The translations under genes and the position numbers were made by a program. A DNA stretch of 62,156 bases, filler included, from Polymyxa betae A26-41 (lineage: Eukaryota; Protista; Endomyxa: Phytomyxea), in the NCBI GenBank assembly GCA_003693705.1. It is 4 parts of 4 records of this genome, joined end to end, with 100 filler letters (N's around TTAATTAATTAA, not from the genome) between each part and the next. Parts side by side here need not be neighbours in the genome. Positions count along the whole stretch, not along the records: positions 32,063 to 43,218 come from RBZT01000330.1; 3 more parts are not named here. The stretch is one strand, 5' to 3'. The notes under the pieces are model-generated. The model was not told where the DNA came from. It ran no database searches and worked only from the letters and a program-made list of their open reading frames with translations. This document shows, piece after piece, positions 1-62,156 of the stretch (position 1 is the first letter of the stretch; each line of letters begins with the position of its first letter).

Positions 1-63
1 ATCGAATAAAAATTTATCAAAAACGATTTATACAAAGCAGAAATTGACGAATGTTGGGCGTAC

Positions 64-3000
64 CTGAATTGCGGTCGTCCCGCTCGACCAGCCATCTGGA
101 TAACATCGGTGATAGGATAGTCGAGGTAGCGTCGACGGGTGGGATCGAAAAATTCGGTGCCTTTTATAACCACAAGATGGGCGGGAAGATTAACACCTGA
201 TCGTGCTCAGGAGACATAAAAGGACGCGAACAGTAGACCTACCCCAAGCCAGGGTCGAAGTGCAGACCAGGACTTGAATTTGGCCGCGTTCAAACAGCGA
301 TTCAACCAAGCGACGATCATGATCGCAAAGCCCTATGGCGTGCAACTTAACAAACACAATCTCGAGTCTCCTGCACATATCAAACCTGCATGATGTAGCC
401 CGATACCGAACTCCAGGACGTGACGAAGGCAGTCGTCCGATACCGTTTCAAGAGCCAGCGCCAAATCGTGCCGCTCCATGTGAAGAAACTTATGCGGATT
501 GCCATCAGCAACAGTAAGAGATATGAGGCCTATGATGAATGAGACTACTGAGTGCAAGCAGATGAAAATGATCATACCGTATGCAGTCAGTCGAGTTTGA
601 CGTCGCGATGATACGAACACAAGTGCGGGTTTGTCAAAGGCATACGCCATGATTGACTATAACGTATCAAACTCTCAACGTTAGAATAAGAGCGGGGGGC
701 TGAAAACTCACGGCATAGGCCGGCTTGTTCAGCATCTGCATGCGTGGACAGTAATGACGGGAGCCCGGAAATCCCGAAATGTGAATCGACAAAGCTGAGG
801 CCGAATCAACAAAAGTTGAAGCAAGAATACACAAAAAGAAACCAATCCGTGAAAAGGGTCGTCAAATATTAAAACATACGCGTTGGTCGAACGACAGGAT
901 GGAAGTTGTAAAGGGCGCGCGAATCGATATGCATCCAATCAGCAACATCGTTGGCATTGGCCAAGGACGTAGACAAGCCCACGATTCTGATCTTGTCTCC
1001 GGTGACACTCGACATGAAATGCAGACGGGAGACAATCACCTATTGAACAGAAACAGGTTGAGCAAAGAAACGATCTCTATATGATGACAAACCTCAAGAA
1101 TTGGACCTCGGTCACCGCCAAGCAGGTGAAGTTCGTCAATGATCACAAGACCGACCTGACGGATATAGCTGCGATCACGCCATCGTCGAGACAATGAATC
1201 AAACTTTTCCGGTGTCGTTACAATCACATGGGCACGACGTAGTTCGTCACCTCGTACCGAAATCCCTCCTTGTTGAACATAGAATCAGAAGCAGAGACAA
1301 CAAGCTAAAAAAATTCAACAACCAACAATGCGAAGGCGATTGGCAAGAGACGTCCCAGCAATCATTATGGATGATAAAACAGCAAACGGAAACCAAAGGA
1401 AAAAAATGAAACCGCCAGCCGTCATTTCGTACTGCAACGTACCTGTGATTTCAACAACGTTCAAACCCAAGATGTTCCCGAGTGACAGACGCCAGTTGAT
1501 GAGGCGCTCACGAGCCAGGGCTTTCAGCGGGGCGATATAAACAACACTGAATACTCGTGTTGGAGTGATTTGGAGTGAACTCGGATGATTTTTAAAACAA
1601 ATAAAATATCAATGGGATAACGATAGCTTGGGCATGGAACAAAGGGGCTGTAAACACAAACAAAACAACATTTTCTAAAAAATAACAGTAAGTAAATACT
1701 GGACACAAGCAGTGGGCGGTCTGTGAGCTGAATGTTAAGGTACCTTTTGTCAGGAGCGTCCCGAAGTAGCTTCAGAATGGCCAGCTCTGCCACAATCGTT
1801 TTACCACTACCGGTTGGGGCCCCAAGAAGAACGTTTGAGTCGTGATGATACAGCATGTGAAAGCATTGCGTTTGAACAGTATTGAACTGGATCCACATCA
1901 TTCAGAGATCTGAACGCTGTATGCCATTCCAACGATCATTCAAAAACCGACCTGGCCGAATTGATAAAGTCGCTCGAAGCGCGGATTATGTAATGCTGAT
2001 ACAGGAAGCGGATGCAAATCGAGAAGGGGAGTGTGTCCAAAGTCTGCACCAAGTTCAATCGGAATGATGAAGGTTAATACGCCCACAACATGAAGAGAAA
2101 TCGAAAACACAAAAAAAAGTTCAGGACAAAAGACCAATCAACGTCCGAAACGACACAAACAAGAAATCAAAATGACTAACTTTCAGGCGGGACGACGACG
2201 CCATCAAAGTCAAGACGAGTGGCTGTCTCACTGCCAAGCCACAAATCGCTGTCGACAGAAACGAACAGATCCGTCGGCAAAGCCTCCTGCGATGAAACCG
2301 AAACATAGAACTCGGTTGACAGGTGGCCCTGGACATAATCTTCATGGCGCATCAGAACCTAAATGGCAACAGCATTGATCAGGCAACATTCAAACAAACT
2401 TCGAAGATAAATCTGCTAGAAGCACAAGAAACCCAAATCTCCTGGCGGGAGTCAAAAGTAAGCAATGATACCTCTTCAGCATGATGGACACGATCATAGG
2501 AATCTGCCTCAAAAGCAAGGAATCGAAACCCCTGAACCGACCCGTGCAGACGATCGGACCAGACGAAGTCCGGTTCGAAACGGATAGCGATCCTGTGATC
2601 AAGTCAGCGCCTTTCAAGCACAATATGAGCAGAACCAACTTGCAGACTGTTGCATTAATTGGTTGAATGTGCCAATGGATAACGAGTCGGGGAACGAGTC
2701 GGGCGGCGCGAAGAATCAGCGGCCCATGGCGGACGGAAGGCAGCAGAGCAGATAAATCTTCCACCCGATCCGTCATCGATAGTATCGTCGAGAACGTTAT
2801 GTCTCGCTGCTCGACCTATTCGTGTCAGGAATTAGACTCTAAACCAAAAGTTCCAATTCTCTAACGACGAAATAATTTCACTTTTGTGATGACGAAAGAA
2901 GCAGCTCCCCAACCCATAGAAAAAGGGAAAACAAGCGAATAACGTTAATTGAAATCCCTAAATAACTGACAACAAGAAAGATGAAACGAAAGTGCACAAA

Positions 3001-6000
3001 TATATGGAAACGGAACAATAAACAAAAGATGCCCAGCAAAATCATTGGAGCCAAGTTCCTACCTCATATGCAAGCTCATCAGGGATGGTGGGACCAGCTG
3101 ATCCAGAAGGGAACTGCCGGAGCGGCGTCTCCCAATCCCACATACGTCGCTCGATCATTTTGCAGAAGGTGAGAAATCTCAGGCAGACATGCGACCAGCC
3201 TCGTTTCATGGTGATCTCATATAAAGCGCGACAAATCCTCCCAGCACTGCATCATAGTCAAAACAAGTCTCGAATGCATTGTCGCACCGAACTAGACCTT
3301 TGGATGATGTAGTTGGTGTCAGAGACCAGCGATGACATTGATGGACGATGTCGAGATATATAAGCCTGTAGAAACATTGTAAGTTGCGGAATCGCTGTTT
3401 AGATCAGATAAAAAATGGAGCAGAGAAAACGTAATCACCCCGAAGCTAAACGGAAAAATCTCGACCTGTAAGAGGACGTTTACTTTATCCTGAGGCGTAT
3501 CGAGATTCTTCACCGGAATCGGGCATGACGAGATGCGAAGCTCCTCAAGTTCATCGATCTCCTCATTGCGGACCTTAACCTGGACGAATTCTATTGATGA
3601 CGCCAATGTTCGAAGAATGACATCATCGTCGCAGACGCTTGGGTTCAGGATTTTGAGATAGACCTCAATTGAGGCATGCGAAATGTAAAAGAACGATGCC
3701 GTACGACCAAGATCGGTGGGCATAAAAACATCGGACTGGGCCGGCACCACCAGCATTCGGCATTGAACTAATCGCCGAACAGCAGAATCAATGAGAGTGC
3801 GACGATGTCCGGCTAAGGTTGGATCTTGGAGCAGCTCGGCGTAGTTGATGCCGTAATGCTGTGGGTTACGTTGCATTCGTATATACAAATATGTGTAACT
3901 GAGCAAGACATAGAGATCAGAAACCAACGAAAAGGTATGAAAGAGAAAAGAAACCCCGATGTGAACGTAATGCAAAGCGTTAAAAAAAATCTTGTAGAGT
4001 AAGAAGCAAGGGAGAACCGAATGATAACCAAAGAAAAGATGAATTGAACAGTCTGGAAAAATGTGGTAGTTTTAGGGCGGACATTTGTCGCATCATGGTC
4101 GAGTCCAGCATCAATAGAAACATTCGGCACGAAGCGAAACGAATGATAGGAAGGTAGAGAATGAAAGAAAGAATTAAACCCCGCCAAGATAGCGAAAAAT
4201 TCTAGCCGAAAGTACAGAAACGAAAGCGCATAATGAGATGCTGACCTAATCCATCGTTGGGCTTCGGTGATATTGGCGACAGTGCCAAGGTTGATCTCGG
4301 CATTGAGATTATCGACCAAGGTTTCATTCAGCTTACTCTCAATCGGCATCGCCTTCACGAACAAGCGCAAATACCGGGGCAGAGCGTCGCCCTGTGTGAT
4401 GATAATGCCTTCACCACTCGTGTCGTACTGTGGCCGACCTGACGAGGTAATAATTATGCATCGAATAATAAGACATTGAAAGGGATAACCAAGAACCAAT
4501 AGTAACAAAAGAAGAAATAAGAAAAGGCTTTGAGAAAATAAGCACGAAGTAAGAGATGAATTAGCCAAGCAACGAATGCAACGAATAATTCAATGATATA
4601 AGAGAAGCTCAACTCTGAACATCGACTCACCAGCACGGCCGAATATCTGCATGACGTCCAGCATAGACAAATCGATATAGCCACCTTGAGCTGCAGAATA
4701 GATCTGCGTGCCTTTAATGATAACGGTGTGGGCAGGCAGGTTGACGCCCCAGGCCAATGTGGCGGTGGTCACCAGGATCCTCAAGACCCCTAGCTCGAAC
4801 ATGTTTTCAACAAGCGTGCGATCATGACGGAACATGCCGGCATTGTGTATCCCAATCCCATAGGCTGACAGATATTTCAAGTCCTGATTGGAACAGCGAG
4901 CAAACTTCAGCTTGGCATCAACGTATTTAGTGTTGCTGAGGGCAGCTTCAATCACGCTCAAGGTATCGTTCTGCTGCGATAGTTCGATCATGGCTTGGGC
5001 TGTTTGAATGGTGTCCTTCCGCGAATGCACGAAAATCATAACCTAGATAGATAGTTGAGGAGAGCGAACACACCAACAGCAATATTAGTTATATACCTGA
5101 TAGCCTTTGATCAGAGCCTCGATCAGCTTTTGATGACAAACCTCATTCAACAGAGCTTGTCGGCGCACCGAGTTCGGATGATTGATACCAATGAATGTTT
5201 GCTGAAGTGGTACTGGCCTATATGTCTGATCGAACGCTAGCAGGCCTAAGCAGATCAGTAAACTGAAACGCAGGTAGACGCTCGAAACGTTTAGGATCAA
5301 AGAAAACGTCTAGGCAAGACATTTACAGCAAGATTATTTCAGAAGCGTATTAGCCCCAACACAGCAAACAATTTAAATATGCCAAAGTGGCGTAGAAATA
5401 GAAAAGGAGCAGTATGTGAAAAGCTGCAAAATAGTGCACCTTTTTCTGGATTAACGCGAAGGAAAGTAGCAACATCGGCGTAATTAGGTAATGTAGCGCT
5501 GAGACCGACAATCCGAATCATTGATTGCGAAGACTCCACCTGACGGACTGTTCGCGCCACAAGAACTTCAATCACTGAGCCTCGAGTATCATGGAGAATG
5601 TGAACCTAAGCGATCTCAAGAGGCTGGATTAGCGTATGATAAAGAATTGCAGACATGAGTATAAAGGGAGAAATAATGACGATACACATGAAAGACACGA
5701 GAATTCCCAAACAATCTTTGTAAATTGAAGGTGAAATCAAGAAACCGAAGCAAGAAAAAAGTGACATTGAGAAATCTTCGATGCAATCTACACCAGAGCG
5801 ATGAGAAACAGTGCGATAATACGCTGAATTCAAAAGCATCAATGCTCAAATGACGGAGAAGCTAAGAGATAATGGCAACCTCGTCAAAGATGAGGAGACG
5901 GACGAGGCTGATGAGATCATTGCTTTTTCTTGTAATGACATCCCATTTCTCAGGCGTGGTTACAATGATGTGTGTCTCTTCGATCTCTCGCTTGCTGAGC

Positions 6001-8689
6001 TGCATATCACCAGTTAACTCCTTCACTTTGAGGCCCAAGAAACGCAATGCCCGCGAGAACTTCTCGACAATCTCCTGAGCGAGAGCTTTCATCGGGGCAA
6101 TATAAACGATCTGTGGCAGATTAAGTTAAGCGAAATTGCTACTAGTGAAGATGAGTCTGGCACAAAAAGACGCGCAAGTAAAAATCACATAAATGGTCAA
6201 AACAAACTTGAAATTAAATTGCTATATTATGAGTGTAGAACTGATAAACAACAGAATGACGCCCTTTTCTGAAGGCGAATAAAGAGAAAGAGTAGACATG
6301 AACGGTGTGAATAGAGTATATAACCTTGAAAAGATCAGCAGTCAACGAGCCCAAAGGGACATGATTATTACGTAGTAGCGGTCCTACATGTTGCTTGACT
6401 TCGTGAAGAATGCACAGTAAAGCAACATTTGTCTTTCCTGTAACAAGAATCAGAGCACGTTCTGGAATGAATAAAAAAACTTGAATTGTGGGAGGACGTT
6501 TAAATCAGATGACATTCCAGCTGCATGAACGACAATGAGAAATCAGATTACCAGCTCCAGTTGGCGCACAGACCAGCAAATTCTCGTTCGTTGAGTACGC
6601 GGGTCCCAAACATCGCGACTGCATTCGATTAAACTGAGTGACGCCTGAGAATGCTGGTCGAGCCCAGATATCGATTTCCGTGATGGATTTCAGTTCGGAT
6701 TCATATTCGGCACGAGGCAACGGCGTCTTGGCAGGAATCGTGACCTGCTCCCAGCCCTCGAAATGTTCGCGAAAAACGTCTTCACCAAGGGTTCGTTTCT
6801 GGTTTCCTGTTCCTAAACCCCAGACGATTCAGATGAGACCATTACAGCGGAAACTCCTCTACCGAAATCTGCATTGCGGAAAGATGAAATGAAATCGTCT
6901 TCATCGTCCTCGTCGGGCAATCGCTGAAGACCGTCAGTCCATACAGACAGCAAAAAGCGAGGACACAGGTGACTTAAAAAGTCTCTGATAACAAAAAAGA
7001 GTGAAAGTTTCTGATAATGAAAAAATGAGAGAGCTCGCCAGAAGGTTAAAGGGCCGAGATACGTCAAGGGAAAGAGACAGGAGAGAGCAAGCGTAGCGAA
7101 GATAAGAAAAAATGCTACCTGGTCGGGGAGAGGATTTGGATTTGGACGTGTCTGACGAGTGAACCGGCGCTGTTGCTGGCGATTCTTTCGATTGCGTTGC
7201 TTGGAGGTTTCGGACGTTACAGACAGCTAACGATATCAGATCAACAAAGTCGGAAATATTCTTGGAAAAAAACACTCTAATAGAACAGCCAGATTACAGA
7301 GATGAAATGGGAATGATAAAGCGTAATCCCACAGAAAAACAAAACAATCGCAATCAAAAAGCTGTAACCACCCAACTTGTGTGTGAAACAAAATCTCAAA
7401 TACATGAACGGTACCATGGAATGAGGGACAGCTTTCTCAGAGGCAGCATCCATATCGAGTTGTTGTAAGGCATTTCGCAGGGCTGAGCGTTTCTGGATTA
7501 TGCCGACGATATCGTCAAATCCGTCGGCGCCTAACAGATCAAACAGTGACAGCTGGATCTCGTCGTCGCTTTTATTAGACGAAACAGTCTGAAAACAATC
7601 AGCACGGTAATCAATGTGATGTTCAGTTTTCGGCAAAATGTTAAATGAAAACTGGGATTGAAGACATAGCGCGTTCGTGAGAAATGAATGAGATAGTAAT
7701 CCGGATCAAAACAAAAACAGCACAAAAAAATCCATAAAACGTTCTTCTAAAATAATTCAGACGGAATCAGTACTGACATTAGCAATTTCAGTAAACAGAG
7801 ATTTAGCTGAAAGTAGGACAGAGCCGTCATTGTTATAGCGTTCCAAACGCTCGCAGACCTGATAGAGCCATTCGGGAGCGTTTTCGCCATCATCCTGTCC
7901 ATCGTCTAACTCAGATATATACCAAAATTATGAAAATTGTTTGACATTCGTAGGCGGCAAGGCTCCATCATCAGAGGTAGGTTTAGCGCCATGAGCGATG
8001 CCGTCGGCGTCTCGGCCCACAACGTCCAGCAACTGACCCAATTCAACAACAGAGTCCGAGTTAACGTCGGAAAATGGTTGGAAGGTATCGACAGAGTTGT
8101 GTGAGAATGAAGCAATATCTTTATACCATCCATATGCCATATCAGTGCCTGAATGAGGAACAATGCGACATTACTGATAATAGTAACAGGTGAAAAGACT
8201 GGGAAATTGGCATAACGAAAGAAAAATAGCAGGGTCGATGACGCTAAACTGGCAATAACAAAATCTATTGCGATCTAATAAAGCGAAAAATGAATGACTC
8301 AAATTCCGGGCTGGATTGAAAGCTCGTTAAAAATGCAAAGAAGCAAATAAGTGACAATGTAACAATCTGAGCTTACTGTATCGGTCGGGGTGATCATCAA
8401 CAAATTCCAGAAACAGTTCTTTAGATAGAACAGAGACACCCAAGCTATAAAAAAGAGCCATGGAATGCGGCGATCGACAAGATTTCAGCCAAGAAAACAG
8501 CTTACGTCTCTTGTCATTAAGAGATGCAGGAAGGATCGGGTCATCGACATCTGCATCATGGTTGTCAATGCAGTCAGTGATGCCAATCACGCCACAAGTA
8601 CATGTGTATTGGTTAGCAAGAGCAACAGATTTGCAGGGTCGATTTGTGGCCTCAGCGCGGCGAAGAGCCGAAGACAAAGCGCTGGGCAT
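64..8689 (-). CDS. ASCC3: ASCC3/Slh1-type Ski2-like dual-cassette helicase, multi-exon, 3' end beyond window start
   Basis: Cassette 1: [78 protein letters not shown], Sec63 region [12 protein letters not shown]. Cassette 2: [39 protein letters not shown]-terminus [11 protein letters not shown] resembles ASCC3 rather than Brr2. Introns checked were GT-AG. Confidence 0.92.
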
Positions 8690-9122
8690 TGGGCGATCTC
8701 TTCAGAAAAACATCTGATCGAATCTTCCGCAAATTTCGATAACTCAGCCCAAATTTTTTTTACAACAGCGGGGGCACTTTTTCTGTGGTGAATTTTTTTG
8801 ATTACGGACAAATTTGACGATCGGATCGACAGATGAAATTGTCATGACCGGAGTTTTAGCCAGGCATGATTCTTTAAAAAATATGAACTCTATTCTGCCC
8901 ATAATACACTCGTTACGTAACAAAGACAAGATAGAGAAATACCTGCCCAGTGCCGAAAGAGTACAATACAAAAAAAGGCTTGAATTGATCTTTGTGAACG
9001 TCGCATTTTTCAAGAAAGTCAAGTGACCGGAATGTGGTCAGCCGTGCCTGACAGCAAACAGAGAAGGCAACCTTAAAGATAAATGACAGATAGACATGAG
9101 GCATATGAGGCCCGACAGTATA

Positions 9123-12106
9123 TTAAGGAGACATAGACATATCATTATCCTCAGATCTGATCCAGGTAGAACGAGGCGTTCTGGACGATCTCAGCTGACG
9201 AATCTCTTTTTGCAGAGCGCGGGCTTCGTCGTTGGCGCTGGACTCCATTAACCGCGAACAGCAGTGTTCGGCTTCGGTCAGCTTTCCGACCGATTTGTAG
9301 TACTCAGATAGGAAAAGCAATGCTTCGACCGCATCGGCGCTGAGCGACGCACCGCAAACCGGGGCCAGTTCCGGGTCACGCGAGGTACTACGATGCTGAT
9401 CGTCGAATTTGGCCAACAACTTCTTATAGTAATGAACAGCCTACAGAAGATGTCAGCAAGAGCGAAGACCATTGACAGTTTTTGCAATTCTGAAAATCTA
9501 GAAATGTCACAACTGAAATGCGCAATCAACCTTGAGAAAACTTTTCAAAGTAAACTGAGAATGAAATTAGCAGTGAGAAATGGCCTAAAGTAGCACCTTC
9601 TTGGTTTCATTTGCTGCAGCATACAGTTTGGCCAGCTTCGCAACGGCAACCCCTTCCCGGTCGTCGTTCGCTTCAGCGCGACGAAAGCAGCGAATGGCGT
9701 CGTCGATTAGGTCGAGTTTCTCGTAGGCGTCTGCCATGGCGCACCACATGCGTGGATCGAACGGCCGAACCTGAGTTGCTTTCCCGAAATAATACAGCGC
9801 GAATGTATGCATCTAATATCGTAAATCAAATTGCTGTCAGAATTGAAAACTAGAATATTCTGAGATTGATTAAACGATGGATATATAAGCAAAGAGCGAC
9901 CCTTTGTTAAACAATGTTGAGCATTTAGCGAACTTGAAATGACAAAATTGATATTAATTGGCAATGTTGAGAAAGAGCCCGAAATAAAAGTCACCTGTAA
10001 AAGCTCATAAGCTTGGCCTAGACCGTACCAGGCTCGATAATCGCGGGCATCGATCTCCACAGCACGCCGGTACGCATTGATTGCTGCCGACTAATAAAAG
10101 TATTCAATTCCCAGCAACGGAAAGCCCATCATACCGACAGTGTTTCGAAGCTCGACGTATTCGTGTCCCATCAAAGTCCAAGCGCTGAGGTATGATGGTG
10201 AGAGACGCAGCGCTCGCTGGAAGTACAGCACAGCCTTTTCGTGATCACATTTCAGCGAGTAGTAATTGCCGATGATGCAGCACGTCTCCGGGCAATACTG
10301 GAGCCATCTTCTCAGAATGAGCGCAGAAATCGGTGCAGAAAAGTATTGAAAAGAACGAATTCCAGTGAAAGTTTAAAACAGAAAAAAGGAGTTCGTTTGC
10401 AATTACAGCAGCATATTTTCGCTGCATTTGACTACAAACTAAGGTTGACGAGGTAAAAGCAAAATTAACGAAAATTTCAAGGTAAAAAATCAGAAAGAGG
10501 GAGAAATGGATGGCTTACTTTGTCAATCTTGACAGCGTTATGTGCCAAATAGGACAGCGCTCCTTTGTTCTCTTTGACGAACAGTATGTTCGAGTAGGTA
10601 TCCATATGGTCCAGCCGATCCGGATCAGTGACTCGAAGGTGCTCAAATATCGTCTGGGCTTGGTCGTAGTCACGTTCGTTGTAATGAGCTAGGGCGAGCT
10701 GCGCTCGCACGTATGGGTTCTGAAAACACGAATTCAAATTCCATCACATAAAAATAAAGACTGAAAAGCAGGCGGCAATGTAAAATGGATTTAATACGAT
10801 ACTACCCAGAGTATTTTTTTTAAGAAAAGAACAATCGAACAATATCAATTGAAAACAACATCAAGCGACGTGATATCGGTATATAATCTCACCGAAGGGA
10901 ATCGCTCTGCGATTTCATGCAATAACTTGAACGCTTCCGATGACGCATGAAGCTCGACGTAGACCTCGGCCAGGAAGAACTGAGACATCCAGTGCTCGTT
11001 CAGCATTAATGATTCTAACTAGATACCATATCATCACAACCGCATCCAATTCAACAGTAAACGGAACGTAGACGAGGAATGCACAATAATGGCGGAAAGT
11101 CGTAAAAGTCGTAAGAAAATGATGATCGAAGGAAATATCCATGGCAAATTAAGCGCGATGAAAAATTCTATAACAAAAATATTCAAGAGAGATCAGCGAA
11201 AACAGAGACGATTTGTGGCGTAGAGGCGAACTGCAAAACCAAAAATCACTTATTCAAAAAGCGGTAAAAAATTAACTTACAATCTTGACATTTGTGACCA
11301 GAGACGATAACGTCTTCCATGCGGACCAATTCCATGGAAACTGAGAGACACTCTCGAGCAGGATTTGTCGCGCTTCTTCTGCCATATCCAGATGCTTCAA
11401 TACAACCCCATAGACGAATAAACAATGGGCATCCAGGTCGCAGCATCGATGCAGGACGCTGAGCTCGTCCTTCAAACCGATCAATTCAGGATTCGACAAC
11501 AGCGATCGATCCAATTGCTCTTTCAATTCGAGCTCCTGCTCCTGCTTCCTTTTCTCTCCCTAAAACAGTTCGGGCGTTTAGACAGCGCGCTCAAACATTA
11601 CTGGAACAGTTGGGCACAAAATACTTGAAGATGAAGGAACGAAAAAAAGATTGATTGAATAAAATAAACGATAACAAGCAATTTCGTTACGAAAGGAAGG
11701 GAAAAAGTCGTAGTATGGAATCCAGGTGAAATAGATTTTCAAAAGACAAAAAGTTCAAGAAATATCCTCACCGATAAGAATTTGGAGTATGAACGTATAA
11801 AGATGGCAATTGGCGAGGAGCATGATTTTAGAGCATTGGCTGCTTGCTGATATTGCCTCAGCCCAAACAATGATTTCGCCATCGATATCGTCACAAATTC
11901 GTCATTATCGTCGTCCTCGCGAGGTGGTCGGGGCGATTTCATCTGGCACGCCGCCAGCAGATCCGACGCCCTGGCACGCACGATCAGATCCGGGACTATG
12001 ATGACACCGGTCATTTAACACACCATTTGCTGGCATCGTAGAGGCCTCGATCAAGCAGAGCGGGAAGGGCCTGGGCAAGTTCGGCGGCCACATCGGCGAC
12101 AATCAT
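9123..12106 (-). CDS. CDC23: Anaphase-promoting complex subunit 8 / CDC23 (TPR protein), multi-exon
   Basis: Exon peptides: [113 protein letters not shown] at 12106 is inferred. Confidence 0.93.
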
Positions 12107-12158
12107 TACGACGATGACGCCCACGGAGACGCAACCCTCCTTGAGATATTTAAACCCA

Positions 12159-12756
12159 GCTCGGTAATGTTACATAGTTTAGAATGAAGAGATTGCAACC
12201 AATGAGCTACCGGTAGGAGCTCACATTTAGGAGCTCTCGAAGAACTTTATATTTTCACCCTGTCTGAAGTTGTGCATATTTTCTGTTGGGCGCGATTGGG
12301 CTGGCTTTCAACAATTGTTCTAGGGTTTAAGTTACCCTACGATCGACGTTATTGACATCACGCTTACGAGAGAAATTATCTCAATTTGGCTGGCTCGATT
12401 GTACTGATATGAAGGCGGATATTCTGACGAAAGCCTGAGGATACATTCTTTTTCAATGACTACGCGGCACTCGGTCAAGTTGGAATGTTGCGGATGATAC
12501 GGATGCGGCGGCAACGGTCGTAATGACATAGCCGGGAGATGTTGCAAGCGTCATCAGCGTATTATTGCAGCGACTTTGCAACAGACGATGCCTGTTTGAA
12601 TTTTTCGCCAATTTTGTAGTTTAGCACTTCTTTTTGGATTTCCCAGATAAATGCCCAAAGATCTTCTCTCTGTTCAAAATTTATCATATCGCCCTACATT
12701 GAAATATTTCAATCGTTCTTTTAGAATCTCATTTTTTGTAAATATCTATTTTTGTT
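12159..12756 (+). repeat. ~600-bp direct repeat, copy 1 (copy 2 at 23264-23844)
   Basis: Colinear near-identity from gctcggtaatg..agaatgaagagattgca through ..aatatctatttttgtt in both copies. Confidence 0.9.
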
Positions 12757-12780
12757 CTTGATACAGAAACTGGATCTTCA

Positions 12781-13510
12781 ATGTGCAGAGAAGTTGTTGA
12801 ATTGATGTTTGAGAACGCCAGCTTTGACCATGTCAAAGTGATGGCTGATCCTGTTCAGCTGTGCCAACTGTGGATGTCTAAGTTAATCCACTGGGAATCT
12901 CGAGGTGAGCGTGGCTCCTCATGGCCACTGTTCGGCAGTAATCAAGGATTTGGGTTGCGTTGCAAAAACTGCAAGGATTTCCAGGTTGTGCTTCTGCAGG
13001 AGTTTTGTCAACTTCTTCGCCACGGTCGTCCACCAGCCAGCGGGCGGAAGCATAATGTTTTCAGTATGCCCCGAGATGCTCTGCATCAACGGGTTCGGGT
13101 TACCAAGCAAGAACATGGCTTGACCAGTGATTGCATTGACTTGAAAACCTTTCCGGTGAAGTTCAACTGCCCGGACAAGTGTGATTTCGTGCTGGACCAT
13201 TACAGCGTCAGCAACATACAAGAGCTGCTTCTGATAAGGTTTCCTCATCAGATGGAATCTGGGATGGTACGAAGCCCTAATCCTGACAAAAATAACGTGT
13301 TTCTCATTGTTTAACAGCAAATCAAGTTTGTCGACGAATTTATCGAGCCGACATCTAAGATAGCATGGCGTCTTCGAGGCTTTGTCCTTCTGTCCGAAAT
13401 CGAAGGCCAGAAACGGCTAGTGACTTACAGTTTCCGGTCATCGATGCGTTACGATAGCAGGCATGTTAAGCGGTGCGTGGATCAGGAAGTTGACATCTCC
13501 TGGCCCAGAG
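12781..13510 (+). pseudogene. Unknown intronless ORF (177 aa; frame continues past a stop), ending at a TIR element
   Basis: ORF 12781-13314 continues in frame after TAA (QQIKFVDEF..WRLRGFVLLSE..YDSRHVK) up to the TIR at 13510. No family recognised. Confidence 0.3.
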
Positions 13511-15399
13511 GCGTCTAGCTAAATCCTCCTAATAGTCGAGCGCAGAAACTGCATTCTGCGTACAGTAAACTGCGCGCAGCCCTTTTCAAATTACATGTCT
13601 TGCCTTGAGGTTTCCCTTCACCAATTGCCACAACCATGGATCGCCCGACTTCCCAACAGTGTGGCATGACATTCAAGATCCCGTGACCTGACGCGCTACC
13701 TGCAGACCGTTCACCAGGCGTATATCCTGCGGGTAGTTTGTGATTTTTACGGCATCTCATATATGAACGAAATTTCGCTGAAGTAACACCGATCTGCATC
13801 CGGTTGTGCATCTATAATAAGAACAGAACCGCAAGCCATCTTTATCTGCCAGGATTGTGAAACGGATTTGACTTCTTTCGACCTTTTTAAAGGTCACTTT
13901 TAATAGGTCAGAGACCAACATTGGAGCAGGAATATAATTACAATATTCAGCCTTTTATTCTATTATTCTTTAATAAACAGAATCGCAGAGAATCCCCAAT
14001 CCATGAGAGCCCCATATATATTTCCAATGAGTCTGAGTTTCACTGCAGGATGCCGAAATAAATATTCACTATTTATTTCATGGGAACAGCTTCCGGAATA
14101 TTTTATTTTTCCTCTGTTTGAAGCGGAATTAAATTACTCCGCATGAGCGGCCTTAGTAAATAACTTATTCCTTCATCGCATGAGAAGAAAATCAATAAGT
14201 CCGGAACCTCTGGTCAGAAATAAGAGCCCCATTCCACTGATAATTTTGGTCAGAAAAGTGTCCAGTCTAAATCTCAAAGCTTTTTTGATTTTCTAATGCA
14301 ATCAAGGCGCTTTTCGGCTTGTTAAACCCTTATGAAGGCTTTTTCGAGCTTTAATCCAAATTCGTAAAATTGTCTTCGATGATCTTTGGAATTTGGATGC
14401 AATTTCTTGAATGGCTCCTTTTTTTAGCTTTTTGCCGTTAATGTTTACTGCAGAATCTGTAGGATGCCTACTCTCTCTTCATTTGTAGCATTCGGCTTCT
14501 AGGCACCGTGGGTAGATTCAGCGACAGTAGTCATGATGATTGGTTGCAATCCAGAACCTCAGCGGGTGTTTTCCAGCCAAATTTTAATGAGGCAATCTTC
14601 TAGTCGCCATAGCGCAGCCCCATTTAAAGCTAAATGTAGAAAAATATAGATCAACGGAAAGCTCTCAACAAGAACAACGGCAAAATCGCAACAACGGGAT
14701 TTTATACAAGAAATTCACACTAAGTTTGAGGAACTGCGTGAATCGGACACTTATCTCTGACCAGAGGGACTATTCCAATTGCTGTATTTAAAAGCACCGA
14801 TGCATGTTTATTGCAGGTGAATCGACCCAAAACTCCGAGTGCGTCTCGCTAGTCGCTACATATTCATTCTTGTCACGGACTAAAAATTCCTTGCTTCAGG
14901 GTTTCGCTCGGAAACTTTCTTGATGAATTATTCCTGAAGATGAATTATTTATTCGGCATTCATGAGTTCAGGCCTGGAAAGATATAATTGATCAGCATGG
15001 TCAGTATGTGGCATTTCGCTGCAGAGCGATTTCCCAAACCCTGATGTCCTACCAAACCTCCGTGTGTCGCCGATTATGTGAAACCGCTTCGAAACCGAAA
15101 CAATAGGTAATGAGAGATTTCTGCGAACGAGAATCCTAGACCAAGTTGTAGCAAATCGACTGGTAAGATGAATAAGCCTGTGCCTATCGTTCAACTGCCG
15201 TTATCATCCCGAATGGGGAATATCCGTTAAATATATGTCGCTGCACACTGGGCGTATACGAAACTCCGAGATATAGATGTCTGAAGGTTTTAAATAATCA
15301 AACAGATTTACAGTGGTTGTAGCTTAGGGTTCCGCGCAATTCTCTGTACGCAGAAAGCATTATCTGCGCTCGACTAGTAGGAGGATTTAGCTAGACGCC
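13510..15399. mobile_element. Non-autonomous DNA transposon with ~70-bp terminal inverted repeats (GGCGTCTAGCTAAATCCTCCTA...)
   Basis: 13510 ggcgtctagctaaatcctcctaatagtcgagcgcaga is the near-perfect reverse complement of tctgcgctcgactagtaggaggatttagctagacgcc ending at 15399. No TSD seen. Confidence 0.8.
14207..14770 (-). mobile_element. Internally deleted Tc1/mariner derivative nested in the TIR element
   Basis: Inverted ends cctctggtcagaaataag / cttatctctgaccagagggac|TA. Minus-strand peptide KLKKGAIQEIASKFQRSSKTILRIW is homologous to the mariner HTH at 43.3-43.7 kb. Confidence 0.65.
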
Positions 15400-15451
15400 C
15401 CGCCAACCTCCTTCCAAATATACGTTATCAACTAAAATTGAATTCTGTATA

Positions 15452-15680
15452 GGTTAGTACTTACTCTGATTGCGAAAAGGCGAAGGATTTTAGACCACAT
15501 TTTTATCAGACCCCCCCCCCCCCAGAAGAATATTTTTTTTGAATGGACGTATCAATAAATGAGTAGGTACCTACTCTCAATTGCGAAGAAAGCGAAGGAT
15601 TTTTGACCACTTTTTCTTCCAAGACCCCAGAATATTTTTTTTGAATTAACGGATTACTGGATGAGTCGGTAGTTACTCTA
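15452..15680. repeat. Imperfect tandem duplication (~115-bp unit)
   Basis: tactct..ttgcgaa..gcgaaggattt..gaccac..agacccc..agaatattttttttgaat occurs twice. Confidence 0.55.
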
Positions 15681-17188
15681 TTCTATTTCAGTCCATTATA
15701 AAAAAATATTAGATTAACTTTGAAACGAAAAAAATCACCCCAAAATCCTTCGTAAATCTACTTTTCCTTCGCTCTTGGTGATGTTTGTAGATTAATTAAA
15801 AACGAATTTACATTTTCGACATTCATGGAGATCTTGATGCTGTAACAGTTTATACTATTGTATTGAGTGTACTTACTTCTTTCGCTTCTTGCCTTTATGA
15901 TATTGGCAACGTTTACAACCCTCAAGGGCAAAGTTAGGACATTCACGGTTGCCATCAACAAAACTACAACGTGGTCGTTTGGGATTCTGCAAAATTTGAA
16001 GTCTGCGAATACCACCTTTAAACTTCTTTACAGAAAGATATTTCTTTATCCGTTGCCAAATTGTTGTATCCAAAGCCGATTCAAGAGGAGAGTCAAAAAT
16101 GAATCGTTCTTGTAGTTTCAATGAAATATATGTTTCAGGATCAACTCTTAATTCAGGTTCTCGACTTTGAAAACCGGTAAAAAGCAGGGTTGGAACTACT
16201 GTTTCAAAACCACAATCGTTAAGATGTTTGACCCAAGAAACTGACTGTAAAAACCAATGTAGAGATTTAGAGTGCTTTTGTGGATTGACCAGAGATATTG
16301 AGTTTCCAATTAAAACAGCTGTCGAATTCTTGGTATAAAGCTGAACGTGATCGATAGACTGCTCATTCAATTTAACAGGTAGAAAATGAAAGATTTGAAT
16401 CACTGAATCATCAGTTGGGGAAATGTCTTGTGGGATTTTCATATCCTTCTCATAAGCATACTCACTGGTAGGAGAACTGCAATGACTGACATCAAATGTT
16501 CCCTCACCAAAAGCCTTCATATTTTGAATACAATGACTTGCAGCGCTGGTTAAGCGCTTGAAGGTATCGATCGCCCATCTTTCCACGTAGAAACCCAAAA
16601 CCGAATTGTTGGAATAAATTGTGCTGGCTTCTCGAACATTTGGGAAATCAGAGACAGAAAAGCTCCGTCTTATCAACACTTCTCGATAAGCTTGCATTGA
16701 GCGAATTGCGGACAAAATATCTTGCCTTTGTGGAAATAACGACAGTCAATATAGTCCTGCTCTACAATAATCGGTTTCGAATCCGCTTGAAGAAAGAGTA
16801 GGCGGTGGAGGAGAACATTAAAATCAGCCTTGCAATGAATGTCGAAATTTAAGAAATTCGACATAGAATCAGAAAGGTACTTGACGGCCAAAGTCCAAGA
16901 TATCGATACCGGATTATCTTTCAAGAAGTGCCGAATCCTGGTAATTGATAAGAAATGACCCTGAGTTCCGATATAGAAATCATTCTCAGATGTGGGCGAG
17001 AACTCCAGCATTTCTTGAGTTGTCATGTCAGGCAGCTTGAGGGGTTAGAGAGTGATGTTGAAAGAATGTATCAAATTCTGATGCTTCGAGACTTGGAGGG
17101 AACTCATATGGTGATGGAATCAGGGTTGTTTCACTTGAAGATACTTTCCAAGTCACATTTCCAGAACCACACCCAACAACAAAAACAC

Positions 17189-17434
17189 TGTAGCGCGCAG
17201 ATTATGGAGCGCGGCCTCCCAACCAACCATAACCCTCGCCAGTTGCGAGCCACGCCTGATCGCCGATCGAGAGCCGCCGCTGCACGAGTCAATACCGAGG
17301 CGTAATTACTCACCTGACCAGCACCAGTACTCTGACCCACCCGATTCTATTTTTTCATTATAGAATCGGTTTTACATTACCGATTTACATAAACACTACT
17401 GACAAGTTAGTCACCGTCAACTGAGTGTGCTACA
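17189..17434. mobile_element. Solo LTR (246 bp) inserted in the CRN-like gene
   Basis: TGTAGC...GCTACA inverted termini with 4-bp TSD ACAC on both sides. Removing it restores the frame SAHSVFVVGCGSGN. Confidence 0.85.
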
Positions 17435-17894
17435 ACACTGTGAGCAGAATTTCCAAGTCTTATAAACTTTTCAAAATCATCTTGGGAAGCCTTATCTATC
17501 TGATCAATAAAAACGATTGCGGGTTTAAGATCCGGTTTCCTTTGAATTGCAGAAGAGCGCCAAAAATCATATTCAAATTCATCAGGAGTTCGGAACCAAA
17601 ATACATCGAGTCCTTTTCGTTCTAAATAAGAAGCAGAAAGTGCAATAGCCAAAATTTTGCCACTGCCTGATAATCCACGAATAAGAATAGAAGACCATTG
17701 CATATGCTTGTTGGATATAAACCGATCATCAAGTATAGTAAGTCAATCTTCAAGAGATTTGGTCATCAAAATGCCAAGGAAAGGGTCTATTAACATCTTT
17801 CCGTGAATCACCCCAAAGTCTTTGATAAATTCCTTATAGATACTGAATCGGGGCGACGTAACCAAAAGAGTAGAGCAGTTGGCAGTTTGCTTTG

Positions 17895-18282
17895 TGTGGA
17901 GTTCTGCTTAAGTAGGCTCTGGACTAACAGCTGTTACTGTACTTTTTGGTCAGTTAGTTGCTGTGAAGTCCAGGCGCAGTTTCTACAGAATAACAGCTCA
18001 AAGGGTCGGGTTCGAGTCTCCCCTGGTACTGGACGTTTTGGGCTCAGTGGACCGGACCGGCTACGCAACTCGTGAAAAGATGCGTGGTTCATCTGAGTTG
18101 GGGGTCATCTACTTAATTCTGCCAGAGGCCTGAGTGCCTGATTCTGGTGAGGAATGCAGTCACATTCAAAAGAGGGGTGTGCGGAGTACTGCTTAAGTAG
18201 GCCCTGGACTAACAGCTGTGGAGCTGTTATTGTACCTTTTGGTCAGTTAGTTGCTGTGAAGTCCAGGCACAGTTTCTACAGA
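17895..18282 (+). mobile_element. TRIM-like miniature LTR retroelement (~390 bp)
   Basis: Two ~95-105-bp direct repeats (tgYggag..tttctacaga) flank a ~190-bp core. Polypurine tract aaaagagggg precedes the second repeat. 5-bp TSD CTTTG. Removing it restores DSVAPKQTANCSTLLVTSP. Confidence 0.8.
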
Positions 18283-19059
18283 CTTTGGTGCAACACTATC
18301 GACTATATACAGTCGATCTGGAACCATAACGGCCAGACCCAATTCCTTTTCTGATATAGATATAACAGACCCATCTGTGATTGATAGGGTAACATTTTAC
18401 GTGTGATATAAAACGATCTGAAACTCAGAGGTGAGACGGTATAAACAAAAGGCACTGAACACTGATTTTCCAATGCCTGGAGTACCAGTGATAACAATAC
18501 GTTTGTAGCCAACCGACCAAAGATTACGAATGATGCCCAAAAGCTCCTTATAACATTTGCGAACGTAGATAATCTTCCCGAATTCGTACGAGCCAAAAAA
18601 TATACGATTGAAAAGTTATTACAGAATTGGGTGCTTCAGATAATCCAGAATTCAATTCCGTATAAAAACAAGTAAAAGCATCAAGACCTCCTTGACCCAA
18701 TTTGGGACGCTTTGCCACTGGTTCTGAGAAAATATCATGAACTAAACGTTAGATAGCAGCACGGCACATATCAAACTGATAAAATGTGACGCAAGATCGT
18801 TATGGATGGCGGTGACCATGTTGCCATACATAATCTTCTCCTCCTTATCGCCATCGTCCTCCGCACGCTTCAGCTTCGCTCGGCGTCGGCAAGCTTGCGT
18901 TTGAGCTCACCGATCTCATCCTCGAGAGACCCTCCCGACGACGACATTACAACGAACTACAGAATGAAGAAAGTGCGTGACTGCGTGGCTCACCTCATCA
19001 CGTCTCACACCTTCCCAAGACAACGGAAGTGATTAAAAATGAATCCCTTTTATCTTATA

Positions 19060-19510
19060 ATGGTGCTGTTAAAACGTATTAGTGAGTTTCCAGATTATTT
19101 CATTGACTTTAATGGATATGTGTATGGAAAAAGAGGGGAGTTGAAACCGCACCTAGAAGGAAATGGCTATTTTTTGTGACTTTATATAAAGCTAAAAATC
19201 CGATACTATAGAAAGGTTCATAGATTAGTCGCTTAGACATTTATTGATAATCCTTATAATTGCCAGTTGTAGATCATATCGATAGAATCAAGACAAATAC
19301 TAATGTGATAATCTGTGATGGGTGAGAATCCAGAAGAACGGGCATAATAGAGTGGATTATAATGAGCAGGTAAATATTGATGAACAAAAATGACAGAGAA
19401 AGTTATAGAGTTCAGTATTCCTTCCATAATAGAAAAACAATTGATAGAACATTTGATAGTACAGATGCTGCCGCCACGAGAAGCCAGATTATCAAATTGA
19501 CTGTTTTGTG
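19060..19510 (+). pseudogene. Decayed NUMOD4/HNH-type homing endonuclease (virus/phage-like)
   Basis: Reconstructed across frameshifts and stops: ISEFPDYFIDFNGYVYG..LKP..GY..VTLY..RKVHRLVA*TFIDNP..PVVDHIDRIKTN.N..NL*WV. Intronless and AT-rich. Confidence 0.8.
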
Positions 19511-19782
19511 ATCTAGTTCAATGACGTGAGTTAGTGCCCACGTCCATTGAATCGGCGACGTTTGTTGATAAAGACCGTGTCCTGTTCAAACAAGCCGAAG
19601 AGTATTGGCACAATCCCTGACATCTCGAAACTGACCGCCAACGACACCAAGGGGATGACTCATTGTTGGCTGGTTTTGCGTTGAATCACTGACCGCCACG
19701 TTGACCGACCAGACCCATTGACTCATCCAGATGCTATTTGAGACCGACAAATTCTATTGTTCTGGTCACTAACTAATTAAAT

Positions 19783-20143
19783 ATGATCTCAGATAATACT
19801 AACTATGCTCATGCTATCCTAGACTCTATAATCACTGCTGTTGTGATGAACGCTGTTGTTAGGCAAGATGACGCTGATAGCAGAGACGACGAGCATCAAG
19901 AATTCACAGAGTCGTTTATTGACGTTTGTAATGATACAGAACCGATAAGTTTTGACGTCGGCGAACACTCTACCGAACATCAAAACGCAGACAGACACGA
20001 GACCGTCGGGTGTACAAGAGAGCAAGATGAATTTACTGATGATCACTAACCGGCCGAACATCCAAGCGAGGACCCGACCACCGAACGGACCAGGATGACG
20101 TGTTCTGGCATAACGAAACTCGGTAAGCGTTGTAAGAACTCGA
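19783..20143 (+). pseudogene. Acidic intronless ORF ending in a C-x-G-x-T-K-x-G-x-R-C motif, cut by a copia LTR
   Basis: The 88-aa ORF continues past TAA to MTCSGITKLGKRCKNS, immediately before the LTR start tgttg. Confidence 0.4.
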
Positions 20144-20675
20144 TGTTGTTGATGGTCATGGTCAAGTTGGACCGACCTGTCTCGTTTTGTTTTACTAAAT
20201 ACTGTTCTACTGTGATTTAAGCACGCTGTCTCGTTGTGAGCTGAGTAGCTTTATTATGGCAAAAGGTGCAGGATCAGGATCGGCGGCAAGACGAGGATCT
20301 CGTCAGATCTCGGGACATTCCGTGGCTCAGGCTGAGGCCCAGCCCGCTCCGGAGGCAGTTCCAATCCGTACCACTTCTCAGGTTATGGGCCCAGACGCCA
20401 TTCGTGCGTATACTGGCGAGAAGATAAACGGCAAGAATTGGGGCGCTTTCGAATTTGGGTTCACGACGCACCTGATCGGATATGGACTGCTGGATACACT
20501 GAGTCGTGATGTGCCCGATCTGGCCGCTCAGAACAAGGTGTTTTCAATCCTTGTTGCGGCCCTGAATCGAGCCAGTACACTCTGATGAGTAAGACCAGGA
20601 CTCCGTCGGCTGCGTGGAGTGTTTTGAGGGACTTCCATCGGAAGCAGGGCGGACAGTCAAGGCTGTTACTCACTC
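20144..20675 (+). mobile_element. Ty1/copia 5' fragment: LTR (~20144-20380), PBS and gag
   Basis: TG...CA is followed directly by GGTTATGGGCCCAG, the copia-type internal tRNA-iMet PBS. The gag-like peptide INGKNWGAFEF..TPSAAWSVLRDFH comes from an ORF starting inside the LTR. Confidence 0.8.
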
Positions 20676-21525
20676 CCAAGAGACAGCCTCACCAACCAAT
20701 CGCATGCATCTATGAAGCATGCGATTTGGATTGGGAGGTCGAGTCAATCTTGGAGCACCGTATGTCACCAGCCGGCTTTGAATTCAAGGTCAAATGGCTT
20801 GGTGTGTCTCAAACCGACGCCAGATGGGAACCTGCAGATAATGTTGAAGGCAGCGCCGGGATCGTTGCAGATTATGCCCTGGACTTCCCTGGTATGTACT
20901 CTTGATTGTGTTTTGCTTGTTTTAGAAATAATAATAATATTATTTTGCAGAAATCAAGCCGCTGTTGCCTTGGTTGCCAGCTCAAGTTGAACATCAGGAC
21001 CCGCCTGATGCTCAACCCAATGGCTTCGAAGTGACTTCCGGCAATAATCCGGCAGATTCACATTGGTCATGGTCCAATTGTGGTATCCCCGATCTTGCTT
21101 CTGAATCACAAGGGAATGAAGAAATCAAGGTTTCTGATGTAATGGAGATGCCGGAATCGGACCCAACCCTGTATTACAATACTGGATTCGGTTTGTTCCC
21201 TTTAGTCCATCGTGGAATATTATCTCATCACGTTTAACATAGGTTGCCCTCCTAATATCTAGGACTGTTCTCTCTCGATATCTTCCGCTCAGTTTTCCAA
21301 CCCCGTCCTCTCTCCAAGGTAACTTCCTCAGTTTAGACAGTTTGTTACAATTTGACTGTATTCGATCACCATTGTCTAACGCTTACAGTACATTCCATAT
21401 TTTTTGTTGCTTGTTGTAAAATCAAACCGATTAATGTTTCTATAGGTTACAGGAATCGCAGAGCCTAACACATACGACAATTAGTAAAACCCCTGATCCC
21501 CACCAACGTAGGGTTTCAGAGTCGT

Positions 21526-21861
21526 TGCCACTGTGACGCAGTGGTGGCGGAACCCGCTTCTCGCGCAGATTCGCGCTCCGACTCGATCATCTCCAACTCG
21601 TCTTCAGACCGATCGTCTCCTTTGCCTGTTGGCATCGTACATCGTCCGTCGTCGTCTGTCATCAGCCCCTCCTTTTCGTCTCCTGATCGATCGTCTCCTT
21701 TGCGTGAGCATCGTATCTCGGCCGTCGTCGTCTGCTCTTGTCCTTTGTTATCCTCTCTGCTAACCCGTCCATTAGTATATCGTCGCCCGCCATGCATGGC
21801 TGCACCCTGGTTACCGGCCGAAGACGATGAGCTCCGCGGTCTAGCGGCCAAGTACGTGGCA
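21526..21861. mobile_element. Solo LTR (336 bp)
   Basis: TGCCAC...GTGGCA inverted termini with 4-bp TSD TCGT on both sides. GC-rich relative to the flanks. Confidence 0.75.
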
Positions 21862-23263
21862 TCGTAAATGGCCAAAGGTAGTGTTCGACTTGCAGGCCGC
21901 CTTTCCTGGAAGAAGGGAATACAACCGAAATTGTGTGCGACTGAGATTCGGTTATCTTCAAAAAAACGGATGCTGAAGTGGTTACCCTTTAGAATTCACA
22001 CGAAGGTACTATTTTTAACTAGCTTTTCTAATCCTAACATTTTAAAAATCTTATTTTTTACCCAAGTTTCTTTCTTAGTACTATAATTATCAAACTTACA
22101 ATTTTCAATAGCAGATGCGGATGCGGTCTCTACTCATCCTAAACGCCACAAACCCGCAGTTAAACCTCAACTTACAGTCCGGTAAGCATTCCTTTTTGTC
22201 TTATTATAAAGATATTTGACTATAAAACTTTAGCGAGTTTGAAGAACAGGTCAACGCTCATAATGGATTAGTCGAATGTAAACCTAACTTCATTCTGGGC
22301 GAGGACAACGCAACACCTGAAAAAGTAAAAGCAATCCTGTCTCAGCTGTCGACCGAGACATTGTCTAAAGACAATAGCATGAAAGTTATCGTGGGGTGTA
22401 TAACTGGAAGCCCAACCAGTAAACAACAATGGATTCACCTCTATGAGGCCCTTGAACCTGAGGCGACTGACCTTCAGCTGGTCCTTGATCTTGAACTCTT
22501 TGTACCGCTTGATGATGGCAAAGAAGTACCGTTCGCTTTCAATTTCGACGATGCCAATTCTGTCATTGGCAAACTTTTCGACGAACATGTTCTGCGTCAA
22601 TCCTCACTAGCGTCCTTATTCACATTAATTGAGTAAACAGCCATTATTTATCTCCCGTTCACACTCCCTAAACCCTATGTAGAGATGAGGTCATTCTGTC
22701 AGAGGATTACGGACAGCAATCCCGGTGTCATCCAATGCTAGTTCTTGAATTCTTGTTTTGACCCGAGCTGACAATTCTTTGCAGTAATCGGTTTCTTACC
22801 CTGATCGACAATGCAGAGTCGTGTCCTCTTCCCGATGCAGACCTGGAGCTCCTGACGGTTAAGTTTCTAACCGAAGGTGTCCTCGTTTTACGGGGTCTGA
22901 TATCCGCCGATGCTGTTGACAATCTTCACAACGTTCTCAGACAAAGTGCCGATATGCGTACGATGCAACTGCATCAAGGTAACGTGACTATCGCTTTTTA
23001 TTCGAGTCTCACTGCTGACATTTGGACAGCAGGGAACGTGCAGTTCCAGTACAAGCAGCTCTCTGATCTGTCAGAGGATGTGGTTTCTTGTGTGTACGAG
23101 TGCTACAAAAACTTCCTTCAGCCGATAGTCGAATCGGCTTGTCCGGGGTTTCAATTCACTCTTGAGGATACTGTAGACGACATGTATAAGCCGATCTCCT
23201 CGCCTGCTCAAGTGAGTTTCACATTTAATCATAGTCATTTCATGTTTGCATTGACTGAAATTG

Positions 23264-23844
23264 GCTCGGTAATGCTACATTTGTTAGAATGAAGAGATTG
23301 CAGCCAATGAGCTACAGTTAGGAGGTCACATTTAGGAGCTTTTCGGAGCACTTTTCATTTTCACCCTGTTTGAAGTTATGCATGTTCTTTGGGCGCGATT
23401 GCGCTGGCTTTCAACAATTGTTCTTGACCACGATCGACGCATATTGATATCACACAGACGGGAGAAATTATCTCAATTTTGCTGGTTCGATTGTACTGAT
23501 ATGAAGGCGGACATTCGGACCAAAGCCTGAGGATATATGTTCTTTCAACGACTACGGGACATTCGGTCAAGTTGGAATGTTGCGGATGATTCGGATGCAG
23601 CAGCGGCCGTTAATGACACAGCCGGGAGATGTTGCAGGCGTCATCATAGTATTATTGCTGCGACTTTGCAACAGACGATGCCTGTTTGAATTTACGCCAA
23701 TTTTGTAGTTGTGCACTTCTTTTTGGATTTCCCAGATGAATGCCCAAATAGCTTCTCTCTGTTCAAAATTTATCATATCGCCCTACATTGAAATATATTA
23801 ATCGTTCTTTTAAATCTCATTTTTTGTAAATATCTATTTTTGTT
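23264..23844 (+). repeat. ~600-bp direct repeat, copy 2
   Basis: Colinear with 12159-12756. Confidence 0.9.
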
Positions 23845-24337
23845 TGCAATCAATTGGTGGTCGCCAATTCATCACCAACTCCTCAGCCGTCTCATAAATC
23901 CGTGCAGCGAAGTCATCACTGTGCAGATTCGCGTCGTACAGCCCACTGCCGACTGCGAACACTTGACCGGATTCCTCGAGAGCATACAATCCAGCAGGCA
24001 GTTAGGTGTTCGATAAGAATCGATGAGACGGACGCGCAGAAGCAGGCGCGCGATCGATTCCGTACTGGCCCAGCTTACATTGCGACAAAAAAATCCTGTC
24101 GATGGAATTGCCCATATTACTACTGCCCCAACTGAAAATTTATTAAGCTCTCGACGACAACAGCGAAGGAGCGTGTTAGTAGATAAGCGCTGTTTGACCA
24201 ATCTCGAGATATCAGTAGCGCAGACTTGCGCAAATTCAGCAGGAAGCCTTTCCTTCTGATTGCATGCTGAGATATACAAATTTCCACTTCAAACGCATTC
24301 CTGGTCAAAACCCGTTCATGGGTAGCACTCAAGTTGA

Positions 24338-24410
24338 GCTCTGCTAGCTCAGTTGGTAGAGCATTGGTCTAATAAGCCAAAGGTCGTCGGTTCGAGCCCG
24401 GCGCGGAGCA
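24338..24410 (+). tRNA. tRNA-Ile (AAT)
   Basis: Acceptor stem GCTCTGC/GCGGAGC, A-box TAGCTCAGTTGG, anticodon arm ttggt-ctAATaa-gccaa, GGTTCGAGCCC, followed by a poly-T terminator. Confidence 0.95.
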
Positions 24411-25174
24411 AACTTTTTTTGCCAGTGATGGATCTGTAAGCCATTCTGTTTATCATGATCGATTCTGTACCTTAATTCGAAACCAAAAGGGCAAGCGGAA
24501 TGCGACGAAAACTGGATGCATCTCGGCTGCTCCATTTAATCTCAGCTGATTCTAGAATTTGGCCGTCAAGTCGGGTATTGTCTGTCTAAAGCAATTACCA
24601 AACTCGTTCACCTAATAACATCATGTTGGTCTCACTTATACTTATCCAGAGAGTCTCCCAATTGAATTCAGAACGAATTTTTGTCCACAAAGTTGAAATG
24701 CTTCCTTTTTGGCAAAGTTCTGGATGACAGATTGAATCGGTAATCATCAACACGAGTCCACTGGCCCTATCCAGCAGTCGTGTTCGGCGCTACATTCACC
24801 GTTGCTGTTTCCGTAAACCGTTCGTGATTGGTGCCAGCGATATCTTTGTAATCCGTCCGTAAAGATCTGAATCCGTCTGATAGCTGCACCATCAGCACCG
24901 TCCATCTCCAATTCGGTCACGCAACGAACTGGCCCAAGCATTGATGCCGAGGAACATCAGGAAATGATTTCTGTCTGGATGTGAAAAACTGCCTTGAGTC
25001 CCATCATGCTGCTGAATCCGTCCATGAAGCAATCTCCAATGACACTAACGTATCGCCGGTCCGATATTCCGTCCTCCGATCACGTGGGTTGGACCCAGCT
25101 CAAATTATTCTACACAGTTTTGCTGTTAGAAGCATCCCACAACTTCAAAGCGCATTAGGTATGAGGAATAGTTT

Positions 25175-25246
25175 GCCGCTATAGCACAGTGGTAGTGCAC
25201 CCGCTTCGTAAGCGGTAGGTCGCAGGTTCAATCCCTGCTGGCGGCA
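25175..25246 (+). tRNA. tRNA-Thr (CGT)
   Basis: Acceptor stem GCCGCTA/TGGCGGC, TAGCACAGTGG, anticodon loop ttCGTaa, GGTTCAATCCC, T-run downstream. Confidence 0.95.
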
Positions 25247-25678
25247 ATTGTTTTGATTTTGCGGATTTGCGACCACGCAAGCACCTGTACTTGGAGTTTT
25301 CAGATCGTGCGTCCGTGACTTCAATGAATGTGAGCGATTCAGGCCGAGGGGGTGAAAGGTTCAACCTGAGTCCCAAAATCTCGGTTTTTGCTTACATCTC
25401 GTAATCAAATTTTCTGAACATCATACTCTTGTATCTCGATTGCAAGCAAGTAGATCTGTGCAAAATGACTTGATTCAAACCTCACAAACAGACTCGGACT
25501 ATGATCGTTTCCTGCCTTTGCAATTAGTTCACGTCGATCTGCACTCAATACGGTTCCCGGCTACGGTCAGCTGTGATGAAAAATAATCGCTTTTCATGAA
25601 AATTTCATATCTGAAAACACATGCGTGTGACCGATGGTGACGTACCCTCCATAATAATCCCATACTATGGCTCGATTA

Positions 25679-26143
25679 TTATTCAATATATACCTTCGAT
25701 GTATCATGAATCTTAGATTTCCTGAATCCCGTTCCGCAACAGCTGTTCGACATCTTGTTAAAAAATAACCGAAAATAAGCTGATAGAAGGGACCTTATAG
25801 CGGATCTGAGATTGGCTGGATAATCGAGTACGCTAACTCTCGGATTATGCAAGAAGATCTCACAACTTGACACGGCTTCTTCTAAATCGTCGATGGAAAG
25901 TCTGAATATACAGGGGGTTCGTAGAGCGAGAGCGGCGTACGCCTGCTCCGTACGGTAGGTCGTACGCAGTCCATTCTGTACGACCTGGTAGTTAGCATAC
26001 GCTGAAATAGGCCCTTCCTCCCATAACATCGATATCTGGCTGTCAAATCCAATCCTGTTCTCTTGATAAAGAGCATGTTTGAATATTCCTGGTTTCCGGG
26101 ACCCGACTACGTGAGACTTAGATTGCTGTTTCAAGATGGGCAT
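25679..26143 (-). CDS. Hypothetical 154-aa protein; deleted paralog at ~28770-29050
   Basis: Open ORF with a homologous, internally deleted copy in the third repeat unit. Confidence 0.35.
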   Translation of the reverse strand: MPILKQQSKSHVVGSRKPGIFKHALYQENRIGFDSQISMLWEEGPISAYANYQVVQNGLRTTYRTEQAYAALALRTPCIFRLSIDDLEEAVSSCEIFLHNPRVSVLDYPANLRSAIRSLLSAYFRLFFNKMSNSCCGTGFRKSKIHDTSKVYIE

Positions 26144-26304
26144 GAAGGAATTTTTGTATTTTACTGTCAGTATATCATGTCAGCTGTTGTGTTCAAAATG
26201 TAGCTTTTTCATTTAGTCTGTGACCAATATATAGAATGACAGTTTTTTAGAAAACGTTGATTCTGTTCAGAGCAATTGCAGGTGACGTTGTTTGCAGCGT
26301 ATGG

Positions 26305-26650
26305 TTACAAGTATTTCTGTTGCAGAATCAGTTTGTAACTGTATCCTTCAAAGAGTTTCTCAATGCTCCTAATAATACATCTGTAATCCCGTTCATCTTC
26401 GTTCACATTCAAACTTTTGATCTTATTCATGATTTCATCTTGAAACCCTGAATTCTCTAGATGGTGTCGATAACTATCAAAATCTTGAGCAGAAGGAGCT
26501 TGTGACAACAGCCAATAATCTGTTTCAATATCTCATAACTTGAACTTTAGCGGATTTCGATATGCTGTCATTTCCTTTAATGCAGGCATCAATGAACGAC
26601 TTTGTGCATCAACTATTCTGACACGTTGAATTGTTGAAACTAGTTCGTCA
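26305..26650 (-). pseudogene. C-terminal remnant of a KCTD-like BTB paralog
   Basis: WLLSQAPSAQDFD..GFQDEIMNKI matches the C-termini of the other two copies; the BTB part is absent. Confidence 0.55.
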
Positions 26651-27299
26651 GTTTTGTGCATTAGATGCTCGAATGTTTCGCGCATGCGTAAACAAAATCG
26701 GCATTTATCTTGGATTCGATTGCTCAGTTTTTCTAATGGGCTTTCATCCGGTGTGATCAGTACGTGCTTAGATTAATGGAGGCCTGTTGTGCTTAATTTA
26801 TTCTCTCTGATCGCGTTTGCACAACATATTTACCGATCGTGAATCGATACCTCTTTGGATAATCATTGAATTGACTCGATTTAACATTTGTATCAAGACA
26901 AAACTGTATGAGCTTAGTAAAGGATCGTGTTGGGTTGGGTCCCCAGATTGTGCGGCGTCCTTTGCTAATTCGTCGATAATGTTGCTATCCGGGATTGCCG
27001 GCTTGACAGTATTATTTCGGGCCAGTTTGGCAAGATTCTTTGCACAATCCTTAACAAGTGCGTCCAGTACTCTTTGAATAAACCTGGTTTCCGGGACCAT
27101 ACAAGGTGAGGCTAAGATTGCTGTTTCAAAATGGTAATGAAGGGATTTAGTACTGTCAGTATATAATGTCAGCTGTTGAGTTTAATGCCAATTTTAACTT
27201 AGTCTGTAACCAATATAAAGAATGACGGGTTTTGGAAGTCAACGCAGACGTTTATTCGGTTCAGAGCAATTGCAGATGACGGGTTAATGTAACGTTTGG

Positions 27300-27987
27300 T
27301 TACATGTATTCATGTTGCAGGACCAGGCTGTACATGTTTCTATTGACTTCCTCTATGCTCCTAATAACCCATCTATAACCCAGTTCATCTTTGTTCGCAT
27401 TCATTTCATTGATCTGAGTCAAGATTTCATCTTGAAGTCCGGACTCTTCAAAGATGCATTGACTAACATCGAAATCTTGAGTAGGAGGAGGCTGTGACCG
27501 CGGCCAAGCATCTTAGTCCATAGGCTCGAAATCGAACTCTAGCGGATCTCGATATGTTATCATTTCCACTAATGCAGGCCTTGAACGGCGTTGTGCATCG
27601 AGTTTTCTGACACGTTGAATTGATGAAAGGAGTTCTTGTAATTGAAATTGATAATCAGCTTGACTTTGTGCATTGAGTTTAATTACACTTTGAATGGATG
27701 ATACCAGTTCGTGTAATTGAAAGTAATCCGCTTCTTGTAAAAGCAATGATAATGGAACTGTAGAAGTGGTTGACCAATGGAACTTCCTTGAACGCATATA
27801 CGGATAATATATACATAAATGGTTCAGGATCGCGATCTATGAAATGATTTCGGCTCGGGAATCTACACATAGCTGCTAGTAGACAATCCGGATATGATAA
27901 TAACAGGCTTCGCGTCGTTGTGAATAGTCGACCTCCAACATTCAGGTCTATTAAATCACTATCGTTGGAAGTTTCGTTCAAATCCAT
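27300..27987 (-). pseudogene. KCTD/T1-type BTB/POZ protein, frameshifted
   Basis: IDLNVGGRLFTTTRSLL..PDCLLAAM..FIDRDPEPF.YIL, one extra base, then LLQEADYFQLHEL. Confidence 0.85.
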
Positions 27988-28119
27988 TCAAAGACGATAT
28001 AGCTTAATGAAAATACAATCTGTTAGTTCGATGATCGCCTCAAAGTTTAAGGCGCTGAATGTCTTGCGGTGAATTTATGTATGAACGATGTGAGCTCAGT
28101 CGAGAGATTTGTAGATCGA

Positions 28120-28412
28120 CCCTGCTACGAACGCAACCTCCCATGCGCCTTAGTAGAGTCACAACCGGGGTGCAGCCTCCTCGCTATAGTGGAAGCCGTC
28201 TTGATTTGTCCTCTTTCTGCATACTGTACTTCTACGCGCCTCAATAGACAGTAGCTTATTGAATTATCACCAGTTCGCTTGGTGATGGGCTGCTGTCGAC
28301 AGCTCACCACGAGATAATGGACACAGAAGGCTTTCCACTTTAGGGGGGCTGCACCCCGGTTCGGACTCTAAGTCTGGCGCAACCTTATAGGGAGGTTGCG
28401 TTCGTAGCAGGG
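28120..28412. mobile_element. MITE with perfect TIRs (CCCTGCTACGAACGCAACCTCCC), flanked by TCGA
   Basis: 23-bp perfect inverted termini; TCGA on both sides (TSD or TIR extension). Confidence 0.85.
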
Positions 28413-29249
28413 TCGAAAGGAAAATATAAAAAACAGGATGAAATATTATGACATCCGATTGAATATAGAGCCGATGAGAATTCTATGGTGGTCGGAGAAC
28501 CAGTCATTAACCGAGAGCTGTAATGTCGGAGAGACTACTCGAACTTGAGACCAATCAGAGCGGCGTGTATTGGATTGGATTGGATTCTACTAGTTTGTTG
28601 ATGGTTCAGGTCGATCTGCACTCAATACGAATCCCACTTGATTGTCCGGGCTACTATCAGCTGTGAGAAAGCGATCGCTTTCCATAGGGATTCCATATCT
28701 GAAAAACACATGCGTGTGACCGATGGTGAAGCACCCTCCCTAATAATCTCATACTATATGTCTCTATCGCTATACAATGAATGACTTCAATGTATCATCG
28801 GTTTTAGGTTTCATGAATCCCTTTCCGCAACAGCTGTTAGACGTCATGTGGAATATTAAACGAAAAACAGCTGATAACAGAACAATATAACGGTTCTGAG
28901 ATTGGATTAATGATCGAGTAGGCTAACTCTCGGATTATGAAAAAAGATTTCACAACTTGACACTGTTCTTGATAAAGAGCATGCTTGAACATACCTGGTT
29001 TGGGGACAGGACTAGGTGAGGCTAAGATTGCTGCGTCAAGATGGCCAGGAAGGACTAGGTGAGGTTAAGATTGCTGCGTCAAGATGGCCAGGAAGGAAAT
29101 TTGTATTATCCTGTCAGTATATCTTGTGATGCGTTTGATGCTGCTTTTCACTTAGTCTGTGACCAATACAATAGAATGATGATGTTTATTGTTCGGCTCA
29201 GAGCAATTGCAGATACCGTAAAGGGCCAATGTTACGCAGTAACATTTGG

Positions 29250-29862
29250 TTACAAGTATTCCTGTTGCAGGATCACCTTGTACGAGTATAGAGAGGGTTC
29301 CTCTATGCACCTAATTACCCATCTGTAACCCAGTTCGTCTTTGTTCGCATTCAATTGTTCGATCTCATTCACGATTTGTTCATGAAACCCTGAACCCTTG
29401 AGTTGGCGTCGGCTAACATCAAAATCTTGTGCAGAAGGAGCCTGCGACCACAGCCAACAATCTGTGTCAATATCTCGTAACTCGATTTTTGACGAAATTA
29501 GGTGTGCTGTCAATTCCTTTAATGCAGGCATCGATGAACGTTGTGCATCGAGTTTAATGTCACGTTGAATGGTTGAAACTAGTTCGTGTAATTGAAAATA
29601 ATCCGCTTCTTGTAAAATTAATGATAATGGAACTGTAGAGTTGGTTGATCAATGGAATTTCTTTGAACGCATATACGATAATATATACATAAATGGTTCA
29701 GGATCTCGATCTATGAAATGATTTCGGCTCGGGAATCTACACATAGCTGCTAGTAGAGAATCCGGATATGATAATAACTGGCTTCGCGTCGTTGTGAATA
29801 GTCGACCTCCAACATTCAGTTCTATTAAATCACTATCGTTGGAAGTTTCGTTCAAATCCATC
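29250..29862 (-). pseudogene. KCTD/T1-type BTB/POZ protein with a premature TGA
   Basis: MDLNETSNDSDLIELNVGGRLFTTTRSQLL..FIDRDPEPFMYILSY; TGA where the paralog has TGG (FHW). Confidence 0.85.
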
Positions 29863-30056
29863 CAGCGACAATATAGCTTAATAAAAGTACAATTACGATG
29901 TCGCCTTAAAGTTTGAGGTGAATGCGCTGCTGCAAATTTATGGATTCTGACGAGTGAATATCGAACCGATGAGAAATCTGTGGTGGTCCGGAGATCCAAT
30001 TATCTGTAATGCAGGTGAGACTACTCGAATATGAGATCTATTCAGAGCGGCGTGTA

Positions 30057-30430
30057 TTGAATTGGATTCTACTAGATTGTTGATGGCTGTCAATAGAAGG
30101 CTCTTTATCCAAACCGCAAGGCCGGTCATACTGAATCATCGCCTTAAATCAACCAGGATTCCAACTTCCATCTTCGCAGCTATGTATAAATTCAACCATT
30201 GTTGTTCGTCTATATCTTGGTGTGCCGAATTGGATGGACCAAAGAGAGGATCGACGAGGTAGGATAGGAACCCGCCCAATACAACAAAGTAGACATTATG
30301 TACTCTAACTCATCTATTACTCCCCTATTAAGTTTCCAGCTTCTATCTAGATCATTGTATATAGTATCCGTTGTCATATATGCAGGAGAGGAACTTTGCC
30401 ATACGAAATTCTCTCGAAGAAACATCAAGC
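30057..30430 (-). mobile_element. 5'-truncated LINE 3' end (third, divergent copy)
   Basis: ORF end MAKFLSCIYDNGYYIQ* is homologous to MAKLLRKAAKNGCDI*. Shares GATAGAAGCTGGA after the stop and has a degenerate CCAAT tail. Confidence 0.55.
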
Positions 30431-31341
30431 TTAGTCAATTTGAAGACTACCCTAACTAGGCTCTTGTCCTAGAAAGCAAAGTCGAGGATATTGAAGAACG
30501 ATTAAACTGCAATAACATTCTTCTCAATGGAGCCCGAACAGGACGCTGTCGGGCCAGAACACATTTGAACATTATAAAAATTGAATGGGAATTTACATGT
30601 CGAGATTGTGTGCGATATTGAGAAACTGTAGAATATCAACTAATACAAAAAGAACACGAATCAGCTAAAGCAAGTTTGTGACAAATATAAGGAATTAGAA
30701 ATCAGCAGCTTCGATGAAGCACTTTATTACGAACAGTGAATGCATGCAATTAAGATTCTTTTCGAGCTTTTTAGCATCATTCTGTGTGAAGAAACAAATT
30801 TCCTCTTCACCAAATGCTGCTGCTTTTTTGCATGGGTTTCCCGGCTGTAAACAATCTTTTTTCTGTGTGGAACTTTATGAAATCCAATTCGATTTCATTG
30901 TTATTGCTATTGGAGCTAATTTTTCGGCGATGTCTTTACCAACTGCATGTGTATATTTCTATTGCAAGGAAGGGTGACGAGTCGCTGAATGCGTCACAGT
31001 GAATCGATGACTGGATGGATGTTCCGTTCGGCAAGCTCTAGCGGACAGACTGTATCAAGACCGGTCTGTATTGCTATAATCTCTGATTCGTAGCTAGATA
31101 CAGCGTTCATGAGGCTATTTTGATCGAGCGTTTAGATATCGGATCGTAATCTTCAATGTTGGAGATATGTACCATACGCCTGTCACCTGTGAGAACGGTG
31201 CTTGTGGAACTTTCATTTACTGAGGCCCTCGAGGGTCATTGAATTTATAGATTCCTGTGAATGGATTCTAGAATCGAATTCTTTTGCTATCGTTTTTTCA
31301 ATTGCATATCGAAAAGGCGTCCGACTGTCTACGTTGCAATG

Positions 31342-31962
31342 TGGATTGGATTGGATTGGATTGGATTGTACTAGCTATTGTGCCTTTCGGCAAAGTGGGC
31401 GGCACTTTAACCCTACGGTAGTGCGGGGCACAGACCCGAAAGTCCGTGGCTCTCCTACTAAATAAAAATTCGGAGGTCTACACCCTTGAGAGTAAATAGC
31501 GAATTTCAGCCGAACGGAGGATTTAGAGACCTATTATTGAAGGGTAGAGACCTGTTGGCCCAACCCTACAGGGAGTTGAACCCTGTACTCAAACATTGAC
31601 TCGATCTCATGCTGATCTTCCAGCTTCTATCACACGCTGTATATTATATTGGACATCCATGTTTGTATGCTTTCTGTAACATCTGTCTCATGAGTTTGGG
31701 CTGTTGCCAAAGGGCTGTACTAAAGTTAGTTATCCTCTGGGAACTATATTTTGCGCCTATGGCGTAATAATGCTGTCTCGAAATATGAACATTTCAGGAG
31801 GAGATGCTCCAGTGTCTCATTATATTGATTACAATATCGACATGCACTGTTACCTTGCCCTTCGGCTTTTTTCATGGATAAGGCACAATGGGTAAGAATT
31901 TTGTTTTGAAACAGGGAGAATCTCGACATTGCGGATAATAAAGGGATCTGGGTTGTATGTTC
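31342..31962 (-). mobile_element. Non-LTR retrotransposon (LINE) 3' end with CCHC zinc knuckle and (CCAAT)n tail; runs into a gap
   Basis: CRYCNQYNETLEHLLLKC (zf-RVT-like), ORF end KAYKHGCPI*, about five TTGGA repeats on the + strand. Confidence 0.8.
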
Positions 31963-32062
31963 NNNNNNNNNNNNNNNNNNNNNNNNNNNNNNNNNNNNNN
32001 NNNNNNTTAATTAATTAANNNNNNNNNNNNNNNNNNNNNNNNNNNNNNNNNNNNNNNNNNNN

Positions 32063-34621
32063 AACGCATGAACCGTACCCTAGTTGAAAGGGCCCGATCA
32101 ATGATGCTTCACGCCGGACTCCCGAACAGATATTGGGGACACGCAATGGCCACGGCGGCACACATTACAAATCGGCTCCCGTCTTCGGCAAACAAAGCGC
32201 GCACACCGTACGAGTTATTCTTCGGCACTCAGCCGAGCTTATCTCATCTTCGTATATTCGGATGTCGAGCCTTCGCTCATGTTCCCGATCAGAAACGAAG
32301 AAAGTTCGACGCCAAAGCAACCACCTGCACATTTCTCGGTTATCCTTCTAATCAAAAAGGATATATCGTGCAAGAGGATTGCAGTGGCAGAATCTTCACT
32401 TCGAGAGACGTCACTTTCGACGAATCACTATTTCCTCACAATCACGTCTCCACTTTCAATATGGACAATTCAATCTACGACTCACCTGTTGACGAGACAC
32501 CCCTCGGACTTCGCAACACCGAATCTTCACCTGATTCCGTTATGATTCCGGCAGTTGATGAATTATCTGAGGATGACGATGTTACGTTACTGACCGATAC
32601 AAGTAACATTATCGGTGAATCTGATGTAACATTACAAGAAATCGACGACGTCATTCCTCCCAATGATGCGATCGCAACAAGCGACCAGCAAACTGAACCC
32701 GCAGAGTCATTAGAGATCAGCAATGAACAAAACTCATCAACTCCATCTGACCAAGTCTCAAATCGGACTTCGACTAGAGTCCGAGCACGGCCACCTCGCT
32801 TTCAGGAGATCCAAGAGCGTGAACATATGGAACGAATGTTGAAGAGTCATCGCCGCCATCATGTGAACGCCGTTTTGGAACCTGGCTCATACAATGAGGC
32901 AACGTCAGGGAATGATAACGAACAGTGGAGATTGGCTATGGAAAACGAATACAAGTCTTTGATAGAAAACAAGACTTGGATCCTATCCGAATTGCCGCCT
33001 GGACGTAAACCTATTAAATCAAAATGGGTTTTTAAAGCGAAACTGGATGACAATGGTGACGTCGAAAGATACAAAGCTCGCCTTGTGGCTCAAGGGTTTA
33101 GCCAAAGATTTGGTGTCGATTATGACGACACGTTCTCACCAGTTGCGACAATGACAACATTTCGGATTCTGATCGGTCTGATGGCCAAACACTGGTGCGT
33201 GCATCAACTGGATGTTGATACGGCCTATCTAAACGCCGACATCGATACTGAGCTTTATATCACACAACCAGAAGCGTTCGAAATACAGAGCCTGCGAGAG
33301 CGGCCTCTTGTTTGCAAATTACAAAAAGCGATTTACGGATTAAAGCAGGCCGGCTTGGCCTGGTATAACCACCTGACTGCTCTTCTCTCTAATTTGGGTT
33401 TTCACAAGTCTGTCCACGACCCATGCCTATTCATCAGTGACTCCGATACCAACTCTATCAGGCTGATAGCGACCTATGTGGACGATATAATCATCGCATC
33501 AAAATCCAAAGAAAATGTCACGAAATTCGAGACTGATATCGCTCGTTCGCTGAAGGTCAAGCTGCTTGGGGAGGCCAAACGAATCTTAGGCTGGCAAATC
33601 AGCTATGACCACGTCAGCAGCACAGTGACCGTCACACAACAAGCTTATAGAGAGAGTCTTGGCAGCTTTTGGGATGTTAGATTGCAATCCAGCTCCAACG
33701 CCTTCGTTGAAAAGCCAACGACCCCAAGATTCTGGCGATTTGACAGACACTTCGGCCACGGACTTCCCTTACCGTCAAGCTATCGGAAGCCTCATGTATA
33801 TATCTAACAGCACGCGGCCCGATGTCGCGCAGTCTGTCCACCACGCGGCACGCTATGTTAACAACCCCACGCAATGGGACGTTACTCAAGTCAAGAGAAT
33901 CCAGTCTCCACTAATCGCTGTATAATATTTCGCGACTCAAAAACGCATTCTCTATGCGGTTTTACGGATTCTGATTACGCCAGCAGCCTCATTGACCCCA
34001 GATCAACTTCTGGCTATATCTTCTTTGCAAATGGACCAATATGCTGGTCATCAAGACAACAAAGGGTAACTGCATTGTCTACAACGGAGGCTGAGTGCAA
34101 TGCACTTTGCGAAGCTGCAAAGGAGGTGGTCTGGTTATCAAATTTATTGCATGACATGACTTTGAAGAAACCTGAAGAAGCCGTCGAGATCTTCGAAGAC
34201 AATACAGGATGTATTGCACTTGTTCAAGGCAAACGAACGACATCGCGCACCAGACATGTCGCAGTACGAATTAACTTCATCCGGGATCTGATCAAGGCCA
34301 ATGTAATCAAAGTTTTACGTTGCTCGACTGACGCCATGGTTGCCGACCCGCTTACAAAACCACTGGGGACCATCGAGTTCAATCGCAAGATTGCGCTCTT
34401 GATGAACGAAACGAAAGGTTCTCCGGCAAGGGAGAGTGTTGAGCTGCATAATCTCACGTGACCTTCCGGTGAGACTGGCAGATCTGTACCTGCGAACCGA
34501 TCGGGGGCGTACTGGCCCCCGAGCCCCCCCTGTGACCACTTTGACCTTTATATCCTACTAAACCATTTCATTCTGCTACTAATCTCGTTAGCCTCGCATC
34601 GCTTTAGCTCCCAAGCGAACA
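32063..34621 (+). mobile_element. Ty1/copia retrotransposon 3' half: integrase C-terminus, RT, RNase H, PPT and 3' LTR (34437-34621); frameshifted
   Basis: ERMNRTLVERARSM, LRIFGCRAF, FLGY, YKARLVAQGF, QLDVDTAYLN, AIYGLKQAG, YVDDII, FTDSDYA, TTEAE, ADPLTK in INT-RT-RH order. caagggagag|TGTT...AACA. Frameshifts at ~33650 and ~33905. Confidence 0.95.
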
Positions 34622-34812
34622 AAACGGACGACAGAACTCAGGTTCTCTGGATTCTATTTCAAAGTTTATTACTGTGGCAACTGTTTGAGCGATAACCAGT
34701 TCTGCAGGACGTGTCTTGAAGATCGTGAGAGAGAATAGCATTCTACTAAAGCAGACTTATATCCTTGGTCAATTGTTTTTTATTTAAACCCTTCAAGAAG
34801 TTCCGGTAAGTT

Positions 34813-35665
34813 TGGGGCTCAAATGCTTAAGAGTGAATAATTTCCACTGTTACAATTCTCGCAGTTTAGGGGCTCAAATGCTTAAGATTGAATAATATTC
34901 ACTCTTACAAGTCTCGCAGTTTAGGGGCTCAAATGCTTAAGAGTGAATAATAATCACTCTTACAAGTCTCGCAGTTTAGGGGCTCAAATGCTTAATAATA
35001 TTCACTCTTACAAGTCTCGCAGTTTAGGGGCTCAAATGTGTAAGAGTGAATAATATTCAATATTCACTCTTACAAGGCTCGCAGTTTTGGGGCTCAATTT
35101 CTTAAGAGTGAATAAATCTGATGACGCATGTCGTTTTTGTTCAACTGAGAGCGAAACGCTTGAGCACCTACTAATCCACTGCCCTAAACTACAACAGAAA
35201 CTAGGCAAATTCCGAAGCCAATACAACCAGGCCCCCAAACTCAATTTCAACGACACATTATGGAAACATAGCAATAATATGGCAAAACTGCTACGAAAAG
35301 CTGCGAAGAATGGCTGCGATATATAGCCGCGATGTTCGAGAAAGCTGGGATACCAGCAGGGGATAAAGACAGCCTCTTGAGGGTTCAGGGTTCAACTCCC
35401 TGTAGGATTGGGCCAACCGGTGGCTGCCTTCACTGTCAATATCTCTAAGTCCTCTGTAGGGGTGAACTACGATATTATCAAATGGGCTGAATTATCTCTG
35501 AAATATTTAAGTAAGAGAACCTGGACTTATGTTCAGGCTCCGCACTAGGGTAACTGTGCCGCCTACCCCACCGAAAGGTGCGAACAAATAGAGCAATCCA
35601 ATCCAATCCATCCAAGAGTGAATAATATTCACTCTTACAAGGTTCGCTGTTTTTGGGTCTCCAAT
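34813..35665. repeat. Palindromic 55-bp minisatellite (~6 units) split by a LINE insertion
   Basis: Unit GGGGCTCAAATGCTTAAGAGTGAATAATATTCACTCTTACAAGTCTCGCAGTTTA, head-to-tail without spacers, containing an 11-bp inverted repeat. Confidence 0.9.
35116..35613 (+). mobile_element. 5'-truncated LINE with CCHC knuckle, structured 3' UTR, (CCAAT)n tail and 12-bp TSD
   Basis: CRFCSTESETLEHLLIHC; tail caatccaatccaatcc; TSD AAGAGTGAATAA at 35104-35115 and 35614-35625. Confidence 0.88.
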
Positions 35666-36216
35666 GCTTCAGCCAGTCTCTTTGTGCGGCGATTTGCAGT
35701 TAGGAGCCGCGACACAACCAGGAATCCACAGCCTCCTTCCCGGGAAGATCGCCGCTTCAACATTCCCGCCCGATCGCCCGGGAAAGGTCTTGGCTGACCT
35801 AAATCTGGTGTTCAGCCTCAAGTGCGAGTCCACAGGAATGGCCTTGTGAGGACGTCCGCGATGATTTTGCTGATTGGACAATACTGCACGATTATCGCTC
35901 CCTCCAAGTTCTTATCCTTCGTGAAGTGATATCTCACCTCTAAATCTTTCGTTTGGACACAGACATTTCCTATTCATCAATCTCTGTAGTCATGCGAATT
36001 AGCTCTACCAGCTCTTAAGATATTGTTTGTCTGGATGACTATACAATATTTCAGTATGAAGAGCGGTCTTGAAGAACAGATTTGGGTGGTGAACCATATA
36101 AAATGGTGACATTCGTGGATTTTGAAGTATCATCTGGGACCGATGAACTGGTATACACAATGAACTTTAGAAGATAATCCAGGCTCGAGTTTATGTTGAT
36201 AATGAGAAATGATTGT

Positions 36217-37004
36217 TCAATCTGCTATCCGCTCCATTCGGAATGGAGTGAGTTTTCGAATTAAAGGGAGAGTGTCTGAGAAGTATATATTAGCAGCCAT
36301 ATTACATGATCGATGACCTGGGCTTTTCCATTTCGGATCAGAGACTGCCGAATGGACAATATTTTTACAGCCATTGCATGGAGCGCTTCGATACAGAATA
36401 CTCAAACGTAAAAGATATAATTTCCAAAGGCGATTTCCCTCCATCATTCTAAAAACAGTCAAAATCTCCAACAATCAAACACTCGGTTACTTACATTCTA
36501 TTGGTCTGCAAATTCGGATCCTTTATAGCCCAGGCTGCTAAACGGACACATAAAGCTTCGTCCAATCGGTGATTGAATACAATCTCGAGCAGTTCATAAC
36601 TAAGAGGAAACGATGAAGCTAAATGGCGACAAAGAGCTCGAAGACCATTGCAGATATATCGGTCGCTGATATACAGCATAGTATCGAGATCTGTCGTGTT
36701 TAATGGACGACTGACCGTCAGATAAATCCAATCGAGGAAAAATAGCGAATCGATCAGGCTTTTCTTCTTCAACTAGTACTTTACCAGTCGCGAGATTGTC
36801 TTTTCTGCTCTCCATCCAGCAAGATCCAGGCTGGAACATAATCTTAAAGAACTCTGAATGCATCGACAGCATGAACTGATGAACTTTGAATGTAGCTGGT
36901 GGATCAGAGCTATCCGAATCTTTCACTTCAATGATAACATCACCATTCTCGTACCAATGCGGTCTTGCTGAAGCTTCTGCCTTATCAACATCACAATCTG
37001 CCAT
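36217..37004 (-). pseudogene. BTB/POZ protein with C-terminal Cys motif (paralog 1, frameshifted)
   Basis: WYENGDVIIEV..FKVHQFMLSMHSEFFKIMF; frameshift at ~36740; LDWIY..ISDRYIC; second exon CNGC..SDPKW. Confidence 0.85.
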
Positions 37005-37157
37005 AGTAAACAGTTCGCTTTGCAATACGACAAGCTAGAATCGGAGGATGATCTTTCTTCACAACTTCCGACCTCCGACCATCAGTAATTCATTGGTTCT
37101 CATAATCAGAATTCTCTCTCTCAACCTGCTGTAGTAGCTTATATAACTTTCTAAAAA

Positions 37158-37951
37158 ATGTCTGAAAAAGATTCTAACTGTGATCCTAAACATGGCAAAT
37201 ATTGGCATGAAGATGGTGATGTGATTCTGGAAGTTCACAGCTTTGACCAAGAGTGTAAAAGTGAGCTGTTTCGAGTGCATAAACCCTATCTGTCGCTGCA
37301 TTCAGAATTCTTCAAGAATATGTTCAAAGATGGGACGAACTGGGTCGAGAACCATCTAGATGGAGATGGCCTCCAAAGAGTCGTCATCAGAGATGAAAAC
37401 CTGGATAGATTCCGTCTCTTTCTGGACTGGATTTACGAGGGCCAGGGTCGGGATTTTGATGTCAAGATTCTCGAACAGATTTTGACTATCAGCGATCGAT
37501 ATCTTTGCGCTGGTTTCCGAGAGACTTGTCGCAAATTAACCCGGGTTCTTCCTAAAAATTTCGAGCTTCTTTGCATTGCCTTCGAGTTTCGTCTGGATGA
37601 GGCTTTATGCTGTCAACTTGCCTCCTGGGGCATACATCGATCTTCTCTGGTTCCAAGGATGATGTAAGCAGATATAATCCCCCAATCAAATGATTGTAGT
37701 GAAGCTTTGACAGAATGAGGAGATTCCGTAGTCGCTGGGCTCTCAATATCATGCAGCTGTCTGCTCTCTATTACCGCGAAGATTGTAGTATCTGTAGGGC
37801 AAAAATTGCTTCAACAGTGTCTGATCCAAACAGCAATTGGGATTCTAAAATATTGAAGGATTACGAATGCTCAAAGTGCTATCAAATCTGGGCATCCAAA
37901 GATGCACTCAAAACTCTAACTCCCTTCAAGTTCGATCTCATCTCTGATTGA
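37158..37951 (+). CDS. BTB/POZ protein with C-terminal CxxC..CxxC (paralog 2, two exons)
   Basis: WHEDGDVILEV..FRVHKPYLSLHSEFFKNMF..FLDWIY..SDRYLC; GT-AG intron at ~37665-37713; CSIC..SDP..W..CSKC. Confidence 0.88.
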
Positions 37952-38198
37952 TACTTTCAATAGATAAAACGCATGCACCAATCTGTGTCCATCGCGTTTG
38001 TGCTTGTATGGCATCGAACATCGGACCTGATATGAATTTGAGTAGATTTTTGAATCACAGAATTGCATTCCGATGGCCGAAGAGCCATAAAGGCAGATAT
38101 ATCGGCCATTCCAGCTGCTGAGAGCTCATAGCCGTTTTGAATCGCTTTCCTGGTAAACCTCTTTCAGAAGATAGACTGATAGCGACCGTTGCTCTGTA

Positions 38199-38964
38199 AT
38201 GTCTATAACACAGCCACTTGGACCTCTCCAACATTGGCATGAAAACGGCGATGTTATACTGGAAGTTCACTTCTCGGATCCAGAGGGCGGAATCGACCAG
38301 TTTCGTCTTCATAAATCACTTCTCTCACAGCATTCTCTATTCTTCAACAGCATGTTCAAAGATGGTGGTCGCTGGGCAGAGAGCAATTCTGATGACAAAG
38401 ATGGCTGTCCGATTGTTATCATTAAAGACGAGAGTCTGGACCGATTCCGTCTCTTCTTGGACTGGATTTATGAGCCCCAAGGTCGCCCCCTTAATCTGAG
38501 CTCTTTGGCTGAGATGTTGATCATAAGCGATCGGTATCTGTGTTCGGGATATCGCGAAACTTGTCGCAATTTGGCTCGATTACTCCCGAACAGTTTCGAG
38601 CTTCTTCGACTTGTATTCGAGTATCGACTTGACAGGGCTTTATGCTGTAGACTCATTGCCTGGGCCATAAAGAGACCTGAACTGAAACTGATTCTTTTGT
38701 AAGCGCCCATTGAAGCTGTAGACAATTATTCTGAGCATTTTAAATAGAAAAATGGAAAAGCGACTCTGGATGATCTATATATATCATCTGCTAACAATCT
38801 ATCAAACAACTCCGTGCTCTAATTGCAAGGAAACTTTTGTCAGAAAAATATCTGATCCCGATTGGGACGGGAGTTTTACTAATTTCTGCCAAAGTTGTTT
38901 TCTACAGATGGGTCCTGCTAAAGAGGAGCTCAAAATGTTATTTCCATTCAACTGGAATCAATAA
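38199..38964 (+). CDS. BTB/POZ protein with C-terminal CxxC..CxxC (paralog 3, two exons)
   Basis: WHENGDVILEV..FRLHKSLLSQHSLFFNSMF; intron at ~38700-38747; CSNC..SDPDW..CQSC. Confidence 0.88.
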
Positions 38965-39329
38965 ACTGAATAATGCTACTTAATGCCATCTCGAGCCAGC
39001 CTTCAAATCTTCAACTCAGTGAACAATATCAATTGTAAACTCAGCCATGTTGAAGCTGAAATTTGCTCTTTTAAGACTGCCTGATTCGGAGCATTCCATT
39101 CCGAGGCAATGGACAACTAACCCAGAATCGTCCGTCGTTGAACTTTCTGCTATTGATAAATCGATTGATGAAAAGGCTGCATAACTTGGGCCAGCTCGGA
39201 ATGAATGATGGTGATGGTACATTGGAAGTTTAAAGTTCTGTTTTAGAGATTCGCGTTCATAAATCATATCTGCTGCTGCACACACAGTCCTTTATAAAGA
39301 ATATAAAAGAATGGATCGATTTGTTTCGA

Positions 39330-39530
39330 AAACGAAACTGAAACTGATAGACTTCAAGGAAATGGCATTCAGACGGTCGTCGTCAACAAAGATGAGAATT
39401 TGATCCATTCCTTCTCCTTCTAGACAGGATGTATGAAGAATGAAATTTCGATCTGAAAAGCCTTCAACATATTCTGCATCTCAGCGATCGATATATGAGT
39501 GTGGGATTTCGTCAAACTTTCACTAGCTTG
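39330..39530 (+). pseudogene. BTB paralog remnant
   Basis: aatggcattcagacggtcgtcgtcaacaaagatgagaatttgat..ttcctagacaggatgtatgaa..agcgatcgatat is homologous to the neighbouring paralogs. Confidence 0.55.
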
Positions 39531-39760
39531 GTCGTTTTTTTTAAAACGATGTATCTTCAAAACACCTTTTTCCGGCATTTCAAAGAGAATATTACTCCGT
39601 ATTCGCTCTTATTTCATCAAAAACAACTTCATTGCTCCAGTTGAAGTATCAACAAAGGGGGTATTGTTCCGTTTCCGGATTCTCATGTTCTTTTTATTGA
39701 AATTCGCTTCTTTGGTGTCCCATTTTTATCCGCTATAATATCATAGCCATAATCTTGCCA

Positions 39761-40538
39761 TCATGAATAAGAAACGCTGGACAGTTGCAAAGGAAATAAC
39801 ACCTTGAGAGCATCTCTGGCATCAAGGAAATGAGAATCCAAGGAAAGGCGACAATCGGGGCAGATTTCGCGACGGTTGAAAGATCCATTCCAGGTGAGGT
39901 CAGAGACCTTTTTAAGAAAACAGGTTTTGCAACCTGTACATGTTTTTGGTTGATAAATAAATATCAATCGGTAGATATAGAGCATCCATAGACGATCACT
40001 TTTCATCTGTCTAGTAAAAAAGTCACGACAGAGGTCAAAGAAATTGTGTTTAAGCTTTGCTTACAGCAACGCTACATTCAAATCAGATTGTTTGAGGGCC
40101 CAACAAGCAACTTTACAGCATAACAATTTATCAAACCGATATTGGAATGCAATGCGAAGGAGTTTGAAACTATATGGAAGAAGCAGGGATAAGTTCCGGC
40201 AAGTTGATTATCAAAATCTGCTCAAGAATGTCCTCATTGAATTTTCGACCCTCTTGCTCATAGATCCAGTCGAGAAAGATTCCAAATCGTGTCAGATTTT
40301 CATCTTTGATAAGGACCTTCTGGAGTCCTGTGTCAGGATCTGGATGGTTTTCCGCCCAATCCGATTCTTTCTCGAACACGTTCTCAAAAAACTTTGAATG
40401 CAGTGAGAGAAGGGCCTTATGAGCACGAAACGTTAAAGGAATGCAGATTTGGTCCGAGCTGTGAACTTCCAATATCACATCCCCATCTTCATTCCAATAT
40501 GTGGCATCATTCTTTTGCCGGTATTTGGTATCTGACAT
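39761..40538 (-). pseudogene. BTB/POZ paralog with an internal deletion
   Basis: WNEDGDVILEV..FRAHKALLSLHSKFFENVF..FLDWIY; SDRYLC segment missing; CTGC..SDLTW..CPDC. Confidence 0.85.
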
Positions 40539-41444
40539 GCTGGATGGAAGATGAGAAACAGAAAATCAGAAGCGAATTTGAGCCAGAATCAGATACTCAT
40601 ATGAATAACACCGTATAATTCATGACAAAGGAATGGCCAAATGGATTCAGCATGCTGGACGCATCACGATTAAACCCTTTCTGTTCTTCACTGAATGCCA
40701 CAATCACTTTAGTTAGGAATTGTGTTTCTCAGATTTCAAGATGGACGACCTAAATCTCTGCTGTTTTGTTCTGTTCGTGAGAGACAATTTGTAACATGCC
40801 TTTGTGCGTCCGGGAGAGAGATTGTGATCGGAACGGAACTGCTTCAAATGGAGTATTATCGATGCAGTTAGCAACTGGAATGTCAGGCAAGAGCAGAATG
40901 GCGTCGTCAGGGTTTAGGGTTGACTCAGCTGTGGGCTGCTTCCGGAGAGATGAGATCATGATGAACTGCGGTCACTTAAAAGGCGCTTTTTCGGAGTTCC
41001 ATGTTCTGACAAAATCAAGGAACCATGTTATCGATTCAGAGTGAAATTGTCTAAAAATAGCTTCCCCAAATTGCCGGGACTGTGTGAATGAATTACAGGA
41101 TTTTCCCGATCTGCCTTCATTACGAAGCACTTGACTGTCCATTATGCTTTGTAAAATCTCATTTGGAACGCACATTGTAAAGCGGTACGAAGCTCTGTCA
41201 TTGCGGGGCGTTTTAATTGCGATAATAGTCTGTAGTTTTTGTTGGGTTAGGGTTTGCCAGTTTGGTCGGTAAAGCATCTGGAGTGAAATCCAGAAAATCG
41301 GTCCTTACACTGTTCTTCAAAAGCTGGACCCTCGTCAGGAAAGACAGAATTGGAAATGACCCTGTGAAGACATAGCGAGACATAATGAACATCACAATCA
41401 TCATACTGTGTCATGACAAATATCAACTTTATTGCTTGAACCAA

Positions 41445-42231
41445 TCAATATGAGATTTGACGCATTGTGAAAGGAAATAAAGCTTTCAACGCATCTGTGG
41501 CATCTGTGAACGGAATCAAGAAATGCCGACTTTCGCGACAAGCGTCACGTTCAACTGTCCCATCCCAGGTAGGGTCAGACACCTTTACTGTGAAATAACG
41601 TTTGCAAGTATCACACGACCGCGATTCGAGAACAGCCAGCAATCTGTAAATATAAAGTTTCCAGCAACGATTCCCTTTCATCATGCTAGAGACAATGGTC
41701 ACGGATTAGATAGAAAATATTGTGCTGAAGTTGCATACATCAATGATCGATTGAAGTTAGGTTGCTGTATGGCCCAAGAAGCAAATCTGCAGCAAAGAGC
41801 TTCGTCCAGACGAAACTCAAAACAAAGCTCGAGCAATTTCAAACTATCAGGAAGGTTTCGAGCAGCATTTCTGCAAGTTTCGCGAAGCCCTGAACAAAGA
41901 TATCGATCACTGATAATCAGTATATTTTCCAAATAAAGTCGCGACCATGATCTTCATAAATCCAGTCTAGAAAACAACGGAATCTGTCCAAATTCTCGTC
42001 TTTGATGATGACATTCTGGAAGCCATTTGCTTGGAGATCAGCTGGATGATTTTCAGCCCAGATTGACCCGCTTTTGAACAGATTCTTGAAAAATTGTGAA
42101 TGTATCGACAGCATTGCTTTATGGACAAGAAACTGTTGTTGAGATTCGCCTTTATCATCAGAGCTGTGAACTTCCAATATAACATCATCTTCATGCCAAT
42201 GTGGTCTACATATAGGTGTTTCATCAGTCAT
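41445..42231 (-). pseudogene. BTB/POZ paralog, frameshifted
   Basis: WHEDDVILEV..FLVHKAMLSIHSQFFKNLF..FLDWIY; frameshift at ~41935; SDRYLC; CDTC..SDPTW. Confidence 0.85.
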
Positions 42232-42779
42232 TTTGAGTCAGTGGTTGCTCACACTCGATCCAGAAATAGTCTTATTATGTAAGTTCAGAATACAGAGAGA
42301 ATACATCCAACAATGCAGAGTGATTCATCACATTTCTTGAATAGACGATTCTGTTCAACTCTCTATGTGGTTCATGATGCCACATGAATGAATCTTTCGG
42401 CCTGAAATTCACTGCGTAAATCTGAATCACGGATTTTTTTAGCGTCCATCTTTACGAATTGGAAACGTGTTCAATATGCTCTAGACCCAGTTTCCAATCT
42501 AAAAAGTGGGCTGAATTATATAATATTTACATCATTATATTTATAAAAAGGCACAGCAGCAGCTGTTTGACAACAGCAAGCCTTTAAAATACGTAATTGA
42601 GCTTAAACACATACGTAAAGTCTTCAAACTGTCCGTGAGTCGCCGATAGTTTGAGAAAACTAGCGGCAAAATTTTGCGCGGACTTGCGGACTTTAAAATG
42701 GTTGGTCGAACAGTTTTGGGGCCTGAAAAAGATCGGCGAAACAGTTTGGGGGCAGGAACTATACGAAAAACCAGCTGAG

Positions 42780-43218
42780 ATGCATGCTTTCGATTCAAAT
42801 GTTGAAACGGATTCGTATTTGGAGCTGTCTGATGATAGCGATGGACTTGAATCGGATCCTGAACCTCAGCCGGCAGCATTGCCGGCAGCACCGAAGCAGG
42901 ATATCAAACCCGCTGCTGCCCGACAGGTCGTGGATGCAGTTAAACTCAGCTCGCTGATGTCTATCCATGCAAGATATTTCAGTGAGTATAGTAAGGGCCG
43001 TAGAAACGTCACCCAGCTAATTCCAAATAGGATCTGGCCATCGGTAATTGAGATTATTTTCCTATCTGAATAAAATGCTAACTAAACTTCAAGATTTACT
43101 CTGAGTATAAGAAATGTTTTCCCGAATGCTGTATTACCGAGAAGCAGTTGAAGGCTCATATCAGAGTCACCAAAAAAGAATTAAAAACTGGTCACTCTGA
43201 TGGAGACAGCGGAAGGTC
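42780..43218 (+). CDS. Partial gene: acidic N-terminus plus possible Myb/SANT-like motif (TE-associated?)
   Basis: RIWPS-intron-IYSEYKKCFP..ITEKQLKAHI; truncated by the gap. Confidence 0.3.
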
Positions 43219-43318
43219 NNNNNNNNNNNNNNNNNNNNNNNNNNNNNNNNNNNNNNNNNNNNTTAATTAATTAANNNNNNNNNNNNNNNNNNNNNNNNNN
43301 NNNNNNNNNNNNNNNNNN

Positions 43319-43982
43319 TTCTCAGTCAAAAATGGCTTGATTGTGCTGGAATGGCGACGAATCTCACCTGCTTTAAATTTGTCATGCAATGTGCTTTTAG
43401 GAATACCCAGCTCGGCTGCCAGATCCCTAAAGTTTTGTCGCGAATTTAGCGGGACATTTTTGACTGCCTCCAGATCAAGCATTTTGGACTTGCGGCCACA
43501 TTTTCCCTTACGCCTTGAAGATACCACAGCGCAGGGCGACCCATCTGAGAGTGAACGTTGTCCCTGCTGCCAGATTCGACTCACAGTTTTTGTATGAACA
43601 GAGAATTTTTTGGCAATATCTCCAATTGCGCCTTTTTTGAGTTTTCCATCGTTAATACTGCAATAACAACTGTTCATACATTCCTCGACGTTGCTGGTCG
43701 GTATTAGGTTTTTGGGGACTTTCCCCCGATTCGAGGATGGTCGGAGCAGGTCCTGGCATCTTCAATTCACGGGGCCGGTGATTACAAAACAGGAAAGAAA
43801 AACGACGAAGTTCGAGGAGCAATATCTCAGCGGCCAAGGCTCGGTTGAAGCTGAAAATTTTTGCACCAGATAGCCCGTGCCGAGCGCTTTAATTTGCGCG
43901 CCATGGAGAAAAGATCATGCAAAAATTGACGTTAATCCCGGGATTTGTTTTCTACCGGACATATATTTCCGGACAAAGGGAG
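43319..43982 (-). mobile_element. Plant/oomycete-type mariner 5' part with TIR and transposase N-terminus
   Basis: TA|CTCCCTTTGTCCGGAAATATATGTCC TIR on the minus strand; GKLKKGAI..AKKF.V..KTVSRIW..RKGKCGRK..LAAELGIPKSTLH..IRRHSSTIKPFLTE. Confidence 0.85.
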
Positions 43983-45501
43983 TATTAAATTATTTATCGG
44001 AATCAGTAGAATTCCACCACGATGGGATAGTACGATGACTCTTGAACTTTTTGACTGCACGTCCGACATCACGAACAGAGAGAAATTGGCCATTTTTCTC
44101 GCGATTCGCGTCCATGTATCTGCAAACCGATCAATGTCAACCCAAACGTCAATCAATTCAAATCATTTACCTGAAACACTTGCTAGCGAATGTGCGAATT
44201 TGAGCAACAGAAACAGATGATAAAGCAACAGGTAAAATTCGAACCAAACCAGTAAAAGAATAATCACAGTGAGTTCTGGTAAAACGTTTGACGGCAAAGA
44301 ACAATTTTGCGCGCGAGACGGGATTTTTCTGACTACGCAGTTTTGATTTTTACAGTCTCGCACTTTATTTCCATACGCATTTCTTAAATGTGCGCGTCCG
44401 GGTGCATTTGGGATGCCTCCCTTACAAATAACAGGACCGCTGGTCCCAGTTGGTGGTAGTTGGTCCCCAGTCCTGGACTGGGACCGAGGCAAATATGCGT
44501 AGATATTTGCAGTGACGAAGGCAAATATCAAAGGATATTTGGATCGCGGGTCCCCAGTCATTGAATACTGCGTTCCAATAGAGAGAGAGAGAATGGGAGC
44601 GGAGGAGATGCTTGCGTCTGATCATCTTTGCAGCAACCGTTTATTTATTGACGGTTCCGCTGGCTCGTCTGCTGCGTCGGTCCCGACTCCGACGCCGCTG
44701 CCAACGATGTCTTTGTGTTCGTTGTTATTCAACTTCTAGGTTTTAAATGTTTGGATGTCTGCAGCGCATCTGTTTATATTGGAATTTCCCCGTTTTTTGA
44801 CGGTAGGGAGTTCGGCCCGAAGGCATCCGGTACAAAAAACAGGAACTGTTAATGATTAATACGAAATGACACTTCGCAATCCTTCAGTGAATTTGGTATC
44901 TATATTATTTTATTATGTTTTTGGATCACATATTTGCAAAAACCATGCTCCTTTGTATTGTAAAGCTTAAATAAAAAACAGATTTCACTGTAGTACAATA
45001 GAAGAAACAATACTATTATTTCCTTACTTAGTATGCCTTGCATACTTTTTTGTCGTCGCAACAGAGAATCTCCTCCGATTTGTGGGGCGTTCAGCATTTC
45101 CGAAGTGTAACAAGAATTCAAGAGCCAGTGGGGGCAACCATCCCTGAGGCCGCGCTGCTCGACCCCCGTTGACCGACTTTGTGACACGCTCGAGATATTA
45201 GACTGAGGAAAGGGTTGGTCGCTTTTTCTGTATTTCAGTACAGTCAGTGATGGTTATTCGAAACACAGAATTAGTCAAATACAGTCAGAGAAATTAGTCG
45301 AAACACAGAAATAGTTCGATACAGTCAGAGCTGGTTATTCATATCAGTCAGAGCTCGCTATTTATAACAACGATTAGTGACAGACAGACGACAGAAATAT
45401 CTGAGAAACCATACCTTGACGAAAATCTCTAGAACCAGCCTCTCTTGGGCGCTTCGAATGCCCTCTCCAGCTTTCATTTAGTTATTTAACCAACAGGAAT
45501 A

Positions 45502-46804
45502 ATGAAAACTTTTCTGTTTGCAGCTTTCGTATTGAAGGTGGTTCTTGCTGGTCCTGGTGATCAAATCTGGGTGGCATCACCACTACAGTTGGGAGAATGT
45601 GGCCCTACCCTTGGATGACCTGCGTGTAATCCTGATCAATGCTGTTCTGCAGTAATTTCTTGGAGAATTATTGTTGGTTTGTCCTAATTGTTTGTTTATC
45701 AGTTTAGATGGTGCGGTTCTTCGGATGATTACTGTAATGCCAAATCGCTTTGGGTTGGCCCTGAGGTCCGATCCTCGCCTATAAGCTTAGAGCCTACATC
45801 TGAAACAATGCCAACAAATCCAATTACAGAGCGTGGTCGAGTACAACCGTTTGCTTTACAACAAAGTCGTCCATTTGTTCCAGCTCTAAACTGGTGTGGA
45901 AATCATAAAGTTGTTGCTCTGACCTTTGATGATGGACCAAGTAAACAATTGTATGATATTATTATGTGTTATCATTAATATTACATCTATAGTTGAGGGT
46001 CATGTTACTGCTCCTATTCTTGATGAATTTGCTCGTTACAACATCAAAGCAACATTTTTCCTGTCTCCATTTGGGGACTCTGCGAATGATGCCAGACGAC
46101 CTGGATCTGGAGACCAATGCCTTCTTCTCAAGAGAATGTTAAAGGAAGGTCATACCGTTGCTGGACGTAAGGCTTCTAATGAATATGTCCCATGGTCCTA
46201 TTTGAACTTTTGCAGATACAATGACTCACGCGGATTTATTGAAAATGTCCAATGAACAAATCAAGAAAGAAATTGATGATTATAACGGCTGGTACAAGGA
46301 TTGTACACGATCTGAGCCTGAATTTCGAGGTATTCGTCCACCTTATGGTAATCTACGTCCAGATCAACGTGCTTATATCAACAGTCTTGGCATCACTGTT
46401 GTTACGTAATCTATCTGTTCATTTGTGAAAGTCCCAATCTGAACTCAAAATGCAGATGGAATGTAGATTCGGATGATTGGAGAATTTCCAAGAGCGGCAC
46501 TGAAGCTATCTATAAGTTAACCGAGGAGAGATTCCAGCAAATTCCTGCTGGAGGTTCAATGATGCTTCTTCACCACGATGTTCATTATATAGGATCTCCA
46601 GGACCCCGTCTCATACCAAGGTCAGCAATAACTTTGTTGGAATCTGTTTCTTGGTTAAGACTACGATTCAGGTATCTGGAATATTTCAAAGATCTCGGAT
46701 ACTCGTTTGTCATCCTTGATCAATGTATTAATTTATGCACATCTACCAACGACTGCAAGTACCCAAAACCAAATAATTTGCCCGGCGTATATGATGGGAA
46801 CTAG
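45502..46804 (+). CDS. Secreted chitin/polysaccharide deacetylase (CE4/NodB) with N-terminal CBM18; in-frame TGA at codon 39
   Basis: Signal peptide MKTFLFAAFVLKVVLA; GECGP..C..DQCCS..WCGSSDDYC; VALTFDDGP, ATFF, GHTVAG..THADL, RPPYG, WNVDSDDW, LLHHD. Confidence 0.88.
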
Positions 46805-48375
46805 AATCTGCCTTCAATCTCTTATAAACATATGTCATACTATCTAGGATAATCACTATTAAATAAATGATATGACAAGCGATTTCCCTTTGAGAATTCC
46901 GGCCAAATGTCATTCCTGCATGCCACATCAACAGTACCTTCTGGATCATTTTAGAGCGCATAAGTTCAGATAGCATACAGTTAGAGGTTGATGGGACTGC
47001 ACAGCCAAATCGAATCTCAAAACCAGGTTGCTGCGGCATTATCCTCCGCATGAAATTACGTCAACAACGGTTTGGATGAGTTGGTCTGATAGGTCATTTA
47101 GTCCGCATATACACAGTGGTAGGGTTTCAGTCTATATAGAGGCAGAACTCGATTGCTGGTATCATAAAATCATACTACAATGCCATCCTCTACTAAAGGA
47201 CAACATCATCCTCTCTCAAACCGTGACTTTGGCCCAGATCTATTTCCACATCGCTCATTGAAAGAGGCCGTCTTGGATTGTGAAACCACCCCCGTCCATC
47301 GTCATTCGGGCCAGCATCACCCGCTGTCTGACCGCGATTTCGATGCCGCCTTCCTGCAGACCGGTCGTAAGCTTTCAGAGACTCATCCAGGCCTGGATAT
47401 GAATGGTAACAAGACACGCCGTCGGCGTCGTACTGGTCCTCATGTATAACGTATATTCAGGTGCTGGATCATTGACGACCCCAAACGGTCTACAGGTAGC
47501 GCCCGTACTGGCCCTGATCTCGTTAATGCCCAGATTAAGTCCATTGATGAAGATGTTCTCTATAGCAATGATCATATTCATGATTACACTCACCTCTATC
47601 TGATATTCATCCACTCTCTAATATCATCTCACTTCAATCATAAACCTGATATCGTTCTTGAGTTTTGACTTTGTTCTTGCCTACATGAACCGCCAAATCG
47701 GGGGACCCTTTGATGTGTGTGGGGTTTGTAGGGTCTACTATCCTCTACAAGCCAGAAATCAACTCACTCTACATCCCTTAATGTACTGAGAGAATATCGC
47801 CTAGTTTCTACATATATGCACTCTGTCTTACCGATGCAATTGAGCGTTTTTTATTCTGCAATGATGAAATCACTAAAGCAGCGCTAATGACGAGATCGGT
47901 GATCGTTTTCGTTCTAATCTGAAGCTAGATTGTATGTCGAGAGAGCCTGCTAGCATTCATTTGCACTCTGGAATTATCTGTTAACCACGAGGTGGACAGA
48001 GATTGCAACTCCCAATACGAAATATAACCACCATACGAAATATAACCACAAATGTGATGACCTCGACAGAGACCAAACAGACATCAAAAAGCCTCTGATA
48101 TTTATGTTTGCCTTACTTGGGCAATTCATACACTATATGTCGGGTTTCGACCTTGCCATTCGTTAAGCAATTCTAATAGTGCCATTGTCCTTTTAACTAC
48201 GAGACCGAACCTCAAAAATCCTACTATCAAATATTGCCAGTAGTTGAACTATTCTCGATGCGATCTGGTCGTATTATGTAAAACGCTGATATGGTTGGGA
48301 GATCTTTCCAGGAAAAAGTGATTTTGTGTATTCGGGGCTGGCAGCAGGCTAGAAAACCGCAGACGTACTGCCTCT

Positions 48376-49669
48376 TCAGTTCGAGGTGTTTGAAATTGGA
48401 TCTGAATGGAACTGCAACCAGATGGGAATAAATTCGCAGAAATTAGGTCGATAATCCTGGTCCTTATAGGCGTCCAGGTGGAAATGCTTAATAAGTCCAG
48501 TGATGAATTGACAATTAGCAAACAGCACATAAACCTTTGGATGAGTTCTGATAGCGATCTCATTAGTTTGCCATTCACCCAATACTTTAGATGGGAGATA
48601 TTGTTGATCTGTGTCAGGACGTAACATATCCACCCATTTACTGATACGTTCATCAAGCTCATCTTCGGTCTCCATTTTACTCAACTCGATGTTCGGATCT
48701 TCATCGCTGTGAAATGTTACAAACCCCGCTCAGCTTGTGTTGTTTCGTTACCTGTAGTATCCGAATTTGTCATAAATAGAATCAGATTCCAAGTTGGCCC
48801 TATTAAACATGTCAAAACACACATTCATGGCTGAACTATGATTCACATTTTAAAGATTAAGCGGTCTGAATATGGATGGAACTTCTCCTGAATAGATTCA
48901 GCAGATCTATCTCCACTATAATGTTACAGATCAGAGATCACGTGATACCACTCTAACATATATTACAGGCTCAGTTTCGTTTGAAAGTTCCTTCTTAGAT
49001 CTGGTCCAAATGGAGTGACACGCTGTTTAACACCTTCATCCACCATTATCTTAACATTAGTCATCGTATGTAATGCCATTTGTATAGATCGTGATAATGG
49101 AGAACATAAATATTGAACTCCATCCATAGATTCGAGGAATTGTTGCCATCCTGTAATCTCCAGCAAACGACGCAGATCGCTGATCTGTTTGGCTCCCTGT
49201 ATCAATAGTAAGACCTCTGGCCTTGACCCTAAAACCCTACCTCATGAGTCTTGATCTCAGGGTCAAAATACCGAAGACGTTCATCTCGACTCCATTCACA
49301 GATCGATTGATTATTGATTGGAGCTTTCATAGCCCTCCAACATACCTCAAAATCCTCGTTATTATTATGTGTGGCTTCAGCAGTACGAACAACAAGTAAT
49401 AGAGGACGGTCTGGACTAATTTGACGAGATAATTCTTGGAAATTGTTTGGTAGATATTTCATATTATCAAATCCTGTAGGGAAATGTTTACGTTTCGTAA
49501 CGTAGAGCTGTTGACGATTTACCCGCTTGTGCGAATAGATCCATGTTACAGGAGACATGGCCGCTAGTCGTTAACGTGACTGCCATAATACCGACTAGAA
49601 GAAAGGCGAGCATACTGATAGATAAAATGAAACAAAAACAGGCTAAAGGTGAGGTTGATTAAGTGGCAT
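48376..49669 (-). CDS. Histidine phosphatase (PGAM-like) paralog A, catalytic His absent
   Basis: LLVVRTAEATHN, FDPEI, YLCSPLSRSIQMA, VDEGVKQR, LFANCQFI; hydrophobic N-terminus. Start approximate. Confidence 0.7.
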
Positions 49670-50386
49670 GACTGTGGAGAATATCCGTCCAGTTGTAGTT
49701 AACATAATCTTGCAGTCCGAATTCCGAGTCCAACAGTACCGTGGAACCTTCTTGTCAGCGGGTATGTGTGGTAGGTCCGTTACTGGCACAGTCACCTATT
49801 AGATGAGGACGAATCTGTTTGCGAACTGTTTTAGGTCCAGCATGGGCAATATAGATACAGCAATATTCGGTCGTTTGCTGACTTAGTCAGACAGTGCATT
49901 CCCGCATAACAAATGCACCAACGGGAAACAAAGAGACATTGCACAGGGAGTCAGGAACATTGCATAAGAACTGAATGGCGACTTTGCATTCTGGGGTCTA
50001 GGGCTAGTACGATCGTAGAGCTGATATAAAGGGCTGGATATGTTTCAAACTGTCAACTGGCGTTCCACACTATAGATGAAAAATTCATTCAGAAAATAGA
50101 CACAAGAGTGTGACATCAGAACCATGGATTGTTAGGGTTTTAGGGTTTGTCCCTTCAGCAAATATGTTTTAAGCAGTTCGGGTCGGCGATTCGGATCGAC
50201 TGCGCCTCTTTAAGCGTACCGGAGCGGTCCATTCATGCAAGAGATAAATACGGTAACGAAGCTGAGCGTTCTCGGTATGCGTGTAGTAACGTAAGTGATG
50301 TCGGTACATGAGGACAGAGCGGACATTGTCCACAGATTCAGATCTCTATCTCTATCTCGACCTACTTTGATTTAGTCCTGGGTAAG

Positions 50387-51058
50387 ATGGGAGACGCACT
50401 GGCCCGTCGCCCTTTCTGGAACTTTTGCCTACAGCCACACGGACATGTAGATGGAGTACCGCGATTCTATCAGGAGATAGATCTCCATGATCTCCTCATC
50501 CAAGTCCTGGGCCAGTACGGCCGGGTCTGGGATGAAATTCGCTGCTCTGTGAATCGTTTCGGACACCGTACTGCAGATGGTGGACGTATTGACCTTGTAC
50601 AACGTCTAACTCCGGGGCAGTACTGGCTCCTTGAGGTTAAGTTCCACTCATTGGCGCAGACGTTTCTGACACGACACGATGCGGACGCGTTCGTCGAGCT
50701 GGCACGGGCACGCTCTGATTGGAAGACGGAGGCGGGACGCGAATTCTCAGCCTCGTTCACCTGGGCTTTTATAGCCGATATTCAAGGTCGAATTGAGAGA
50801 GGAGATTGGACGGACGTGTTCGTGGTTGTATTACTGCGTGATCAAGAGGAGTTTGCTGTGCAAACATTGAGTGAGGTCTGTGCATTTGCTGAGAATCAAT
50901 TACGGAATTATATGGGAGCTGCTGTATATGATGGATTATCAGAGATACAAGAGAATATTGAATATGTATATGGACATATTGTTATTGCCAGTACTTATCG
51001 TCAAATCCGTACAGTCATTGGCAACAGCAGAAAGTTCAGATTCGGAATATGCAACTGA
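50387..51058 (+). CDS. Intronless 223-aa PD-(D/E)xK restriction-endonuclease-fold protein
   Basis: EIDLHDLL..GGRIDLV..YWLLEVK matches the E..ID..ExK pattern; ORF intact. Confidence 0.65.
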   Translation: MGDALARRPFWNFCLQPHGHVDGVPRFYQEIDLHDLLIQVLGQYGRVWDEIRCSVNRFGHRTADGGRIDLVQRLTPGQYWLLEVKFHSLAQTFLTRHDADAFVELARARSDWKTEAGREFSASFTWAFIADIQGRIERGDWTDVFVVVLLRDQEEFAVQTLSEVCAFAENQLRNYMGAAVYDGLSEIQENIEYVYGHIVIASTYRQIRTVIGNSRKFRFGICN

Positions 51059-51559
51059 GACCGAGACTGTCATCTTATCTCCATAAAATGTTTTGCAATT
51101 ATAGAGTCAGTTACCGCCCATCATTGTGACAGTTCAAGTACGTTGAATATTGGAACTATAATCTATAGGATCTTTCAGAGGCTGGCTGTGGTCTGTACTT
51201 AGTCTTGATACAGCAATGATAATATAGAAATCATAATTATGCAGGACCCACTAGCATTCCCATCAAATGCGCTCACCGATGCCATTATGACAGAATTGGG
51301 TAAAGACGGAAGCATGGTTTTCACTGATTCCTGGGCCAGTATTCCGCCATCGAATATTGGCCGGCTTTACAGAGAGACAACGGGTTTGTGACAATGGCAA
51401 CTTTACAGCGATTTGGTCGAGAGGTCGTCAGAGTGAGCATAGTGAGCGGGACCCTGCAGCCCCAAACTAGAGAATGGAATGTTCGTTACGGTACCGAAAG
51501 ATGCGTAGTGCCGACACAACCGAGTGCGTGACGTATATACTTAAGTGTTACGGCTTGTG

Positions 51560-52944
51560 AGACGGACGTGGCCGTCTTGGACCCAGATCCCGTCTTCTTT
51601 ATCATTCACAATATCAACATGATTACATTCATCATTGTCTGTCTTATTACAGCCGGGATAACGACTGCTGGTTATGTTACATGCAGAACCGATCTCTTCG
51701 AAGAGACTGGTAATGTGACATACTACCTTCATATAACATACTGAGTGTATTATTGATAGTCTATCCAAACCCAATTATGAAAATAATTCCAAAAAATTTC
51801 ACAGCACTCTCTAATGCAGTAAGCCCAGAATGTCCACTTGTTATATTCATTCGTAGTGGGGAATCTACACATAATATTCATCATTGTTATAAACATTGTT
51901 ATCATCATATGAAGGGAAGTCTTGATCAAGATTGTATCAGCGATTTAAACAAGCAGGAGCGTCTCATATTTTTCGATTCCGAGCTCACAGAGAAGGTCCA
52001 AACCGAACTCGCTTTTTCAACTTTGTCTTCCTTTTCTTTTAATTTCTTTTCTGTACAGTATGATGGGCTGAACTGATTAACAAATTTTGTAGGGTTTACA
52101 ACAAGCAGAGAGGCTGCAGAGTTTATTGCAAAGCTCTGGATGGAGTGGACTGCTGGAGTCTGTTGGCCGAGTCCATTATCTGTGTAGTCCACTATCTCGT
52201 TCTATACAGACTGCGTTACATGCAATACCCAATGTTAAGTTCACAGTTGATGATGGTGTACGTGAACGTGTAACACCATTAGGACCAGATCTACGTCGTA
52301 GCTTTATGAGCAGCCTCATCATGTACTGTCCAATATGTAGTTTAAGATCTGACCTGAGACATCATCATACAGTGATGGGAAACCGATTGCGTCCATACAG
52401 GACAAGTTTATAGAGCAGGCGGGTCGGCTGATTTGGAAAATGTAACGTTAAACTATGTAACGTTGACTGTTATTAAGAGCTGTATCTATCAGGGCCAAGC
52501 CGGACTCCAACGATATCTACGATAAGTTCGGGTTCTATAGGTAACGTTGTGTAACGGTACATGAGGTCGTATTGTGATAATCGACAGCGATGACGATCCG
52601 AATATTGAGCTGGGTACGTTGGAGACCAGTGATGAGCTCAACATGCGTATCGTTAAATGGCTGGATATGTTACGCCCGAAACGTAAGCGTGATGTGGTGG
52701 TATGGTGTCTATTAGTGATAGATGATGATATTGTATAACAGATGTGAATGTATTAGATCATATTCCTTCTATATATGTTGTATTTAGTCATTCAGAGTTT
52801 ATTAGTGCCATTTTACGACATTTTAATCTCCACGAATATCAAGATCAACTTTATCGACCAAATAATTATTGTGAAGTCGTCCCTGTCATGTTACAGTTCC
52901 GTCATCACCGTCTACAATCAACATCCAGCCAACATTTCGCGTGA
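51560..52944 (+). CDS. Histidine phosphatase (PGAM-like) paralog B
   Basis: IFIRSGESTHN, FDSELTE, YLCSPLSRSIQTA, VDDGVRER, VFSHSEFI. Start approximate. Confidence 0.7.
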
Positions 52945-53655
52945 TCTGTCCATCTTATCCGATTCCGCAAGGCTAGCAATAAGCATTGCTTCATCTTCAT
53001 TCTCAATTGATTAAAATTGGAAAATTTGTCACTCAGATGCCCTATACAAAATAATCGACGCCTGAAAGTGCCAAATCATCATGCTCGGGATTTTTGCATC
53101 ACAAATCTCTATTCAATGTCCATTATATACGCTGTTGAGCTCATTGACCGCCTCATTGGCGGCAATTTCCCATCTCGCTCATGATCATGCAATTTTCATA
53201 CCGAATGGAACGTGGTATTGAGCCAATGCTGCTCGGAGCACTTTCAACGTTTTCCAGTCATAGTTTGAAAATACAGATTTCATGTTCATATTATGTAGCT
53301 GTAGCTTCTAACGAAGATTTCATGAATGATATAAAGGCAGACTATTTAATGGGGTTTATTACAGATTGCAGCCCATCTCCAACCATCTCCATCATATCAA
53401 TATCAATGGCGTGACAGCACACCATCACCCCATGGGGGCTCTTTGACGTGAGGCACATTTATCAACTTGGAATCACCCGCGTCTTGAGAATGTTCCGATG
53501 GTGACGCGTTCCAGAAAGTTCCACTCGGAAAGGGAGGCGGTCGGGTACGACTTGGTGTTCGCAGTCAGAAGCTGTGTCGGCATTTGCTGTATTATGTCTG
53601 ACTGTGGCGGCCTTTCGTTCGGAGTTGCCATCACCGTCGTCGTCGTTCGATCATC

Positions 53656-54976
53656 ATGTTTAAGTATGTGATCACTCCCTCCAGATTATCATTCGTCCTA
53701 TTGTCATGCATTCATTCATCATCGTTTGTATCAGTGTAGTTGTAGCGTTAACTACAGCTGTTGATGTTACCCTTAATACCAATGTCTTCTCTCAAACAGG
53801 TTTTTTTGTTAGACATGATCAATTGTAACATAACTGATCATGTCTCTGTTTCATAGATCATCCCAGCATGAAATTGATCCCGAAAGATTTCCAGCAGCTT
53901 GCAAAGGAAGTTGGCCCTGAATCTCCTCTTCTGATATTTATTCGTAGTGGTGAAGCAACACATAATAATAATCATCATATTAAGGATCTCTATCATCGTA
54001 TGTTGAGCTCATTGGATGATAATTCATCCACTAGTTGGAACAGAGACCAACGACTTCAAATCTTCGACCCGGATCTCAGCGAACAGGTTACATGTTGTTC
54101 AACATCTGTCCACATGGCGTACTGACCCATTGGCTATTTAGGGTTGCCAACAGGTCAAGAACCTACAAGGTCTATTAGAGAGCAGCGGATGGATGAAGTT
54201 CCTGGATGATATTGATGGAGTTCAATACTTGAGCTCTCCATTGACACGTTCAATTCAGACCGCTCTTTTAGCTATCCCGAAAGCCAAATTCACATTGGAT
54301 GACGGTGTACGTCAACGTATGACGCCATTGGGACCAGATGTACGACGAAGCTATGACTCGGAACTCACCATGTAACATTATCACTCAATCTCCTTCATCT
54401 CGTTGACTTTCTTGTCATTAGCGGCAGCGAGAAAGCTGTCTCTGTTCAGGAGAAATTCAAGCATTACAAAAACCGTCTCGTCTACAAGATGTGATCCATT
54501 TTCAGCTATTTCGAGTTGTTTTCTGATGATCTTGTAGGGCAAAACTGGACTCGGACAACATAGTCGACAAGTTCGGCTTTTACAGGTTCGTGTGTTACAC
54601 CATCTCTGTAACATAATATGCATTGTAACGTGCTGTTTGCAGTGAAGAAGACCCGAACCTTGATGCTGGTAAACTGGAGTCGGATGAAGATCTTGATCAG
54701 CGTATTACGAACTGGATTAACATGATTCACCCGAAACATCAGAAACAATCGAAGGTCGTCAAGATTGTTGACAAACTTCTTCCAGATTCGATCGAGAACA
54801 AGCTTGTCAAGCAACCACCTAAAGTCTACGTCATCGTTGCAAATTCTCAGTTCATCACCGGCGTTATTGAACATTTCAATCTTCCTATTCTTCAAGACCA
54901 GGACAACCGCCCAAACTTTTGTGAAGTAATTCCTCTCATGCTGCAGTTCAAAGACAATTCTTCCACCTCCATCTAG
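53656..54976 (+). CDS. Histidine phosphatase (PGAM-like) paralog C
   Basis: IFIRSGEATHN, FDPDLSE, YLSSPLTRSIQTA, LDDGVRQR, IVANSQFI, RPNFCEV. Confidence 0.7.
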
Positions 54977-55929
54977 AGAATATCCTCTTCAAAACGCATT
55001 CGAGTTTTCATTATTACTTTACCCATTCGTTACGATCATCAATGAACATATATCACCTGGAATCTCTCGTCGAAGCGTCGAAGTTGTCCCGAACCAAGGC
55101 CAAGGTTACGATTCAAAACATTCAAGATAGCATCAATGGCTGTCATAATCCTTCATAGCATGTAAAATTTGAGCGTAGAACTTTTCTGTCAAATGGCGTG
55201 CATGAATCAAAAATAGACATGTGTCTTCCTGCATATTGTAATGTCTCATGTCAATGGGCCAACCTGAGCCAACAAGTGGCATTTGCCAATATGCAGATCC
55301 TTTGGATTCTCTAATAGATGCCTATATGAGAATGACGGCATCAGTATCATGACTTTGCTTTTGCACGAAATAAATTCTGGATTTGTCTAAAGTCGTGGCT
55401 TGAAGTGATATTGTCAGGTTAGGTNNNNNNNNNNNNNNNNNNNNNNNNNNNNNNNNNNNNNNNNNNNNNNNNNNNNNNNNNNNNNNNNTGGTGATCTAAC
55501 CTTTTGCATTTTTTTGGAATTTCGCACCTGAATCCTGCTTAATCTCTCCTCTATTGGAATTTAGCAATCATCATTTTTGGATCTGAAGTCATTTCGAATG
55601 TATTTCCCACTCAAAGGGTTCCGTTAGAAGGCAGCAATTCGCAATTAGAGTGTTTTTGGACAGGTTCTTCCCAATTTCATCATTGCTTAGAGGCCCACAA
55701 CCGGATGCTTTTTCTTCAGCGTCGCCTTGGAGCGGTACGATTACTGTTCAAAAGCAAGCTTGAACCTCATCATTACTCATTATTGGCCGGGCAAATGCTC
55801 ATCTGTGACTATCTTAAATCGTTGCCTTAGACGACCAATGCGAGGTATTCCTTACCTGCTGCGCCATTTTCATCAGGCAAACAACACTCTGTTAACGATG
55901 TCATTGAGGTGCTGCTGCAGCTGAATGCA

Positions 55930-57720
55930 AGGAAATAGACATACGTCCCATTCCGACTTCTCCTTTGACTGATGGTTTTCTAACGCCATTATTTCCATTT
56001 CGGTTTTCAGGATCAATGGAGTGAGCTTGGCAAAACAGTAGTTTAGATGTCAACATCATACAGCCAATGCTCAGGAGCCAGCCTAACTCTCATGACTGCA
56101 TTGTTCTAATCTGAGGGTTTCATACTGATTGTTGGAATATTGACATTTGTGATGTAATGAACAGATATAACATCATCAAAAAAGACGTTATGAACAGATC
56201 AATTCTTGACAATTGGGGACTTCAGTTACGACTCTGGCTGTTGACAATTGCAAAAGTTTTTAAATCGATCGCAGATTCGAAAAACTTGTCGAGTTGCTGG
56301 TCGAAATCTTGCTGAAACGATATCTAAGCGGATCCCAATATACACCAGCTATCACCAACCATCTTAACAGGAATATCTGAAGAGCAGAATTCAGTGAAGA
56401 CCCGCTTCAACGTCTTCTGTTCCTGCTGTACAAGATCTATTGATGAATCCTGTACCATCAAAATTAGAAATAATCCTGTTTGATGAGGTTGGATCTCGTG
56501 TTACCAAATCATTCTCAGGCATGCTGAGAAGGGTTTCCAGTCCTCTCTAAGAAAAATCAATCGATAAATGTCTTCAAAAAAAATGATTAGTCGAGACCAT
56601 CCGTTCTGTTATAGATTCTGCTAGAATTGCAAGAGTTCTACCCTTCAACATGGCTGCAATCTGAAAGAGGTGTCATTTATCGCAATGTCGAAGACGTTTT
56701 CAAACCGCTTTGCAGAAGTCTTGTTTGAGAACATCGAGATCGGACTGAAATTCGTTGCCTTGTTCCTGTTGATTCTCAGCATTACATTGTAGAACTTCCA
56801 AATTCGGTATCGACATACAACCATCTCCCGAAGTTCTGTTGAAGCGTATGGTTGTGAAGAAGAAGGGCGCGCTTCAAGCAAGACAGATTCGTATGTCTGA
56901 ACCAGCTTGAACAGAGCCCTGATCGTAATATGCATTTTTACAAATTGTTTCTGAACATAAACGTCAAAATCGAAACGCGTTTGAATACTTTAACATACGT
57001 GAGCTTTCTTAGTTCGTAAACAGTTAGATACCTTATCAAGTTGATCAAGAAAAAGCTGTTTCCTGGCGCTTTGATTCTCGATAGGGGCACGAAATGAGAC
57101 GCGATTCTAAATGATGAAAGTAAGACCATGGTGTCAGATGACACAAATCATGTGGAATACGCCAAATTCATCGGGTATCATGGGGCGAATTAATCCACCT
57201 TTAGTGTACATCTCATCGAATCGTTTTAACAGGCGGGCGTTCGGGTCGTCTAAAGAATTCCACTGACATCTTCATATGAACAACCGATTCGGTTTCTTGT
57301 ATGATAATAATTACCAGCTGTCGAACTTCCTGCTTTATCGACTGCCAGAAAAATTCGGTATTTGGATATCGATAATCCTCCTCATTGGGGACCTAGATAT
57401 ACAAACAATCTAACTCAAAAATTTAAGAGATTTCTTTCGACGTTACGTTGTTGTTTGTGTTGAGACTGCTTTCTAGATTGCGGCCGTGTTGTGAATCGTC
57501 TGGTTTACTGAGTAAATCTCGCTATAGTCATTAGTGTATGGAAGAGATCCGACAGATTGATCAGATTACATACCAGGGTGATTCGTGGAGAAACAACATT
57601 TTTTTGGCCAAATGGTGAACATGGGCATCCATTGTTAACAGAAGTGGACAGGACGACGGAGCCTAGCACAGCTACAACCAGGACGAAGGGCACGCCCATG
57701 ATCGACAGCATTGGTAAAAA
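55930..57720 (-). pseudogene. Decayed secreted/membrane gene, possibly sulfotransferase-like
   Basis: Hydrophobic leader MGVPFVLVVAVLGSVVLS; IFLAVDKAGSST resembles a 5'-PSB loop; many stops. Confidence 0.25.
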
Positions 57721-57989
57721 AAAAAGCGCGATTGATTGTACTCATCTGTTCGCCGCCCGCTCTGCTCAAATAAATGCAATTGTGCAATAACATTTTCATT
57801 CATGATCATTTGCTTGATAAAAACTGCGCCTGTGTCGCATTAACGGTTCAAGTCGCGCAAATCCAAGTTTACAAAGAGTTGAATGAAAGATCTCTTGTCA
57901 GTATGACCTGCGAGATTACTAACGTCAGGCAAGCACCGAATTCTGTTTTCATCGGGGCTCCATTGATTTTTTTGGGGTTAATGTCCAAG

Positions 57990-58420
57990 CTGACCAGAAT
58001 TTGGGTCGTTGTTTGACGCCTTATCCATGGTTATACACCCCGACCTCCTTGTTAACTCGAAATCGTTCAGCGTCGATTTGACAATGTCAGCAATTCCAGA
58101 GCCTGTATGATCAGTAGTCTCTTGGAATTGCAGCAACTTTTTGACGAGCGCCCAATCCGAGTCATCGTAATGCATAGTGATCGCCAGGAAAGAATATACT
58201 GTTAAAAGAAGTCCACATATCAAAAACATAATGAACCGCAGAATCGCTTCTGGCAATAATTTCTTTCGTATCAAAAGCTTTCATCGTCTCATTTCGCTTG
58301 ACAATGCTGTTACGAAGAGCATCCCTTTTGGGAATGTAAAACATTATCTCTTTCACACTTTAGGCACAGCTTCAACAACGTTAGAAACGATTCAGACTCC
58401 ATGATTGTCAAAGCTTCGGT
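57990..58420 (-). mobile_element. hAT transposase fragment
   Basis: IPKRDALRNSI..VFDMWTS, frameshift, SFLAITMHY..DW..HTGSGIADIV..ITMDKASNN. Confidence 0.8.
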
Positions 58421-59160
58421 TTTCATGAGAATCCAATCGGAGCTCTATAATGAGTGTTGGAAGAATTAGATTGGAATGTGATAAAGTATTGGTAAAATTC
58501 TTTTTTGTGGTTTTTATTTTGATAAAGTACATGGTGGGTTTGATTTTTATAGATTTAGAGATGGTTGTGGTAATAATTTCTACAGATGGAATAGTGAATT
58601 GTTCAATGCATGGCAATTTCATAGTTTTATTATGGCGAAATTCTATTTTTCCATAATCATATTCAAGCAATAATTGATTTTATATAAAATCCAATCACTT
58701 CCTAGTTCCTACGCCACACTTATGAATGGAAAACAAAAATAATAATAGGAGTTAATCTTGGAATTGTGAATGGGGAAAAATATTTGAAATAAAAATGGGG
58801 AGATAATGTTTATATCAAAGATGGTAATGAAACTGACGAAAGAAACTGATGACATCAGAATAGCATTGAATCTAAGTAAGAAAAGTCAGGAATTTGAATT
58901 AATAAACGAATCTTGTCATGCTTATTTTATAAAATGCAAAAATGAAAATACATCTGATTTTATAATAGAAGATAACGTTTATATTGAAGATTACGAAAAT
59001 GGTTTGGGTTACAAAGACATTAATGTAAGTAATCCGATATATAAATTCTGTGATATTGTAGTAGTACTGTTATCTCCCTTTTCGAAGATCTAGGCGACTG
59101 AATCAAAAGAACTCATTCGGAGCATATTGGACCTGATTTCAGTAAACCAAGTATGTCGAC

Positions 59161-59811
59161 CTAAATAACATCGCTCAGTGACAGATCGATAAATAAGTCA
59201 AGATTGATACGCGCTAGAAGACGGAGCCGACTTGGTACAGAATCAGCCTGAAAAGGTTGCCGATCTGGACCAGGATTGTGTCTCTCTATAAGATCCCATC
59301 TTTGTAATCCCGGATCCCTCTGATCTAAATCCAGAGTTACCAAACCACACATAAACATAACTCTCTCAATAAATAAAGTATTGGATCGTCCATGAAGTAG
59401 CTGCGTATCGACCCATGAAGGTACAGATAATGGTTCAGATGCTATTGGAGCGTCAGCTATTGGAGCGTCTGCTGCAGCTGACGAATTCGCGGAAGGTGAT
59501 TCTTTGCCGTCCTGATCCAATAAGCCATTAATCAGCTGTGCAGCTAGTTCAGGGCGATAGAACATGGGCGTTGCAACTTCGTCGGGTTCGTCCGAAGACG
59601 AGAATGATTCGCTGAAAGCCGTATCAGGGGCCGGGTCCGCCGCTGGCTGTAGAGGTTGATAATCGTTGGCGTTCTGCAGATAATCAACAAGGAAATACAT
59701 CTTATCAATCATATGTGGATAGTCGAGAAGAAACTGTACGACAGCGGCGCAGCAGTCGATGTTCACGCCTGCACCCGCGACGTCCTGAAAGTGAACGGCA
59801 TCGATAACGAG
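59161..59811 (-). CDS. Hypothetical intronless protein (>=201 aa, may start in the gap)
   Basis: Long open frame; no family recognised. Confidence 0.4.
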   Translation of the reverse strand, partial: LVIDAVHFQDVAGAGVNIDCCAAVVQFLLDYPHMIDKMYFLVDYLQNANDYQPLQPAADPAPDTAFSESFSSSDEPDEVATPMFYRPELAAQLINGLLDQDGKESPSANSSAAADAPIADAPIASEPLSVPSWVDTQLLHGRSNTLFIERVMFMCGLVTLDLDQRDPGLQRWDLIERHNPGPDRQPFQADSVPSRLRLLARINLDLFIDLSLSDVI

Positions 59812-59912
59812 ANNNNNNNNNNNNNNNNNNNNNNNNNNNNNNNNNNNNNNNNNNNNTTAATTAATTAANNNNNNNNNNNNNNNNNNNNNNNNNNNNNNNN
59901 NNNNNNNNNNNN

Positions 59913-60806
59913 ATCTTCATTTGCTCCGACATTTACTCTGAAGATTGCTGTCTTGGACAGCTGGTTGATGATATTTGCGAGGATCCGCAACGTGTTCTTG
60001 ATATCAAAGATGGACTTGCTGACTTCATGAATCGAATGCCCGAAGTTGATCGTGAAATTAATGATATGAAGGGCCGGATACCTGATCTTGATTCGAAGTT
60101 GGAAGTTCTCGAAGAGGACCTGAAAGTTGCGGAAATTGAGCACGGAGCTGTGAAAGCTCGACTGCGAGACTGTAATCTTCCTGACCTTAAAACCGCTCAG
60201 AAAGCTCTAACTGCCAAAACCGTTTGCCTGAATCAGGCCGAGAACGAACTCCGTGAAATTGGCCATTTCCAAGATCTATCTGGAACGTATGCTGACTGGA
60301 ATACCGATGCTATCATGCATCACGTCATTGGATTTCTTGAAGAGCTCAATCAACGCAACTTGTTTGATCAGATTTTTGATGGTGGTCCAGGCCATGTTAA
60401 GGAATTCACTGTTGAATTTGAAAAGAATTACAAGAGAATGCACGGACACTTACCATCTAATTGTCGATTCGGGCCTCGAGAAACTGCTGAATTCGCGCCG
60501 CCAAATCGCTTCAATTTCGGTTCAGCCGCTGAATATTGGAAAAAGTTGGCGGATCACTATCAAAGACATTCTGCAAAAAAGAAGGAAATCGATGGGATCC
60601 AGTCCGATGTTACTCAGCTTACAAGCAAGGTTGAAGAACATCAGAACCGTGTAAACTTGACCAAATCATCCATTGTTTCTGCTGAAGAATCGGTTGAGAC
60701 TTATCGAACAAAGGTGGACAATGTTAAGAATGAGCGGGCTGATACCGAGCTGAAATTAACACAACTGGAGACTCGCAAGAAGAATGTGTTAGATTTGGTT
60801 GCATGA
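59913..60806 (+). CDS. Coiled-coil hypothetical protein (5' partial)
   Basis: Frame is open from the gap edge; heptad-rich N- and C-terminal parts surround a small globular insert. Confidence 0.55.
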   Translation: MFICSDIYSEDCCLGQLVDDICEDPQRVLDIKDGLADFMNRMPEVDREINDMKGRIPDLDSKLEVLEEDLKVAEIEHGAVKARLRDCNLPDLKTAQKALTAKTVCLNQAENELREIGHFQDLSGTYADWNTDAIMHHVIGFLEELNQRNLFDQIFDGGPGHVKEFTVEFEKNYKRMHGHLPSNCRFGPRETAEFAPPNRFNFGSAAEYWKKLADHYQRHSAKKKEIDGIQSDVTQLTSKVEEHQNRVNLTKSSIVSAEESVETYRTKVDNVKNERADTELKLTQLETRKKNVLDLVA

Positions 60807-62156
60807 TCTGCTACTAAGATATCCATCACATTTACAATTCAAGTATCATTTCAATAAATTTTGTCATTTTTGGTTTCATTAATATCGCTTTCTTACTGAC
60901 AAAGAGCAATCGCTGCGAAAGCGGTTTCCGATATAGATAGGGTGGAGTTTTTTCTGAATGTCTTCGCTTATGCTGAGATCGCTTTTTCCTGTATTTGTTT
61001 TATTCTACTTATCTAGCCTGCTGAAGCGATTGTCAACGTGTGCAAAAGGATTGAATCGGTCTGCAGATGGTCCTTGACGATATAAATGAAGTGACCTTTC
61101 AGGAGGGATGAATTCCTATATTAAAGCATCGAAAGAAGTCTTTGCAAATTGCTCTTTGTTTCAGAAGGGGATATATGACCTTGTTGCTATTAAAATCTTT
61201 CAGGGCATTTCCCGACTATTTGATAGGAATGTTATCTACTATATTTACTCCCGAATAAACACAACAAGCACGTTTTGGTACAATTTCAATTAGATCGAAC
61301 TGAATAGGTCCAGATGTTTAAGGTCGACATTTTGATCTGGGGGTTTTGGATTCGGTAGATGGGACATGAAGAACGAAGAGCAAGACACTGTCAATAAGCA
61401 ACGAAGTGATAATCCGCAGATTATGAAGATAATCTCAGAATTGTAGCTCTGGAATAGGGTTGTAGTGCTGGCCCATTGATGACGTTGTCTATAACAGAAA
61501 CAAGCAGCAGGATCTGGGATAAAGAGAGTGATGTAAAATAGAGATTTTGAAGAAAACAATAACGTTGCTAAGCTGCTGCTTCTGTGCTCGAACGTGAACA
61601 GATGCAGAGTGCAATTTGTGACGGAAGAGTTCGCTGTCAAGCTGGACGCGGATCTGATTCGTGTGCTAGGGTTAGGGTTAGGGTCTCCCTCATGTGATAA
61701 TGGAGAGCAGAAACAATCGTTGAAGCGTTTGCGTAGCAGACAATGCGGCAACGAACAGATTCCAGAATTTGTGCTATAAAGAGGAACATTTTAGGAGAAG
61801 GCACGAATTTCGTAACAAAGTTTCTCAGACGATCTTGGATTAGAGAATGCGTTCAATGAGATACAATGTGAAATTGATATTTACTGTACGAGATAGTGCC
61901 AGCACTAGCGACATCAGTTCGTATAGCAGTGTTGCTGTCACCTGAGATTGGTTATTTTGCTTGAAGTTGACGGATTCCATAAACAGATCGTCAAGTCTGA
62001 ACAAGTATCAAATATAAGTCAATCGATCATACACTATATGATGAACCTGTTCTCTATCAAGAGAGTACAGTTAGCACAATTGCAATCATACAATCAGTCA
62101 GGACTCAAGATAAACCCGACATGATCGCAGATTTAAATGTCGGAGCAAATGAAGAT

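Follow-up and report, generated by a model that had tools for sequence, protein, structure and literature searches.

A structured RNA with tRNA-like parts in the 3' UTR of Polymyxa betae LINEs and a possible docking site for the repeat tail

Many LINEs end in short tandem repeats instead of poly(A), and how the 3' end of their RNA arises and is presented is poorly known. This question is raised by two retrotransposon copies in a stretch of DNA from Polymyxa betae A26-41 (62,156 nucleotides, filler included; hereafter the window), whose 3' untranslated regions (UTRs) carry the same ordered helices upstream of a (CCAAT)n tail. A preliminary description of the window had named an undescribed ribozyme, a tRNA mimic and an internal Pol III unit as candidate roles for this RNA.

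Anatomy and family of the elements

Copies A and B are 5'-truncated non-LTR retrotransposons, probably of the APE type. Copy A (35116-35613, plus strand) consists of an ORF end, a UTR and a tail. Its 5'-truncated ORF end (35116-35326, plus strand, stop codon at 35324-35326) encodes a CX2CX8HX4C zinc finger and is followed by a UTR of about 270 nt and by the (CCAAT)n tail (35594-35613, plus strand), which ends in ATCC. The element is flanked by a 12-bp target-site duplication, the left member of which lies at 35104-35115 (plus strand) and the right member, directly behind the tail, at 35614-35625. The insertion site is a 55-bp tandem array (34809-35115 and 35614-35660) with an internal palindrome, which is split by the insertion. 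Copy B lies on the minus strand (about 31850-31342) and comprises a frameshifted zinc-finger ORF end, a UTR (31643-31369) and a tail of 5.4 units. A third copy, C (30050-30405, minus strand), which was found by nhmmer (E 6.2e-5), is a decayed 3' end from a LINE family that is less closely related and has the same type of tail. Structural hallmarks of APE-type LINEs are present, namely 5' truncation, a target-site duplication around A and a repeat tail in A, B, and C. The signal AATAAA is absent from the UTRs of A and B as read from the sequence.

Within A and B, the finger is the only ORF domain. The zinc-finger end of copy B matches Pfam zf-RVT with an E-value of 4.3e-5, and that of copy A scores 19.8 bits (E 0.0013), below the cut-off of 27.5. 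The protein end of copy A is 85% identical to the protein P0001, which passes the zf-RVT cut-off. P0001 in turn is 46% identical to P0002, a protein with RVT_1, a weak RNase_H and a weak zf-RVT match, and the cluster of P0002 contains endonuclease (Exo_endo_phos_2), reverse transcriptase (RT), RNase H, and finger domains. We take this domain order (APE-RT-RNase H-zinc finger) to fit the I-group LINEs, that is I, Ingi, Tad1, R1, and Loa. The closest Atlas clusters are RT plus RNase H proteins from Ascomycota and Arthropoda, and the PDB yielded only distant R2 and L1 matches.

The elements belong to a multi-copy family, as 117, 101, 28, and 10 public contigs in four runs match copy A. Contigs extend the ORF upstream of the 5' end of copy A (loose end at 35115). 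Contig depth on copy A, which is not to be equated with copy number, peaks over the T-arm block and over helix P8 plus tail (see below). Motif scans returned no further DNA copy in viral contigs and none in genome contigs, and the eight loci found in metagenome contigs were all tRNA genes and no LINE copy; protein-led scans with P0002 and P0001 likewise gave no confirmed further copy. Among about 6 in 100 reads of each of two raw RNA runs, none matched the 3' domain of copy B, a sample that does not bear on expression either way. One contig contains P8 with no tail behind it (loose end at 31380), and in another the ORF end and the T-arm adjoin in opposite orientation (35127/35387), as expected of a 5'-inverted copy.

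The surroundings of the copies are rich in other repeats. Copy B is nested in an older P0002-type LINE (30861-31961, minus; 30406-30736, plus; 30050-30405, minus), the RNase H-to-finger segment of which is inverted on the opposite strand before the 3' end resumes. This arrangement resembles the outcome of twin priming or of a later inversion. The tail of copy C and its flank are duplicated (28566-28600 and 30050-30085, both minus). A further worn LINE piece, reaching from the RNase H end to the finger (26649-27064, minus), lies inside locally duplicated BTB/KCTD-like genes, and 36603-42237 contains a cluster of five or more BTB-domain genes, which are related to each other and lie in either orientation. 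Between B and A lies a fragment of a Copia-type LTR retrotransposon with RVT_2 and SH3_retrovirus domains (32068-34461, plus). Other elements are a 301-bp MITE-like element bounded by perfect terminal inverted repeats of 27 bp, inside which lies a further inverted pair (28116-28416), a Gag-like ORF with a chromodomain ORF behind it, which together probably represent a worn element of the chromovirus type (20199-20902, plus), and an ORF with DUF7769 and a helix-turn-helix that resembles the start of a DNA transposase (43321-43761, minus). The window also encodes a spliced ASCC3/Slh1-type helicase (1527-5042, minus), which is 55-57% identical to its best matches; in a weak tree, it sits on a long branch and falls outside fungi, plants, and animals.

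Conservation and shared helices of the UTR

The preliminary description had claimed that clearly divergent LINEs keep the same ordered hairpins in this UTR, and its six motifs and the tail were all found again in both copies. Copies A and B are saturated at third codon positions: 25 of 59 residues, 17 of 59 third codon positions and one of eight fourfold sites are identical. By contrast, 175 of 262 aligned UTR columns are identical, or 169 of 263 with stiffer gaps (64-67%), compared to 47% and 42% for shuffled UTRs on the two alignments. UTR identity exceeds that of third codon positions with a Fisher p of 1.3e-7, and the comparison with silent sites, which had been proposed as a check, therefore comes out far in favor of the UTR. 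Conservation is arranged in blocks: the stretch from the T-arm to GCCA is identical at 34 of 36 positions, the two linkers at 6 of 20 and 9 of 26. The linkers are thus near saturation, whereas the motifs are 75-94% identical. The UTR is under purifying selection.

Eight helices with 40 pairs are shared by the two full copies compared (A and B, n=2), on which the helices were also picked by inspection. Of these pairs, 28 are unchanged, five carry one-sided and six double changes, and one is broken in copy A, so that 39 of 40 hold in both; the broken pair is restored in most of the contig depth. Consensus folding with RNAalifold was better than for conservation-preserving column shuffles on both alignments, with z-scores of -4.56 (0 of 100 shuffles as good) and -3.67 (1 of 100). 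When only double changes within local hairpins were counted, 6 of 400 shuffles scored at least as high as the real sequences on one alignment, and 50 of 400 did so on the other; taken alone, this count is significant on the former and not on the latter. Folded singly, neither copy surpassed its shuffles (z -1.10 and -1.31). UTR identity, pair tally, and consensus folding together support the earlier suggestion of a multi-domain RNA under structural selection.

These data also bear on the possibility that the UTR is a captured piece of a tRNA or SINE, or a recently swapped 3' end, that drifts without function. P1 indeed lies at about the distance of a D-arm upstream of the T-arm, and the weak mascRNA scores described below stem from the T-arm. 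A recent swap fails as an explanation because the linkers are near saturation while the block from the T-arm to GCCA is nearly invariant; in addition, six double changes stand against one broken pair, and worn copy C, which folds worse than shuffles (z +1.61), has lost the fold. A functionless relic is thus regarded as very unlikely.

The 5' part of the UTR is formed by P1 and P2. P1 (35344-35357; B 31624-31611) had been seen before as a shorter stem; the hairpin is present, but has 5 bp and a 4-nt loop, which reads GAAA in loose ends of two runs. Four of its pairs are the same in A and B and one has a one-sided change, and its pairing probability is 1.0 in A and 0.75 in B. P2 is a 6-bp long-range helix (35360-65/35440-45; B 31608-03/31531-26) that closes the 5' domain with one double and two one-sided changes, and it is present in both single-copy MFE folds of this domain as well as in the consensus fold. 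A P2-like hairpin at 35358-78 was rejected because it occurs in A only.

The 3' part contains P5, P6, P7, and P8, all on the plus strand in copy A like the helices described above. P5 (35496-35517) is a 4-bp helix (35496-99/35514-17) with one double change between A and B, which closes GAA ... AGTA, presumably bulged-G or loop E-like words. Among the matches listed, the changes 35499 T>C and 35514 A>G share a contig with the loop change at 35505 in X3 and X10. P2 and P5 covary and had both been missed in the preliminary description, and the proposed separate hairpin TTGGGCCAAC proved not to be a hairpin of its own. P6 (35520-35537; B 31448-31429) is a 7-bp hairpin with two double and two one-sided changes, and many B-like relatives close a UUCG loop with C-G (change at 31441, eight contigs, 1417/3008 of the depth). 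P8 (35569-35580; B 31392-31381) is a 4-bp hairpin with a C-GAAA-G loop and two double changes, which bears out the compensatory changes that had been reported around a GNRA tetraloop. Single contigs break pairs of P7, and one contig has a different P6, which may represent decay after insertion. A candidate alternative long-range helix is 35409-13/35561-65, and an H-type pseudoknot between the P7 loop and 35561-64 was rejected since its third loop would have 1 nt.

An invariant CTAAR right after P2 (35442-35449) resembles one strand of the 11-nt GAAA receptor. This receptor consists of a C2-G10 pair, U3.A8, an A4-A5 platform, G6.U7, and a bulged residue 9 (PMC10243134). CTAAR at 35445-49 fits; the partner 35512-16 supplies all core residues but clashes with P2 and P5, and the partner 35357-61 agrees with P2 but has at position 7 a C that is occupied by P1.

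Such words have also been considered as parts of an undescribed self-cleaving ribozyme, in which the strand complementary to the tail (see below) would hold the tail and cutting would take place at or near it unaided. The size of the UTR, a probable pseudoknot and the tertiary-type words (T-loop, GNRA, GAA/AGTA, and CTAAR) would suit a compact RNA of this kind. No Rfam ribozyme family matched at E-values up to 10, and neither a hammerhead core nor the HDV L3 word occurs on either strand, in agreement with the earlier view that neither fits. An HDV reading of P7/P8 was rejected since GG before P8 and a P1 partner in B are lacking, and likenesses to group II domain V, TPP, FMN, cobalamin, Alu-domain, and twister-sister RNAs were rejected for want of Rfam support. 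Ribozymes are carried by several LINE clades, but those described in the source sit at the 5' ends (PMC5786205). A ribozyme is accordingly considered unlikely.

T-arm, tail-complementary strand and G-CCA

P3 (35384-35404, plus; B 31587-31567) is a T-arm with the loop TTCAACT. The preliminary description had recognized its likeness to a tRNA T-arm and the 7-nt loop correctly, and had given a stem of 5 bp; this holds for A, but the stem has 7 bp in B and in most of the contig depth (among the matches listed, 35385 T>A accounts for 5443/6341 in X1). The 17-mer of the T-arm occurs twice in the window at up to three mismatches, with 0.10 occurrences expected, and a strict T-arm descriptor matches only A, B, and a tRNA-Thr gene in the window. 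All eight metagenome matches of a 21-mer made up of the T-arm and the next four bases lie inside tRNA genes (six Glu and two Asp). Over the whole window, ARAGORN reports two tRNAs only, both elsewhere, and there is no Rfam tRNA match to the UTR. These genes are tRNA-Ile(AAT) at 24338-24410 and tRNA-Thr(CGT) at 25174-25247 (both plus), the latter of which shares the D-stem of P7 and most of the T-arm of P3. Neither the cloverleaf order of a tRNA nor an upstream 5' strand of an acceptor stem was found in copies A and B.

A T-loop can also serve as a B-box, and the loop of P3 fits the B-box consensus. On this basis, the UTR had been suggested to contain an internal Pol III unit that spawns SINE-like transcripts. 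The best upstream A-box match has three mismatches in A and two in B, compared to one and none in the two tRNA genes of the window. Moreover, five consecutive T lie downstream of the B-box and before the tail in B as well as in several relatives, conservation of a 7-bp stem is not expected of a box that acts at the DNA level, and contig depth is without a step at the would-be start. The suggestion is thus not borne out, and a Pol III unit is held to be extremely unlikely.

The T-arm is directly followed by the guide strand GGATTGG (35405-35411, plus; GGGTTGG at 31566-31560 in B), which is the reverse complement of the tail repeat CCAATCC and would represent the 3' strand of an acceptor stem. 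The single difference between A and B within this strand faces a U in the tail, so that an A-U or a G-U pair would result. It is the only aligned 7-bp complement of the tail in the UTR and arises in 185 of 20,000 column shuffles; among 204 pentamer repeat classes, an aligned complement exists for only three, one of which is that of the real tail. The predicted duplex of guide and tail has -12.1 kcal/mol in A and -11.5 kcal/mol in B, and two internal alternatives reach -6.5/-5.9 and -7.8/-10.7 kcal/mol. A telomerase-like use of the guide as template for the tail was rejected because B has GGGTTGG, yet a CCAAT tail.

The guide is followed by G-CCA (35412-35415, plus), which has the layout of a discriminator plus CCA, and the combination of guide and NCCA arises in two of 20,000 column shuffles. 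The order of T-stem, 7-nt guide, G, and CCA matches tRNA positions 66-72, 73, and 74-76. The GCC of G-CCA can pair with GGT at 35419-21, and the resulting 3-bp hairpin has a probability of 0.95 in B and 0.01 in A. In copy C, the T-arm is worn, and ATTGGG plus C is kept 12 nt after the loop; in A and B, the distance from T-loop to GCCA is 14 nt. The three bases after the tail of copy C lengthen its complement to the guide region of C to 8 bp, either by chance or because these bases belong to the element.

P7 (35542-35559, plus; B 31424-31402) is a D-arm-like hairpin with the stem GCAC/GTGC and a loop that contains AGGGT(A/T)A. Its stem is identical to the D-arm stem of the tRNA-Thr of the window and its loop bears GG. 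A D-arm descriptor, which was built after seeing P7, is matched in 29 of 20,000 shuffles and by 8 of 50 real tRNAs. In tRNAs, the D-loop residues G18 and G19 form pairs with T-loop positions 55 and 56 (PMC10424219). Among the roles proposed before, that of a tRNA mimic for 3' processing or RT loading is the one to which guide plus G-CCA and the D-arm-like P7 lend support at the level of sequence.

Docking of the tail and the RNA 3' end

From these elements, we suggest with a probability of about one in two that the UTR mimics a tRNA with its parts rearranged, and that the tail, docked as the 5' strand of the acceptor, thereby sets the RNA 3' end for reverse transcription. The (CCAAU)n tail would pair with the strand after the T-arm and replace the 5' acceptor strand, forming a pseudoknot across P2. 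The GG of P7 may dock on the T-loop to build an elbow, with P1, P2, P5, P6, and P8 as a putative scaffold, and the docked tail would hold the RNA 3' end in a fixed place for reverse transcription. Docking is supported by the tail complement at the same place in A and B and by the ATTGGG-C kept in the distant copy C. Several observations speak against it. Nested folding assigns the guide:tail helix a probability of 0.0, and forcing it costs 3.1 kcal/mol in A and 9.6 kcal/mol in B, partly because it crosses P2, which cannot be scored together with it. B favors the local hairpin that buries the GCC of GCCA (0.95), and the ensemble of A favors the helix 35404-09/35448-53 (0.82), at the expense of the T-stem (0.02). 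Both copies retain this rival helix, in which two changes are one-sided, and the guide strand may in fact pair here. Guide and tail contribute no covariation since both are nearly invariant, and the full copies number two.

The UTR likely works like the 3' UTR of stringent-type LINEs, the hallmark of which, a conserved structure with compensatory changes upstream of the tail, is present in the two copies. The UTRs of R2, SART1, UnaL2, the I element and the monocot L1 hairpin also have a compensated structure just upstream of the repeat tail (PMC3747384), and those of R2 (Bm3, 248 nt; Gf3, 292 nt) are similar in length to the UTR studied here (PMC11601368). They too are likely read at the start of reverse transcription. 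R2 differs from the APE-RT-RNase H-zinc finger type of the present family. It is possible, at clearly less than even odds, that the UTR is just an ordinary recognition UTR of this type. ORF2p would then bind a compact RNA of several helices, the T-loop would do no more than help this RNA to fold, and the tail complement would be due to chance or belong to an internal helix. Stringent LINEs depend on their 3' UTR, and its stem-loops carry compensatory changes (PMC3747384), and R2 UTRs of 210-292 nt form a pseudoknot-hinge-stem that is read by the protein (PMC11601368). Furthermore, the guide strand has internal partners that are kept in A and B, and a 7-bp tail complement occurs anywhere in A in 215 of 3,000 dinucleotide shuffles. 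What such an ordinary UTR leaves unexplained is a complement right after a tRNA-exact T-arm, then G-CCA, persisting in C, as well as the D-arm-like hairpin. A tRNA-exact T-arm, a G-CCA or a tail-complementary guide is not described for stringent LINE UTRs in the available excerpts (PMC3747384, PMC11601368).

If the tail docks as in the proposed tRNA mimic, its end could be set in two ways, which are considered about equally probable. Host RNase P may measure 12 bp from the T-loop and cut the read-through RNA within the docked repeat, in which case the internal CCA would protect the guide against tRNase Z; alternatively, docking may only protect the tail and offer it to the RT. The host enzyme is a candidate for such a cut because a T-arm plus a target-complementary strand is the composition of an RNase P guide. 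External guide sequences (EGSs) of RNase P also combine a T-loop and stem with a target-complementary strand and look like the top half of a tRNA, but these are engineered, act in trans and form 12 bp, whereas the guide predicted here would be natural, act in cis from upstream of its target and form 14 bp (PMC11143913). The layout of such guides and substrates (T-loop, 7-nt target complement, NCCA) is present in A and B, and a stack of acceptor and T-stem of 12 bp is not found, as it has 14 bp in both copies. Eukaryotic RNase P measures the length of acceptor plus T-stem and requires a break at their junction; for PRORP3, two extra base pairs move the cut 2 nt into the stem, and CCA is ignored (PMC4797305). 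CCA after the discriminator inhibits tRNase Z (PMC3161902). A LINE-borne RNase P guide, in which the cut gives read-through RNA a precise, poly(A)-free 3' end for target-primed reverse transcription and CCA blocks tRNase Z, is put forward tentatively and is on balance doubtful.

With 14 nt between loop and GCCA, the retained RNA would end in AUCC. Four of the five tail ends from single loci fit this prediction, loose ends mixing two to eight contigs being left out of the count: A and B, both of which are ambiguous since the flank starts with A, and two contigs, one in X10 and one seen in X1 and X3. The nonfitting end is a contig with CAATC. For copy C with its 12 nt, an end in CAAT is predicted and CAAT is seen, which represents one event. 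The phase of the tail ends may equally result from microhomology with the primer. The upstream product of RNase P cleavage has a 3' hydroxyl, and LINEs such as the I factor start copying within the repeats of read-through RNA, for which no cut is needed.

Among known tRNA-like RNAs, mascRNA is released by an RNase P cut. Like the element described here, mascRNA and menRNA of MALAT1 and NEAT1 (RF01684) are tRNA-like elements associated with a long RNA at its 3' end (PMC10424219). Copies A and B reach 19.3 and 16.1 bits with this family, against a cut-off of 42.5 bits, and the acceptor pairs are broken; beyond this sub-threshold echo, the UTR has no match in Rfam, so that the search for an already described family, named as a check before, gave none. 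In contrast to mascRNA, which lies downstream of the cut and is released, the present element lies upstream, stays in every copy and has no local acceptor stem. The tRNA-like structures of viruses have a pseudoknotted acceptor arm. They share tRNA mimicry in the 3' UTR of an RNA without poly(A) signal with the present element (PMC10424219, PMC8127992), but their CCA is the aminoacylated 3' end of the RNA, whereas the CCA found here lies about 200 nt inside. In the literature searched (titles and starts of abstracts, outside subscription journals and Repbase), no tRNA-like or RNase P-processed 3' end of a LINE was found.

Since the UTR carries the complement of its own tail in a tRNA-shaped frame, the question of how a LINE with a repeat tail obtains its RNA 3' end becomes directly testable. 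If RNase P is not involved, the UTR would still be an unusually elaborate and undescribed recognition RNA of an RNase H-bearing LINE. If RNase P does cut, it would be a natural, cis-acting guide sequence and a use of tRNA mimicry without precedent in the literature searched, and the element would add to the tRNA-like structures of eukaryotes, of which very few are listed so far (PMC10424219).
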